NCBI GenBank assembly: GCA_964187785.1 | Contig: OZ076409.1 | Span: forward strand, 27,778,001 to 27,842,000 | Length of the DNA: 64,000 bases | DNA from: Amphiscolops sp. MND2022 | Lineage: Eukaryota | Reading direction: 5' to 3' | In this document: positions 1 to 64,000 of the stretch, one piece after another | How positions within the stretch are numbered: position 1 is the stretch's first letter | Layout: every line of letters starts with the position of its first letter | Made by a program: the position numbers and the translations under genes | Notes under the pieces: generated by a model | Database searches by the model: none | Seen by the model: the letters and a program-made list of their open reading frames with translations, nothing else | Told to the model about the DNA's origin: nothing

Positions 1-735
1 TAGCACGCTTGGTTGGTGTCACATCCTTGAAAGCGGACTTGTTCGTAATACCCGCATTAGCAACGCCTAAAAAACAAAAGACAACTTCAATACCACGAAT
101 CCCCTGCGAAAATGCCATAGACCAACGAAAATGAAAACTACAACAAACCGTCTTTCTCTTGGGAGGGGGCATCAGCCTCACCTGCGTGAGGCTCTCCAGA
201 CTCAGCCGCAGCAGCAGGGAAACCAAGCGCGGCCAACTCATCAGCCACACTTTGAGATACCATGGCAGAAGTGGTAGGAATCTGAGAAGAAGAAGGAGCT
301 GGATTAGAACCCTCCAGCAAGACTGCGGCTAACATCTCATTAATAGTGGCCAGAGCAGGACTCAATGGAACAGTGGAAAGCACCGAGGAAACCGGTGGCA
401 GCACGTTGGAAGACCCAGGTGTAACCTCCTTGCTCACAGTAGTAGGGTCTAACATCACGACCCCGGGAGTAGCAGAGGAAGAAGCAGGTTGAGCCACTGA
501 AAATCAAGATCTGATTTGACGCGTCAGAGTTACAGGTAAGACTACAAAAGGCTGATCACCAAAAGAGTGGTCCTATTACCTACGAAAGTCAGAAAGATTT
601 TTACCAACCTGAAACGGAAAACATATTTTCTCCCTCCGAAGCTATGACGTCTTTATCAGAGTAGCAATAATTCGTCTCATAGCCACTTTGAAAGCCGGCA
701 GCCTGAGCATCAAGGGAATTGACTTCTTTCTCCAT
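1..735 (-). CDS. Putative spliced gene of unknown function (S/A/P/V-rich, low complexity); exons 735-609, 496-149, 66-<1; runs off the window start
   Basis: ATG at 735. Phase-1 GT-AG introns 608-497 (gttggt...tttcag) and 148-67 (gtttgt...ttttag) join the ORF-track pieces in frame: MEKEVNSLDA...MFSVS-V-AQPASS...QEKD-G-VANAGITNKSAFKD. No family recognised. Confidence 0.5.
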
Positions 736-939
736 GACGGAAGAACTGAGGAGCAATTTCCAACGCAATCTAGAAAAAAATGGAAAATTAAAGAAATAGG
801 AAATCAAAGGAAAACACCATCTCCTACATTTAACCTAAACCTAACGGAGAGTTGGCAGAGCTATGCCTCTCCCAAATGAACAAATCAAAAGATAACTCCA
901 ATTGTCTAAACGCCCTAAAAGAGAACAAATCACTTCCTA

Positions 940-1100
940 GTCCATGACGTCACACGGATCATCATCGGAAAGAAGCTGGTGACGCCATGATGAAGTTCAA
1001 TTTTAGAAACTTTTACGGATCAGCCAATCACAGCGCAGATGGAAACGAAACGTTTTCCGAAAGCAAAACGAACTGGAATGAAAGAAAAATAACAGCCAAT
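940..1100. promoter_or_regulatory. Possible bidirectional promoter between the divergent ORFs
   Basis: TGACGTCA at ~945 and AGCCAAT boxes at ~1022 and ~1094, lying between two divergent reading frames. Confidence 0.3.
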
Positions 1101-1200
1101 GAGAATGCAGGAAAATCACGAACGGAAGAAAGTTAACCTCTTCACTTGCCGCATTCTAAACGTAAAGATAAGTCAGCTTGTAATAATCAGAAACTTTAAA

Positions 1201-1935
1201 ATGAATAACTACGACTTAGTTATCGATATCTCCTCCGACGAAGAAGAACGGGATAGCAACGTGAGACAGAGCACCCCGATCAAAATACTCCCGCTTAATG
1301 TGATAACAACACTGGATCTTTCCGGGTCTTCCTTGGAGGCTACTAAAGGCAGCACAGAAGAAATGATGTCATCTATTAATGACCTTAATTTGTCGAACAC
1401 TTCGGCATCTACTTTTGAAACAATCGGCACGCCGAGAAAAATAACTTTTGGGACAACAAGCCCAGGAGAAGTGTTCACAGTAGAAGAGCAAGACGCAGAA
1501 ACTTCCAGGGAAAGTTATTTCGAAGAGCCGGAAACTCCCCGCCAGCTGCCCCCACTACAACCAGCCCCAGTCTTACGAGACATAACGAACGAAGACTCTA
1601 CAGCGAGCGAGCCTCCTACGAAGCTTGACCGCCTAGATGATCTGTCAGCGCTTCCCGTGGAAGAAATAGAGAACGCATATGGAATCAACCTACAAAGCAG
1701 CCGAGAGTGCAGTCCGTTGTGCGGACGGGGAACACGCTATACTTCTACAAAACTGGCAAGAGCACGGAAGCAACCAGTACTGATCACCAGGGAGATTCCA
1801 CACTGCCCCAGACCGTGGTCAACAGGCTATAGGGGCGCCCTGTCACGACCCGCTCCCGGTCGGGATTTCACTTGCTGTGGAGGAATTCCGCAATTCTCAC
1901 GAGGAAAGGGCCATGGCAGAGCCATACAACACTAA
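1201..1935 (+). CDS. Uncharacterised, probably disordered protein with an N-terminal SIM-like motif; the C-terminus runs into LTR-like repeat family A
   Basis: Open 244 codons from ATG 1201 (aaaATG; upstream in-frame ATG at 1099). Contains LVIDISSDEEE. The C-terminal peptide is conserved in a second repeat copy near 11.3 kb. Confidence 0.45.
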   Translation: MNNYDLVIDISSDEEERDSNVRQSTPIKILPLNVITTLDLSGSSLEATKGSTEEMMSSINDLNLSNTSASTFETIGTPRKITFGTTSPGEVFTVEEQDAETSRESYFEEPETPRQLPPLQPAPVLRDITNEDSTASEPPTKLDRLDDLSALPVEEIENAYGINLQSSRECSPLCGRGTRYTSTKLARARKQPVLITREIPHCPRPWSTGYRGALSRPAPGRDFTCCGGIPQFSRGKGHGRAIQH

Positions 1936-2703
1936 GTAAACTATATTCTATTTAATGTCTTACCTTTTATCAGCAGCACGAATTAAGTTTAGCGGAAGCG
2001 TAACGTAAGATATCCAAAAATGATTTTAGACAAAAGAGAATTTCCGGTTTAATGATTTCACGCGCAATTGTTTTATCACTTCCGGTTTTTACTGATGAAT
2101 ATTCCATGCCAATCTAAATATCAAAAAGGAAACATTCTTAACATAGGGATCAGTTTTCTCCTCTCCACACAAAAATGAAAACATTAAAACATTATTTAAT
2201 TCCGTGATCCCAACGGAACGCATGTGATCTAAAATGAAAGGAACATAGAAATAATTTAGTGGATTTGTTCTCAAAGTCTGAAGTAGTTGTAAAAAGCCAT
2301 TCAAATTACAGCCAAGTAATCTGAATAAACCTTTACAACGTTATGACAACGTCACTCAGATAAACAAGCTACTGGTATTTCTAATTTTACGGACCAATAG
2401 CGTCGCTGCTAAGGCCGGCATATTTGCGCTCAAGCTAGTAAGGACCATCCTAGTGACGTCATCAAGAATGAATTTAAAGATGGCGAACTACCCCGTTCTA
2501 GCTCCGCCAGCAGCTAAGAAAGTTATAGCTAATCTTAATACGTACGGGGGGCTTACGGGAAAGATTGAAAATTAATGAAGCTATACCTAATGTTAATACA
2601 TGTAAAACAACTATGGAAAAATCTGAAACCTAGGAACTATTGTAATACATCAAAACATTCCTAAGAACATGTAGAATCGTACTAAAATGTTCAAAACGTC
2701 ACA
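1841..2703 (+). repeat. LTR-like repeat, family A, copy 1
   Basis: Starts TGTCACGACCCGCTC after a G-rich tract. Colinear diverged homology with the reverse complement of 10449-11381 (e.g. ACGGACCAATAGCGTCG, ACAACGTTATGACA). Right boundary (CGTCACA) is tentative. Confidence 0.5.
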
Positions 2704-2849
2704 ATGTTTAGTTTTTTCCTATCCGGATTTTTCCCGTTTAGCAACTAATTGGAACACTCGTGCTGTTGTATTGAAATAAAGGTAAACTATTTGACGAAAG
2801 GCGCTTCTCCCTATTTTCCGAAAGGATTGATTGATATTCTTAATACGTT

Positions 2850-3901
2850 ATGAAAACGCTGTTTCATATAAAGCATCATTTCAATTTTTGTAAAATTGGT
2901 TCATGTAAAATAGATAGAGTATTGTTAAAGGTTTTCTGATTTATAATAATCAGGTTTTGGTGTATGTTCATCGTCTTTTTCAGCATTATTTGTTCCCTCT
3001 CAGATACCTCAGTTCATTAATCCAAAATTCGTCCGAGATATTTCCGTAGCAAATTTTGCTTGTCATACTTTTGTCGCGAGTTGAAAATTTTGCCATTCAT
3101 AAACTGAATCATCGTTCACGCCCGCGTGCTTTCTGCGATGAAGTTTCAACTAGACTTTTATTTTGCCGCCTTTTCCGCGATCAAACCGGAAATAGGATCG
3201 TTGAACAAAAGTGATTTCAACAGGCGCTCCGTAAAAGAGTCGTGACTAGGAATTTTAAATTATGAACAATTAATCAAAGGGCTGAAATGATGAGAATGAT
3301 TAGGCAATTTTTATGAACAAAACGGATTTTTAGGATTCCTAGGAATTTTTAGGTGAGGAACAAATGATGCTGAGAAGGTATATATAGCTATAGATATCAT
3401 GTAAAATAAATCAACTCTCTTGCTTTCATACTATCAACTTGTTCCGTTGTAATAACGAAAACATTTTTCTCTGACGAGTTTACATATTCTCGAAGACCTC
3501 CAGTCTTAAACTTTGAAAGATGACTACGAGAAGCCAAAAAAGAAAAGCAGCCGAGGAATTAGTGTCTACTGAGATTGAAACACCACTCCCTGAGATTAGC
3601 CAAAATGAGAATCCCGTAGCGGGAACGAGTAAATCACCTAGAGTCATTTCTGAAAATCTAGAAGATATTAAAACAACTCTGAGAAAAGAGATCATGTCTG
3701 ATCTTACTAAAATCTTAGCTGAAAACCAAAAGGAGATACTAAAACTAATGGCTCCTCCTGTTAAAAAGCAAACCGTCATAACAGCTGCTGAAGAAACAGA
3801 TTCTGAATCCGAAAACATCCTGGAAAACGCAACTTCAACACCGATCAAAAATAAAATCACTGCGACTACTCGTAAAATTACACCGGTGAATAGTCGTAAC
3901 A
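2850..3901 (+). repeat. LTR-like repeat, family B, copy 1, containing ORF MTTRSQKRKA... (3520-3930)
   Basis: Homologous to the reverse complement of 6101-7190 (shared GTGAGGAACAAATGATGCTGAGAAGGTATATAT and the same ORF). Homology ends at GTCGTAACA (3901). Left boundary is approximate. Confidence 0.6.
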
Positions 3902-5554
3902 GCATTTCAGCTTCAAAATTACGTTACTGAATACTGTATCTTGAAATTAGTTGGGAAAAATTATGTGAAATGTGGTCACGTGGTTTCTTAAAACATCAAT
4001 AAACACCTTTTTCCTCTTACATTTGAAAGCAATTACAAAGCTATGTAAGATAAAAGCTCAAAAAAGTGAAACTAGCTAATGCCAAGAACCAATAACTTCT
4101 CTAGGTAGCAATGGTGACCAGTGTCAAACAATTTCTGACGTCATGCAGTGTTTTATGCCTCAGTGTGTCGCTAGTGTGTGCTGGCACTACTCTGGGACAT
4201 ACTACTGTCGCAATATCGCCCCATCTCAAAGAACAGTTTTCTGTTACCCAGGAGAAAGCCGGATACTTCTTTCTATCCAATTCTATCGCTGGTTTAATAG
4301 GCACTCTAACTTTTGGCTTTCTTTGCGAAGCTGGGAGATCCAATACTTTATGTGTAACTTCAACAATTATAGGTTAGAGGGGTGTGCGGTGATTACTGTA
4401 ATTAACTCATTCTTGTAATGCGACAAATTAACTCTCAAGTTCTTGTAATGCGACAAAATTTTGAAAAAGTGCTGCTGTTGCTAGAAATATGAAATTGAGA
4501 GCTTTTGAATTCCAAATTTTTGCTTTAAAAGAACCATATTAATCCATAAAGAGAATCACATGTATTGTTTTATGCTTGGAAATGTAATGTATGATATTGC
4601 GCCTGTACATGATTCTTGCAATGACTGCTAAATTTTTGCCTCTTTGGTCAAGCTAAATTGGATTTCATCGCACATCCTCTTTCAGGTTTTATTGGGTACT
4701 CCGGTCTAGCCTTTTCCGCGAGCACGCTCCTAGTCTCTCAGAACCTAGCCATGTTTCTCATGTCCTTCACAGTAATAGGTCTGATCATCCCTGGATCTGT
4801 GCTTCCTGGGTACTTCGTGCTAGAAACAGCTGCTCTCGAATCCGGACCAACTCAAATCAGGGATGCTGATACTTTTAGAATCTGAAAAAAAAACGAACGT
4901 TTTGCGTCAAAATTCATAGGTGAAAAAATTAGCTGCCAGTTGCATTTTCCCAGATTGCCATGTTCCAATTTTACATCAACAGTAGTTCTTTCAAAAAATT
5001 CTCAGAGCTCAGAGGGCGTCTTGTAGTAAACAATTTGATACAGTGCACAATGTTGACTAAAACAACTGCGATATCATCTTTCTTCCGAAAAAGTCAATAA
5101 AACTCGGATCGACATTTACGCAGAAAAACATGCGGATCATACCATGTCTTATGAAGTGCTCTATTAATCGAGCTGAGCCGAAAAAAGTTATCATACAAGT
5201 ACAAATTGCGCTGAAGCCGAACTATATTACGAAAATCATCAATACTATGAATTGGGACGGTAAATAACTCGCAGACGTTTTCACAGTAATGAATGGACAA
5301 AAAATCTGATCGTGATTTGCAACGGTAACATACTTCTAGTGCGCTAAAAGCCGGGGAAAGAAAAGCGGAATGACGCGCCACCACAGGTCTAGCGACTAGT
5401 TCACACGACAGTTGAGTGAATAACCACACTTTTAATTCGGTTTTTACGCCTTTCGTGCTCGGAAATTGTTTCAAAAGTTCAGATATTGCATGCTGGGCCG
5501 GGCCGCATGGGAGGGCTTTTTAAACCTCGGCCTCCACCTTGCAACGCAATGTAC

Positions 5555-5835
5555 TTCGGATATAACGTCAAAATTCGGATCTACTGCAATATTTCGGAAT
5601 CTCCGCTTCCTTCCTCTTTAATACAACGCACTTTACTACTAATATAACGTCAAAAGATCGGATATAGCGTGCTAGGGCAAATTGGAGCGTTTTTAAGATC
5701 CGTCTGATTCTTAGCAAAGCGCAATACAGTTCGGATATAGCGTCAAAAAATCGGAAATAGCGAAATATTTTCAATTATCGACCTCCTCTTGAGTGGAACG
5801 CAACTGACTTCGGATACAACGTCAAAAAGTGGGAT
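5555..5835. repeat. About four degenerate tandem units (~85 bp period) with core TTCGGATATA(A/G)CGTCAAAA
   Basis: Core motif visible near 5556, 5642, 5730 and 5809. Confidence 0.55.
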
Positions 5836-6100
5836 AGCATTGAAAAAATATATACATTGGTTGATATATACTGAAAGAAAACCTAATTTCAGGCGAAAAG
5901 AGAACTTTAAAACAGTCTCATGGCGCCAAAAAACGTTAAAGAGGGACCCTTTGTGGTTTTTGAAAATCTGCGAAAAATCAAAAAAAAATCAAAGAACACT
6001 CTTTGGAGACATTAAACAATTTTCGAAACAAAGTCTCAGTGACGAAAAAAATGAAAAAGGACAACCTAGTCTCGTCTTGTCAGGTTTTGTATGTTACGAT

Positions 6101-7190
6101 TGTTGCGACTAATTACCGGTCTAGTTTTGAAAATAGTCGCTTTTGTTTTTATTGGAGTAGATGTTGTATTGGGGAGAACAAGTTCAGAATCAGAAATTTA
6201 TAGATATTGAAGAGTCACTGGTTTTTTGACAACCGGGGCGATTACCTTGAACATCTCCTTTTGGTTCTCAGCTAAGATCTTAGTGAGATCTGAGATAACC
6301 GCTTTCCTTAGAGACGTTGTAATCTCGGGTTTCTCAGATTGAATTTTGGGAGATTTGCTCGATCCTGCTACGTAACTTTTAGTTTGATTATTCTCAGCCG
6401 TAGAGCCCTCGAATTCTCCTGAGGCTAGCTCAGCTACAGCCTTTCGTTTTTGACTTCTAGTTGTCATTTTAGGAAGAAATGCACAAATCTTTGGAATGAG
6501 GTGAATTCTACAAAGAAAAGTATTTTTCACTTTTACGTTTTAACAACGAGAGTTTGGAACGAAATAACATTTGATTGAATAATTCTAAAAAGCCAACATA
6601 TATATACCTTCTCAGCATCATTTGTTCCTCACCTAAAAACTCCTAAGTATCATAAAAAATGGTTTGTTCACAAAAACCCATAATATTTCAAATCATTTCA
6701 GTCCCACGTCATAAAATCAGGTATCGAAATTCCTAGTTCCATTGCCATTCAATAACATTTGTTGAAATCATTTTTGTTCATGCTAGTGCATTTCCTGTTA
6801 GGAGTTGAAATGGCGGCAAAAAATACCCGTTCAATATTTTCATCAACGGAGGCACGCCGGCGTGATCAAGTAGTCAATTTCTAAGTTGACGATTTTGAAA
6901 TTCAAGACAAAAGGATGACACGCTAAAATCGCGACGCGAATGAAACGGAATAAATATTTTGAGTTTGAAATAACCCGAAGTATGAAATTGGAGGAGGAAC
7001 AAATGATGCAAGAACGACACACAATCACAATAAACGTAAAACACCATATACTTGCAAGATTGGAAGCAAAGTTACACAATTTGCATATTGTGTTACAAAT
7101 TTCTCACAAGTTAAAAACAATGAAATGGACTTCATGATTTTTACATGAACTGGAACATATTATAAACGTGAGAACAACGGAAATTAGCAC
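6101..7190 (-). repeat. LTR-like repeat, family B, copy 2 (degenerate MTTRSQKRKA ORF)
   Basis: ORF 6198-6530 aligns with 3520-3930 (SDLTKILAENQKE). Ends GTCGCAACA on the minus strand at 6101. Right boundary is approximate. Confidence 0.6.
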
Positions 7191-7587
7191 AAAACTTCTA
7201 CACATTACATTATTACGATTAATAGTATAATTCATGTAACGGCTCCTTGCACTTATCCTGCGCTGAGGCTTGACAAGCTTTACGCCGCCCTGATCCGTTG
7301 CTTAGTACTAATCTTAGTACTATCCCGTTGCTTTGTACCCTGAACTGTTACTAAACAAATACTGATTTTCTTGTTGGTCCGATGTGACCCGTATGAATCT
7401 CCTGCGATCCCTCTTGCACTTGCTGGGATCCGATATGATCCGTCACACACTTCTCTCACTGTATCTTCACGCGCTCCGACTCTCCAACTATGAGAGTAGC
7501 TACTTGGTCGCTCTAACTCTAGCGAAAAGTTGTGAAGATTGAGAAGTTGATCAATTAGTCTTTTAGTCTTAAGACTCAACTTGACTA

Positions 7588-10318
7588 TAGCAATTCAGTC
7601 GTTCAAATCTCTATCTTATAATGGCATAAACGTGGTTTACAAATCTACAGTAGATGTAAGTCAAAATATGTTGTATAAATAAATGACATTTGAAGCATAA
7701 TATGAAGGTATTGGCTAAGTAAACAAAGGTTGTGGTGGTTTTGGCATGTTGGCCACGTGGGCTCTAAAGCATGTCTACACATTGTAATTATCCTTGATTT
7801 CAACAGTTACATTCTAAAGTGGTCATAATAGTATTAAACAGAGTTTACAATTTCGGTTCAATGACCATGAATATCACACATGAGAGGGATAAAGAAGGTC
7901 ATAGTGGGTGAATGACCGTGAAATTTCGCCGGTGTGTCCGTGTTATGCACCTGCATATGTGTGCCAAATTTCAATTATCTATGGCCAGCAGTCTTCAAGA
8001 AAACCCATTTGGGGGTTTGAAGAATTGCAATAAGAGGATTTTCTTCAAATTTTCATATCAAATTGTAAAAGTTTGAGTCTTGTTTCTCACTCAGCATGTT
8101 CCCAATCGACAGGGTAATCTGCCTTCTGAGGACTGGCGCCAACATTGCCCGCCCTGTTTTTCTCCCGAAAACACTTTTAAAGAACAAGGGTGCCAGTTGC
8201 AAAAATTCACTACTTGAATTTTTAGGTTGACATCAATCGTCATTGTCTTTTTGAGAACTCCATCTTCATAGGCATGTTTGCCAGTTGTTTGTTGTGTTCT
8301 TTCACTGCTGCAGAAAATTTCTAGCCCACAATCCAGTTTGATGACAACAAGGTTGTTTTCCACATGTTCATAGAACACAACAAACTATTTCAAAAAAAAA
8401 TACTTTTCCTCATACCGAGTCAGTTTTCCCAATTATTCCAAACTTCATCATCAATGTCCAACATTCATTGACTTCAATCAATTGCATTTTTGAACATGCT
8501 TGAACTCATTCAACTCAGCTTCAATAATTACTTGAAGTAATTACTTACTAATCAATGTAAGTCGATATCTCAAGCCATTTTTTCAAGCCATATTTGCTCG
8601 TCAAAACTGACTGACCATGGGGGCGATATATCAAAAAGAGTTCGTTGTCTAATCGTTCCATAATCTTGTGTTGGATCTGCTCTTCTTGAAAGGTCGTTGA
8701 ATTATCCATCATCATAATCAGTAGATTAAGAGACTTTTCAACATTACAACGACTGAAGTTCTTCTTTTTGTTTTCAGTGTTCTCTATGCATCCAATGGGA
8801 ATAGATTTGTTTTTTGAACTCAGTCGCTGGTCTACATTTAACTCTTTGCTTACAGGCATGTCGTTTTCATGTTCCATTTGAACGTGGCATAGCTTCTAAT
8901 ACATGGCTCCTTCCTTCCAATCGTCTCGCAGTGCAAATTGCTGCTCATTCACAAACCCAAACTTTTTGTCCGACTCAAAACTTTTCTTTCCTTCTTCAAA
9001 GAATAGAGTACTGGCATAGTACCTGGAACAGCTGCCCTAGTTGTACGTGCTGTAGTAGTTTCTGCACGGTGATAACTTCTGCACACTCTTGCAGCAGTCC
9101 ACGATTCAGAATCAATTCTTCTGATATTCGCTCGCTTGTTGCGAATGCTAAGCTTATATGCTCTTTCCTAGTTTCCATCATTGTATAATTCAATTCCTCT
9201 GTTTGCACTATCGAATGCTGCCTCATGACCAAGTGATTATCTTCTTCCAAAATTTGTTTAGTACCTACCAGGAGGGTTTCTGAATGGAAGTCTTGCCGAC
9301 CATTTTCTACAATGATTGTTTCTGATCAGTTCTGTATACATCACGCTGTGAGGAACTTCGATGTTCCTTTGTTTGCAACTTTCACCTCTGGTTGTGATGT
9401 TGCTCCTTGTCTGCATGCTCCGTTTCCAGTTTGTTTCTTGTCTTTCCGGTCATCCAGCCCAACAGTTTCTGTGGGAGGTTTCGAGTCTCCCATAGATGCG
9501 AAGAAATTTCTTTCGTGAACTAGTTTCACTGCATTCTCTTGCGTCGAATGTGTTGATCTTGCAATATTGAATTTAGCCCCGTTCTCGGCTGTTTATGACT
9601 TGTCGATGCATCCTTTATCTTCCGTGAAACTGTCGACTGATGAGATTCTTTGGAAGCTAGTCCCATGACTGCTCGACGCTTCCGCTATATCTTTCAATTT
9701 CAGCTATTCTAGCTTTACGGGCAAGCTTTTCGTGCAAGTCAGCTATTTCTCTTTGTGTTTCTTCGGTTTCTAGCAATTCAGTTGTTCAAATATCCATCTA
9801 AAATTGGTATAAATCTGGTTTACAATTCTTCAGTAAATATAAGTCAAAAGTTTTTGTATTTATAAATGACGTTCAAAACATAATATGAAGGTATGGCTAA
9901 GTAAACAAACTATGTGGTGTTTTGGGATGTTGGTCAGGTGGCCTCTAAAGCATGTCTACTCAATGTAATTATCATCAATTTCAACAGAGTTACATTCTAA
10001 AGTGGTCATATTGGTACAAAGTTTACAATTTCGGTTCAATTACCTTGAACATCACACATGAGAGGGGTAAAGGGGTTATCGTGGGTGAATGACCTTTAAA
10101 CTTAGCTGGTGTGTCCGTGTTATATACCTGCATATGTGTGCAAATTTGATTCTCCATGGCCAACAGTCTTCGCGAAAACCCATTTAGGGGGGTTTGAAGA
10201 TTTGCAAGGTGAGGATTTTCTTCAAATTTTTATATCAATTTCTAAGAGTTTAAGTCTGGTTTCTCATTCAGCATGTTACCAACCCACGTTATCTGCCTTC
10301 TGATGACTGCCGCCAGCA
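7588..10318 (-). mobile_element. Degenerate, probably non-autonomous LTR retroelement; ~550-bp diverged direct repeats at 7588-8145 and 9771-10318
   Basis: Long colinear direct repeat. On the minus strand the 3' copy begins TGTTGGCGCC directly after a purine-rich tract (GAAAACAGGGCGGGCAA). The interior holds only broken ORFs; no RT recognised. Confidence 0.55.
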
Positions 10319-10448
10319 AATGACTTGCCAAATGAAAAAACGGAAACATTACGTTGTTTCTGCGAGAACATTACACCATAATAGAGGTATGATATTTTGA
10401 TACTACTTTCTGGAAAAAGGAATACACAACGTAAGATAAAAGCAATTT

Positions 10449-11381
10449 TGTCATGACTGTCTAAGTGTGAATCAAGACACCAGTGCTAGGATCACAATTT
10501 TAGTTCTTCCTTAATGCACAGTTTTCTTAAAATGAACCTTAACTTAAAACATTTTAAAGCATCGTTTTTTTAGAGGAATATTTAGGATTTTCAGCTAAAT
10601 TCGACTCCTTCTCGTTACTGTTTTACAATTTGCTCCGTAACGTCTCCGTACATTTTAAGATTAGATTTAGTTGAACAGCGGACAACGGAGAGAAAGAGGA
10701 GAGTGTATGCGTTCATTCTTATTTCCTCAGCTAGTGGCGTCATAAGAAAATCACTCATATTGAACTGAGCGCAAAAACCTCAACTAGGGGACCGACGCTA
10801 TTGGTCCGTGAAACTAGAAACACCAGTAACTAGCCTCGCTGAGCGACGCTGTCATAACGTTGTGATTATTCTCCCAATTTGTTTGAGTGTAATTTAAGTG
10901 AATATTGGCAACTACTTTTTAATGTTGGAAAAACAATCCACTATACTACTCTGTATGTTTGTTTCATTTTAGATCTTATGAATCTCGTTGGGATTACGGA
11001 ATTAAGTTTTATCCTTAATGTTTGTTTTCAGGGTAGAAGAGAAAAACTACATTTTTGATGCGAATTTTCTTTCTTTATTGCTATTTAGACCAGTATGAAA
11101 ATCTCTGAAGAGAATCAGGAAGTAAAAATGATCACTCAGGAATTAATGCCCAACCGGAAGTTTTAGTTAGATCAAAATCATTTCCTAAAATATTCCGTAG
11201 CGTTTACGTAAGTTTTGTTATTTAGAAAATTACCTACAAATTGTTTAGCTGTACTGTAAGTAGAATTAGGTTAATTGTTTACAGTTTCAATGGTACTTGC
11301 CATAACCATGGCCAAATCCCCTCGGAAGCTTTGGAATTCCGGCGCAGCAGGAAAACTGACGATCGCGAGCGGGTCGTGACA
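10449..11381 (-). repeat. LTR-like repeat, family A, copy 2 (solo-LTR-like)
   Basis: Bounded by inverted TGTCATGAC...GTCGTGACA. Homologous to 1841-~2600. No clear TSD. Confidence 0.5.
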
Positions 11382-11651
11382 ACGTTAGATAAAAAAATAA
11401 GAGGTGCCTGTTGGCTTAATTTAGATGACGCGCTTCTGAGGCGTTCGTTTAGTTGGACAAACTGAACAAAAAAATGTCCATGTCAGCGTGAGTCTTGAGA
11501 AAATTACTAGCCACTGCAGTAGTCGGGCACTTTGCTCTTACGCGCCGACTAAAAACGGCAATTTAATCACTGACCTTAGGCATTTTTGTTAATTCATCAG
11601 GTTGACTTTCTAAGATCTTCCAAAGTAAACTTTGTCGGCATTTCAAAACTG

Positions 11652-12212
11652 TTTTTAGTCGGCGCTTTTATATGATAAAACTGCCCGACTATTACAGTCA
11701 CTGTTTTCTTCTCTTTTTTGTTATTCTTCAAGACTGACTCAAATGCGACGAATTTTTGCTTTGTTTCTTCAACCAAACGAATACCTGGGAAACGCATCTA
11801 TGTTATTGCAAAGGGTCCTCCTTTCATTCTTTCCTTTTTTTAACGTAACATGCAAAACCAGGCGGGCCCAAATAGTTGCCCTTACAATTTGGTTTCGGCA
11901 CTGCGCGACTTTTGTATCAGGAATTTTTCAAGGTCTCCAAGAGTCGTCCTTCATTTTTTGGTATTTTGCAACAAATTGGATGTTTAAATTTTAGAAAGCC
12001 TTAAGGGTCTTCGACCTTTTACATTTTGGGCACTAAAAGCCAATTTCGGATCAAAATATTCGAAAACAAGCAAACCCAATTGTTCGAGAATGAAACCTTC
12101 GGGTTTTTGACTGTTTCATGTGAGTATTTGATTAAATAAAGTCCTGATCGCATTTCAAAAACTTCGAATTTTTGAGCCTTGATTGGGGCGCCGACTTGAG
12201 ACATGTCTTGTT
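11652..12212 (+). mobile_element. Helentron-associated (HINE/DINE-1-like) non-autonomous repeat
   Basis: T-run then AGTCGGCGC at the 5' end, inverted GCGCCGACT near the 3' end, terminal CTTGTT. Same family as 29000 and 31779. Confidence 0.5.
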
Positions 12213-13029
12213 CATGTCACGATAGTTTCAATGACTCACGGTAGTTTCTATGGTTAATTATCATTTTTTTCTCACTACCCTAATTTTCACAAAAATGGTA
12301 CTCGAAGTCTCATTGAAGAGCATTTTAAAACTTTTTAAAACTTAAAAGTTTTCTCTGACTTCTGGATCTCCGGATTATAAAATTTGACCTACTTTCAATA
12401 CTAAAATAGCTTCGAATCAATGATATTCTGCTGAGCCAATATTTGTATTTTTATGACTTTCAACTTATTTTTTTGAGAATTCCTGGACTCAGTGAGGTGA
12501 AAATCTCAGTGGCCTCGTGGATCAATGTTTGCATTTGCGTGGGCTATATCATAGGTTAGTGCATCATTGGTGGATGGGTGTACGATAAAGCAGACTTTGT
12601 CTTCAGTTGCCTCTTTGAAGTGTCTCTCTTCTCCCTCGCTTTCATCTCAATCCTTTTCTACATCAAGATACGGAAACCTCCTCAGCCTGAGTCACTGAAT
12701 CGTATTTCTAGAGATGACACTCCTCAGTCATATGATTCCTAATTTATTTAAAATTAATTTTTGTAGCGTTCTCTTTTCCAAGTATGGTAGTTGATCGTGA
12801 AAGAACGGATAAAATGTCTGGAGATCTTTGGTTGTTCATGCCAATCCAGAAATTTGGTCGACAGAATTCTTGCTGTTGCCAATTTTCTGGTAATTTTTCC
12901 ATAAAATTTGCAAAACATTTTTTCCAAGCCGAACATTTTTTCAAAACCAAATGGTACTTTTTGTTTAAACCTTTTGATCAAAAGAGGTACCTTTGGTCTC
13001 CCCTCTACGTTCGCAAGCAAAAAATATTT

Positions 13030-13062
13030 TGGTGCAGCGCAGGATTTGAACCTACGTACACC
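13030..13062 (-). repeat. tRNA-derived fragment (T-arm plus acceptor 3' strand), probably from a SINE
   Basis: Minus strand reads GGTGTACGTAGGTTCAAATCCTGCGCTGCACCA. No 5' tRNA half is evident. Confidence 0.35.
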
Positions 13063-14297
13063 TTATTCCCAGACGTTAGCTGGTTAGTAAATTCCAGAAA
13101 GGGCCAGTATTGGGCAAATGAAACGGAAAATCAATTCATGGATTCTCTTTCTGCCTCAACAAAGCAGAAAGGTGTCTTCGCAAGAGGACCCTCCTCACTG
13201 ATATCGTCGCGTAAACGCTTACAGGTTGTAAAAGGTGGCTTCTTTCCGCAAAAACGCAGGTGAACAGGTTCAAGCTCTCTGGTCGGCACTCTTGACAGAA
13301 CCATGTTTGCGTTTGGCCTGTGTACGGCCACGTTGATGCATTGGAAAAGTTGATGTTTTTATGCTGCACGGTCTTGCGGGTTATTGTCCTGCTAGTTAGT
13401 TACAAGGTATTGAACTTATAGAAATTCGTCAGTTTGCTTGTTTTGAAAAAAAAAACAAATTACGAAAAAGCTGGTTTTGGATCTTTCTAGTCCTGTTGAG
13501 GCACTTTTTTATCAGCGAAAATTTCATAGGCGAATTTTTATTAGCGAAAATTTCAAACATGCTAATTATTTTTGCAAACTTTTAAAATTCAAAGTTTGAA
13601 AATTTTTTCTCATTTTTAGGACGCTTAGGCACTTTGTGTAGCACTGTTCACTTTAGGTATTTTTTTCAGTAAAATTTCAAATCTCTCCACAAATATATCT
13701 GCTGCGAATTGAATTTTTTGTCGAGAAATTTTGTGAAACAACCTTTTTACTACATAATTGAAACAAGGTAAACTTAGGGGAAAAAGCGGTTGATATTTTT
13801 TCCGTTTAATATACCGAATTCGAGTTAGGCTCATATGGCAAAATCAAAATTGAAATTCATTGAACATCTTAAGATATGTTCGCCTAAGCTGGTCGTTTTT
13901 GAAAGATCATCAGCAAAAATTCTGCGCTAGATAATTATATAACACTTGAATGTCCCGAAAAATTCAACTCCGTTTGGAGAATACGCACACTCCGAATTCT
14001 CGAATTCAGCAATCAATTATTCCTTTTTAAATTATGAAACCCTAAATTTTCAAACGTTTGAACTTCAGATGAAACATTCCCTTACTCAGCTGGAATCATT
14101 GCAAAGTCTCAAAGAGTAGTTTGAACTTAATAATTTTATCAACTCCTCAAATTTACAGTATTGTGTTCAACGTACCAACTATTTTTTCATCTCGAATAAA
14201 TAAGCGCTTTAAAGCTATTCGCTTTTAGAACGTGACATATCCTTTGAAATTTAATATTGCCGGGAATGAACATTAATATGCATTCATGCATTCAATC

Positions 14298-14301
<4 letters not shown>

Positions 14302-14337
<36 letters not shown>
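14302..14337. repeat. (GCTT)9 microsatellite
   Basis: Read directly. Confidence 0.95.
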
Positions 14338-14338
<1 letters not shown>

Positions 14339-15526
14339 GAACAAGAATCACAAGAATTTCATCTGAAATGCCAACACAGAAATGGTATTGTGAATGGTTA
14401 ATGTAAAAGTACCAGTTAGTTTGCATTTCCAACTAGAGTGTGAATCAAACGGCTGAGCCAGAGCTTGCTGAGTTTCCTGCTATAGTCCGCCGCCGAATCT
14501 GTTTGCGTGGAAGCAAGAACGCGCGCGGAATGACGTTTAGTTCTTACAGATAACAGCTCAAAGACGAGTTTCCACTTCTATAGTCGCTAATCTAAACTAA
14601 AGCAAAGCGAAGCACTAATGCACAGTGCTCCTTTGCTGCTCTATGGCGTGCGTGTTTCAACTCTGGTAACTCTGATCAGTCAGTTTCTTACCAAAACGCA
14701 GCAAATGCACATTATGTCGGTGATTTGAAGGTTAGTCACGTTTCACAAACACTAATGGTTTTTCTGGCTAATGGGTAACCTTTGACAAAAGTCCAATATT
14801 TTTTAATTTTTCAAGAATTTTTCAAAGCAGTGGAAAATTGGCGCATCTATTGAACGTTTGTTTAATGTGATGTATATCACACTCCGACCTAATGCCCATA
14901 TGCCTAATATTATGCCCATATGCCTAATATTACCTTGCGACAAGGGCGCTGAAATAAAAATGCCATCATTTTGTAAAGGCAACTAATCAACTCAATGGCA
15001 ACAAGAAATAAGAAATTTGATCGGCTGAAACGATCCAGTAATCACGAGGGAGGGAGTTTGAACGTAGTTGACCGTATCCAAGGTGAAGAAATAGTTTTGA
15101 AAATTATTTCAAGATTTTTGAAGCTTTTTGATACACTGATTACAAACAATGAAGTATATAATGAGTGGACTCTCAACATTACAATGAAAAAACATAATAC
15201 GTACGACTATTCGCGTGGTTTTCTTTGGACTGGTTTTCGAAAAAAAACGCTCAAGTGTCTGAACAATTCGCAGAAGCCGATTTGAAGCAATGACGTCATT
15301 ACCGAAAGCCGACAACCTAGTTCTCCGGCTCTTGTTAGCTGCTCTTCTACTCGCGACAGCACATCGAGCAACTGATAATCTTCATAGCTTCGAAGAGTGC
15401 GTTCACAACTTTGGAGCTAAACTTCTGGAAAAATGCGATCACCAGAAACTAATAGAGGCAAGAGCTGGAAAACTGAAGTTCCAAATTTTTGATCTGGAAC
15501 AATCAGTGGCTTCTTTCGTGGAAGTA

Positions 15527-15726
15527 NNNNNNNNNNNNNNNNNNNNNNNNNNNNNNNNNNNNNNNNNNNNNNNNNNNNNNNNNNNNNNNNNNNNNNNNNN
15601 NNNNNNNNNNNNNNNNNNNNNNNNNNNNNNNNNNNNNNNNNNNNNNNNNNNNNNNNNNNNNNNNNNNNNNNNNNNNNNNNNNNNNNNNNNNNNNNNNNNN
15701 NNNNNNNNNNNNNNNNNNNNNNNNNN
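15527..15726. other. Assembly gap (200 N)
   Basis: Run of N. Confidence 1.
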
Positions 15727-15829
15727 CGTTCCTCCGACCTACTTCCGCCCACCCTTTACGCGCTTCAGCTCGGTGGCAGTGGTTCCCAGGTTGCATAAGG
15801 AGCCTGAACAGGTTGTGTCCTACTTTTCT

Positions 15830-17411
15830 GGGTTCCATCGAGAGGACTTTCCTGTTCATTTGTCGTGTCAAAAGTGATGCAGTGATTATTAATTGAATTG
15901 ACTGTTGGGATGACACAAATAAAATTGCAAGCTATATAAACTAATATTTACACGTCACAGCAGGTGCCAGAAAAAGTACAATTCAGTTCACTGTCTGGCA
16001 GGTAGCTGTCAAGTCTGCTATCCATTTCTACCTCAATCGTTACATCGGCTGTCAGCTAGTCGGCTTCCAGCCATCTAAACCTGACACTCCGCTTGGCTGA
16101 AAATCCTTTCGTATGCTGTATCGTCTTCAGTCTGCCCAAACCTTTTGTGAATAAGTCCGCAATGTTGTCAGCTGAGACAAACTTCGAGTGATTTCTCTGC
16201 TCGCCTCACTCGACCGTGTCCTTGAGGAACGCTAGGCGGGTGGCGAAGTGTACCACGTTGTAGCTACTATCGTCCTTCGAGACTCAACCATCGTCCTTCG
16301 AATTCAACCATTTCTCAATCGCTTTTGTAAGGTGTTAGAGGTTTTCTGCACCAAAAACTGAGGCCACAAAGGCGGGAAGAGTGCTAATAATAATGCGGAT
16401 GAAACCCCAAGACCACCCATTTCAACGGGCAGAGCAATCAGAGTACTCGAAATTAAATTGCTTCAATGGCTTCTCGTAGACACTTCGCCTATCCAATCCC
16501 CAGAACGAAATTTCCGAGGTAATACACTTGATGTCGTAAAATTCATGAAAATAAAAGTTTTATTGAAGCTTTTCGAATGTCATCGTTCATTTTCAATACG
16601 TTCCAATTGTATTCTAGAGCAAAATCGAAAGTCCCGAGCACAAAATGATCAACAGTGTGTGTCTGTAGCTTTACGCTCAGTCGATTTGGCCTCTGCTTTT
16701 TTCACTAAAAACAATGTTTTACCAAAAACTGTCCATCTCTTTCAGGTGTTGTATTTTGCGATAATCCTCACTGATCCGTCTTCCGGTGGTTTGCCTCAGT
16801 TCCATTTTTGTGGTTTTTTGGTGAACTTTTTTCTGATGCTACCTTTAATTGCCATTCTGTGAAATTCTAGGTCTTATTTGATGTCAAAAAGACTATCACG
16901 CTGGAATTTTTATTGCCCGAACTAATATTTTGGACTCAGTTGGTTCGATTTTTCGCGAGTCAAAATTTTAACGCTAAGAGAACAGTCGTTTCCCTGTAAT
17001 AACCGAGTATATCTGACAATAAGCAACAAAATCTCCCAATAAGACATTCTTGTTTTCTGTACAACTTTTTTGCAAGTATTTCCAGACGTATGTTTTCAAT
17101 GCAAGGTCTTGTAACTAAAGTGCTGGTCGTTTCTCGTCTGCTCATAATTGTAATTAAGCAGATGTTGGGATCTCATGCTGGAACCCCGTGGACTGTGCCG
17201 AACCTATGGTAAACGCCCAAATGGAAAAATAAATGAACGCCGATGTTGAATCACGAAACAACAAAAAATTCCGCCCAGAGAATGTTTAAGTTTTCCAGCC
17301 GGTGGCTCTTTATAAAACGCTGTCGTCCGCACAACGGCGAGCGAGCCGGTGGTTTCTTTGAACAACTTATCTCCATTGCTCTACAATTTGCTATTGCGAC
17401 ATGTATGAGGA
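15830..17411 (+). repeat. 1.58-kb near-identical duplication, copy 1
   Basis: Matches 20177-21755 with only scattered SNPs and small indels. Confidence 0.9.
15903..16255 (-). mobile_element. Ty1/copia 3' fragment (RNase H end, PPT, short LTR 16086-15903); repeated at 20250-20600
   Basis: Minus strand translates HFATRLAFLKDTVE*...VSADNIADLFTKGLGR, followed by AAGCGGAG and TGTCAGG...CCCAACA. Confidence 0.65.
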
Positions 17412-18680
17412 TCGTTTCCATCGTTTCCGACTGTTTCGTTGACTCCTTGTACTTCCAGGTTTTGCCAAGTCGTTCATGAGTTGATCCTGTGAGGCTGACG
17501 AAACTTTCCGAGCTCAGCGAAACATGGGTTTGGCATCTAGTTTCACTTTCAATGTTGCAGGTTGATTATTCACGGGTGGTGAAGGAGCAATGAAATTAAT
17601 ATCTTCATGTTGTTGTACAGGTTGACATGTGTTATGTCTCTTCCAATTAAAACTTTCTCATTCGTAATTAACCACTCGATGTGTGTAAGTGCGTCCTATC
17701 CATACTTATTCACTGTCCAACGAATCCTCGTGTCTGAATAAGTGAGCATCATATGCTGCAATGAAATGCTCATTTGATTCCAGGCTGCTTGAACCCCTTT
17801 CTGCAAACACTTCGGTCGAACAAACTGTGAATTTAGATCCTGAATCTTTGCGCACTTCAAGCTTATTCCCAAAAATTTCAATTTGTTCCCATTCAGGAGC
17901 AGGCTGGACCGGATTTATATTCTCAACAGGTTGTGTATTGTACGTTTCTGCGTCGCTTGTTTTGATAAACGGTTCATCAGCAATGTTAGCGGTGTGGCTC
18001 AAGTTGTTCTTTCTTTCTTTCTTTCTTTCTTTTCTACGACAGCCTCTTTCCTCAGTGTTGCGACTAATTTTCTCATGGCTCACTCTCATTTTCAAAGACC
18101 TGCAAACGTTGTTGATGACTGGGCCTTCGGACCTTTGATGAGCATGCTTCACGCCATATATAGCGCTTTCTGGTGGTCTTTTGCTGAATCTGTTTCTGAC
18201 AGAGCGTGTCGTCAACAGCGAAAAGCTACAAAAATTGAAGACGTAGCTGATTCAACTTTTATGGCCTGAGATCTATATTAGAGTGTTTGTGATAGCTCTT
18301 CCGCTGTCAATTTCTCGGTAATACGTAGTGCGTCTAGAAATTTGAATTTTCCTTCTTTGTCTTTCAAGTACACTAAAAATCGTAGTCTAATCAGTTCCCC
18401 CTCGCGATCTCCGAACGTTTTGAGAGTTTCAAAATTGTAGTAATGAGCATCTTCTTTGAGTCTAACCCAAAAATCATTTTCAGTTTCACCAAATCCTCGA
18501 GTAGTGGAGGGAATATTGTTCTTCCGGCAATGACTCGTCATTCGGGTCGTTCAAGGGTAAATGATGATTTTGGTCGAAAGTCATTTGACTTGAAACCTTA
18601 TTGCTTAGGATATTTGGTCCCTTGGTACAAATTTTTCGACCCAAACGTCTGGGGAAAATGGTCACTTGGCTTCATATAAA
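17412..18680 (-). mobile_element. Degenerate LTR-retrotransposon remnant (gypsy-like gag pieces)
   Basis: Gag-like fragment GETENDFWVRLKEDAHYYNF...LIRLRFLVYLKD with broken ORFs around it. Confidence 0.4.
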
Positions 18681-18849
18681 TAGGCTGGAAATCATCAATT
18701 TGAAAATGCGCAATTAATCAATTAAACGTAGTCATCTATGTTCACATACCCTTAGTTCCCTAAAACCAAGGAGCAAAGCGATGCGTCAGTTTTGCCTCTT
18801 GGCGTCAGGAGCGGAGCAACTGAGCCATACAATAAGTATGATAGCCTCT

Positions 18850-20249
18850 TCAAATAAAATCAAACCTCTTGAAACTCAGCCAAGTGGGAATCACGGGTCG
18901 GATGTTTAACATTATTAAATCACTTTTGCTCTCTCGCAAATCCTTCATCAAAGTAGGAAAGTTCAACTCACCGCCTTTTAAGATTGAAAGTGGTCTCCCC
19001 CAGGGTAGCGTTCTCTCGCCAACCTTATTTATATTGTTCATAAATGACTTCATCGGCACGCTTTCTCCCCGCTTCAAATTCGCAGACGACACAGCCGTAC
19101 TCGTCAAAGTATCCGTCCCCAGTACTCTCGAATCAACATTACAAGAAGTTGCAAATGAAGTTCAAACTTGGTGCCGGAAATGGCGGATGGTGGTCAATGG
19201 TTCCAAAACAGAGATAATAGTTTTAATGCAGGAAACTTTTCAAAACCAGCTATTGTAATGAACGGGCATCTCTGTAACATAAAATCATCTACTAGATCCC
19301 TAGGCATCCAAATCGACGACAAATTAAACTTCCGTGAACAAACAGAGCAGTGCATTGCCAAAGCCAAGAGAAATTGGAATCTTATCGCCTGTAAATGCCT
19401 CAGGAAGTACTCACTGTCAATTACTACAAAAGTATTTCTATACAAAACCATCATTTTACCACAACTACCCCACGGAGCGCCAATTTGGTATCACAAAAAT
19501 GTGGAGAAACTACAGACTTTTCAAAATTCCGTCATTAGATCTGTTTTCGAACACGGCCCATCTCAATCCATGCAAGCAAGCCAAGGGCTGATTGGACAGC
19601 CTCCTGTAGACATACTTTGCGAAAGTATTGCCATCAAATTTGCAATTAAGCTAAAGGAAAATAACGATCGGGTTCTCTACAGTCATCAATCCGCTCTCTG
19701 TAGACCCTCGAGCAGAGCAAATTTCCTAGAAGCTAGCCTGAAAGATTTTCCCGACTATACCCAAGTAACGCAAGACTGAAGTATTCGCCTCCAGAAATCA
19801 ATTCATTTATAGCAAGTCAGTGGCGAAACAGATGGAACAGCTCCTTCCACAACTGCTTCCTAAAAAATTTCCAATCGAGCCAACCATCAAACGGATGATT
19901 ATCACCCTTGGTTTACGGTGACAGTTATATTGCAAACAAGCTATGCGAATTCTTCATCGGAAACACCGTGAAACTTGCAGATTACAAATGGAAGCTCGGC
20001 GGAAGTGAGTCTCCCCTCTGCAAATGTAAAAGGTCAAAAGAAACTCCCTGTCACTTCTTCTTCGAGTGTATCCTGCATAAAAGACCAGACTGTGTTGAAA
20101 TGAAGAACGTCTTCAATGAAGACGATGTTGAAAACCTGAAGTCATTCATTTATAACACAACAGCCTGGATATGAGAGGGTTCCATCGAGAGGACTTTCCT
20201 GTTCATTTGTCGTCTCAAAAGTGATGCAGTGATTATTAATTGAATTGAC
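18850..20249 (+). mobile_element. 5'-truncated non-LTR retrotransposon (LINE; RT plus C-terminal Cys/His finger), frameshifted
   Basis: GLPQGSVLSPTLF, FADD, LGIQIDDKLNF and SPLCKC...ETPCHFFFEC. Stop at 20174. 3' UTR ends in AATTGAATTGA. Confidence 0.85.
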
Positions 20250-21755
20250 TGTTGGGATGACACAAATAAAATTACAGCTATATAAACTAATATTTACACG
20301 TCACAGCAGGTGCCAGAAAAAGTACATTTCAGTTCACTGTCTGGCAGGTAGCTGTCAAGTCTGCTATCCATTTCTACCTCAATCGTTACATCGGCTGTCA
20401 GCTAGTCGGCTTCCAGCCATCTAAACCTGACACTCCGCTTGGCTGAAAATCCTTTCGTATGCTGTATCGTCTTCAGTCTGCCCAAACCTTTTGTGAATAA
20501 GTCCGCCATGTTGTCAGCTGAGACAAACTTCGAGTGAATTCTCTGCTCGCCTCACTCGACCGTGTCCTTGAGGAACGCTAGGCGGGTGGCGAAGTGTACC
20601 ACATTGTAGCTACCATCGTCCTTCGAGACTCAACCATCGTCCTTCGAATTCAACCTTTTCTCAATCGCTTTTGTAAGGTGTTAGAGGTTTTCTGCACCAA
20701 AAGCTGAGGCCACAAAGGCGGGAAGAGTGCTAATAATAATGCGGATGAAACCCCAAGACCACCCATTTCAACGGGCAGAGCAATCAGAGTACTCGAAATT
20801 AAATTGCTTCAATGGCTTCTCGTAGACACTTCGCCTATCCAATCCCCAGAACGAAATTTCCGAGGTGATACACTTGATGTAAAATTCATGAAAATAAAAG
20901 TTTTATTGAAGCTTTTCGAATGTCATCGTTCATTTTCAATACGTTCCAATTGTATTCTAGAGCAAAATCGAAAGTCCCGAGCACAAAATGATCAACAGTG
21001 TGTGTCTGTAGCTTTACGCTCAGTCGATTTGGTCTCTGCTTTTTTCACTAAAAACAATGTTTTACCAAAAACTGTCCATCTCTTTCAGGTGTTGTATTTT
21101 GCGATAATCCTCACTGATCCGTCTTCCGGTGGTTTGCCTCAGTTCCATTTTTGTGGTTTTTTGGTGAACTTTTTTCTGATGCTACCTTTAATTGCCATTC
21201 TGTGAAATTCTAGGTCTTATTTGATGTCAAAAAGACTATCACGCTGGAATTTTTATTGCTCGAACTAATATTTTGGACTCAGTTGGTTCGATTTTTCGCG
21301 AGTCAAAATTTTAACGCTAAGAGAACAGTCGTTTCCCTGTAATAACCGAGTATATCTGACAATAAGCAACAAAATCTCCCAATAAGACATTCTTGTTTTC
21401 TGTACAACTTTTTTGCAAGTATTTCCAGACGTATGTTTTTCAATGCAAGGTCTTGTAACTAAAGTGCTGGTCGTTTCTCGTCTGCTCATAATTGTAATTA
21501 AGCAGATGTTGGGATCTCATGCTGGAACCCCGTGGACTGTGCCGAACCTATGGTAAACGCCCAAATGGAAAAATAAATGAACGCCGATGTTGAATCACGA
21601 AACAACAAAAAATTCCGCCAAGAGAATGTTTAAATTTTCCAGCCGGTGTCTCTTTATAAAACGCTGTCGTCCGCACAGCGGCGAGCGAGCCGGTGGTTTC
21701 TTTGAACAACTTATCTCCATTGCTCTGCAGTTTGCTATTGCGACATGTATGAGGA
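20177..21755 (+). repeat. 1.58-kb near-identical duplication, copy 2
   Basis: Matches 15830-17411. Confidence 0.9.
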
Positions 21756-22329
21756 AATTTGAGCGTCATATGCCCTTTCGAGAAAATATACTACAATTAA
21801 TCTTCGGCATTTTTTGTGGCGGCAGCTCTGCTAAATTATAATGGGTTGCGAATGGTTTTTGTTCCGTATGTCTACTGAGATATTGGCTGGCATGCGTAAT
21901 AAGTCTTTTGTTTTGCATTTCTCCTGGTTGTTTCCCCTCGTTTGTAGACCTCGCTTGTGTGCCATATGCAGACCAAAGTGCATTGAAATGAGAAGAACAA
22001 CGACGTACCTTTTATGAAATTATCATCTTGTAAGACTTTATCTATTGGCGACGTATCTATTGGCTGAACTTCGCCCAATACAAGCTTGTAGGCTCACTGA
22101 ATCTACCCATTATGTCCCCAAGTTTTAATCGTGATTTTGACACCAAGATATTTTGCCGTGACGGAGTTCATTTTTCCTTCTTTGGCAATCATATCTTCAC
22201 CCGCATCCTGTCTTTCTATATTTCTCACTATAGTTGTAATTTTATTCATATGTAAGTAATTGAAATGTATATATAACTGACCTGACAACCTTCCCTCAAT
22301 TATAATGCGGATCAAACGCATTGTAGTAA

Positions 22330-25109
22330 ATGCAACGGGCATCTGAGGGGTGGAGGTGTATGGTGCAACGAGTGCGGCTACCTTCATATACGATGCAGTG
22401 GTCTGGCATCCGGACGAGACCACTACCAGGGCTTCATCTGCCAAATCCTGCTGCCGCCCCGCAAGATGACACCAACACATCGCTCGCAGCGACACCACAA
22501 TTCAATACGCTTACAACTGCAGAAACAAACCAAAACGACCCTCAGGCTTCCCTCAATGTCACTCCACCCACACCCGCTGACTTTTGGACGAAAATAACAC
22601 CAACACATACTGACTTTATCGAAAGCTGCTATTCTGAAATAGTCCACCGGAAGCCCCAATTTGTGACTGTCAGCAAAAACAAAACTGGATACTGCTTAAT
22701 CGAAAGCCTCAGCATTATCTTACAGGAAGTTGTCGAAAAATCGCGAAACTCGAATGTGGCACTTTACTACGCGATAATAATCCCCCATCTAGTACGAAAG
22801 AGAACCGCGAAACATCCACCGGAAAAACCATTCAAAGACGAATAGAAGCATGGCTTAGCTGCGAATTCGAGACGCTCTTCAACGAAGCAAAGGGACTGCA
22901 GCTACGTATCCCAAAGGTGCTGAAAACCCAGAATCCTGACGCAATGAAAAATATTGGCATCCAAATGTCATCCGGGAAAATCTCGAACGCATTGCGGTGT
23001 CTGGATGGGTCTCACAAAGTCAACGTCCTATAATTGCAAGAAAAAGTGAGAAAGAAAACCGTTATGCAAATCCTTCAGGAGAAACACCTAAAACCGATGA
23101 CATCAGATGACAGCTACGTCACTAACGTGAATGACCTCACCCTCGAACAGTATTTTCGACAAAATCAACGCCTCGACAGTCCGAAAAACAGCCATAGTAA
23201 CGCAAGGTAGCCACGAGCCATCCGGCGTCGACATCAACGGCTGGCGCAGGTGGCTTTCACATTTTGGTCAAGCCTCCACGAACCTCTGCAAGGCTCTGGT
23301 GGCATTTGCCTGGAGGCTCGCAACAGAACAAATGCAAGATCTATCTCCCTACAACGCATGCCGTCTCATACCGCTTGAGAAAAACCCATGTGTCAGACCA
23401 ATCGGAGTGGGTGAAATCATCGGACGCATAATCGGGAGGATAACATCCTTCGATGCATCGGAAACGACCTCAAGCTTTTGGGCCAGACTAGGCAACTCTG
23501 CCTTAATCAAAAATATGGCATCGAACACGCCTTTCACAGTCTCCGCGAGACGTTCGAACTGTCAAAGAGGGAAGGGCTTCTCCTCTTGACGCCATAAACG
23601 CGTTCATAAGTCTAATTAGGGATCTGGACCTGAAAAATATTCAGAAAATCTGTCCATCCATCATAATAGCGCTCTGAAACTCATATGGTACACCTTCAAA
23701 CCTTTACGTGAATGTGAAAACTCTCTTGTCGCAAGAAGGAACTACTCAAGGCGACCCTCTGACTATGTCCATGTATGGCATTGTGCTTCTACGGTTAATG
23801 GACCTCGTGAACGAAGAAGGAGTGGTTCAAAAATGGTATGCTGACGATGGTTATGTAGCCGGTAGCATCGAATCGCTTCGAATTCTCTCCGGAAAGTTTA
23901 AGCTCCACGGTCCCGCATTCGGATACAACATCACTAAATGCCACCTCATCACGAAAGATTCCTCCCTGGACAAAGCAAAATACCTTTTTAAAGACGAGGA
24001 TGTTGAACTGGGCGAGGACATTGCATACTGGGGTCCGTTATTGGTTGGTCCGAGGCCTGTCACGCTTTCCAGTCCTCTAAATCATGCATTTACAAAAGGT
24101 GTTCAAAACAAACTGACCTTCCTGTCAAGAACAACTCGTGACATTAAAATCACACTACGGAACACCGAATCTCTCAACGACGAAACTGATCCCCAACATC
24201 AACGGCCGTGGTCAGCCATCTGTAACGTTCTCTTTTCTCTCTACCGCTCAGCAACGGTGGGCGGAATATCCTTTCACCCGAAGACAGGAGAAACTATCTG
24301 CAGTGGTCAAAAGCTGTTACTTCTCATCTAGATGCAGAGGATCTAACCACCGCCGAAGCGAAGCAACAGTCAACAGTAAACATGATAAAGAAACAGAAGC
24401 AAGACATTCGAAAAATGAAGCTTGAAGAAGAAGTCAAATGCAACTTGAATGACAAACAACGACACGCAGCTACACTTGTTTTGGAAAAAGGTGCATTCAG
24501 CTGGCTAGCAGCCATCCCACTGGAACGGTATGGTTTCGCTCTTACGAAGTCTGAATTTCGGGACGGTCTCGCGTTACGCTACGGTTGGGAGCCAAAGAAC
24601 TTACCTGCCAAATGCCCATGTGGTGAACCCTTCACTGTTGCCCATTCCTTACACTACGGAGAAGGAGGCTACACCTACATGAAACATGATGAAATACGTG
24701 GTACGTTCGCAAAGATAATGAAAGACCTTTGCTTTGACGTTGAGGTGGAGCCGAAACTTCAGAGGGTAGAAGAGGAATCCTTCGAACATGAATCAACTTG
24801 CACTGAAGATGCTCGTCTCGATATCAGAGCAAATCCTTGATGTAGAAAACAGCTAATTCAATCCTCTTGTCTTCGCGCGTTCAGGAGGCGCAGGTACTTC
24901 AGCCTCGAAAGTTATGTCCCGACTTGCCCTGAAGATCAGCGAAAAAGGACAAGACAGCTACTCGTACGCCATAGGATACATCAGGACGCAAATTAGCTTC
25001 GCTTTGCCTACGCAGTTCCGTGCTGTGCCTTAGAGGATCTCGATCTACTCGCCGTCAAACTGACGAATCATCTATCTCTGCAATGGTTGAAGAGGGAAGG
25101 TTGCCGTGA
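22330..25109 (+). mobile_element. Degenerate CRE-like non-LTR retrotransposon (RT, Cys/His finger, restriction-like endonuclease)
   Basis: ACRLIPLEK...VRPIGVGE, EGTTQGDPL, WYADDG, CPCG...H...GG...HDEIR and RLDIRA, with many stops and frameshifts. Confidence 0.8.
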
Positions 25110-27985
25110 CTTACCTCGACGATCCTAATTTGGTGGTTCCTGCTATAAATTTGTAGTTGGTTTTTAAAAATTATGATACGATGCCCTAATTTATAAATTT
25201 TTCCTCCACTTGATGCTTGTTTCATTCAGGGGACCGTTATTGACACTGTGAGGAGGCTCTGCAGCTTGCAGCGCTTTGGCTTCTAGCTTATCTTCTTTTG
25301 AAATGGGCTAAATCCGCTTTTACCATGGCTCCAGTTCGCATGGTTCTTTTTTATTATACTAGTAAAATCTTGTAAGACTTTCAGACCGAGAAAAGTCGAT
25401 AATCAGCTGCAGTTTTATACCCATTTTTTCTTCATCTCTCGTTTTTTCATCAATCAGCGCTATTGAAAGTTGAACCTCAATTAGTTTTCGGTCAAATGAG
25501 ACTGAAAATTCCCTTTTGAACAAATGAACCGGCAACAGTTGGATTTAGTTCTCAAAAGTAGTTCGGTTCAAATCTTCAACAACTTTCACATTTCTCTCGT
25601 GCTCTAAAGCGGGCATGTTGTCTTGCTACGTAATAGTGGCTACTTTCAACGAGAGCAGGATTGTTTCTTGGTGTTTGGGGAGCTAGGAGACACGAAAAAA
25701 TCGTGTTGTATATTCAAATGCATTTTTGTTTCATTTCACTGAATTGTTTATGCTTTGGAGTGTCAATGTGTTTCTTTTTGAAGGTAATACAATCTTGTTT
25801 TAATTTTTTTATGCCTTGTCTTAATTTTATGTCTTCTCCGAAGATCTTTCCTGGTAAAAGGTATTGCTGAGTATTTTCTAAACAATTAGTTGCGACTAGG
25901 ATGAAGTATAAATATATATTCATTTCAAAATTATCCTTTTCTTAGATAAATCCTGGTCAAGCCAAGACTCCGCAACATATTGGCATTATGAAAAGGTTTA
26001 TTGTCGCATTTGTCCTCTAAATTTTCTCTTGTTCAAATTTTTAAAACTATATTATTCTACCTTCAAAAATGAACTTTATGTAGTTTTATTCTTTGCGTCA
26101 AGCAAAATCAGCTGTTGATTTGATTGACCAAAAGACAATTTGTTTGAATTCAAGAATCTTATGGTTTTTGAGTTTCTGAAATCATGTTACTCAACTTGAT
26201 TGCTCAAAGCTTCATAAAGATTCACTTTCAGTTTGAAAAGTTCTAGATTGTAATTGTTTTTTTTCGCTCTTCAAAGCTAGTCAAGTGTCCAATTACTTGA
26301 TTGGCGATTGTACTGAAAATATTCCTTATATTTTTATACTGTCGACTTCGGCTAACTACCGAAGGAAACTAAGAAAATATTCAGTTTAATCAAAATACTC
26401 AAATACAACTTCAAAGAAAGTAAAATATAGAGATTTAGCTTAATTGAGATGACGCATCGAAACTCTTTATTCATGTGTTTTAATTTTTCGTTCCATTTCG
26501 TTTTCTTTTTTAGTTTTCTGAAATTTGATTCAGTGTTTTTTCCTACAATTTTTGACAGGTCAGTTTTTCTCACGCGTTGAGTTTTCCCATAGGCTGCGTG
26601 GCAGTAAAAGTTGGAATCTCGCCATTCCGCACAGACCTTACCTTTTCAAATTTTAATGTACTAATTACAATTTTGGTATAACGTATATTCCCTAGAACGT
26701 TTTACCGAATACTACATTTTTCATTTCGTAGTACTTATGAGACATTGGTATTCCTAATAAACTGTTGAAACTGTTATTTTCTGGACTATTTCTCAGAAAT
26801 ACAATTCCTTCACAAAGCAATGGACTTTGGAATACTGTGGTAGGAGACTTGTCATGTGTAGCATGAACTAAAACAGATCATAGTTGAGGACAGATGAACT
26901 TGAATTTAGAATATCGAAATCCTTGACATTTTAATAATGAACTTTTCAACTATTCAATGATGAACTTCAAACAATCTACATTATTTGTTTATTCAATAGA
27001 AAATGAAAATGAGTCTTTAATAACAAGCTCAGATTTAAGAATTAGTAATTTCATGGTTCGGTTTTAACTAGCCAAAAACAGGATTGTGCCCATGCTTCGA
27101 AGAAAAACCTCCACTCGCCAGAACAGTCTTCTCAAGTTAAGACAAGTTCAAAGCAATTAAGACCTGAAATAGAGGTTTAAAAGTAGTCTCGTATTAGGAA
27201 TACCAATTTCTCAACAGTTGCGACGATATTGCATTTTTGAGAAATATTCGATTTCACAAACAGAATAAATGTACATGTATATATGCTGAAAACCTGTTAA
27301 GCCTTTCTCAAATGCGCTCATGCCGGCGACAGGAATAACACAATAATTTATTCAGACGTTAGTCCCGAAACACTCATTCATAAGATGTTCGCGCCCCTGT
27401 TTACGGTATACAAGCATTTACTTTAGTCAGTTTTTGGAAAATAGATCCGGAAAACTTTCATCGTCATATTCGCAAAATGAGAATATGGTGTCTTTTCTTT
27501 TGCCCGAAAATGGCTTTTCAATATCACGGTTCAAATTTCCGCTTAGCTGATATTCCATCAACCGAAGTTGACTTTACTTCCCAAAATGATCATTTCCGAT
27601 ATCAACTCTAAAACGAGATTCAACGAGTTATTCAATTCAATCTTTGCCTTTTCGCAATTGCTATATTTGTGCTTGTTTACCTTGCATATGCTACTGAGCA
27701 TACATTTCGTAGTTGATTAGTTTGACCTGATTGGAGCCACGGTTGTTTACTGATTACATTATGTCCAATTTAAGTCAACTTTTACTTCTTTGGAATTGAA
27801 TTTGTGTTTGGATTTGTTGCACAACTTGGTGAACATTTTTCAGGTTGATTTTGGGGCGGTCTTATCTACTTAAGTTTGTCACAATAAAATTTTAATCACT
27901 CGAAGCAAGTTGGTTCACATTTCGTCCAAATCAAACTCAACCGCCATCCTCGACCGCCGAATTGGACTAAAGAGAAAAACACTTG

Positions 27986-30900
27986 ATGAGTGAAATGGGA
28001 GAGTTCAAAGCCTACGTCCAGTTGGACGAACTGTTGTCTGACTTCGAAATCAACGAAAAGAACTTGCACAAAATCAAGAACAACATGCTCGAAGAAATGG
28101 AAAAAGGCCTCAAAGGTTACAATTTTCACTTTACCAATGAATTTCTCCACGTCAAATAAAACAAGATAACATCGCAAAGTCTGCCGACAAATAGTAACTT
28201 GGACTTCTTTTCGTGTTCAAAACTTTCCGTGACACACCTTTTTCTAATTTGGTATACGGTTACCTTTTTTTATAGAAACGGTATTGTAATGCCATTAGCC
28301 CTAATTTTATGGATACTATACAATTTCCAAAAAGCCCAGGTGACTGCTGCTTCAATGTTTTTTCGCCCTTTTTCAAAATTACTTTTGTTGAAAGGAACCA
28401 GAAATTTTGCGCTCAGTGTTTAGCTGAGCTCATTTATATGCTTGAATGCACTATTGGGAATATTCGCCTTCAGAGTTCAAGGAAGCAATGACTCCTCTTA
28501 GTCTACAAAAGCATATTGATTGTTTTGAAATGAGATGTCTAGTCTCCCTTGTTGCTCATGTCGCTTTGATAACTTCAACACGACATACTTTAAGCAGGAA
28601 GCTAACATTTATTGTCTATACCATTTCCAGACCAATTTCATTATAATGAAAAAACATTTTCAAATGAATGCAAATCAATTTCATATTAACTCAAAACATT
28701 TTCATATGAATGCAAATCGATTTCATTGTTACGCAAAACATTTTCATATGAGTGCATTTCAGTTTCATTGTTGCGCAAAACATTTTCATTTGGATGAAAT
28801 TCATTTTCATTGTTCTGAATTCGTTTTCATTTGCTAATGGGTTTAAAACATTCAGCACATCCCTTTTATTTGGACACTGTGCGACTTTTTTTTCCAATTT
28901 AAAACTCTTTTTGCTTGATTGGCTCAATCTAGGGGAAAGCATTTTCGGAGCATGATAGATCCTTTTGTGATAATTTGGAACTGTGAGGGTTTTCAGAACT
29001 TTTTTAGTCGGCGCTTTTCTTAAGAAAAGAGCCCGACTATTACAGTCACTCGTTTTTTTTTTTTTTTATTTAAGACAGACTCGAAGCGACGAACGTTAAA
29101 ATTAACGTTCAACTACTAAATACAGTACTACTAAAATACTGGCAGCGCATTTGAGATAGTGCAAAGGGTCCCCCCTTTCAGTAAGTCCGTTTTTATCGTA
29201 AGATACAAAACAGGACGAGACTATAGGGTCCCCCCTTTGAGTTTTTTTCGGCACTGTGCGACTTTTTTTTCGAAATTTTCTTGTCCCCAAAGGGTCCACC
29301 CTTCGCGTTTTTTGATATTTTGCAACTGAATGAATGTTAAAAAATCCGAATCTGTCGAACTTGGGTTTTCCGGTACTGAAAAAGAATACTTGACACTTTT
29401 TTGTCCTTTTGTTATTTTTGAACCTTAGATATGGCGCCGACTTGGGCCGGTCCCGGCTTGTTACAATTGCAAGTGTTCTTCCGTAATAAAAATTTTGGCA
29501 TTTTCCGATTCACTGAGAGAGAATTGTAAGCTGAAGGTAAAATTTGAAACTGCGATTGAAAATGAAATTCGTTTGAATGAAAACGTGTTGCATGAAAATG
29601 AAATTGTTGTTCACTCAAATGAAACGGAAGTTCTTTGATATGAAAATGTTTTTCATAAGAATGAAAAAAATTCTCACATGAATGAAATTGGATTTCAACC
29701 ATATGAAATTGTTTTGCACCAAAATGAAATTGATTATTCAATTTAATGAAATAGAATTGGAAATGGTATAGAAAATTTTCACAGCATGTTCGATTGAATG
29801 GAAGAAACCTTCAACTTGAAAAATTACTTGTTACATGTATGTATTGAATAGTTTCCAAGTCTTCTGTCAAATTTTCATTAATGTGATTTATTTTTGAATC
29901 AAAGTATGAACGAACTTTGAATCACTTTCAATTTTACATTTTTCAAATTGAACACAAGTAAATACGGTAATTTTTTAATGGACTTTTCATTATCATTGTG
30001 TATGATCGTTTGTCATGATCCTTTGTCGTATCCATTTTTCATCCGAATAAAGCCGTCCGTTTTATTGTCCCCATACTTAGTCGAATGTCTCTATGATTTG
30101 GAAGCTCTGTGAATTCATTTCATTGACCCTTCAAAAAATGCCTGTCAAAAAATGCCCCGTCATCTCTGAAATATAGATTAGAACTCATCGAAACTTATTC
30201 TCCGAATGAAACGCATCCAGCTGTTTTTTGTGGGTGGCTGTCTTTCTAAAGGAAATGAGCAGATAATTTTCATCTAGAGCTCAATCATTCTATAATTTAA
30301 GATTTTTTCTCTACAAATACAGTATGGGACCGTGCGTATCGAAACATCAAGGTGAAATGATGTATTTGTCCATTTTGAAGAAGGGACTCGTCGGGAAAGT
30401 TTCCCAGGTGTCAATACGTCGCATAGTCTCTTTACAGTGTCAGTAACGGTCCCGTTGAAATGAATTTTTGAAACATTGATAAGTGGAGGAGAATTTATAC
30501 AATAGGTCGTCGTTAGAAATGGCTGCTATGCTACATGATTAGTGGCATTCGAAGGTTTGTCAAGGTTAAGACAGCTCTCCCTTGTAGAATATGGCACTTA
30601 ATAATGAATTAAGATTGTCGTAGAAGTGATCATCTGTGTTGAATCACCACTAAGAAGAAAATATACAGGTTATAATGTCTCATCGATAGTATTAGGATAC
30701 TAAATGGTTTATCCAATTTTGAGCCGAAAGTTTTGACCGCATCTGTGATGTCTGCCTGTGTAAATTTTTCCTTCATCTGAATCGATTGCGGTCTTGAATT
30801 TTAAACAGAAAGTAAGTTTTCCCTTTCCCCTTCAAAGTTCATGTATTTATTCTACTTCTTACCGAAAGCCGGGTTGTTTTCACATATTTTCACATACATA

Positions 30901-33900
30901 TGTTCGTATTTTGTTTTGTTTTTTTTTCTATTGTATTTCGTTTTGATACATGCGCCCGTAGGCATTTTTATCGAGTTGTTTATAAGCCATGGCTTCGTAT
31001 TGAGGCGAAGTCATGGCGACAAACAGCCTTTGTCTGTTTTTTTTAATCAAAATGTTTTTGCGTTTTTTCAGGCTTATCATCGTGATGTGGTCTTTGTTAC
31101 AATATTGCGTAATGTATAGACCTAGTTCATCCTGTGAAATGGGCCAACCCCATTCATGGCAATCCAAGGCTAGAGCCTTCTTTCTAGTTTTTATAGATAT
31201 TGGGATGTAGTCATTGCCCTTGAAAAGAGCTTGAATTGGGGCTTGTTTAATTTACCCGAAAAGTCTATTACATCTTTTAACTTTACAAGTATGATTCTCT
31301 TTCGACATACATTTTATTACTACTATGTAGCGCAATTGTTGACCGCGATTTGGAGAAAACGCTCCGCATATATTCGAAATGAAATAGCTTCCCTGATATG
31401 AAACTTATGCATAATTATAAGTAGTTAAGTTGTGCGAATTTAGGTGTTCAGTCGGACCTGAGAATGATTCCAACGTACGTGCGCGCCTTGCCCGATGGAT
31501 CCGAACAGGGTCGCTACGTGGCCTTAGATTTGGGAGGCACCAGGTTCAGAGTGCTCACGGTCCACTTCAACGAGGGAACGGACAACGATGAGGTCACGAG
31601 CAAGTGGTTCGACATTCCCCCCAAAGTCATGACTGGCACTGGCTTCCAGCTGTTCGATTACATGGCAGAGTGCATCGCTATCGTCGTCAGTGAAAACTCC
31701 TTACAAGATTACGAATTGCCTCTCGGTTAATCTTTCACAATCCAATCTCATTCAACTTCCCTTCATTTTTGCCGACGGTTTTAGTCGGCGCTGCATGAAG
31801 TGAAACGCGACTATTATAGTGACTTTTTTTCTATCCACACGAACTGACCAAAATAGTTCTTAAAAGTTCTACAAAATATTATTGCACCAAATTGCACTAT
31901 TTAGCCTAGCGAACTGAACCAAAAAGGTTTTTCCTGTTTTTCCGCGTAACATACCATACCGGGCGAGACCAAAGGGTGCCCCCTTTCATTTTTTTTCGGC
32001 ACTGCGAGACTTTTTTTTCGAAAAAAAATTTTCCCCAAAGGGTCCCCCCCTTCATTTTTTTTGATGTTTTGCGACAGAATGGATGTTGGAAAATCCCAAA
32101 GGGTTCCTCCTTTCAGTTTTTTTCGGCATTGTGAGATTTTTTACCGAGAATAAAAAAAAATTCTTCAATTTTTTGATGTTTTGCCGCAGAATGGATGTTG
32201 AAAAACCCCAAAGGGTCCCGCCTTTCAGTTTTTCGGCATTGTGGGACTTTTCCTAAATTTTTTTTCTCTCCAAAGGGTCCCCCTTCAATTTCTTTGATAT
32301 TTTACAACAGATTGGGTGTTTAAAATCCCAAAGGGTCCCCCCTTTCAGTTTTTCGGCATTGTGAGATTTTTTTTCGAAAATTTGTTTTTTCTCCGAAGGG
32401 GCCCCCTTCAACTGCGACAAAAATGTTGACAATTTCGGAAGTTTCCCCCTTTTAGCGCGCCAGGGGCTCGCGCTAGCGGGCCCCGGTGCGCCACCCGGTC
32501 CATTTTTTGAGTATGTAATTTTTTCGAAAAATTTTTGATTTTCGAGTACTGTAAAAGAGAATACTTGACACTTGGAAGTCTTTTTGCTATTTTTGAGCCT
32601 TGGATATGGCGCCAACTTGGGCCGGTCCCGGCTTGTTATATCTAATTGATTGAATTTGTTCAACCTTTTAACATTATTGTTTTGTCGTGCACGAATGGAA
32701 TCAAAATTCGTTCACTAGAGCCTGTTCATTTTGAAATAAATGATTCGTTCTGCTAGTGTGATATAAAATCGTTATTCAGGTTTTATATGGCAATATCTAA
32801 AGTAAATAGCTGCACAATCTGATGAGTGAAATTAAAATGGTTTGACCGCGTTGATTTACAGGTTTCACTTTCTCGTTCCCGTGTCAGTTGAACGGTCTTG
32901 CAAGTGCCACTCTGTTGAACTGGACAAAGGGCTTCAACATCCCCGAAGTGGTTGGCCAGGACGTCGTGCAGAAACTCAACGAAGCAATCGAATTGAGAGG
33001 TAAACAAGCTGCAGCTCTGCTTCACCATTTGTTCGATTACCCTGTCAGCTTCACTTGAAAGTTTTCGTTTTTTAAAAGTCAATCTTTATAGTCGGCGCTT
33101 TATGAAATGAAATGCGAATATTGTAGTGGCCTTTCAGTCCGGTCGAAGTGACCATGAAAGATCTACTTTCTGTCTAACGTCGAAAGGTTTTGAAATCTCG
33201 TCCTTTCGTTTTTTGTCTTTCATTCGCCCTAAAAAGTTATGGCTTTTTTCGGCACTGTGCGACTATTTTTTGGAAACTTTCATTTAAAAAAAAGCACCCC
33301 TTCGGTTCTTTGATGTTTTCACTTTTTAAGCCATTCAGCTATCGCTCAGCACTGATATTTTGAGAGAAATTTAAAAAATAGGCTTCGCTTCACCTAAACA
33401 ATTGATTTGAAGTATCTTGATTCTTGAGAAGCCCCGGTTTATTCTGTTCTCGGCTTGTTGAAAGTTCAAATAGCCTTGAATATGCCGTTATTTAACGAAA
33501 CGCAAAGGCTTAACGAAACGAGACTCCGGAAATTGGACGCCAAAAACATGTTTACAAAACCGGAAATTTACAAACTGAAACATGTTTCAGAGAAATTGGA
33601 TTTTCAAGGTAAAGAAATTAATGAATGATGGCATAAATTGTAAACATCCCTATCACAATGAATTGCTCAACTCGAGCGGAATTGTATCACAAGGTGAAAC
33701 TTCATTTCGATTCAATTGTTATTTCACCGACGAAAGTCGAATAATCATTTTGGAATTAATCGCTGTTTCAGTCATTACATATTTTCGAAGCGTATTGTTT
33801 GATCGTTCCAATCAAAACCGATAATGGTTTTAATTGAATCAAATCAATACCAAATTTGTAAGATTCTGAATGTCTCAAATTCACCGGACTAAATCGCGAA

Positions 33901-36900
33901 TTCATGACAGCTTCTATTTGTTTTGAGCCCGCCCTTAGTCAACATGATTCAATATGAAGTTGAATTATCGTAGTTTTGTTCTTTTGCATACTTTTTACGA
34001 TGTTGATTTTGGCACTTGTTAGATTTCGAATTTCTTGCGAGAAGTTCAACTCCGCTCCTCTTTCAACTCCATTCATTTGTATGTACTATGTACAATGAAT
34101 TTGTGTGAGGCTGGACAAATGAGGGGAAAATTGGACCATGCTTCGTATTCCCCCTAAGCCGCCGTGGGCGTGGTATAGAGGAACATTGTTCAAATACCAT
34201 TATGTCGGCATCATTTGCGATGAAATCTTGGTCCAATAAAATAATTGATGTCGACATGATTCGATTTTTTACATTGGCGGGCAGTTGAAAGTTGCTCAGT
34301 ATTATTTACGGCAGATAGAATTTACGTTAAATTAATGGTCTTTCTAGATGATTTTAACTTGTTCTAGGTGTGAAATGTTGCCATTTCAATTCAAAAGTAT
34401 CAAAAAATCATTGTATATTTTTGATGGACGTGTCAAAACGATTGTGGTGTCAAAACTTTGTAAACATCAAATTCTTTCATTCGAGGAGGGATAAGAAACC
34501 AGGTGTACCTGGGGGAATAAGAATTATGGTCTGAAAAATTGTCGGAATAGTTGTTTGTCCTGAATTTGAGCAAATTTGATGTACCAGAGTGAATTTCAGG
34601 CAATCACGTTCGAGTAGAGGCAATAGTGAACGACACAGTGGGCTGTCTGTGTACGGGGGCCTATGAAGACCAAGAGGCTCAGATCGGAGTCATTTACGGG
34701 ACCGGAACCAATGCATGTTACATTGAGAAGCTGTCGAACATCAAAACTCTCAATCTGGATCCCAACGAAAGTGACCAGGTATACAAAATTGCTTCTTGAC
34801 CTATTATCAAAATGTTATTAACTCTGACTTCATTGGATGTTATCTGTTGTGCTGTTTTTTCTTAGGTCAATCTCATTGCTAATGGCCTTTGGTGTCTCCT
34901 TCAACTTTCAGGTTTTTCAAAAAACGTTTCAGTCAGGATGATTTATAAGTCAGGATAAATGATAAGTCAGGATCATTTATCAGACTACTTTACTTGCCGA
35001 CTGGGAAATGAATACTTGCTGAATTGATTTGTATGATATAATTGTAAGATGTCATTATAAGCTATTGATTCGTTGCGTTACTGGTCAGTTTCAAAACCGG
35101 TGCCTCCACATATCGCCTCAGCTCGGTATACCGAAGATTAGGGCTTCAGCTACCCACTACGTCATCATCCCAATCGAGCTGTAGTTCCGATGCTCGGAAG
35201 TGTTGAATGAACACACTTCACCTGTGTGTCTCACTTTCCGAAAAATCAATTTCGTTTTTTTTCCTTACTTGCGTACACCAAGTGTATTCTTTTCGAACCA
35301 GTTCAAAGTGAATTTGAAGTGTTGAAACCCTTATTGCACATGACTGAGTGTGAAGTATGTAGTGACGAATCTAGAAGTAGTGTATATAATCGTATTTGAC
35401 GCCAGCGCGAAGGGCGCAAGCTGGCTCACTTCGTTCGCCCCCTTGCTTCGCCATTCGCTTCGCTCATGGCTACTTCGCGCTAACGTCAAATACGATTATA
35501 TACACTACTTCTTTACCATCCTTACACCTATCGTTAAATACGATTTCTTACACTACTTTGGTAATACTCTACTAACCATGTTTTAGAATAAAGCTGAAAT
35601 TCTTTTGAACTGCTAAATTTCTATGAATTTCACTCTGTAAATGTAAATATTGATTTTCAAAAGAAATTTTTTCAGACTGCTAATTAGTTGAGAAGGTAGA
35701 TGTAAATATTGATTTTCAAACGAAATTCTTCCAGACTGCCAATTAGTTTAGAAGGTAGATGTAAATATTGATTTTCAAAACAATTAAAAAGAAACGAGAA
35801 AAACTTGAGCACTGAAGTGAATTTAATTACACCAAAAATCAATAAAAACACCCAACATTTTCAAAAATTATCTCCACTTCTACTGGGTTTTAAGAGATGG
35901 GGTTTTCACCATTGTGATCCTCTCTTCCATACGAGTAAAAAGAGATGTCGATGAGCAAAATCCGCCGAGTAGTTAACAAAACCCATCACCAAACGCATTC
36001 ATTTGAAACAAGATAAAATCAAAAAATCTAATTTGACCATGCTGGTTATTTGACCATGCTAGTTATTTGAGCATGTGCGATTTTTGAATTACGCGCGCTC
36101 CTAGGTATGGATAGGTGGATAGCAAACCATTGCACGAATCAAAAAATCTAATTTGACCATGCTAGTTATTTGAGCATGTGCGATTTTTGAATTACGCGGG
36201 CTCCTAGGTATGGATAAGCGGATAGCAAACCATTGCACGAATCAAAAAATCTAATTTGACCATGCTAGTTATTTGAGCATGTGCGATTTTTGAATCACGC
36301 GCGCTCCTAGGTATGGATAGGTGGATAGCAAACCATTGCATGAATCCTCCAAACATTCATTTGTATTATTAATTACAACTCAGTCGCCACACTCTCTTAT
36401 CAACATGAGTGACAATCTCAAAACGAATATCAACCTTGCCAAAAAAATAAAGAAACTCGGATCCCGTCAGGAGGCTGTTTTGGCTGGTGTGGCAGACCAA
36501 CTGACAGAAGAAGAGAAGGCAAATATCACCATTGCTCTAGGCAAAATGGATCAGCTCTCTAACAATATCAAGATTGAAGATGATAAACCCACAAATCAAA
36601 CCACATCGGGCGCACCAAATTTTGAAGCCTTCTTCTCAACATTCAGAAACGAGCTTCACGCATATGAGGAATCAGACAGAATGGACAGCTTGATGTTTTC
36701 ATCAGGTGAGTATCTCCAATTCAAGACAAGTCTCTATGACAGCTTTGATCCGATGTACTACAAGCGCTATATCTCGCAAATTTACAAATTTGAAGGTCAA
36801 GCCAACCGAGTGTTGCTGTTTCTTGCTGCTGACCGAGGTTTCATTTATTCCAAAATGAAAGAAGATTGTCTCCTGAAAAATATCACATGGAGAGAATATC

Positions 36901-39900
36901 TCGCTGGACAGAAACTCTCATACACGACGGTGAACAACCATATTCAGTTTTACGATCTGGTGGAACTGTACCCGAGAGTGCTCATATCCGGAGCAACCAA
37001 AACAGAATGGTTCAAATTCACAAATCAATTCAAAGGGGCGATAAAAGATGACGAAAGCATGAAAACGAGGTTGGCAGTCAGTTTAAAGGTATTCTTAGAG
37101 CAAGATGGCTCTTTTGAAGACGCCTGTGAAAACATTAAAATTTAATATTCCCCTCTATCTGTTTGGTGAGTTTGAAATGAATTTAGTCTATGGTCACAAT
37201 GTTTTAGTATCAGTTGAAACGAGACTTATACATTATAGCCTATCTCCACATGTTTAAGTATCCGTTGAACGGAGATTTATACATTATAGCCTATATCCAC
37301 ATGTTTAAGGATAGGACTTACCATCTTACCATGGTAATAGTCGCAGGTTGGCGGTCATATCATAATATTGTGTATAATCATGTATAATGTATAAAATACA
37401 CCGGAAAAAATATATTCAAATTTTCAGTTTTTTCTAGAATAACTGTACAGAATTAAATAAATCTACTAAGGTGGAAGAATACTGATGAAAAAAGACAATC
37501 GAATTTTATGTTTTTTGTTCACCAAATAAAGGTTGCCATTTTCAGCACACAATACTGTGTTGCATATAATCATTTTATTTGTATCTTGACTATTTTCTGT
37601 ATTATTCGGGAAAACATATAACGACTGACTTTTTGGTTCTGTTGCTGTGGAAGAAAGACACCCCCCTTTAATTGGAACATTTGTAATACTCTTTTATCTA
37701 GTTACTGAATGTTTTCGTGTGGATTCGAAAAAAGAGTCAGTATTATAGTCGCGTTTCACTTCATGATGTGCCGGCTCAAAACAAACACGAGACGCCAATA
37801 TGCTTATAACCAAATAAACGTTGATAATACTATTCAAATTTAAAACATGTAGTCTGTGATTATCAGTGTAGGTTTACCATTGCGCATGCCTATGTGTCTT
37901 GTATTTTTTAGTCATAGACATTTTCATGTCCAATTAAATAAAGAATGAATTTAACATTCAAAGAATTTGTCAAGAAATATGGATTAAAAAACGAAGCAAC
38001 TTCTAATGTAAAAATAAAAGGTATACTAGACATAATAAATAGACATATTCATGATTCCTGTAAAGTGTACATGAGAGATGATAAATTTACAACTGATTCA
38101 GGAATTGTAAATTTACACCCCTCAGTGGGAACACACTGGGTCATGTTTATTAAGGAATATTACTTCGATTCATATGGCTGCCCACCTCCAATAAACATAC
38201 TCAACTATCTTAATATTGGTCAATACTCAGAATATCAAATTCAAAAAAATGATAGCTATTGCGCAGCGTATTGTTTATATGTTTTATATCTTACACAAAG
38301 TATAGGCTTTAAAAATGCAGTTTTGAGTTTATACTATCAGACATTTTGTCATTAATAAATGAAGAAAATTAATACTTATTCAGCTCAGTTTAAAGTCATA
38401 TATCCAAAAGATCATTCAAAAAATAATAATACGAATGGTATTCCGAATGAGAAAATATTATCAAAAGATAGACAAGAATTTATAAATAACATAGCTGCTA
38501 GTGGATTTAAACACTTTCATGCATAATAAATGGATCTATCAAACTTTGTAACTTATGATAAAAAGGAATCTCTTTTGCTGAATATTGCTAAATCTAATCA
38601 AGAAATTGTTGAAAATACTCATTCGAAACCACAAGAAACTCTAGAATTTAAAATGACTAAACAAAAAGAATCTTTTTCATTCGATGTTCCTCTCCAACTA
38701 AATGAAAATTGGATGATGGGAGTAACAAGTTTAGAAGTCTATAATACAGTTTATAATATCACTAATAGCAATAACAAACTAGAGATTGTTCTGAATGATC
38801 AACAACTCAAAGAACTTAACCTTGACAGTGAATTATTAGTGTCTGTCGAAGAGTTATATAAGGCCTATTTTGTTAAACCTTATAAGTATAATGAATTTAT
38901 AGAAAAGGTTAATAAACTTATAACTAATAGTTATTCTAAAAAGAAGAAACTTACTAGAGTAGATTTTACCTATTTAACAAAGATAATTGAATCACTTAAT
39001 CAAATATATAAAGAACGCCTCAATCAAGAAAGAATAATTCAAGCATACAAAGACCACCTAAAACTTGAAAAAATAAATTGGGACGAAATAAATTGGGAGG
39101 AAATAAATTTGGATGAAATAAACCAAGAAGAAATAAACCAAATAAATCAAATAAATTTACCCCCCTTTGAAATTATTGAAAACGATTTCTTTGGAATACA
39201 ACTAACACCAGGAGTTTATGAACTAGTTGATATAAATAATGCAATTAAACAAAAAATTCATGAAAGTGATTATGATTTTAAAATTGATATAATACCCGAC
39301 ACAATATCAATGAAATCAGTTTTAACAACCTCAAACTCTATTCATTTTAACTCCAGACTTAACATTCTTTTGGGATTTACAAACAAGGATTACCCACCCG
39401 GAACTCACACTTCAGAGAAACCAGTTATGATAACGACCACCGATAAAGTTCACCTGAAGTGCGACTGCGTAGATGGTTCAATTGTTAATGGAATTAGAGA
39501 ACAAATCCTGTTTAGTTTTAATCTTAGTGCTCCTCCGGGATATAAAATTATAAATAATCCGACTACTGTTTTGTACAAAAAGATAAACAAAACAAGATTA
39601 GACCAGATACAATTTTTTCTTGAAGACTCCAACCACAACCCAGTAGATTTCAACAACGAGACACTCACATTCACAATTCAAATCATCAAGATTTAATATA
39701 AATAAATGAGCTTCAATAAATTTAAAACTAAGTCTTATTGTGTTGGTGGTAAACACTATTCTGCTACAACTAATATTCGAGGAGATATTTCTCAAAATAA
39801 AAAAACTGGCATGCCAGTTAAACTCCTACGTGGTGTGTGTGTAACATGTAAAAGAAATAAATCCCTTATAGTATCTGATCAAACTATTTCAGCCGAGGGA

Positions 39901-42900
39901 TTGGGTGACTTCTTTAACCATATTGGCAAAGCTGCAAAGAATGTTGGAAAGAAAATACTCAATAATCCTGGTAGGGCACTAGAACTCGCAGCTAATATTG
40001 GTACCGCAGCAGCAAGTAAAAATCCACGAATGATAGCTGCAACTGCTCCTGATATTATAAAATTTGTTCATCAAGGAAAAGGCTTATATTTGGGAAAAAT
40101 TCATTAAATTTATGGTTAATAAATGTATTCAATACATAATCGTGATGATTTAGAAAAATTAAAAAAATTGCAAAAAACAAAATCTTCACTCCACAAAGAA
40201 AGATTAAAAGAGAAACTTGGGAAGCAAGACTTTCATTACGATATGGAAGAAGTTTTTGAACCCGTTACTGAAAACCAGAAACAAAACCAAACTAAACAAC
40301 AAGAACTTTCTGAAAAGCAAATACAAGCGCTACGTGATTCTACTCAAACTACAACACAAGCAATCGAAAATCAGGCAAGAGCAATAGAACACAGTAGTGA
40401 TATTTTAAATAAAAATTTACAAAAATCTATTAAAGATGCTAATTCCAACCAAGTAGACAGTTCAATTGTTAAAACAGTTTCCAACCTTCTCAATGACAAA
40501 AACAAAAGTCAATTTAGTTTAGAACCTGTTTTAGGAAGTTCAAATTTCTTCACAATTAACCACACTGATCCTCAACTAGTACAAATCAAAGGTTCAACGA
40601 TGACTTTCCAGAATGGTAACACATATAATTTAAATGATCCGGATCTTTCATCTTTTATAACTAATGCACAAATAGATAAAAAAATACAAAACGAGAATCT
40701 TATTTATAATTTTTTAAAAGATATGAAATATGATCTTAATTATGGAGATAAAAAATCAAAGAGGTATTATTTCATTAAACATTTGATTAATCAATACACA
40801 TATCAACAATCCCAATCGGGAAGTGGATTAAATCAGTATATCTTCCTCCCATCTGACCCAGATGAGCTTGTAGATCAACTTAAACTAATCGTGTTAGAAA
40901 AAGTAGGAGGAAATGATAATCCTATGCTGAGCGAACAAATCATAGCAATTGCTGATAAACTTTTACAATACCAATGCATTACAACAAATCAACATCAAAA
41001 CATTGTTTCAGCTTTTACTAAAAAGGATCAGTTTGTGGATTAAAGATTTTATACTCTGGATTAGATTCATTGCACAGTTTATACTTACATCCGTTTTTAT
41101 CTTCTAGCCTGTTTATTAATAAATAGTTGTATTTTTCTTTCCATGCCTCCCTGCACAAACTTTTAAATTCATCATAAGACATATCAAAACCTGCAATATC
41201 TCTGTATATATTTTCTACATCTTTCAATGTTTGTTGAAATAAAATTATGATATTACTATTATTGCGTATGGTGCGTTTAGGCAAATCGAAATATGACTGT
41301 GATAAATAATAAACATCTAAATCATTATGTCTTCCCCTAGTAAAAAATGGATCTATTAATTTCTGATTCGAGTCTAACATATCATCAAATACAACAACAA
41401 TTTTGAAAATCTTGTATTGTTCTATCTTCTAGATCGTCTTCCACTGAAACGTCTTCTAGTTGTATGTTCTCGTATTGTTCCGGAGATCTAGTTATGATTT
41501 TTATTTGTTGTTCTGGGTTATCCAAGCGAATTAATTGTAATTTGTTTAATAACAAAAAAGTCTTACCACAAAATGAAGGACCAACTATTAATGTTCGATT
41601 TAATGCATCAGCCTCAATTGTATTATTTGTATCAGTTTTATGAATGTTTTTTATATGCTTTGACAAATATGTTTTATTGAATTCACGGTTACAAAATTCA
41701 CACCTCATCTTCCTATTAAAACAACTAATACACTTAATATATACATCACCATTTTTATATTTATAGAAATCTTCTTCAGATTTAAAAATATTACACCCTT
41801 TACAGATTTTTTTATTACCACAATTTAAACTGTTCATTTATTTAGTAAAATTCCGTTGTAAAATGAATCACTAAGACGATTTTTTGTCACTAAGACCCAC
41901 CTCTTAGTGAATAAGAAACACTAAGAATCACTAAGAGTCACTAAGACCCACCTCTTAGTGAATAAGAAACACTAAGAATCACTAAGAGTCACTAAGACCC
42001 AACACTTAGTGATAAAAATACCACTTTCAACCATTCTAAATTATTAAATGAACCTGAAACAAAAAATAGCTAAAGAAATATTCTCTCCTGTAGTTAAAAA
42101 ATTTGACCGCATCCAAATACAAACTCACTATAAAGATGAGTGTTGGAGTATTGATCTGATAGACCGATCTAGCTTAGCAAAATACAACAAAAACTACAAG
42201 TTTATTTTTACAATAATTGACAATCATACTAAATTTGCATGGGCGATTCCTCTTAAAGATAAATCAGGAAAAAGTACAACGACTGCATTCAAGAAACTAA
42301 TAGAAACTAGTAAAAGAAAACCTGAAAAAGTGTGGTCGGATAGAGGTAAAGAGTTCTATAATAAAACATTTTTGGATTTTCTTAAACAAAATGAAATACA
42401 AATTTATTCAACTCACTCAGATTTGAAAGCTGTTTTTGTTGAACGTTTCAATAGAACATTATTAGATCTTATCAAAGAACCGATGTATATTGAAGGTAAA
42501 GCTTGTTGGTTGAATCATATTAACAGTGCTTTGGATAAGTATAATAATCGTGTGCATACCACAACCCGCATGACACCGTTTGAAGCTAGTAATAAACCAA
42601 TAGATCCACCTACTTTTGTTAATAAACCGAAACAACCCAAATTTCAAGTGGGAGACTATGTAAGAGTTCCTGATAAAAGGAACATTTATTCAAAAGGCTA
42701 TACAACAAATTGGAATAGAGAACTTTTTAAAATACAAAAAATTAATCCAACTAACCCCATAACCTATACTTTAGAAGACGAAAACAACGAGCAAATAGCA
42801 GGAAAATATTATGAACAAGAACTTTTAAGAAGTGTATTCAACTTTGAATCTAATAACAAAACGTTAGAAAGTATGAATATTTTCCATCAGTTTGAGTAAT

Positions 42901-45900
42901 TATGCTAAAATAAATAAGAATGTCATTACATAAGTTTGGTTATAGTGCTGAAAGCCTACAAAAAGACAAGATTGAGAATCTTGAAAAAGAATTGGAGTCA
43001 CAAACCAAATTATTCAACTTAAAACTTTATGATTTGTCTAATAATTTAGAAAATTTTAATAACCTACAAGAAGTTATATTTGACAACGGTGAAACAAAGG
43101 TATTAGTCAATGCAAAAACGTTTGTAGACATAAACAAAAATATAGAAGATATAAAAATAAATTTGAAATACTTAGAACAAGATATTAAAAATAAATTATT
43201 AGAAAAGAAGAAAGAAATAATTTTGGATGCTGCTAAGTTGGTAGAAGAACAACAAACCATTTTGCGAAATAGTTTCGAGAGAAACCTTATTTCAGAATTG
43301 GAAAAAAGCAAAAACCAAGCAGTCAAGGATGTTATACAACTACTGTATAGCAAAGGATTGTTTGACTCATTTGAAAATAAGGACCAAATATTCCAGTCGT
43401 ATTTGACCTTCTCAAACCAATACTTGCTTGAAAAATACGGAACAGAAATAAAGACATCAGATGGTGTGTATTATTTATCAGACTTGGACTATTCAACGAG
43501 AGAAGATATTGTGAAGTGTTTAAAAAAAGATGAATACAAAGATATAGTTGACCTTAAATATAGAATGAAACTAACCACGAGTGAAATCAATTTCATACTT
43601 TTTGACTAAATAAATGAATGAAAAATTATACCCCAGTTTGCAACCACAAGTAGATAGTTTAGAGCAACACCTAAACCTACGATTGAAAGAAATAAATAGT
43701 TTCAATAATTCAATTCAAAATATAAAAGATATTAAAAATTTTTATAATCATGAAGCCAAAAAGTATAAAAAGAAAAGTAAACAATACAAGCTCATAAATT
43801 GTTTAATACAATCTGTTGATGGTGTTTCAATACTAGCTGTATCATCAACATGTGTCACTCTCAGCATTACTGGAGTTGGACTGGTTGTTGTCCCCGTTGC
43901 TAGTGGTATTGGTGCAGGTTTATGTATAATCAGTAAGCTTCTTGGTGAGTACCTGAAAAGAAAAGAACAACACAATCTTAAGAAATATACCCTTGCTGGT
44001 AGAACACTACATGATTTCTGTAAACTACATTCAAAATGTTTAGAAGACAATAAAATCGATCTGAATGAATATAACAAACTAAAACAATCTTATGATACAT
44101 ACAAAACGAACAAAACTAAACTAAATTCTGAGTTTACTTTTTTAGGCTAACATTATTTAGTAAAAACAATATCAGTATAAATTTTAAATCATGATTTTTT
44201 GTATATAAATGGAATTATTTTCTTTGAAAAATAAATATGTTCTCGATAATCCAATTCATAAAATTGATTTTATTAAATACTCGCCTAGTAGTTTAGCTAC
44301 AATCAACAACAATAATTCAAATATTTCCATCATTTTCCCAAGAGAAGATGCTTATATTTGTTTACAAAACTCATACATTAGTCTAGAATTTGAAGTTCTT
44401 AAAAACGATAACACACGCTACGTAGACAACGACCAAATAAGCTTGGTCAACTTTGGGCCTGTTGCTTTATTTAGTGAAGCTAAACTTGTGACATCATCAG
44501 GAAAGCATCTTGAGAAAGTTGATAACCTACACCCAGTATGTTTAATGTACAAGCTTTTGACTAGCAACCAACAAACAAGTCAATTGATGTACGGATTTGA
44601 AGAATCAGAAAACACCAGGCGATTAGAATTAACAAACCACAAAACAGAAAAAGGAACCTTTTTTGTTAGAATAAAACTAAAAGACTTGTTTGGATTTGCT
44701 GATCAAGAAAAAATAACTTACGGATTGGGTTATTCTCTGACATTAAAACGTAATAATAATAACGACCCTATCATCAGGGACAACGGTGTAGATGCTGCAA
44801 AAATAGATATAAAAGATATTGCTTGGCACATTCCACACTATGTACCCAGTATGGAAAACCAGCAGCTTGTCCTTAATCAAATATTAGATAAAGACCCAAC
44901 CGAGTTGTATTATATAGAACGAACTGTCTTTAGAAAAGATGTTAACACCAATAATAATTGGACATTTGAATTAGGCAACAGTGGAGAATCGACACCAACA
45001 TACGTGATAGTTGGATTTCAAGCTAGAAATAAAATTGATTCACAAACACATAACAACTCAACATTCGATCGACTTTCGGTTAGTAATGCAGTTTGTAAAA
45101 TAGGATCAGAAAAATATCCCGATGATGGAATAGAATGTGACTACGACCGCGACAAATACGATCAAGCTTATTATGAAATCGAAAACTTCTATAACTTACA
45201 TTCTGAATCTAATCTACTCAATCCGTTTATCAGTTTGCACAAATTCCGAACGAGTTACAATTTTTATGTATTTGACATATCTAAGCAAAAACCACCTATA
45301 GCATCTCAACGTATTAGATTAGAATTTAAATTTAGTGCTGCTTTTGGTGTAGCAGATTATGTAGCTTATGCCCTTGTACTAACACCCAAGTTAATAAGTA
45401 TTAGTAGTGACGGACAAAGACACTTTGATCTTTTATAATTCATCAATTCATCAATATAAAAACATTAGATGAAAACGAATCTGTAATTAAAAAATTGAAA
45501 ATTTATTTGAAATAAATAATATATAATAAATGAAGTACATAAATAATAAATTTTACACTGAAGTTAATAATCCAAAGTACATTATCAATGATGGTAAAAT
45601 TCTGAGAGAAACATCTCCTCCCAAGTCATTGAAATCTAAATATGAAGTTATGAATGGTGTTAAATTAGATAAAAAATCAAATATAATTGAATTAGATGAC
45701 GGATCTCTTCATATTGTAACGAAATAAATGGATGAAGAAGAATTTTTAAATCCTACCATGTGTAGGAGATGTAATAGAAATGCTCTACTAGAATACGAGT
45801 ATGAATTCACTTGTTATGTATGTGAATTCAATGTTATAAAAACTAAAAATCAATTGACAAAAGTTCAAAGAAAAAAGAATATCAATTTTAAAGGGAGATT

Positions 45901-48900
45901 AACATATGCAACTCCGAAAATAATTGGTATTTGTATGGAAGTTAATTCATTAGTTCAAACCAATGATATAGACGTTCTCGCAGCTGTCCTGACATATCTT
46001 AAAAAGAAGAGACTAAATATCTTAGAAGAAATCCTAAACAAGTTTGATGACATGCCTGATGATTTCGAAAAAAAATGTCTTCGCTGCATCTGAAGGAATT
46101 CACAAAGCTGGAGATTATGCACTTAGGATGATGAAGTGGTTGGTCTCGGCTAGGTATTATGAAAACATTAACTATTATGACTTGATAGCAACTACTTTAA
46201 GATATATGAAGGGGGAACAGCTCTTTGTGAGGAAAGAAGTTTTCTTGTTTATAAATGAGCGATAGTGAAGGTGAAACAATTTATCCTGAAAGTGAGGTTT
46301 CTGAGGATGAATCTCTACATAGTTCAGATGAAGACTTTATCGATGATTCGGAGAGCGAAGATGAAGACTATATCCCCCCAAAACGGAAGCGGAGAAATAT
46401 AGAAATTATTATAAAAATAGAAAAATGAAAAAACAATTGAATAAAAATTTATATAGTAAATGGATGAAACATATCATAGGAAATATTGTGAAGCTTGTGA
46501 TAAACAAGTTCACACATCATCGTTTGCAAAGCATCTGAAGTCTAAAATTCATTTACAGAAAAATGTAGGTGTAATCCCACAAAAACCCAGAGTTCTACTA
46601 GCAGTGGAAGAACAACAAGAACCTAGAGTTCTACCAGCAGTGGAAGAACAACAAGAACCTAGAGTTCTACCAGTAGTGGAAGAACAACAACAACCTCGAG
46701 CTCGACCTATCCCCCCAAAACGGAATCGGAGAAATATAGAAATTATTATAAAAATAGAAAAATAGAAAAAACAATTGAATAAAAATTTATATAGTAAATG
46801 AACACAACAAATACCAAATATTGTGAAGTGTGTGATAAACACATTCACACAGCATCCTTCTCGAGACATGAGAAATCTAAAATTCATTTACACAATATTG
46901 GCGTTGTACCGGGAGACCCTATACAACGAAGGGCGCGATCGGTCCCAACACTAAAACAATTAGCGAGAGCTAAAGTCAATCTCTCAGAAAAAGAGTTGGC
47001 AAAACATATGATAAATCCATACTACTTCTCTAAAAGATATGAACCTCAATATGATGTTAATCTTGATCAACACCACCCCAAACACTTAAATAGTAAGATA
47101 ACTGTCAAACCTAAATATGATCTCCCTATTGAATTGCTCGATCTGAATAATATCTTCAAAGAAATGTCAGCAATATATGCTAGGTTAATTGAGCAATATA
47201 AATTCAAATATCAAGTTGTCTTCTCAGTTATTTTCGATAAGGAGACTCGAGATGAGTTAGAACAGTATGTTAGTTTGGAGGTCAATCAGAGTTTAACTTG
47301 GAATGATATTGAAAAGTATGATCTAGAAGGAAAAACAAATGCATTGATTGAAAATCTGGAGATGAAAGATAGTGGTTGGAGATTCTGTAAAATTGCATCG
47401 ATGACTATATACTTTTATAAAACTGTTGAACTGAATGGTAGCAGTTATGTTAAAATACCTCTTAGAAGCGCTGCTATTTTAAACATTGAAAATAATGATA
47501 AGTACTGTTTTCTATGGAGCATCTTAGCTCACCTTCATCCTTGTGAGAATTCTCACCCTAATAGAGTTTCAAACTATCGAGAATATTTTAGAGAATTGAA
47601 AACAGATGGATTGGAATTCCCTTTTAAAACTATGTTTTTTTAAATGTTTTTAAATTTGAAAAGATGAATAATCTAGCTATTAATATATTTGAGTTACAGT
47701 TCTATCAAGAGGGGGAAAAGTGGAAACATAAATTGATTCCTATTGAGGTTAGTGAGAACAATTCAGAAACAGTGATTGATTTGGTGATATATAAAAATCA
47801 CTATGCCCTCATTAAAAAACTTCATGTATTCTTAGGAAAAAGGGATTCAAAATTTGTTTGTCGTCGATGTCTAAGTTGCTTTACAAATGAAAACGTTTTG
47901 GTGAAACATACTGAAAGATGTAAGCAACAAGATATCACAGCTATCAGAGTTAGCAAGGATAGTCATTTAATGTGGAAGAAGCACTTTCATAAGATCCCAC
48001 TATATTTCAGGATCTATGGTGATTTCGAATGTAATAATAAAAGAGAATATTCTAACATAGGTAATAAAACCACAAACATTTTCAGACAAAATCCAATGTG
48101 TAATGGATTTTACATAGTATCTGAGATGGATAATGTTCTACAGTCTGGATGGCATCTCTCGCCCTTTGGAGAGGATAATGTTGAATGGTTTGTTAATGAA
48201 GTCATAAAGATTGAGAATAAGATGAATTTCTATTTTAAGAATACAAAGAAAGAGATTATGATGACTCAAGAAGATGAGGAAGATTTTAAGAATAGTACTC
48301 ATTGTTGGTTCTGTGAACTTCCCTTAGATGGGAGAGCTGTCAGAGATCATTCTCATCTGACTGGTAGGTATCGAGGGGCTGCACATGAAAAGTGTAATAT
48401 AAATGTGAAACAGAAACAGAGTAATTTCATACCATTCGTGTTTCACAACTTCAGTAACTACGACTGTCACTTGTTCTTTAAAACATTGATTGATAAAAAA
48501 TCAGATAATGTTCCCCTTCATGTCATACCCAAGACAAATGAGGAATATATATCAATTTCATATGGTTGTATTAGATTTATAGATTCATATAGATTTTTAT
48601 CAAGTAGTTTAGATGGGTTGGTTAAAACAGTTGATGAGTTGACAATTCTGAAGAGAGAGTTTCCTGATAATTGGGAGCTGTTGAGTAAGAAGTTGGCGTA
48701 CCCATATGAATATTTTAAATCTCTTGATGATTATCAGTTGTCAGTTAAAGATCTTGTAAAAGAGGATTACTTCAGTAGATTGAAAAATGGATATCCTCAA
48801 GATAGTGAGATTCAGAGAACAAATGAAATCATTGAAACTTTTAAGATTAAAACTGGAAAGGAGTTGACTGAGTTGTATTTGAAAACTGATGTTGTTTTGT

Positions 48901-51900
48901 TAGCAGATGTGTTTGAGAAGTTCATAAAGGTATCATTAAACGAATTTAAAATCAATCCGTTATATTGTGTTAGTCTTCCTGGATATACTTGGTAATGTGG
49001 ATTGAAATATACTGGGATTAATTTGCAAACACTTCAAGATAAAGATATGATCTTAATGTTAGAGAATAATATTAGAGGTGGGATTTCATCTGTTATGGGG
49101 GATAGATATGTTAAATCAGATGAAAACAAAAAGATTTTATATATTGATGCTAATAATCTATATGGGTGGGCAATGAGTCAGTATTTGCCATATGATGATA
49201 TAAAATTTGATGGTAATGTTAAGTTGGAAGATATATTAGATACACCTGATGATAGTGAGGTTGGGTATTTTGTTGAAGTTGACTTGAAATATCCTGAGGG
49301 GATAAGAGAGAAGACTGTGAAATTCCCATTCTGTCCAGATAATAAGTTTTCACCTCAAGATAAGTTTACTGAGTATATGAAAAAAATGAAGCAGGATAGT
49401 TATGCTAAATGTAAAAAGTTAATATGTGATTGGACTGACAAGAAAAAGTATCTGATACATTATCGAATGTTGAAGTTTTATGTGAGACATGGTATGATTG
49501 TTGAGAAAGTTCATGAAGTGATTTCTTTTAAGCAGAGTAAGTGGTTGGAGAAGTACATTGATTTCAATACTCAGAAAAGAAATAGGACGAAAAATGATTT
49601 TGAGAAAGATTTTTACAAACTATTAAACAATGCGTTCTATGGAAAGACAATGGAGAATGTGCGAAATAGAACTAAGATCGAGTTCATTAAAAAAGATGAA
49701 GAAGAGAAGATGGTGAAGTGGCAATCTAAGTTGACGTTTAATGGGATCCATAAGTGTTATGAGAAATATGATAGTTTCACGTTTAAGATGAATGAGGTTC
49801 TGATGGATAAGCCAATATATCTTGGATTTAGTGTGTTAGAGTTGAGCAAGTTATTGATGTATGAAACGTACTATGATAAATTTCAACCTTACTTTGGGAA
49901 AGAGAATATTCAACTTCACTATACCGACTGTGACAGCATGGTATTAAGTATTAAAACTGAGGATATCATTAACGACTTACAAAATCTCAAAGATTTATTT
50001 GATTTCAGCAATTTAAACAGAGAGCATCAATTGTTTAGTGATGAAAATAAAAAAGTAGTTGGTAAATTTAAAATTGAAACGCCTGGAAGTATTTGGATTG
50101 ATGAATTTGTTTGTTTGAGAAGTAAAGCATATTCTTATAGATGTGGAGGTGAAAGTTCTAACAAACTAAAAGGTATCTCAAAATCTCAGAGTAAGAATAT
50201 TAAATTTGAAGAGTATTACAACTGTTTATTTGGGTGTGATTATCAAAGAGAATGTGAAAATTTTGTAATTAGATCTATAGATCATGATATGTTTCTTCAA
50301 AAGGTTACAAAGAATTCTTTATCTGCATTTGATGAGAAGCGATGTTATTTGAATAATATTGAGAGTATCCCTTGGATGTAATGTGAATATCCTTGAGTTT
50401 GAGTAATAACTAAATAGTATAGAAAGGGGGATTTGATATTAACTTGAAGGGTGAGCAATTGAGTGATGGGGCGAAGCGGAGCGGAGTAGTGTATATAATC
50501 GTATTTGACATTAGCGCGAAGGTCACCATGAGTGGAGCGAAGCGAAGCGAATGGTGAAGCAAGTGGGGGAGGTTGAAGAGTGAGCAGCTGAGCGAAGCGA
50601 GGCTGTGAGCGATGAGGCCGAGCCACGCTTGCGCCTTCGCGCTGGTGTCAAATACGATTATATACACTACTGCTGTAGTTCCGATGCTCGGAAGTGTTGA
50701 ATGAACACACTTCACCTGTGTGTCTCACTTTCCGAAAAATCAATTTCGTTTTTTTTCCTTACTTGCGTACACCAAGTGTATTCTTTTCGAACCAGTTCAA
50801 AGTGAATTTGAAGTGTTGAAACCCTTATTGCACATGACTGAGTGTGAAAAGCCGCATATACATTAATCGGTTACAATAATGTTCGGTAGAATTTCATGTT
50901 TTAAAACACTTCTTAGTTGTTTTGTAAGTGTTTCACTGGATATAGGCTGCCTTGAAAAATCAAATACCTAATAAGCTCTGCTCTTGGTTACGTACATGTT
51001 CCATACTTTGATCCAAAACACTGCGATCAAAACACTATCTTTGTCAACAGCGTTTGAGAAGATATTTTTTTCGCTCTCTTCAGTCAAAAATAGTCTCAAA
51101 CTAATTGAAAGTTTTTCAATTTTCAAATGTCATTCTTACAACTCGTACGAAACAAAGAAGTACGCAACGATGCTTCGACTTTTGCTTGAAGAAGCTGTTC
51201 AAGTGTTGAAAACCGATCAAAGCTTCCATTAAATATTGTCGAGATTCAAAATGTAAACTTCCTACATGTCACCACACTTTTTTCCTTAACCTGTAATTTT
51301 CAAATACTTCGATGACAATTGGTGCTTGCGGGTTTCAGTCTCCTCACGTACGTAGTAACATTGCTTATTGCTTACTATCATTACTGCTATATTTACTACT
51401 TATAGTAAACCTAATTCACAGTTGACTTCATCATTGGTTTTGGGAAAATCGACGACTTCTGAGCATGTTTTCACATGTCATGATTTTCAAATCGATCTTG
51501 CTGAGAAATGATATCTACAGATACCGAGGAAATAAAGTCTTCATAGTAGTTTGGGAGACTGAAAATGGGATTTTTTTTGCTGTTTCTATTCGAGAAAAAG
51601 TTTCAGCTAACCCGAACAAAAGCATATCAAATAGCAAGCATTCAGGAGAAAACGTTTTTCATTTTGCCTCTAAGCTTATGCACCGTCTGAAGTGTACACA
51701 TTAGCTGATTAAAAATTTGTATTCTAGTCCTTTGTGCTATAATGGGATTGATGTTAGGTTCCAAAAAGTAGAAAAAATTGGCTGTTGTTGTGATATGCAA
51801 TATTCAGTCTTGATAGTTGAAGGTCGTCTTACTGATTGTAACATTGTCACTGTTTTCATTTTGCGGACGTCAAGTGGATCTTTTTAAACAGTCTTTAATA

Positions 51901-54900
51901 GCAGCGATCGAGAAATATTCCATGCACTTTAGAATCTTCAAAGGATTTTTCATGTGCAAAACATGTTCAGCGCACTTGTGTAAAATGTACGAAACATGAA
52001 CAGCAAGCTGAATTATGTATCTATTCTTCATTTACATATTGTTCCTTGGTTTCCTTGCGAGGATGTGCAGTAGCTACAAAAAGTGGCGGCCTGCTGTGAT
52101 TTCATCATGCTTCTAACTGCTTTCCTGTGTTCAACTAATTCCCTAATTTCACAAATAACAATCGCTGCTGCTATTGATATCAATTTGGGCTTTTCTCGTC
52201 AATTTCCACCAAATTTCCTAAACTAGATTTCCTAGATTGAGTTCAACGGGCTATGGGGTCGAATTATCATTTTCCTATCATTCAGTAAATGAAGCCAAGT
52301 GAGGCCACAGCTCAATGAAGGCCTTTCAGTATCCTTGATTGATACTTATTATTCACTGATTTTTTGAAATGTGAAAGGCAAGTAGTCTACTTGGTCAAAA
52401 ACGTCATCAGTTACAGCTTTGGTCTTCAACGCTGTTTAGTCGATGCTACTGTATGAAATACAGATCGACTAACATAATGGCTTTTCGTCGTTTTTTTTCC
52501 AACTCATAAGTGACCACAATACATGTAGGTAGTCCCATCATGCTGACTAATTTGTATAGAATGTATACAAAAGGCCTTCTTTGTTTTTTTTCTCGCAATT
52601 CTCCGTTGATTACAAAGGTGGATGAGGCATAAAAACTCCACATCGAGTTTTTTATCGCTCTATGCTTTTGATGTTTCCATTTAGGAAAAAACGTTTTTAG
52701 CCTAAAGGGTCTTCAATTTAGATATTTCCTGCACTATTAGAATACTCAAGAATTCAAAAACATTCACTGAACATATTTTATCAACTGCTATTTGAGCCTC
52801 AAGGCAGGTCGATGAGTTGAGCCATTTCAGGCTTGTTTCCCTGGTGGGATTTCTTTGTTAGTTGTAAACTAATGCTTTCATCGGTGTACCTTTCAGCAGG
52901 CATTTTGTCACAGTGAGATACTGAATACGGATTCGTGGGGCCATTGATATTGAAACATTCCAAATGTTCATCTCTTAACCTATCAGATCTTTCGCGAAAT
53001 TCGCCCACCGAAAGGCTACATTTGAAAAAAGCTGTTGATATGAACCAATTAATAACAGAATTAATTGAAGTATTTAGCTAATACAAACAAAAACAGCAAA
53101 ATTCTTCCGCTTTCGTCTCCGCGCGTTTCATCTTTCGGGTCTAAAAAGTTCATCATTTTTGCGCTTTATGTATGTATGAGCGTTGAAATCTCTGTTCCTG
53201 ATTGCTATTGATTTCCTTGTAATGGAAAGAATATGTAAAAAAAACTAGTTCATGTTTGTTTTGTCCCGAATAACATGGGATGAGTATCCGGTCTGTTTTT
53301 GAAATGCTCTTGATTTCTTCAACTGAATATTTTGAATACTCTTTGAAATCTTTTCACTCGGATGCGGGATAAAACAATCGGTTTTAAACAGGACAAAACA
53401 GCCAATTTTTAGAAAGAGACAAAAAAGCCGATTTTGAAAACGAGACAAAATAACCGATTTCCTAAATAAGAACGAAACCTCGCATTTTCCACCTTTTTTT
53501 CATGTTTGGAGGTTTTGTCTTTTCCTGAGATTCTGCTATTTTGTCCCATATTAAAAATCGGCCATTTCGTTCGCTTTCCTTTTACTATTGATGCGCTACT
53601 TTTTGGCGAATTACTTTTTAGCTTTATTTTTGCTCAGTTGACTAATAGTTGTTCACTCAATGTTTTTTGTGCTTACTGACTTCAAGGCTTTCTCATTTCA
53701 ATCAATCAATTATTTGAGTGGCTCTCTTGTTTCAATTACGTTTCTAATTCGACTGTCAATTGGTTGAAATTAGACAGTTTTTCGAAGTTATCTTTTGAAG
53801 TGCTCTTGACTGTCGTTTCTTGTAGATTTGTCACTAGTTTAGCATATCCAAAATTTCTGGCCAAAGCTAGCAATATCTTGAATCAAAGAGCGACATGATT
53901 TCCTGCTTTTAAATTACGATGTGACCTTCGAACGCTATTTTGTTGAATTCGATTTATCGGACTCATTTTTCAAAGTAGTATAACGAAAAAAACACGGTGT
54001 CCTAAGCATGGCTTTGCCAAGTTTTCTCACCCTTTGGTTTGGTATTTCCCGAATTTTTCCATGACAGTAATCGTCTTTCCTACTAAATATGGAAATTATG
54101 TGTGCATACAGGAAAATAAGCTGATAATTTCACTTGAACTAATTGCAAACCTTCAAAACCTTTGAATATATTTGAAGGTTTGAAGTCGCTTTTGAAGTCA
54201 GTCTAATTGAGGATGTCTTCAAAGAGAACATCACATTTTTCCCAATAATACAAGACCTTAATTAGCGTCGCAATTTTCAATGAGTATTAGACCTACTGTT
54301 TGCGCTGACTTGGCGTTGCTTGCTTCTACAAACATGAAAACTCACGAATCATTGTTTTTGCTGCGATCATTCTAGAAAGAAAACGTTCATTTTCAAATCA
54401 AGTGTGTAAAACAGGTGTAATTTGTCTGATGAATGCCAAAACGTTTAGAATACATTGAAGTATTGCTATCTTGATTGTTTGCTTTGCTTGACTTGAAAAG
54501 ACCGTTTGCTTTTCGACTCGAAATTGGATACTTCATGACTCATTCCATGCTTGCTTGTAAATGCATTTTCTCTATTTGGGGGTGTGAGCTCAAATCATCG
54601 AATTTCATGACTTCTTTTTCACGGAACTCGTGTCATTTTGTTTATGAACAGTTTTTTCTCGCAACTTTCATTTATAACATCCGGTACTTCGGACCGATAA
54701 GATAGATTTTTATGGGAAAAGTCACGCCTATACGGTAAACTATTATCCTTCTATGTTGTATTATGCCCTTGATTCAAAACATTTTCCCGTTCTGTGGTGA
54801 TATATTAATTGAAAAGGGTTGACATGATTTTAAAATATAAAGTATTAGTAACTGAAGCTTATTTTGCACTTGTAAACTGGCGTTTAGCAAGACAGTTCCA

Positions 54901-57310
54901 ACAAAAATCACGTACGTTGTCACTGCAAAGCTAAAGCTAAAGAGCTATCCAAGAGAATTGTTGTTTAAATTTTCTTGCTGTGTTCTCCAGATGGTGATCA
55001 ACACTGAGTTTGGGGCGTTTGGAAACAATGGATGTTTGAACGACTACCGCACTCTTTACGATTTGCGGGTGGACATCGATTCCCAAAACCCGGGCAAACA
55101 GCTGTACGAGAAGATGATTTCGGGCATGTACGTCGGAGAGATTTGCAGAATCGCCTGTCTTGATTTCGCTAAACAGGGCGTCTTTTTCAAGGGCGAGGTA
55201 AGATGAATTGCTTCCAAATTAATTACTTGTTTCTTTTGCGGATATCAAAACTACATACTTTCTTTTTACAATTGTGGTGGCTACCTTGTAAAATTGCAAA
55301 CCCTCTCAGTTGAGAGTTCCAGATTTCAATTCACACTGATTCTAATTTTTTGTAAGCATTTGGTGGATATGATAATTTTGACAGCTTCAGAATAATGTAG
55401 CATGCCAAATCACGAGAATATTCCTAAAGATGTCATTTTCTCCAGAATTTGTGTTTTGGTCGGCGCTTTTTAGTAAGAAGTGCACGACTCTTACAATGGC
55501 AAGTTTTTTCTTCGTTATAAATTTTTAATGGAATTTATATTTTCCGTCCATATTTCATATGGAAAAGGAAAATATTTAAACAGTTTTTTTACGAAATTTG
55601 CCATGTTCCAAATTTATATCCAAGTTAAAGGGTTTCCCCCATGGAATTCAACTGACGTAAAACTAGTATCATGCGATAGGTATTTGTAGAGATTTTTGGA
55701 CTATTTTGGTTGACCCCAGATTGACCCAAAAATAGCAAAAACTGCAAAGTTTTCCGATTTTTAACATTTTATGCAATTTTGTAAAATTTTCGAAAGACTT
55801 GGTGGCTTAGAATGTTGAAAAATTCGTTGTCCGGGAGGCTTTTGTGAAGAAATAAACGGAGTTTTCCAATTTGAAAAGGCGCAAATTGCGACCGAAAATG
55901 ACAATTTCAAAATTTACCGATCTTTCACGTTTTTATGCAACTTTTGCCACATTTGGAAAAGATTTAGTGGATCAGAACGTTGAAAACGTCCAACAACGAA
56001 AGAATTCGTTGTGCAATAGGGTTGTTCGGGGAGATAAACGCAGTTTTGTGAGAAAAAATATTCACAATGACCCCAAAATGACCTAAAAAATTTTTTTAAA
56101 GAAAAGACATTTTTGGTTTTCTAACGCAAAATTTTAAGGGCAAAAAATTTTAAAACTGGTTCAACTGATTCATTCAACATATGACATTCTGTCTTCGCTT
56201 ATAGTTCAGGATAATGTCCGGTCCGGCTTCAATCAGTCTCGGTCCGGCCGGACGGAAATGTTGCTGTCCGGTGGACCTTTATGACGGATAATAATAATAA
56301 CTAATGATTGTGAATAGTCCTGTCTATTTTGATTAGGTGAGTGAGAAATTCAGAACAAAGTACATCTTCGAGACGAAGTATGTGTCTGCCATCGTGCACG
56401 ACCAGACGCCTAACTTGGAGAGAGTCCACTACCATCTCCACTACGACTTAGATATTCCACACGTCTCACGGTTGGTTGTAGTTTAGTTGTTATTCCCTGA
56501 ACTGCTCTACCAAACACTAGTTTGTAGAATGTAAGAGAAAACAGAAGATTGCAGTTGGGCGGAAACTTGACAGATTTCAAGGTCACATAACTTGGTGAAA
56601 ACAAAATTGCTTTGCTTTATTTTGAAGTTGGGAACTCTGTCGGAATCAAACATGTCAAGACTTTGGCTAGTTTAGTCAAAATCCACGGCGTTCTTCAATT
56701 GCGTACTATCGATCCGCACTTTAATGGAATTTAAATGTCTCCATAGCTTTCGTTTTTCTCGACTTGGAATTTTGAAAGACGTTAAACGTTCAATTAAATT
56801 TGAAATATAATGTAATCTGCAAAGTGGTGCTATTCCACTCCGGGCTCATGTAATCGAACTTGCTTAACTACAACAGTTTAAGCTGTGTTCACACATGCTG
56901 TGTTTTTTATTGTCATTCCGTGGTCATATTGATTGAAATACGGAATTTTGTGCTTCTTGTAGACATGCCATGGATATCATGTTGGATAGTCGAAGTGCGT
57001 TGTTCTTTCCATTAAATTTTTGCTTGATGTACAGTTCAGTCCACGAATAGATATCTAGTCTATAAATTTAATCCTTTTTGTGTCATAAGTATGGATAGCT
57101 ATTTAATGGAAAACTAGAATTTTTGTTGGTTTTTATAGACTGGACTGTGTAGCCGTGCAGCAGTTGTGCAAATCGGTCACGAAGCGAGCGGGCAAGTTAG
57201 CGGCTGTGGGGCTTGCAGCCATTGTGAAGAAGATCAACAAAGAGAAACTCACTGTCATCTGCGATGGTAGTCTATACTGCAACTTCCCCAAATTCCGAGA
57301 CTACATTACT
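27986..57310 (+). CDS. HK: Hexokinase (single-domain, ~50 kDa type); coding exons 27986-28115, 31444-31725, 32862-32999, 34600-34778, 54991-55197, 56337-56470, 57139-57310; final exon(s) not in window
   Basis: All junctions are GT-AG with matching phases (1,1,1,0,0,2; last donor phase 0). Motifs: [66 protein letters not shown]. No stops in the exons seen. Confidence 0.95.
28615..29772. mobile_element. Foldback/MITE-like element with arms built of ~21-bp TTTCAT units; a HINE is nested inside
   Basis: Terminal inverted repeat TCTATACCATTTCCA...TGGAAATGGTATAGA. TTTCAT arrays at 28640-28830 mirror ATGAAA arrays at 29560-29750. Confidence 0.7.
29000..29462 (+). mobile_element. HINE-like repeat
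   Basis: TTTTTTAGTCGGCGC ... GGCGCCGACTTGGGCCGGTCCCGGCTTGTT (subterminal inverted repeat plus 3' hairpin). Confidence 0.6.
31779..32637 (+). mobile_element. HINE-like repeat with an expanded internal array of AAAGGGTCCCCCTT units
   Basis: Same termini as the 29000 copy; internal tandem repeats. Confidence 0.6.
33086..33459 (+). repeat. Degenerate HINE-like copy
   Basis: AGTCGGCGC start, TTCGGCACTGTGCGACT core and CTCGGCTTGTT end. Confidence 0.45.
35178..35354 (+). repeat. 177-bp host-flank direct duplication, left copy
   Basis: Identical by eye to 50672-50848. Confidence 0.9.
35376..35509. repeat. Left terminal inverted repeat, itself a palindrome
   Basis: AGTAGTGTATATAATCGTATTTGACGCCAGCGCGAAG ... 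CTTCGCGCTAACGTCAAATACGATTATATACACTACT. Confidence 0.92.
35641..35780. repeat. 59-bp tandem repeat (~2.4 copies)
   Basis: ATGTAAATATTGATTTTCAAA at 35641, 35700 and 35759. Confidence 0.85.
36017..36346. repeat. 103-bp tandem repeat (3 copies) directly upstream of ORF 36405
   Basis: AATCAAAAAATCTAATTTGACCATGCT... begins at 36017, 36137 and 36240; the first copy has a 17-bp internal duplication. Confidence 0.9.
36405..37145 (+). CDS. Element accessory protein of unknown function (246 aa), possible helical DNA-binding C-terminal domain
   Basis: Open frame from caacATG at 36405. The ORF-track start at 36321 is a GTG inside the tandem repeat. Confidence 0.7.
   Translation: MSDNLKTNINLAKKIKKLGSRQEAVLAGVADQLTEEEKANITIALGKMDQLSNNIKIEDDKPTNQTTSGAPNFEAFFSTFRNELHAYEESDRMDSLMFSSGEYLQFKTSLYDSFDPMYYKRYISQIYKFEGQANRVLLFLAADRGFIYSKMKEDCLLKNITWREYLAGQKLSYTTVNNHIQFYDLVELYPRVLISGATKTEWFKFTNQFKGAIKDDESMKTRLAVSLKVFLEQDGSFEDACENIKI
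37945..38355 (+). CDS. Adenain-like cysteine protease
   Basis: GTHWV (His), YFDSYG (Asp), IQ...YCAAYC (Gln, Cys). Confidence 0.9.
   Translation: MNLTFKEFVKKYGLKNEATSNVKIKGILDIINRHIHDSCKVYMRDDKFTTDSGIVNLHPSVGTHWVMFIKEYYFDSYGCPPPINILNYLNIGQYSEYQIQKNDSYCAAYCLYVLYLTQSIGFKNAVLSLYYQTFCH
38359..38526 (+). CDS. Small 55-aa ORF ([11 protein letters not shown]...[11 protein letters not shown]), not in the ORF track
   Basis: Fills the space between protease and penton exactly and uses the element's TAAATG start. Confidence 0.6.
   Translation: MKKINTYSAQFKVIYPKDHSKNNNTNGIPNEKILSKDRQEFINNIAASGFKHFHA
38530..39696 (+). CDS. Minor capsid protein (penton) with a central insertion
   Basis: N-terminal W-MG-TSL-VYN and C-terminal [11 protein letters not shown]...ILFSF...PPGYKI...P...LY...VDFN.E.LTFTIQI, typical of Polinton pentons. 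Confidence 0.85.
   Translation: MDLSNFVTYDKKESLLLNIAKSNQEIVENTHSKPQETLEFKMTKQKESFSFDVPLQLNENWMMGVTSLEVYNTVYNITNSNNKLEIVLNDQQLKELNLDSELLVSVEELYKAYFVKPYKYNEFIEKVNKLITNSYSKKKKLTRVDFTYLTKIIESLNQIYKERLNQERIIQAYKDHLKLEKINWDEINWEEINLDEINQEEINQINQINLPPFEIIENDFFGIQLTPGVYELVDINNAIKQKIHESDYDFKIDIIPDTISMKSVLTTSNSIHFNSRLNILLGFTNKDYPPGTHTSEKPVMITTTDKVHLKCDCVDGSIVNGIREQILFSFNLSAPPGYKIINNPTTVLYKKINKTRLDQIQFFLEDSNHNPVDFNNETLTFTIQIIKI
39706..40107 (+). CDS. Basic virion-core candidate with a Cys-containing N-terminus and an amphipathic (cupiennin-like) helix
   Basis: YCVGG...CVTC, then [25 protein letters not shown]. Confidence 0.7.
   Translation: MSFNKFKTKSYCVGGKHYSATTNIRGDISQNKKTGMPVKLLRGVCVTCKRNKSLIVSDQTISAEGLGDFFNHIGKAAKNVGKKILNNPGRALELAANIGTAAASKNPRMIAATAPDIIKFVHQGKGLYLGKIH
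40123..41043 (+). CDS. Uncharacterised Polinton protein (coiled coil; C-terminal GSG-L...[14 protein letters not shown] domain)
   Basis: 306-aa open frame with TAAATG start. The C-terminal motif resembles one recalled from Polinton/adintovirus core ORFs (unverified). Confidence 0.7.
   Translation: MYSIHNRDDLEKLKKLQKTKSSLHKERLKEKLGKQDFHYDMEEVFEPVTENQKQNQTKQQELSEKQIQALRDSTQTTTQAIENQARAIEHSSDILNKNLQKSIKDANSNQVDSSIVKTVSNLLNDKNKSQFSLEPVLGSSNFFTINHTDPQLVQIKGSTMTFQNGNTYNLNDPDLSSFITNAQIDKKIQNENLIYNFLKDMKYDLNYGDKKSKRYYFIKHLINQYTYQQSQSGSGLNQYIFLPSDPDELVDQLKLIVLEKVGGNDNPMLSEQIIAIADKLLQYQCITTNQHQNIVSAFTKKDQFVD
41018..41837 (-). pseudogene. A32/FtsK-like DNA packaging ATPase with N-terminal zinc fingers; frameshift near 41395
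   Basis: Walker A GPSFCGKT. Walker B VVFDD lies in the shifted frame. [16 protein letters not shown]...IRNN. Confidence 0.85.
41869..42011. promoter_or_regulatory. CACTAAGA motif array in the divergent ATPase/integrase intergenic region
   Basis: 8 forward copies, 2 exact inverted copies and 1 partial, arranged in 51-bp higher-order units. Confidence 0.6.
42048..42899 (+). CDS. Retroviral-like (rve, DDE) integrase, intact
   Basis: [28 protein letters not shown]...[23 protein letters not shown]. Confidence 0.95.
   Translation: MNLKQKIAKEIFSPVVKKFDRIQIQTHYKDECWSIDLIDRSSLAKYNKNYKFIFTIIDNHTKFAWAIPLKDKSGKSTTTAFKKLIETSKRKPEKVWSDRGKEFYNKTFLDFLKQNEIQIYSTHSDLKAVFVERFNRTLLDLIKEPMYIEGKACWLNHINSALDKYNNRVHTTTRMTPFEASNKPIDPPTFVNKPKQPKFQVGDYVRVPDKRNIYSKGYTTNWNRELFKIQKINPTNPITYTLEDENNEQIAGKYYEQELLRSVFNFESNNKTLESMNIFHQFE
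42920..43609 (+). CDS. Uncharacterised coiled-coil protein (229 aa)
   Basis: Open frame packed tightly between neighbouring genes. Confidence 0.7.
   Translation: MSLHKFGYSAESLQKDKIENLEKELESQTKLFNLKLYDLSNNLENFNNLQEVIFDNGETKVLVNAKTFVDINKNIEDIKINLKYLEQDIKNKLLEKKKEIILDAAKLVEEQQTILRNSFERNLISELEKSKNQAVKDVIQLLYSKGLFDSFENKDQIFQSYLTFSNQYLLEKYGTEIKTSDGVYYLSDLDYSTREDIVKCLKKDEYKDIVDLKYRMKLTTSEINFILFD
43614..44150 (+). CDS. Membrane-associated protein with a central hydrophobic hairpin (178 aa)
   Basis: [42 protein letters not shown] flanked by basic helices. Confidence 0.7.
   Translation: MNEKLYPSLQPQVDSLEQHLNLRLKEINSFNNSIQNIKDIKNFYNHEAKKYKKKSKQYKLINCLIQSVDGVSILAVSSTCVTLSITGVGLVVVPVASGIGAGLCIISKLLGEYLKRKEQHNLKKYTLAGRTLHDFCKLHSKCLEDNKIDLNEYNKLKQSYDTYKTNKTKLNSEFTFLG
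44209..45438 (+). CDS. Major capsid protein (double jelly-roll, hexon-like), intact
   Basis: 409 aa, beta-rich. PTYVIVGFQ...Q...[17 protein letters not shown] and IRLEFKF match the Polinton MCP pattern. Confidence 0.88.
   Translation: MELFSLKNKYVLDNPIHKIDFIKYSPSSLATINNNNSNISIIFPREDAYICLQNSYISLEFEVLKNDNTRYVDNDQISLVNFGPVALFSEAKLVTSSGKHLEKVDNLHPVCLMYKLLTSNQQTSQLMYGFEESENTRRLELTNHKTEKGTFFVRIKLKDLFGFADQEKITYGLGYSLTLKRNNNNDPIIRDNGVDAAKIDIKDIAWHIPHYVPSMENQQLVLNQILDKDPTELYYIERTVFRKDVNTNNNWTFELGNSGESTPTYVIVGFQARNKIDSQTHNNSTFDRLSVSNAVCKIGSEKYPDDGIECDYDRDKYDQAYYEIENFYNLHSESNLLNPFISLHKFRTSYNFYVFDISKQKPPIASQRIRLEFKFSAAFGVADYVAYALVLTPKLISISSDGQRHFDLL
45530..45727 (+). CDS. Small hypothetical protein (65 aa)
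   Basis: TAAATG start; its stop abuts the next ATG. Confidence 0.55.
   Translation: MKYINNKFYTEVNNPKYIINDGKILRETSPPKSLKSKYEVMNGVKLDKKSNIIELDDGSLHIVTK
45728..46265 (+). pseudogene. CxxC...CxxC zinc-ribbon protein, apparently one ORF broken by an extra A in an A8 run (~46068-46075)
   Basis: Removing one A joins ...PDDFEK to [13 protein letters not shown]... up to the stop at 46265. Confidence 0.6.
46255..46428 (+). CDS. 57-aa acidic protein with NLS-like PPKRKRR, not in the ORF track
   Basis: [63 protein letters not shown] start. Confidence 0.65.
   Translation: MSDSEGETIYPESEVSEDESLHSSDEDFIDDSESEDEDYIPPKRKRRNIEIIIKIEK
46460..46765 (+). CDS. 101-aa C2H2 zinc-finger protein with three 12-aa repeats; chimeric duplicate of its neighbours
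   Basis: CEAC...HLKSKIH finger, ([12 protein letters not shown])x3, and a tail nearly identical to that of the upstream acidic ORF. Confidence 0.65.
   Translation: MDETYHRKYCEACDKQVHTSSFAKHLKSKIHLQKNVGVIPQKPRVLLAVEEQQEPRVLPAVEEQQEPRVLPVVEEQQQPRARPIPPKRNRRNIEIIIKIEK
46798..50381 (+). pseudogene. polB: Protein-primed family B DNA polymerase; frameshift at ~47620-47663 and in-frame TAA at 48993-48995
   Basis: Exonuclease motifs GDFEC, HNFSNYD, YLKTDV. Endonuclease-VII-like insert CWFC...[19 protein letters not shown]. Polymerase motifs [28 protein letters not shown]. Confidence 0.92.
50485..50671. repeat. Right terminal inverted repeat, itself a palindrome
   Basis: AGTAGTGTATATAATCGTATTTGACATTAGCGCGAAGG ... 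CCTTCGCGCTGGTGTCAAATACGATTATATACACTACT. Confidence 0.92.
50672..50848 (+). repeat. 177-bp host-flank direct duplication, right copy
   Basis: Identical by eye to 35178-35354 and abuts the right terminus. Confidence 0.9.
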
Positions 57311-57677
57311 GTGAGTAGTTTCAGTTGAAAATCACAGAAATATCTTAAGACGTAGAAAAACTAAGCACGTAGAATAGTGTGACTTTTTGTTCTATTCCGA
57401 GAGATTTTAAACGAACGCGATGACGGCAAAACAGGTCTTCTACTAACTCTACTCCTAACATTAAATGACCTGGGCGTTTTTCCAATTTTCCGAGAAATCT
57501 CATTAAAAATTTTCAGTCATTAATATATCCACAACTACGCATACCAGAGAAATGAACTGCAGCGTGTTTAAAAGGTCAGGTACTGAGACTTCATTTTAGT
57601 TAGATGAGCCCTTCTCGCCGCGCGCCCCATTCTTCAGAAGTTTAATTTTTCCGACACCGTCGCTGCGCGGGTGCATA

Positions 57678-60600
57678 TGTAGCAACAGTTTCTAATTTGC
57701 TTTTGTTGCACGAGGTCTAGTTGTGAAAGGGTATGCGGTTACCTTTCTTATTGGTGAAGGTTTTTCTAAAACATTCGTTAGTGGTGTTAACTTTTGAATT
57801 AACCAATCAGGAATCAACACATGAAATTACGTATGAACAAGTTTGAACTTGATTTTCTGCCACGTTTATTTACACTTTCCCACTTTATTTCAAGAGTCAA
57901 GTTTGTTTCTACTCTTCTCACTGAATAAAAACTGTCTTCTCATTATCAAATTTCATTGAATCATTTCTTAAAACAAGTCTTCAAACAACAACATTTTTTA
58001 GTGCCGCGACTACCCAGGAATTTTGAACCTGGAAAATCAATCTCTACATTGAACAGAAGGATTATTAAATTTGAAAAATGGCTGAAGCTTTGAAAAGAAC
58101 GAGATCTGGCCATCTCGGAACAATTACCTGGACAGAAAACTCAGTGAAAGGAATCCTTGAGAAGGAACCTAGCACACTAACGCTGCTGGAAATCTCAAAG
58201 ATTGAGTGTTTTCTTGAAAGGTGCAAGGAAAGTGTTCAAAATTGAAGAATTAAACGAAAGCATCATCAACGAATTGACTGAAAGTGACTAGAGCTAGAAT
58301 TGATGATAATGATCTTAAGATCAAAACAACAATCAAAGCGCTTGAAATGGCCGAAGAATGGATCGAAGAGGGTGCTCACGCCGCCCCGAGACAATCACAG
58401 CCTGTGACTAAAGATAATCAACAAACATCCACTTCTGGATTGAAGCTGCAGAAACTCCACTATCTCAAGTCTTCGCTGAAAGATGAGCCTGCTCGTCTTT
58501 TATCGCTTTTACCTACTTCCAGTGCGAATTACCAAGTTGCCAAAAAACTTCTTCAAGACAGGTATGCGAATAAAAGAATGATAATTCACACTCATCTAGA
58601 AGCCATCTTTGAATTTCGTCCGATCAAAGAAGAATCGCCTGACCAGCTCCGGAAATTGATTAGCAATTTGATGGAAAACACGATGGCCCTACCAGGAATG
58701 GGATTGGATGTCGGACCATCTGATTTTATCTGGGTTCACATCATTGCTAAAATGTTGGACACACAGAGCCGTAGAAAATGGGAACTTCACAGCAAGGGCG
58801 ATGGTGCTCAGAGCATGAACAACCTAAAGCAGTTTCTCGAAGATAGAGCTCGAGCACTTGAAGCCTCATCAAGTAAATTAGTTAAGAAAAATTAGGAATT
58901 GAACAAAGTTCAACGTTACCAAGACAAGACTCTACTGCTAGCGTGCCCTGCATTAACTGCTCCAAGGGACACAAAACAAATTACATCAGTGCAAGATTAT
59001 GAGTTATGAATACAAACAGAAATTGTGTTTCAATTGTTTACGGCCAGGTCACAATTCAAAGGCCTGCAAATCAAGGTGTCAGGAGTGTCAAAAGCTGCAC
59101 CATACCCTGCTCCATACTCCTGGTTAGCAAACTGAACAGACCCCCGTGGCCAATTCGCATTTGGGTCACGAGGCGATATTTTTTGCGAAACACATTCTAC
59201 GTACGGTGTAAGTGTCAGTCATGTCAAAAACTGGCATCGCTCACAAGTGTCGAGCACTCCTGGATAGTGGATCGGATTTGACATTCACTAGCGAGGACTG
59301 TGTACAACGTTTACAGCTGAAACGACTCGAATCTGAGATTTTCATCAATGGCAATGGATGTTCATCAAAATCATTTACAATGAGGATAGTGGAAAGTCTG
59401 ATCTGACAATTGTTGATGAAAATTCCATCTCTTACGATGTTTCAGCATTCATTTTACCACGACTGACAGCTGCTATTCCCTTCAGTCCGCTGAAAATACC
59501 AGATCTAATCAAGTTTCCAAATATCAAGCTTTCTGGCCTAAATTTTGCAAAACCTTCCAATATTGAAATCATCATCGGAGTTGATCTTTATGAACAAGTC
59601 ATTGGAAACGAAAGAACCAAAGTGTGATGGTATCTACGCACGCAAGACAGTATTCGGGTGGACAATCTGTGGATTGAAACCTGGCAAGTCAGTCACAACC
59701 GTTAGTTCCTTCCAATCATCGGTCGACTTTGATTTGAAGCAACTTTGCGAGTTGAAAGAAATTCCAAAAGTTCGCCAATTCTCCAAGGAAGAAGCCTGTG
59801 AGTAACATTTTGTTAACACGACAAATTACCAAGACAACAGTTTCACTGTAAAATTACCCTTTAAGCAAGGTTGCAAGATTGTCAGTTGGGAGAAAGTTTA
59901 GATCAAGCGAACAGAAGGGAGGAAGTTCCAGCGAACGGGACACGCTGCGAGGACAGCAAAAGCTTCTACCTACCCCACCATTGCGTATTCAAAGACGATT
60001 CGACCACTACAAAACTTCGTGTTGTCTTCGATGGATCTGCGAAGACCCCCACTGGAAAGTCTTTAATTGACACTCTGATGGTTGGTCCAACAGTACAGGG
60101 CGACCTTTACTCCATCATTATACGCTTTCGAGTGGTACCTGTTGCTTTGTCAGCTGATATAAACAAAATGTACAGACAGGTTGCTTTAGACGTACGAGAC
60201 AAGGATTTTCATCGGATCATTTGATGTGAAAGAAAGGACGTACCTGTGCTTATTTTTCGCATGACAAGAATGACATACGACATTGCATCATCAGCCTTTC
60301 ATTCCACAAGATGTGTGAAAGACGTTGCTAAGCGAACTTGCAACTGAAAGGTCCAATACCACTTGGAGCATTCCTTCTATGTGGATGTTTTTCTTGGTGA
60401 AGTCAATTCTGTTGAAGATGCACGGAAACTGATTGTAGATCTTTATTCCGAACTCCTCAAATATGGATTCCCACTGGGTAAATTGGTATCAAGTTGTTCT
60501 ACATTGATTGAGGAACTACCCGATGAGCTGCGAGAAACAGCTAACGAATGTGAAATCTGTCAGACGACTACAAAATAAAGGCTCTAGGAATGTTTTGGAA

Positions 60601-62990
60601 ACAAAACCTGGACATCATTTGTTTCAAAACGGACTCACCTGATGTGACTGACCAAACACAGTCTATTGTCAGCTACAGCCAAATTGTACGACCCATAGGA
60701 TTGGCTGTCTCCCATCATCATCGTGTTCAAAATTCTATTTCAGCAAATTTGGTTGACTGGAGTCAAGTGGGACGAGCTTGTTCCTGAACCGATCGTGCAG
60801 CAGTTTTTGCAGCATTATACTGAGCTGAAACTGTTGGCTCAAATCACAATGCCGCATGCATTTGTAAAAATGGATTTCAAGACTTTCAACTTCTTGTTTT
60901 TTGCGATGCCTCAGAGAAGGCATATGCTGCCGTCATCTATGCTTTTACCACTGATGTCTTTGGAAATGTGAGCTCGCATCTGATCACTTATAAAACGTAG
61001 GTTACCCCAGTGAAGGTTCCCTCAATGCCTCGTCTTGAGCTTTGTGGTGTCCACTTAGCCGCAAAACTGCTTGAAGCTACCATGTCAACTCTTCACTAAC
61101 TGGTCTTGAACAATCTTTCCACGCATGGACAGACTCCACCATCACTCTCCAGTGGTTATCGCAACTCCCTCGAACTTGGATCACATTTATAGCTAACAAA
61201 GTTTCATACATATGGGAAATTATTGAAGGATGGCTGGAATCATGTTCCAACAAATGACAACCCTGCATATCTGGCCTCAAGGGGACTCTCAGTTGAAGAT
61301 ACCGTTAAATTCTAGCCTTTGGTGGTCTGGCCCTGAATGGTTACCACGCCCAAAATCTTATTGGCCCCCACTAGATGTACTCTCTTCATCTGTTACCAGA
61401 AAAACGTGAGCTGCAGGAAACTCCCGAGGCCAAAAACAAAGCATTTACTCCTGTAGAAGTTACGACACTCACAAGCAATCAAAGACTCAATTCAAGTACT
61501 CAAGTTCTGCCAACTGAAAAATGTAGCAGCTTCAATATGCTCATCAACGTCGTCAGCAACGGCCTACGATTCATCAATGCGCTGAGAATAAGAATCGACT
61601 GTCATACTCCACACAACTAGCAGAAACCGAAATTCGTAGAATTGCAAAGATCATTAGACAATATCAGATGACAAACGTTCCCAGATGAGTACGCAATTCT
61701 GCAAGGGCAAGCTGAATTCACACGAAACTCCCCTCTCCTCAACCTGTTACTTTCATGACAAAGAACTTGATATCATCCGTGTCGGAGGTCGTCTCGCACA
61801 ATCAAGTTTGCATGAAGACAAGAAGTTTCCCTATCTGATTGCCAAGGATTCATTTTTAAAGGAGCTTCTAATTCGTCATTTCCTTGAAGTTACACTTCAT
61901 GGGGAAAGCATATTAACTCTCAATACAATGAGAGAACAATTTTAGCTGGTGAACGGAAGAAAAACGGTAAATTTCATCAAGAATTGTCAAATATTTCCGT
62001 TTTCAATCGGAGTCTACTCCCCAACTAATGGCTCATCTGCCTAGTGAACGCGTGACCCCAGCTAGGGCGTTTTCTACCGATGGAATAGGTTTCGCTGGAC
62101 GTTTCAATGTCAAGGACAAGAAAAATTCCAAGATCTATATCGCTGTATTCATTTGCCTAGTCACAAAAGCCATTCATTTGGAATTAGTTTCAAGTCCAAC
62201 CAAGGAGGATTGCATAATGGCCCTTAAACGGTTCACATCAAGAAAGGAGCCCCTAAGAAAATCATAACAGACAAAGGAAGCAAGTTCATAGGGGCCAGAA
62301 ATGATTTCCTTCGAATTCAAGCTCTTCTTAATAAAGAAACCGCTTGATGGTAAACAACTTCTGAGACACTTGGCAGGTCAAGGCACTGAATGGGTTACGA
62401 TTCCCCCTCGAGCATCACATTTCGGTGGTATATGGGAAGCCGCTGTAAAGAGTATGAAGAGACATCTGAGACGCATACTCGGGCTTCAAACTTTGAAATA
62501 TGAAGAACTAATTCTCCAGCAAATTGAAGCAACCTTAAACTCAAGGCCACTCTTTCCAATGTCCGATGACCCCAATGACTGCCGAACTTTAACGCCCGCA
62601 CACTTTATCATGGGAGACTCGCTACTTTCAATAGCCAGAGAAGACATAGTTGTACCTGCAACACAGAGACTAAAACTCCTTGAACGAATTCAACAAGATT
62701 TCTGGAAGTCTTGCAGCAGAGACTTCTTTGTGGAACTGCGAATACGAAAGAAATGGTTTCGTACTGGACCTGGTATAAACATGAGCGACCTTGCTTTGGT
62801 AGCCGAAGATAACGGAGCCCCACTGGTGTGGAAACTTGCCAGAGTCTCGAAACTCTAAAATGAAATGATGAAATTCCGAGGGTAGCAGAGATCAAAACGT
62901 CAAAGAAAACCTTCAATCGACCTACAATTGAACTCAGAATGCTACCGCTAGCTGAATCCATCGTGAAAAGAACCCCCAGTGGTCATTGAG
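57678..62990 (+). mobile_element. Degenerate BEL/Pao LTR retrotransposon in the hexokinase intron; 5' LTR ends ~57993, gag ATG 58078, no 3' LTR seen
   Basis: Gag KLHYLKSSLKDEP, protease RALLDSGS, RT YLPHHCVFKDDSTTTKLRVVFDGS, integrase KAIHLELVS and HFGGIWEAAVKSMK. Many stops and frameshifts. LTR start is tentative. Confidence 0.9.
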
Positions 62991-64000
62991 GGAAGAAAAA
63001 GATGGAATATTTTGGTTAATTTCGTCGTTATCTTATGATGAAAAATTATGCCTTCTACTGAACTACTGACAACTTCATATACCATTTCAACTTGTCACAA
63101 GATGCCTTTGACAGCATATACTTCGGTCTTGCAGTTAATGAGTGGTTACTCCTCGGCAAGTTATTAAAGAGAAATGAAGAAAATTGATATACATACCTCT
63201 ATCAGAAACTAGAGCCGAATTCTTCCCTTCTGCGGCACCCTAGAGCCAAATACTGATCCGCTCGCCTCATCTGCTCAGTACGCCATCCTTCGATCCTCCT
63301 CTCGCAGCTGTACATCGTGCACACTGATCCAGGCTGCACGTCCGTTCAAACAGAGTGCAAGAAGAGGTACGGGAAGTAGACGGTGCGCCCAGGCTCCCGA
63401 AGAGTCCAAGACACCTGACGGGCCTGCTTCCTAGAGAGACATCACAAAACGTTGATAGCCTCAGAAAAAGACTTTCTTTGTTCTCGTGCAGTTGCATCCA
63501 GCTTCTTCCCTGTTGGTGAAGGCAGACAGAACATCCAAATCTTTCTCCCAGTAACGAGAGTAGAAAAAGAATGTCCTTCCTCAGCAACGTCAACATGGAA
63601 GCCTCTGAAACTAGACTTCTCCACGAGAACCGTGTCACCAAGTCTGTGCAACTATCTCCCTTTCGCTCAATTCCTCCGGATCACAGAACTGCACCCGGTG
63701 GTTTCACTCTCGTGCGGACTCTAGAAGGGGTCTCAACACTGTTTGACAACAGCACACCTCCCTTCCAAGTCTCTAAGACCATCCAACGAATGCAGCTTCC
63801 GCAGAGTCTCATCTTCTGAAGAGAGTGTTGCCAACCGCTCCTGAATGACCACCAATTCTCTAGGATCTTCAAGCACCTGCTTGAACGTCTTTACAGGCAC
63901 TGGAGTCGAGCATGACCACTTAAGCCACTTGAGTAAGATCTCAAATTCCGGCAACTTCCCAGAATCATTGGATCGCAGACCATATCCGTGGCTCTTTGAA

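Follow-up and report, generated by a model that had tools for sequence, protein, structure and literature searches.

Predicted self-folding ends that accompany the polymerase in a Polinton lineage of Amphiscolops sp. MND2022

Each end of a Polinton/Maverick element of Amphiscolops sp. MND2022 was found to be a palindrome whose 3'-terminal strand is predicted to fold into a Y-shaped structure, and this type of end was found to go with the polymerase group of an element and not with its integrase or capsid. Because the end type accompanies one polymerase in this manner, these ends may, with roughly even confidence, be regarded as self-contained replication origins and caps.

The element was identified in the window (the whole stretch of 64,000 nucleotides that was analysed) and is one of approximately 70 near-identical copies in the genome, its lineage being a recently spreading virus-like transposon. 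An artefact of assembly or of a single copy was ruled out by the approximately 70 insertions with the same ends at different sites. A perfect 6-bp target duplication was found for 64 of the 68 paired copies; the window copy is among the four exceptions without one. With a protein-primed family B polymerase (pPolB) and an rve integrase, the element was classified as a Polinton proper, correcting the label of Polinton-like virus, in its narrow sense, used in the preliminary description. The (AGT)2//(ACT)2 ends and the 6-bp target site duplication are present at the level of the family. The element, its surroundings and its genes are as follows.

35376..50671, Polinton/Maverick element of 15,296 bp with AGTAGT...ACTACT ends
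35178..35354 and again 50672..50848, forward strand, flanking duplication of 177 bp
35178..35375, forward strand, the 177-bp duplication and a 21-nt filler, which replace the 6-bp target duplication of the window copy
36405..37145, forward strand, ORF of 246 aa with no Pfam family
37945..38355, forward strand, likely adenovirus-type maturation protease (feature-search lead)
38530..39696, forward strand, candidate minor capsid protein, likely on the grounds of its position and size
41018..41837, reverse strand, likely packaging ATPase, two ORFs in the window copy with the P-loop in the upstream ORF
42048..42899, forward strand, rve integrase (PF00665, E 1.3e-12)
44209..45438, forward strand, double jelly-roll major capsid protein (PF21738, E 1.7e-20)
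46798..50381, forward strand, pPolB, three ORFs in the window copy (46798-47643, 47664-48995, 49047-50381)

The polymerase and ATPase frames are thus both split in the window copy. Polymerase frames of approximately 1190 or 1540 aa are open in other copies, and the polymerase of an unbroken copy matched PF03175 with an E value of 4e-14, the match being weak for the split copy of the window. The putative ATPase had a weak match to an ATPase-type PHROG (E 1e-5). For the putative protease, no Pfam or PDB sequence match was obtained, while its feature clusters contained Peptidase_C5 proteins (11% and 62% of members, scores 0.94-0.98); those of the candidate minor capsid protein held viral hypothetical proteins only, with recognition below threshold. 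Polintons/Mavericks (adintoviruses, Polintoviricetes), as far as these are covered by the consulted text of PMC8097293, have in common with the element a pPolB, an rve integrase and a double jelly-roll capsid, its likely ATPase and protease genes, the (AGT)2 end motif and a target duplication of 6 bp. The element differs from them in that each end is predicted to fold on itself and in that the end-to-end repeat of the main family is short and imperfect (52 nt at 94% and 86 nt at 80%).

The palindromes reported previously at 35376-35509 and 50485-50671 were both located there, and are composed of the following parts.

35376..35509, reverse strand, left terminal fold-back of the bottom (3'-terminal) strand, predicted to be Y-shaped, with a 37-bp stem and two ears
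35376..35412, forward strand, left outer arm (position 26 is G, positions 27-28 are CC)
35473..35509, reverse strand, left inner arm (position 26 is G, positions 27-28 are TT)
35426..35436, reverse strand, GAA triloop with tandem GA pairs (ear cap)
35455..35465, reverse strand, GCGAAGC mini-hairpin with tandem GA pairs (ear cap)
35530..35557, reverse strand, third, degenerate arm copy inside the left end
50413..50440, forward strand, third, degenerate arm inside the right end, resembling the G-rich arms of sister families
50485..50671, forward strand, right terminal fold-back of the top (3'-terminal) strand, with a stem of approximately 38 bp and two ears
50485..50522 and 50634..50671, right arms
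50535..50545, forward strand, GCGAAGC mini-hairpin with tandem GA flanks
50590..50600, forward strand, GCGAAGC mini-hairpin with tandem GA flanks

At both ends the last base of the element is paired in the stem. Position 26 was found to differ between the ends, as had been described, the left end having G (35401) opposite C (35484) and the right end A (50510) opposite T (50646). Positions 27-28, CC in the outer arm and TT in the inner, likewise form G-T wobbles on the 3'-terminal strand of each end, versus C-A mismatches on the other strand. DNA folding of both strands favoured the 3'-terminal one (-48.7 versus -45.6 kcal/mol on the left, -53.9 versus -49.6 kcal/mol on the right), with stability z-scores of -12.0 (left) and -11.1 (right) and none of 200 shuffles being as stable.

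Among 190 hairpin ends of this one genome, arm positions 1-26 agreed within an end at 513 of 540 tested positions, against 398 in shuffles. The inner arms are kept in other copies and covary within the hairpin; neither loss of these arms nor lack of covariation, which would have spoken against the preliminary description, was encountered. Two copies carry a private change mirrored in both arms of one end only, and in a 363-nt derivative the two ends have different arm types, each matching its own inner arm. Covariation is by itself no proof of function, because template switching homogenises inverted repeats generally. Changes were confined to the inner arm in 14 cases and the outer arm in six, with 11 found in both, counts that permit no inference on the direction of arm copying as the outer arms were selected by pattern. 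In three copies (L143, L156 and L086) the hairpin of one end has replaced that of the other, which agrees with single-strand annealing and 3' extension.

The GCGAAGC motifs claimed earlier were present at 50537, 50542 and 50592, with GCTTCGC at 35445 and 35457, and an additional GCGAAGC was identified at 50471, just inside the element. Their bias towards one strand holds over 25 loop types: the capped GNA motif (a mini-hairpin with tandem GA pairs) occurs 37 times on the 3'-terminal strand and GCGAAGC 40 times, with neither on the 5'-terminal strand, while shuffles gave 0.5 and 3.1, respectively, although these loop types are kin by descent and the motif counts are not independent. The 3' strand had the more stable fold in 78 of 79 distinct hairpins, under an energy model in which G-rich strands fold better whatever their function. 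By sequence pattern and predicted fold, the ends are 3'-strand fold-backs with GNA loops closed by G-A pairs.

The polymerase had 5,806 relatives at E<=1e-30, the best 120 being 68-90% identical. When 16 further relatives were chosen by polymerase protein alone, 15 were found to have a recognisable fold-back end, 14 of these being intact, and six hairpin elements carry integrases that are only 39-45% identical. Conversely, among 20 relatives with integrases 85-90% identical, the polymerases were approximately 50% identical in 18 and gave no match in two, and none of 32 termini (19 elements) folded back, these being plain inverted repeats. End type was thus observed to co-occur with polymerase group and not with integrase or capsid, an association drawn from one genome with few independent recombination events, and one to which linkage can contribute because the polymerase gene adjoins one end. 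A role in replication or end repair gains support because end type tracks the polymerase group. Sister hairpin families also keep ordinary end-to-end repeats of 280-344 bp (282 and 344 bp at 99% in two elements), and so the hairpin does not always replace a panhandle.

Protein priming appears to be retained, as judged from the (AGT)2 ends and from the predicted structure of the polymerase. In the model of its N-terminal domain (mean pLDDT 63), eight of the top 10 matches were to Y-family little-finger folds, with Z scores of 6.1-7.5, values under 8 being middling; the best had a Z score of 7.5 and an rmsd of 2.8 over 106 aligned residues. The little-finger fold is a described signature of PRD1-like terminal proteins, and a Ser-Gly was found in the linking loop of this domain in 52 of 53 sequences. 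These features point to a predicted terminal-protein-like domain kept by the polymerase.

In protein priming, only the 3'-terminal strand serves as the template for initiation at an end. In the favoured model, replication would proceed by strand displacement with single-stranded intermediates, and the 3' end of the displaced strand would fold onto the inner arm, making the terminal origin double-stranded again with no need for the far end. Initiation would then take place on the folded end, primed by the predicted terminal protein of the polymerase itself, while the mini-hairpins would shield the end from nucleases. The arms may be homogenised by template switching, or by fill-in that stops at the mismatch of positions 27-28; this mismatch may in addition distinguish the true end from the other arm. 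In the adenovirus panhandle, a displaced strand restores the double-stranded origin at which protein priming occurs, and one end can be repaired from the other. That panhandle needs both ends of the strand, whereas in the present element a single end could suffice for the duplex.

A less probable account is that the ends serve in protection and repair only, with the folded 3' end blocking exonucleases and damage sensing and templating lost terminal bases, while initiation takes place on an ordinary duplex end or a panhandle. The resistance of GNA mini-hairpins to 3' exonuclease, described in the consulted text of PMC13037366, is in keeping with this, as are the restoration of truncated 3' ends on a fold-back template by Streptomyces Tap (consulted text of PMC5449611) and the private changes mirrored in both arms. 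However, a processive polymerase filling in the end should run into the body of the element, and run-on past the terminus was not seen: the stem extends by 0, 1, 2 and 3 flank bases in 109, 26, 3 and 2 of 140 ends, close to chance. Nor were covalently closed forms, dimers or head-to-head junctions found among the integrated ends. In Streptomyces, moreover, the rabbit-ear form is not the repair form in the portion of the literature covered. This account overlaps the favoured model and differs from it only in the site of initiation.

The likeness to Streptomyces telomeres (Tpg/Tap) is an analogy, with no homology expected. The consulted portions of PMC4513846 and PMC5449611 describe features that are also seen or predicted here: a protein-primed linear replicon with a rabbit-ear 3' strand, in which the palindrome at the terminus pairs with another further in and sheared G-A pairs close the GNA loops, along with fold-back repair of truncated ends. 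In those portions, the Streptomyces replicon has an internal origin and ends patched by Tap, an unrelated enzyme, and the duplex at its terminus measures 13 bp, compared with 37 bp in the present element.

A hybrid cycle was considered unlikely. The terminal protein would prime one strand, the folded 3' end of the displaced strand would self-prime or license the other and be resolved without flipping, and the polymerase with its cognate ends would pass as one module from one capsid-integrase body to another, unrelated one.

The ends of AAV occur in flip and flop orientations. Priming by the hairpin alone or beside protein priming, in which the paired 3'-OH primes the second strand as in parvoviruses and asymmetric resolution keeps one loop orientation, is quite unlikely, and the AAV type of hairpin priming is disfavoured. 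Parvovirus 3' rabbit-ear hairpins and AAV ITRs have in common with the present ends a Y-shaped 3' end in which the last base is fully paired, and the predicted Y shape and GA caps resemble the 3' ends of autonomous parvoviruses as compared in the consulted part of PMC4513846. Parvoviruses self-prime and are resolved by the Rep/NS1 nickase (PMC3187698, consulted part); here, no Rep/HUH nuclease was matched in Pfam among the 15 ORFs scanned, several of which have no family. The loop-orientation changes suggested as a check in the preliminary description did not appear, as all 72 left inner arms read GTT at positions 26-28 and CC was read in none of the 88 inner arms of right type. The lack of dimer junctions and the predicted terminal-protein-like domain also speak against self-priming, and an EndoVII-like domain was rejected as a hairpin-specific resolvase since it is present in both the hairpin-end and plain-end polymerase groups. 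Hence, of the hairpin-assisted priming, protection or repair beside pPolB that had been proposed, a replication or end-repair role has gained some support, whereas parvovirus-type priming with terminal resolution has found none, given the lack of flips and run-on and the predicted domain retained. Bidnaviruses have a pPolB and lack terminal hairpins, as stated in the consulted part of PMC4061559.

Hairpin priming was also proposed for virophages and PLVs of protists (Halocafeteria) in a 2026 bioRxiv preprint (10.64898/2026.07.28.741278), the consulted text of which describes terminal palindromes beside the target duplication, tied to particular replication modules and mostly in elements without pPolB. 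Those palindromes are short and closely spaced (52 nt in one subtype, with a search gap limit of 10), whereas the present ends have loops of 50-190 nt with GNA-capped ears and accompany a pPolB for which a terminal protein is predicted; their covariation, their strand bias and the absence of flipping were measured.

It is rather improbable that the arms are inverted sites on double-stranded DNA for the polymerase, terminal protein or an origin-binding factor, folding being incidental and the quasi-palindrome homogenised by generic template switching. Such sites would suit the third degenerate arm inside each end, the tandem duplication of inner arms in several copies and the conservation of positions 1-9 and 20-25 around variable positions 10-19, as for a bipartite site, and template switching is a known means by which the arms of inverted repeats become alike (PMC8604942). 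They leave unexplained the strand-specific GNA triloops with tandem GA pairs and the mismatch at position 27 in 189 of 190 ends, a mismatch that in this set is on the 3' strand invariably G-T or G-A. A role in excision, attachment or packaging, or in RNA at the end of the polymerase transcript, is very unlikely: the hairpin does lie at the integration junction, and the right one begins 104 nt past the polymerase stop codon on the sense strand, but near-identical integrase and capsid modules occur with plain ends and very different ones with hairpins, and, since the left hairpin and the first genes are on opposite strands, the bias follows 3' termini and not transcripts.

The words 'hairpin' and 'palindrome' were absent from the searched text of PMC8097293, PMC12220804, 10.1101/2023.08.22.554363 and 10.1101/2023.10.06.561300, as was 'hairpin' from that of PMC8502044 and 10.1101/2024.03.18.585575; supplements or Repbase TIR sequences could already show this architecture. 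In nematode Polintons, according to the literature text covered, the polymerase is swapped and the TIRs are conserved, whereas here the ends accompany the polymerase. An arm-pattern search in other hosts gave one viral and three metagenome matches with no fold-back end, one of them resembling an outer arm without an inner arm. No such hairpin was found within 3 kb of 14 IMG/VR loci with polymerases 34-41% identical, a result that is uninformative since the element termini were not located there.

Polinton replication has been inferred from gene content. The genome of Amphiscolops sp. MND2022 constitutes a natural cross, in which the same integrase and capsid occur with or without hairpin ends, hairpin ends occur on very different bodies, and end type tracks the polymerase; polymerase-origin specificity is thereby testable with short natural oligonucleotides. 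Screens that demand near-perfect TIRs of 100 bp would miss elements with short, unequal end-to-end repeats. Were the hybrid cycle true, this would be a lineage of eukaryotic viruses that combines protein priming with telomeres in the style of parvoviruses or Streptomyces. The findings suggest convergence of Streptomyces, parvoviruses and one Polinton lineage on the same GNA-capped single-strand telomere.

The element lies within a 1.07-Gb assembly, and the features of the window concerned are as follows.

35376-50671: the element, with a fold-back palindrome (hairpin) at each end
35178-35375 region, and again 50672-50848: 177-bp flanking duplication
35630-35790 and 36010-36345: two direct-repeat sets in non-coding sequence internal to the left end, with units of roughly 60 bp and 100-120 bp (judged by eye)
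15527-15726: run of 200 N, unconnected with the element

A Pfam scan identified an integrase of the rve family and a capsid protein of the double jelly-roll type; a protease and an ATPase are likely also encoded. The family B polymerase gene and the likely ATPase gene are both split in the window's copy, with open polymerase frames of approximately 1190 or 1540 aa found in other copies of the family. Modelling of the N-terminal part of the polymerase from one unbroken copy (mean pLDDT 63) showed residues 25-153 to resemble Y-family little-finger domains (eight of the top ten structure matches; best Z 7.5, rmsd 2.8, 106 aligned), a signature reported for PRD1-like terminal proteins in 10.1101/2024.03.18.585575. 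Ser-Gly was present in the linking loop of this predicted terminal-protein domain in 52 of 53 polymerase sequences. Given the gene set, the little-finger fold and the Ser-Gly, the element is a Polinton that has very likely kept protein priming. In some copies, motif C of the polymerase was also found to be interrupted by an intein of 346 aa that carries a LAGLIDADG homing endonuclease, identified with Pfam Intein_splicing, Hom_end and LAGLIDADG_3 in one copy of this genome, L250 (G000:C12:58776900-58782600). Open frames measured 1537-1541 aa in 17 of the 150 polymerase matches listed, versus about 1190 aa, and these two lengths suggest that copies of a young family differ in whether they carry the intein.

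Genome searches identified 72 left ends of the main family (body-anchored pattern) and 75 places matching the right-arm pattern, with a perfect 6-bp target duplication in 64 of 68 paired copies. The hairpin architecture is therefore heritable, rather than an artefact of assembly in the window's copy. In that copy, the 177-bp duplication and a 21-nt filler replace the 6-bp duplication, which looks like a one-ended integration repaired by the host; three other pairs also miss a perfect target duplication, one of them (L121) being without its terminal three bases.

Both ends are imperfect palindromes with a 37-38-bp stem that includes the terminal base pair. The preliminary description had noted that stem position 26, counted from the terminus, is G:C at the left end and A:T at the right, the terminal (outer) arm and its inverted (inner) partner agreeing with each other, and that a two-base stem mismatch (CC and TT arms) forms G-T pairs only on the strand with its 3' end at that terminus. 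Both points were upheld by sequence and DNA folding, the mismatch lying at positions 27-28 (outer CC, inner TT) and the 3'-terminal strand giving the more stable fold at both ends (z against shuffles -12.0 left, -11.1 right). The predicted fold is a Y with a long stem and two ears, every ear carrying a GNA triloop. The surrounding sequence follows the pattern GA-NN-GNA-N'N'-GA, so that sheared G-A pairs could form in tandem, a geometry that is established and lies beyond the folding program's energy model. A third, degenerate arm is situated directly internal to each end. In L101, L106, L108, L123, L124, L130, L133, L136 and L138, the right inner arm is duplicated in tandem together with approximately 65-85 adjacent bp, the join falling at short G-rich microhomology with this third arm. 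Common polymorphisms in the left hairpin were confined to a single junction CpG (hairpin positions 40 and 41, at 35376+39 and +40 of the window; C-to-T in 22/67, and G-to-A, yielding a 3'-strand G-T pair, in 24/67), the remaining CpGs barely varying.

Three private substitution events were identified at stem positions 1-26 among 139 main-family ends, leaving out L121 and the end replacements L143 and L156. Two were present in both arms of one end with the opposite end of the same copy unaltered (position 3 of L073, partner L119; position 10 of L053, partner L077), while the third (L044) affected the inner arm only. By our own arithmetic, with approximately 7e-4 substitutions per site, two mirrored events would arise by chance with a probability of about 1e-7. 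Across main and related families, 168 of 190 hairpin ends distinct by flank matched perfectly over positions 1-26. Over 30 distinct outer 26-mers, agreement with the own inner arm at positions 9-26 was 513/540, versus 398 +/- 9.5 (maximum 434 in 10,000 shuffles) with inner arms re-dealt, a shuffle that ignores relatedness, most families having the same arm at both ends. Covariation within hairpins, raised in the preliminary description, is thereby seen in other copies; it is separable from end-to-end agreement at main-family position 26, in the two private changes and in the derivative L200/L201. The latter (363 nt, two different hairpins), L134 and L141 are small non-coding derivatives retaining the ends, among which an almost perfect palindrome of approximately 150 nt with two outer-type arms and a 2.9-kb element were also found. 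Agreement ended sharply at position 27, mismatched in 189 of 190 ends (outer/inner 27-28: CC/TT 168, CC/TC 14, others 8), outer arms in this tally being defined by CC; a later-found end, L267, has outer TC and is mismatched at position 27 all the same. No inner arm was called for eight listed outer-arm records, some duplicate or degraded, and for 4 of 30 in another listing.

Replacement of one end by the other was also detected. A complete left-type hairpin is carried at the right end of L143, and another, with a crossover inside the inner arm, at that of L156, while L086 has a right-type hairpin at its left end; we infer that the two ends of one single strand annealed and were extended from the 3' side. 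The main-family right end resembles a G-rich sister family in loop, position 26 and third arm, with positions 1-25 left-type in both arms, which would most simply reflect an outer arm copied end-to-end, followed by outer-to-inner copying. Arm changes tallied as 14 inner-only, 6 outer-only and 11 in both arms, in a set whose outer arms had been selected by pattern.

It is about an even chance that the ends act as a self-contained panhandle, serving as duplex origin for terminal-protein priming and as end cap. The 3' end of the displaced strand would fold onto its own inner arm, re-creating a duplex origin primed by the terminal protein and also capping the end. As the 5' arm of the new strand and the inner arm of the template would compete for one partner, branch migration would allow either arm to template positions 26 to 1 for the polymerase, with the mismatch at 27-28 never rewritten. 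A fold-back serving protection and repair only is possible, if considerably less probable than the panhandle.

AAV-type terminal resolution swaps arms and inverts the loop. Flip/flop of the loop, which the preliminary description had named as a point to check in family copies, was not encountered: in body-anchored counts, positions 26-28 were GTT in 72/72 left inner arms, and CC occurred in 0/88 right-type inner arms (duplicated arms counted), so that AAV-type resolution is disfavoured. Genome-wide end-pattern searches revealed no head-to-head junctions, and stem extension into flank bases was not above chance at main-family ends. Self-priming from a hairpin without flipping is unlikely; asymmetric resolution would be compatible with the absence of flipped ends, but the polymerase is very likely protein-primed. 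Arms that are duplex binding sites homogenised by generic template switching are equally unlikely. The described bias of GCGAAGC to the 3'-terminal strand held over 25 loop clusters (<80% alike), with 40 occurrences versus 0 on the other strand, and the capped GNA pattern was likewise confined to it (37 versus 0), against dinucleotide-shuffle expectations of 3.1 (maximum 10) and 0.5 (maximum 4); these counts are not independent events, as the loops share ancestry. Of 79 distinct hairpins, 78 had the more stable fold on the 3' strand. PMC13037366 describes GCGNAGC mini-hairpins as unusually stable and resistant to 3' exonuclease, and places them at the single-strand origins of some phages and plasmids.

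Polintons are very abundant in this genome (14,078 first-look integrase candidates, 137 of them scored), and their polymerases, in at least two groups, have recombined with two modules of capsid and integrase. Twenty elements sampled from 68 integrase matches of 85-90% identity, among the matches listed, had capsid proteins 84-90% identical and polymerases in opposite orientation, 49-59% identical in the best segment (18/20; no match in two). Termini were located in 19, all 32 being plain repeats without a fold-back, in which an inverted copy within 450 nt always had at least 9 mismatches in 26 and the capped GNA motif was absent. The polymerase matches listed formed two groups (58-100% and 44-50% identical). 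Among 16 further near-group members, chosen by protein alone, the fold-back end was intact in 14, damaged in one and absent within the fetched stretch for one, and six rescanned near-group stretches did not contain the plain-end motif. Ten hairpin-type elements read full length had integrases 39-45% identical in six and 84-90% in two, with no match in two. Because like integrases and capsids occur with plain ends and unlike integrases with hairpin ends, end type, as judged from sequence, tracks polymerase rather than integrase or capsid, albeit in one genome with few independent swaps and with the polymerase gene adjoining one end. Integrase, packaging or RNA roles for the ends are very improbable, the first being at odds with this pattern.

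The general idea has already been published: palindromes at the termini, together with a model of hairpin priming, are reported for virophages and PLVs of protists (10.64898/2026.07.28.741278), where they occur preferentially without pPolB, in contrast to the pPolB element described here. In structure, the nearest analogue is the telomere of Streptomyces (PMC4513846 and PMC5449611). The literature searched, Polinton and PLV papers among it, yielded no account of pPolB Polintons with GNA-capped fold-back ends; the original 2006 description, Repbase, supplements and most subscription papers lay outside that search. The hairpin ends themselves are real and well supported, and the function assigned to them is a proposed one.

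Follow-up and report, generated by a model that had tools for sequence, protein, structure and literature searches.

Polintons usually leave a target duplication of 5-8 bp upon insertion, as given in the relevant parts of two published sources (bioRxiv 2023.08.22.554363; PMC8097293), and the figure of about 6 bp assumed in the initial annotation of the DNA described here agrees with this range. The present locus raises the question of how one such element came to be bordered by 177 bp of doubled host DNA instead. It was analyzed within a window of 64,000 nucleotides, by which we mean the whole stretch of DNA under study (Amphiscolops sp. MND2022, contig OZ076409.1, positions 27,778,001 to 27,842,000); all positions below refer to this window.

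The insert is a Polinton of a young family

The 15,296-bp insert is a Polinton: it encodes an integrase, a jelly-roll capsid protein and a broken protein-primed DNA polymerase B (pPolB), and it ends in (AGT)2//(ACT)2. Its length and tips fit the definition of Polintons as elements of 13-25 kb with terminal inverted repeats (TIRs) carrying a short tandem end motif; its own TIRs are imperfect and unequal. The likeness to Polinton/Maverick elements (adintoviruses), as far as the sections concerned of the cited papers describe them, includes the rve integrase, the double jelly-roll capsid protein and a pPolB with predicted terminal-protein (TP) and vOTU domains (PMC8502044) as well as the size of 15.3 kb and the tips (PMC8097293). 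The Amphiscolops copy differs from them in its 177-bp duplication with filler in place of the usual 5-8 bp, and in terminal repeats that are short, individually self-complementary and different in length (134 and 187 nt).

The integrase gene (42048..42899, forward strand) is intact, with residues D36/D98/E132 and a match to PF00665 above the cut-off (E 1.3e-12), and so is the gene for the double jelly-roll major capsid protein (44209..45438, forward strand; PF21738, E 1.7e-20). Three further candidates gave no match in Pfam and were recognized by tblastn matches of 27-44% to ORFs of another complete, distant Polinton (L201). These are a likely maturation protease, which we take to be of the adenain type from its motif (37945..38355, forward strand; 39%), a candidate minor capsid protein, labelled by its position (38530..39696, forward strand; 27%), and a likely packaging ATPase in two frames with a break near 41382 (41018..41837, reverse strand; 44%), presumably recognizable as such by its Walker A and GRH motifs. 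Tandem repeats with units of 59 bp (x2.4) and 103 bp (x2.9) occupy the subterminal positions 35637..36346, and an ORF of 246 aa without assigned function, from a cluster of 35 members, lies at 36405..37145 on the forward strand.

Two lesions, a frame change near 47640 and a stop at 48993-48995, break the pPolB gene (46798..50381, forward strand). It was identified by 2211 representatives at E<=1e-30, with a weak match to PF03175, and natural full-length siblings are 99% identical. The polymerase appears to be of the divergent 'Beta'/pPolB2 type. Its N-terminus is predicted to carry a terminal-protein domain (Ser192-Gly) and a vOTU domain (Cys237); across 84 alignment rows Ser192 is near-invariant and Cys237 invariant. 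When a model of this N-terminus (mean pLDDT 83) was subjected to a fold search, eight of the nine top VIA matches were Y-family polymerases, a signature reported in PMC11071308. The best match was middling (Z 7.1, rmsd 3.9, 105 aligned). Among viral proteins, the top fold match of the element was a protein of Drosophila-associated adintovirus 2. A weak EndoVII/HNH match in pPolB (E 0.0023) could make nicking possible in principle. Among the 18 ORFs scanned, none matched an HUH Rep in Pfam.

The family is young, and its integrase is intact. The identical integrase protein was found on 34 contigs and the identical protease protein on 68, and the closest intact sibling pPolB differs at 12 of 1184 residues. 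The sibling pPolBs are mosaic. Searches for the DNA of close relatives returned none, be it with the terminal 18-mer in viral contigs, with the capsid protein in the viral contigs, genomes and metagenomes searched, or with the left end in five MAGs.

A single host locus carries an exact duplication

Positions 35178-35354 and 50672-50848 are identical over all 177 bp, and the identity extends by 0 bases to the left and by none past 177 to the right. No further copy of the 177-mer is present in the 64-kb window. The right terminus ACTACT, ending at 50671, directly adjoins the right host copy, and the left terminus AGTAGT begins at 35376, just past a filler of 21 nt (35355..35375) that is found at this junction only. 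The hexamers flanking the two tips, TCTAGA and GCTGTA, are unequal. The exact repeat, the clean right joint, the filler and the differing hexamers were thus all annotated correctly at the outset, and a canonical 5-8-bp target duplication abutting both ends is absent. The right copy, being clean to the terminus, probably marks the integrase joint, and the left copy is probably the newly made one. Termini longer by 3 nt (AGA/GCT) were considered and rejected, since the tip known from the literature is (AGT)2 and GCT is part of the duplicated host sequence.

The insert lies within one intron of a convolutid-acoel hexokinase gene. In tblastn searches with Convolutriloba and Symsagittifera hexokinases, an exon for residues ~183-241 was located upstream (34557..34781, forward strand); the next exon, for residues 240-310, was found by tblastn at 54988..55200 on the same strand, in register with the first. 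Since consecutive exons bracket the insert, both flanks belong to one locus. There was no Rfam match in 34780-55000 and no telling ORF in the host context of the 177-mer.

These observations bear on the possibility that the repeat is an assembly artefact, the 177 bp having been doubled by a misjoin or a switch between haplotypes at a 15-kb repeat that is multicopy and palindromic at its ends. Although the repeat is 100% identical and the family has dozens of near-identical copies, we consider this improbable. The host gene stays collinear on either side of the insert, both junctions are free of N gaps (the single N run, 15527-15726, is far from them), and the novel 21-nt junction must stem from some molecule. 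In addition, the private proteins of this copy, both pPolB fragments included, all occur on a single ENA contig of 288,544 bp, which possibly represents the same data.

The event had been called recent, and the data agree: 177 unmutated bases place the divergence below 1.7% (95%), and the closest sibling polymerase is nearly identical as described above. The family being young, the repeat could therefore date from the insertion and still be unmutated.

Origin of the two junctions

The explanation that we favour, with about even confidence, is that the 177-bp repeat is a duplication of host intron DNA from a one-ended integration, with the right end joined by the integrase and the left end by host repair. 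The right 3' end would have been joined to G35178, and the left end would not have been transferred 6 bp away. The free left 3' end would then have been extended by a host polymerase, possibly by fold-back copying along its own hairpin for the first 3 nt, followed by about 18 nt from some other template or from none. Joining of the extended end 177 bp downstream and filling in of the intervening strand would have doubled the 177 bp. Of this, the sequence itself shows an exact duplication at a single locus, a clean right joint at the canonical (ACT)2 tip, and a left tip that is intact and preceded by the filler. Neither end is truncated, because both tips correspond to (AGT)2//(ACT)2, the commonest Maverick end motif according to the part of PMC8097293 that deals with it.

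In one-ended integration of HIV and ASLV, as far as it is covered in the pertinent part of PMC5041404, one end is joined normally and the other by the host, host DNA is duplicated over lengths from hundreds to thousands of bp, and the free 3' end receives copied sequence. The Amphiscolops locus shares with HIV-1 and ASLV the combination of one normal and one host-made junction, a duplication of the hundreds-of-bp type and the appended sequence (PMC5041404). The retroviral events were laboratory ones forced by drugs or mutant ends, whereas the Polinton event is natural and inherited and its aberrant end is untruncated; as aberrant retroviral ends are often truncated, the intact left end also speaks against a strict parallel. 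No natural case of one-ended integration by a Polinton was found in the main texts of the literature searched. The retroviral model further has short homology as the usual feature of the aberrant end (PMC5041404), against which the Amphiscolops left end offers only a 3-nt fold-back match, the rest being at chance.

This became apparent when the coverage of the filler by local 5-7-nt words was compared with that of shuffled fillers and random host 21-mers. The partial echo of the terminal motif (GTAGTG...AATC) that had been noted in the filler did not exceed chance level (P = 0.55-1.0), and at the level that can be tested a templated copy of local sequence was rejected by the same values. For 18 of the 21 bases no source was found in the local sequence, nor any microhomology above chance. 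The last 3 nt, in contrast, do lengthen the left stem as had been described, AGA pairing with TCT at 35510-35512; the chance of such a match is ~0.017 given the host base frequencies, and as it was spotted post hoc it is suggestive only.

An identical final sequence, which counts against one-ended integration, would arise from a normal insertion with a 6-bp GCTGTA duplication that was subsequently broken at the left junction and repaired. The break could have come from abortive excision by the integrase or from cutting of a cruciform formed by the hairpin; 171 more bases would then have been copied from the empty homologue or the right flank and end-joined to the left tip via the 21-nt filler. 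End-joining after synthesis-dependent repair has been aborted is an established process. The left copy begins precisely where a 6-bp duplication would have begun, both ends are strongly palindromic, and with so many identical siblings an active integrase was probably available in trans. Nevertheless, two events would be required, and the left tip and stem are intact, although breakage within a palindrome normally ought to leave damage there; we regard later repair as unlikely. Of the division of labour proposed in the initial annotation, the clean joint at the right and the repair-like joint at the left stand; the repair may have taken place at integration or later.

The unequal ends (134 vs 187 nt) and the mosaic sibling pPolBs would also suit an event involving two elements or two ends, in which the left end came from another insertion and was joined via recombination or hybrid-end transposition. 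The left end would have brought along a donor flank ending in the target hexamer TCTAGA, or would belong to a second copy that had inserted at a distance of 177 bp. Being palindromic, TCTAGA resembles a symmetric target site, and NCT/AGN flanks both tips. Another insertion no more than 177 bp away, or a flank carried along, would be needed, however, plus extra steps, and the filler is missing from the host site. We give this origin little probability.

Hairpin ends and their relatives

The left terminus, with the (AGT)2 tip, is predicted to fold into a branched hairpin of 134 nt with a 37-bp stem (35376..35509; z -11.4), and the right terminus, with the (ACT)2 tip, into one of 187 nt with a 38-bp stem (50485..50671; z -10.0). 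The flush stems of 37-38 bp are predicted on the 3'-end strands of both ends, which is the geometry of a self-priming hairpin. Hairpins were also predicted for 10 ends from eight distantly related elements or end fragments. Taken together, the hairpins measure 114-286 nt and belong to elements whose pPolB has a predicted TP. In all 12 of the 12 ends it is the 3'-end strand that folds better, without flip-flop; the ends are related and represent about four lineages. Three relatives have both TIRs inside one contig, and hairpin ends are present in two of them and absent from the third, G006:C2. The latter is also without a target site duplication (TSD) and is possibly eroded. The first 192 distant loci yielded few terminal hairpins, but most of these loci are without element ends, and two pattern scans of viral contigs led to four loci, all of which match by chance and have neither long stems nor Polinton genes.

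The idea that the hairpins replace protein priming was rejected because a TP-like domain and its linking Ser are predicted; the predicted terminal-protein domain is retained despite the hairpin ends. Parvoviruses and AAV have T- or Y-shaped terminal hairpins and replicate by a rolling-hairpin mechanism. The Polinton ends resemble these in their long terminal stem, branched tip and flush-paired 3' end. They differ in that no HUH Rep accompanies them among the 18 ORFs, a TP-type domain and a jump-back motif are kept, and all 12 ends have one orientation, whereas terminal resolution is expected to give flip and flop.

Palindromes at the TIR tips of rve-bearing elements are described for endogenous virophages and PLVs of Halocafeteria seosinensis, where they are proposed to act in replication (bioRxiv 10.64898/2026.07.28.741278, in the part concerned). 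Those are protist elements with an example palindrome of 52 nt, occurring preferentially with non-pPolB replication genes, whereas the hairpins described here measure 114-286 nt, accompany pPolB with a predicted TP and have a fixed strand polarity.

The hairpin ends bear on an open question of Polinton replication, the copying of the displaced strand. In the standard panhandle (racket) model the two TIRs have to match, whereas each of the hairpin ends matches itself better than its partner, with the same polarity in distantly related elements. It is conceivable, but rather doubtful, that they define a widespread class of terminal-protein-primed Polintons, not described in the literature consulted, with self-folding ends of fixed polarity and a local snap-back origin, in which a fold-back block of the integrase makes long duplications recur unseen in animal genomes. 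The 3' end of the displaced strand would snap back on an internal copy of the terminus, and it is on this snap-back strand that the G.T wobbles and GCGNAGC mini-hairpin loops would always lie. A protected duplex origin would thereby be rebuilt locally, replacing the end-to-end panhandle and leaving the two ends free to diverge, and occasional fold-back extension would block the integrase at one end and give rise to long host duplications.

A family-level proposal, that hairpin-ended Polintons regularly integrate one end first, fold-back extension blocking the other end, and that the resulting long duplications have been overlooked, appears very improbable. In its favour, the repaired end has a fold-back match of 3 nt (p ~0.017), published surveys inspect flanks only 6 bp or 50 bp deep, and a called TSD is missing from many rve elements (in two cryptophyte clusters, 58% have one). 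Neither of the two hairpin-ended relatives with both flanks has a long duplication, however. The distant relative L210 has an ordinary 6-bp duplication (TAGGAA/TAGGAA), so that long duplications are not a necessary result of hairpin ends. In G004:C67 the two flanks share 23 bp at most, inside an ATT microsatellite. The 177-bp duplication is most likely a one-copy accident and not a family rule.

Significance of the duplication

To our knowledge, Polinton integration has never been watched experimentally. Although probably a one-copy accident, the duplication provides a natural record of a Polinton integrase acting on each end separately, like a retroviral integrase, and of the ability of Polintons to double host DNA. 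A survey that looks no further than 6-50 bp into the flanks would list such copies as TSD-less. With dozens of siblings in one long-read assembly, the questions of the duplication and of the hairpins are both directly testable.

Long direct repeats at a host locus hit by a Polinton are also described for C. elegans eri-6/7 in the corresponding part of bioRxiv 2024.01.15.575659. Those repeats derive from Polinton TIRs after an inversion, whereas the Amphiscolops repeat consists of host intron.

Genes and tips of the Polinton

The Polinton (35376-50671; 15,296 bp) contains an intact rve integrase (Pfam, E 1.3e-12) and an intact double jelly-roll capsid protein (Pfam, E 1.7e-20). Its family B polymerase (46798-50381) is in pieces: the reading frame changes near 47640, and a stop lies at 48993-48995. 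The ATPase ORF is interrupted by a frame change near 41382. Three ORFs likely encode protease, minor capsid and ATPase; they show 27-44% matches to a distant complete Polinton, and a Pfam search with these candidates gave no match. The element tips, AGTAGT and ACTACT, correspond to the commonest Maverick end motif, which is described as normally accompanied by a 6-bp target duplication (PMC8097293). The initial annotation, which had taken about 6 bp as the Polinton norm, agrees with this value and with the published range of 5-8 bp (bioRxiv 2023.08.22.554363). Directly upstream of the polymerase (46460-46900), a C2H2-like zinc-finger module is duplicated and carries a 36-bp tandem repeat. A non-coding 69-nt Polinton segment (37714-37782) is 85% identical, in inverted orientation, to part of an upstream host intron (31778-31843).

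The 177-bp duplication and its junctions

By direct comparison, 35178-35354 and 50672-50848 are identical with zero mismatches, and the repeat cannot be extended on either side. A search of the window with the 177-mer revealed no further copy. The right copy joins the element without a gap, and 21 bases (35355-35375) separate the left copy from it. Re-derivation thus gave the same coordinates and sequences for the exact repeat and the filler as had been annotated initially. The reported "echo" of the terminal motif in the filler did not hold up: local 5-7-nt words covered the 21-mer no more fully than they covered shuffled fillers or 21-mers drawn at random from the host (P 0.55-1.0), and the resemblance is therefore due to chance. 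The last three bases of the filler do lengthen the left stem, a match spotted post hoc with a chance probability of about 0.017. Such an addition would be expected if a 3' end had folded back onto its hairpin and been extended, and we take it as a hint only.

The nearest named hexokinases, from Convolutriloba macropyga and Symsagittifera roscoffensis (87-88% identity), map to the window as seven ordered exons; residues up to 241 end at 34781, and residues 240-310 map to 54988-55200. These nearest matches point to a related acoel as the likely host. Since the exons continue across the insert, one intron houses the whole element and the two flanks come from the same locus. A false join between unrelated loci is thereby excluded, whereas an artefact at the haplotype level is still allowed. 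The sole assembly gap in the window is located at 15527-15726, and we consider an assembly artefact improbable. Directly after this 200-N gap begins a tandem duplication (15830-17392 / 20177-21736; spacing about 4.35 kb, 1541 of 1564 positions identical), which could stem from haplotypes duplicated in the assembly. An LTR retrotransposon remnant with gag- and protease-like frames, presumably BEL/Pao-like, lies at 58278-60000, on the downstream side of the hexokinase gene.

For HIV and ASLV it has been described that host enzymes insert the other end when only one end was inserted by integrase; one junction is then normal, at the other a host polymerase extends the free 3' end with copied sequence, and host DNA is usually duplicated as a result, over hundreds to thousands of bases (PMC5041404). 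The window Polinton resembles these events in its clean right joint, its appended left joint and its 177-bp duplication. By this analogy, there is about an even chance that it arose by one-ended integration: integrase would have made a normal junction at the right end, and host enzymes would have appended sequence to the left end and then inserted this free end, with host duplication as the result. If a normal 6-bp insertion had subsequently suffered a break at its left junction and the repair had been aborted, the final sequence would be identical; we regard this course as conceivable, at a clearly lower probability. Both readings contain the core of the initial annotation, namely integrase at one junction and repair at the other.

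L210, a distant relative carrying pPolB, rve and an A32 ATPase (Pfam), has a normal 6-bp duplication, and the flanks of the relative G004:C67, inside an ATT microsatellite, showed no long duplication. In the literature searched, which left Kapitonov and Jurka 2006 and Repbase outside, no report was found of long Polinton target duplications or of hairpin TIRs in pPolB animal Polintons. Published TSD searches cover 6 bp or 50 bp of flank, so that a 177-bp case would be missed. A family-level mechanism for long duplications is very unlikely in our estimation. The best reading of the duplication is an isolated case of one-ended Polinton integration, a mechanism known from retroviruses and apparently unreported for Polintons.

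Age of the family and sibling copies

The Polinton family is young and abundant. The exact integrase of the window is present on 34 contigs; for the exact protease the number is 68 and for another ORF 59. The capsid cluster has 80 members and the polymerase cluster 136. In a comparison of 18 siblings, the closest intact polymerase showed differences at 12 of 1184 residues. The mismatch-free 177-bp repeat limits divergence to <1.7% (95%). By a rough estimate, a repeat of this copy's age is expected to be unmutated in a quarter to half of cases, and the duplication can therefore date back to the insertion itself.

The sibling polymerases (P0336, P0337, P0338, P0457-P0489) are mosaic: relative to 46798-50381, some blocks differ by 0-2% and others by 5-20%, which points to frequent recombination among copies. 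Together with the difference between the element's two ends, this mosaicism would fit a hybrid element built from two ends, or a donor flank that was carried along; we assign such origins a low probability. Many siblings (1537 aa; P0338 cluster) contain an intein of about 350 aa at the PolC motif with Hom_end and Intein_splicing Pfam tags; siblings without it measure about 1190 aa, and the window copy likewise has none.

Hairpin ends of the Polinton and its relatives

The left terminus (35376-35509) is a 134-nt palindrome (z -11.4) and the right terminus (50485-50671) a 187-nt palindrome (z -10.0), the only such stems in the window. Both are predicted to fold into a 37-38-bp stem topped by a branched tip. 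At one position of the stem, the pair is G-C at the left end and A-T at the right, both sides being changed, which with two sequences carries no statistical weight; on the sequence level, each end matches itself at positions where the two ends differ. Both ends retain a CC/TT mismatch. On the strand whose 3' end is free, it produces G.T wobbles and leaves the stem flush; on the opposite strand it produces C.A mismatches. The loops of the 3'-end strands contain five GCGNAGC/GCGNNAGC words (background 0.19 per kb; five in none of 20,000 shuffles). Words of the GCGNAGC type are reported to form unusually stable, exonuclease-resistant mini-hairpins (PMC13037366).

A set of 232 fetched loci, which overlap and mostly lack element ends (polymerase identity 25-57% where matched), yielded 10 more motif-bounded terminal hairpins, distributed over 8 elements or end fragments: L210 and G004:C67 (both ends each), L069, L134, L211 and three ends that show no genes and were assigned via similarity to the C67 TIR. 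These hairpins lie at 291-464, 15254-15427 and 169-282 of L210, 3805-3963 of L203, 3054-3212 of L204, 3459-3590 of L069, 5614-5742 of L134, 7327-7612 of L211, 4549-4684 of L214 and 13750-13867 of L216. In all 12 ends, the window pair plus the 10 further ones, the 3'-end strand gives the more stable fold, although these represent about four lineages and are not independent. GCG(N)AG loop words are enriched on this strand in 10 of the 12 and occur on neither strand in the other two. A conserved stem flaw is located about 19-20 bp from the tip in 7 ends and 26-29 bp from it, on the 5'-end strand, in 5 ends; exceptionally, the first flaw of L216 is 11 bp from the tip. Of the three relatives whose contigs contain both TIRs, one has no hairpin. 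Palindromes at the termini of Halocafeteria virophages and PLVs are reported preferentially with non-pPolB replication genes (bioRxiv 10.64898/2026.07.28.741278), whereas the hairpins described here end pPolB Polintons.

The model of the pPolB N-terminus has the same signature as that reported for a terminal-protein domain (PMC11071308), and Ser192-Gly is near-invariant at the predicted linking position. Thus, protein priming is likely retained despite the hairpin ends. The fixed hairpin polarity argues against an AAV-like flip-flop resolution. We prefer a reading in which the 3' end of the displaced strand would fold back and rebuild a protected duplex origin, for which the far end would not be needed. 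The polarised hairpin ends are a more general and more testable lead than the 177-bp duplication.

At L210 169-291 (G004:C9), the insertion site of one hairpin-ended element is 8 nt away from the tip of a second one. The pPolB-bearing loci L150/L174 and L151 (G003 contigs) contain inverted repeats of multiple kilobases. Many eukaryote-like Polinton contigs are present in bacterial MAGs as contamination.
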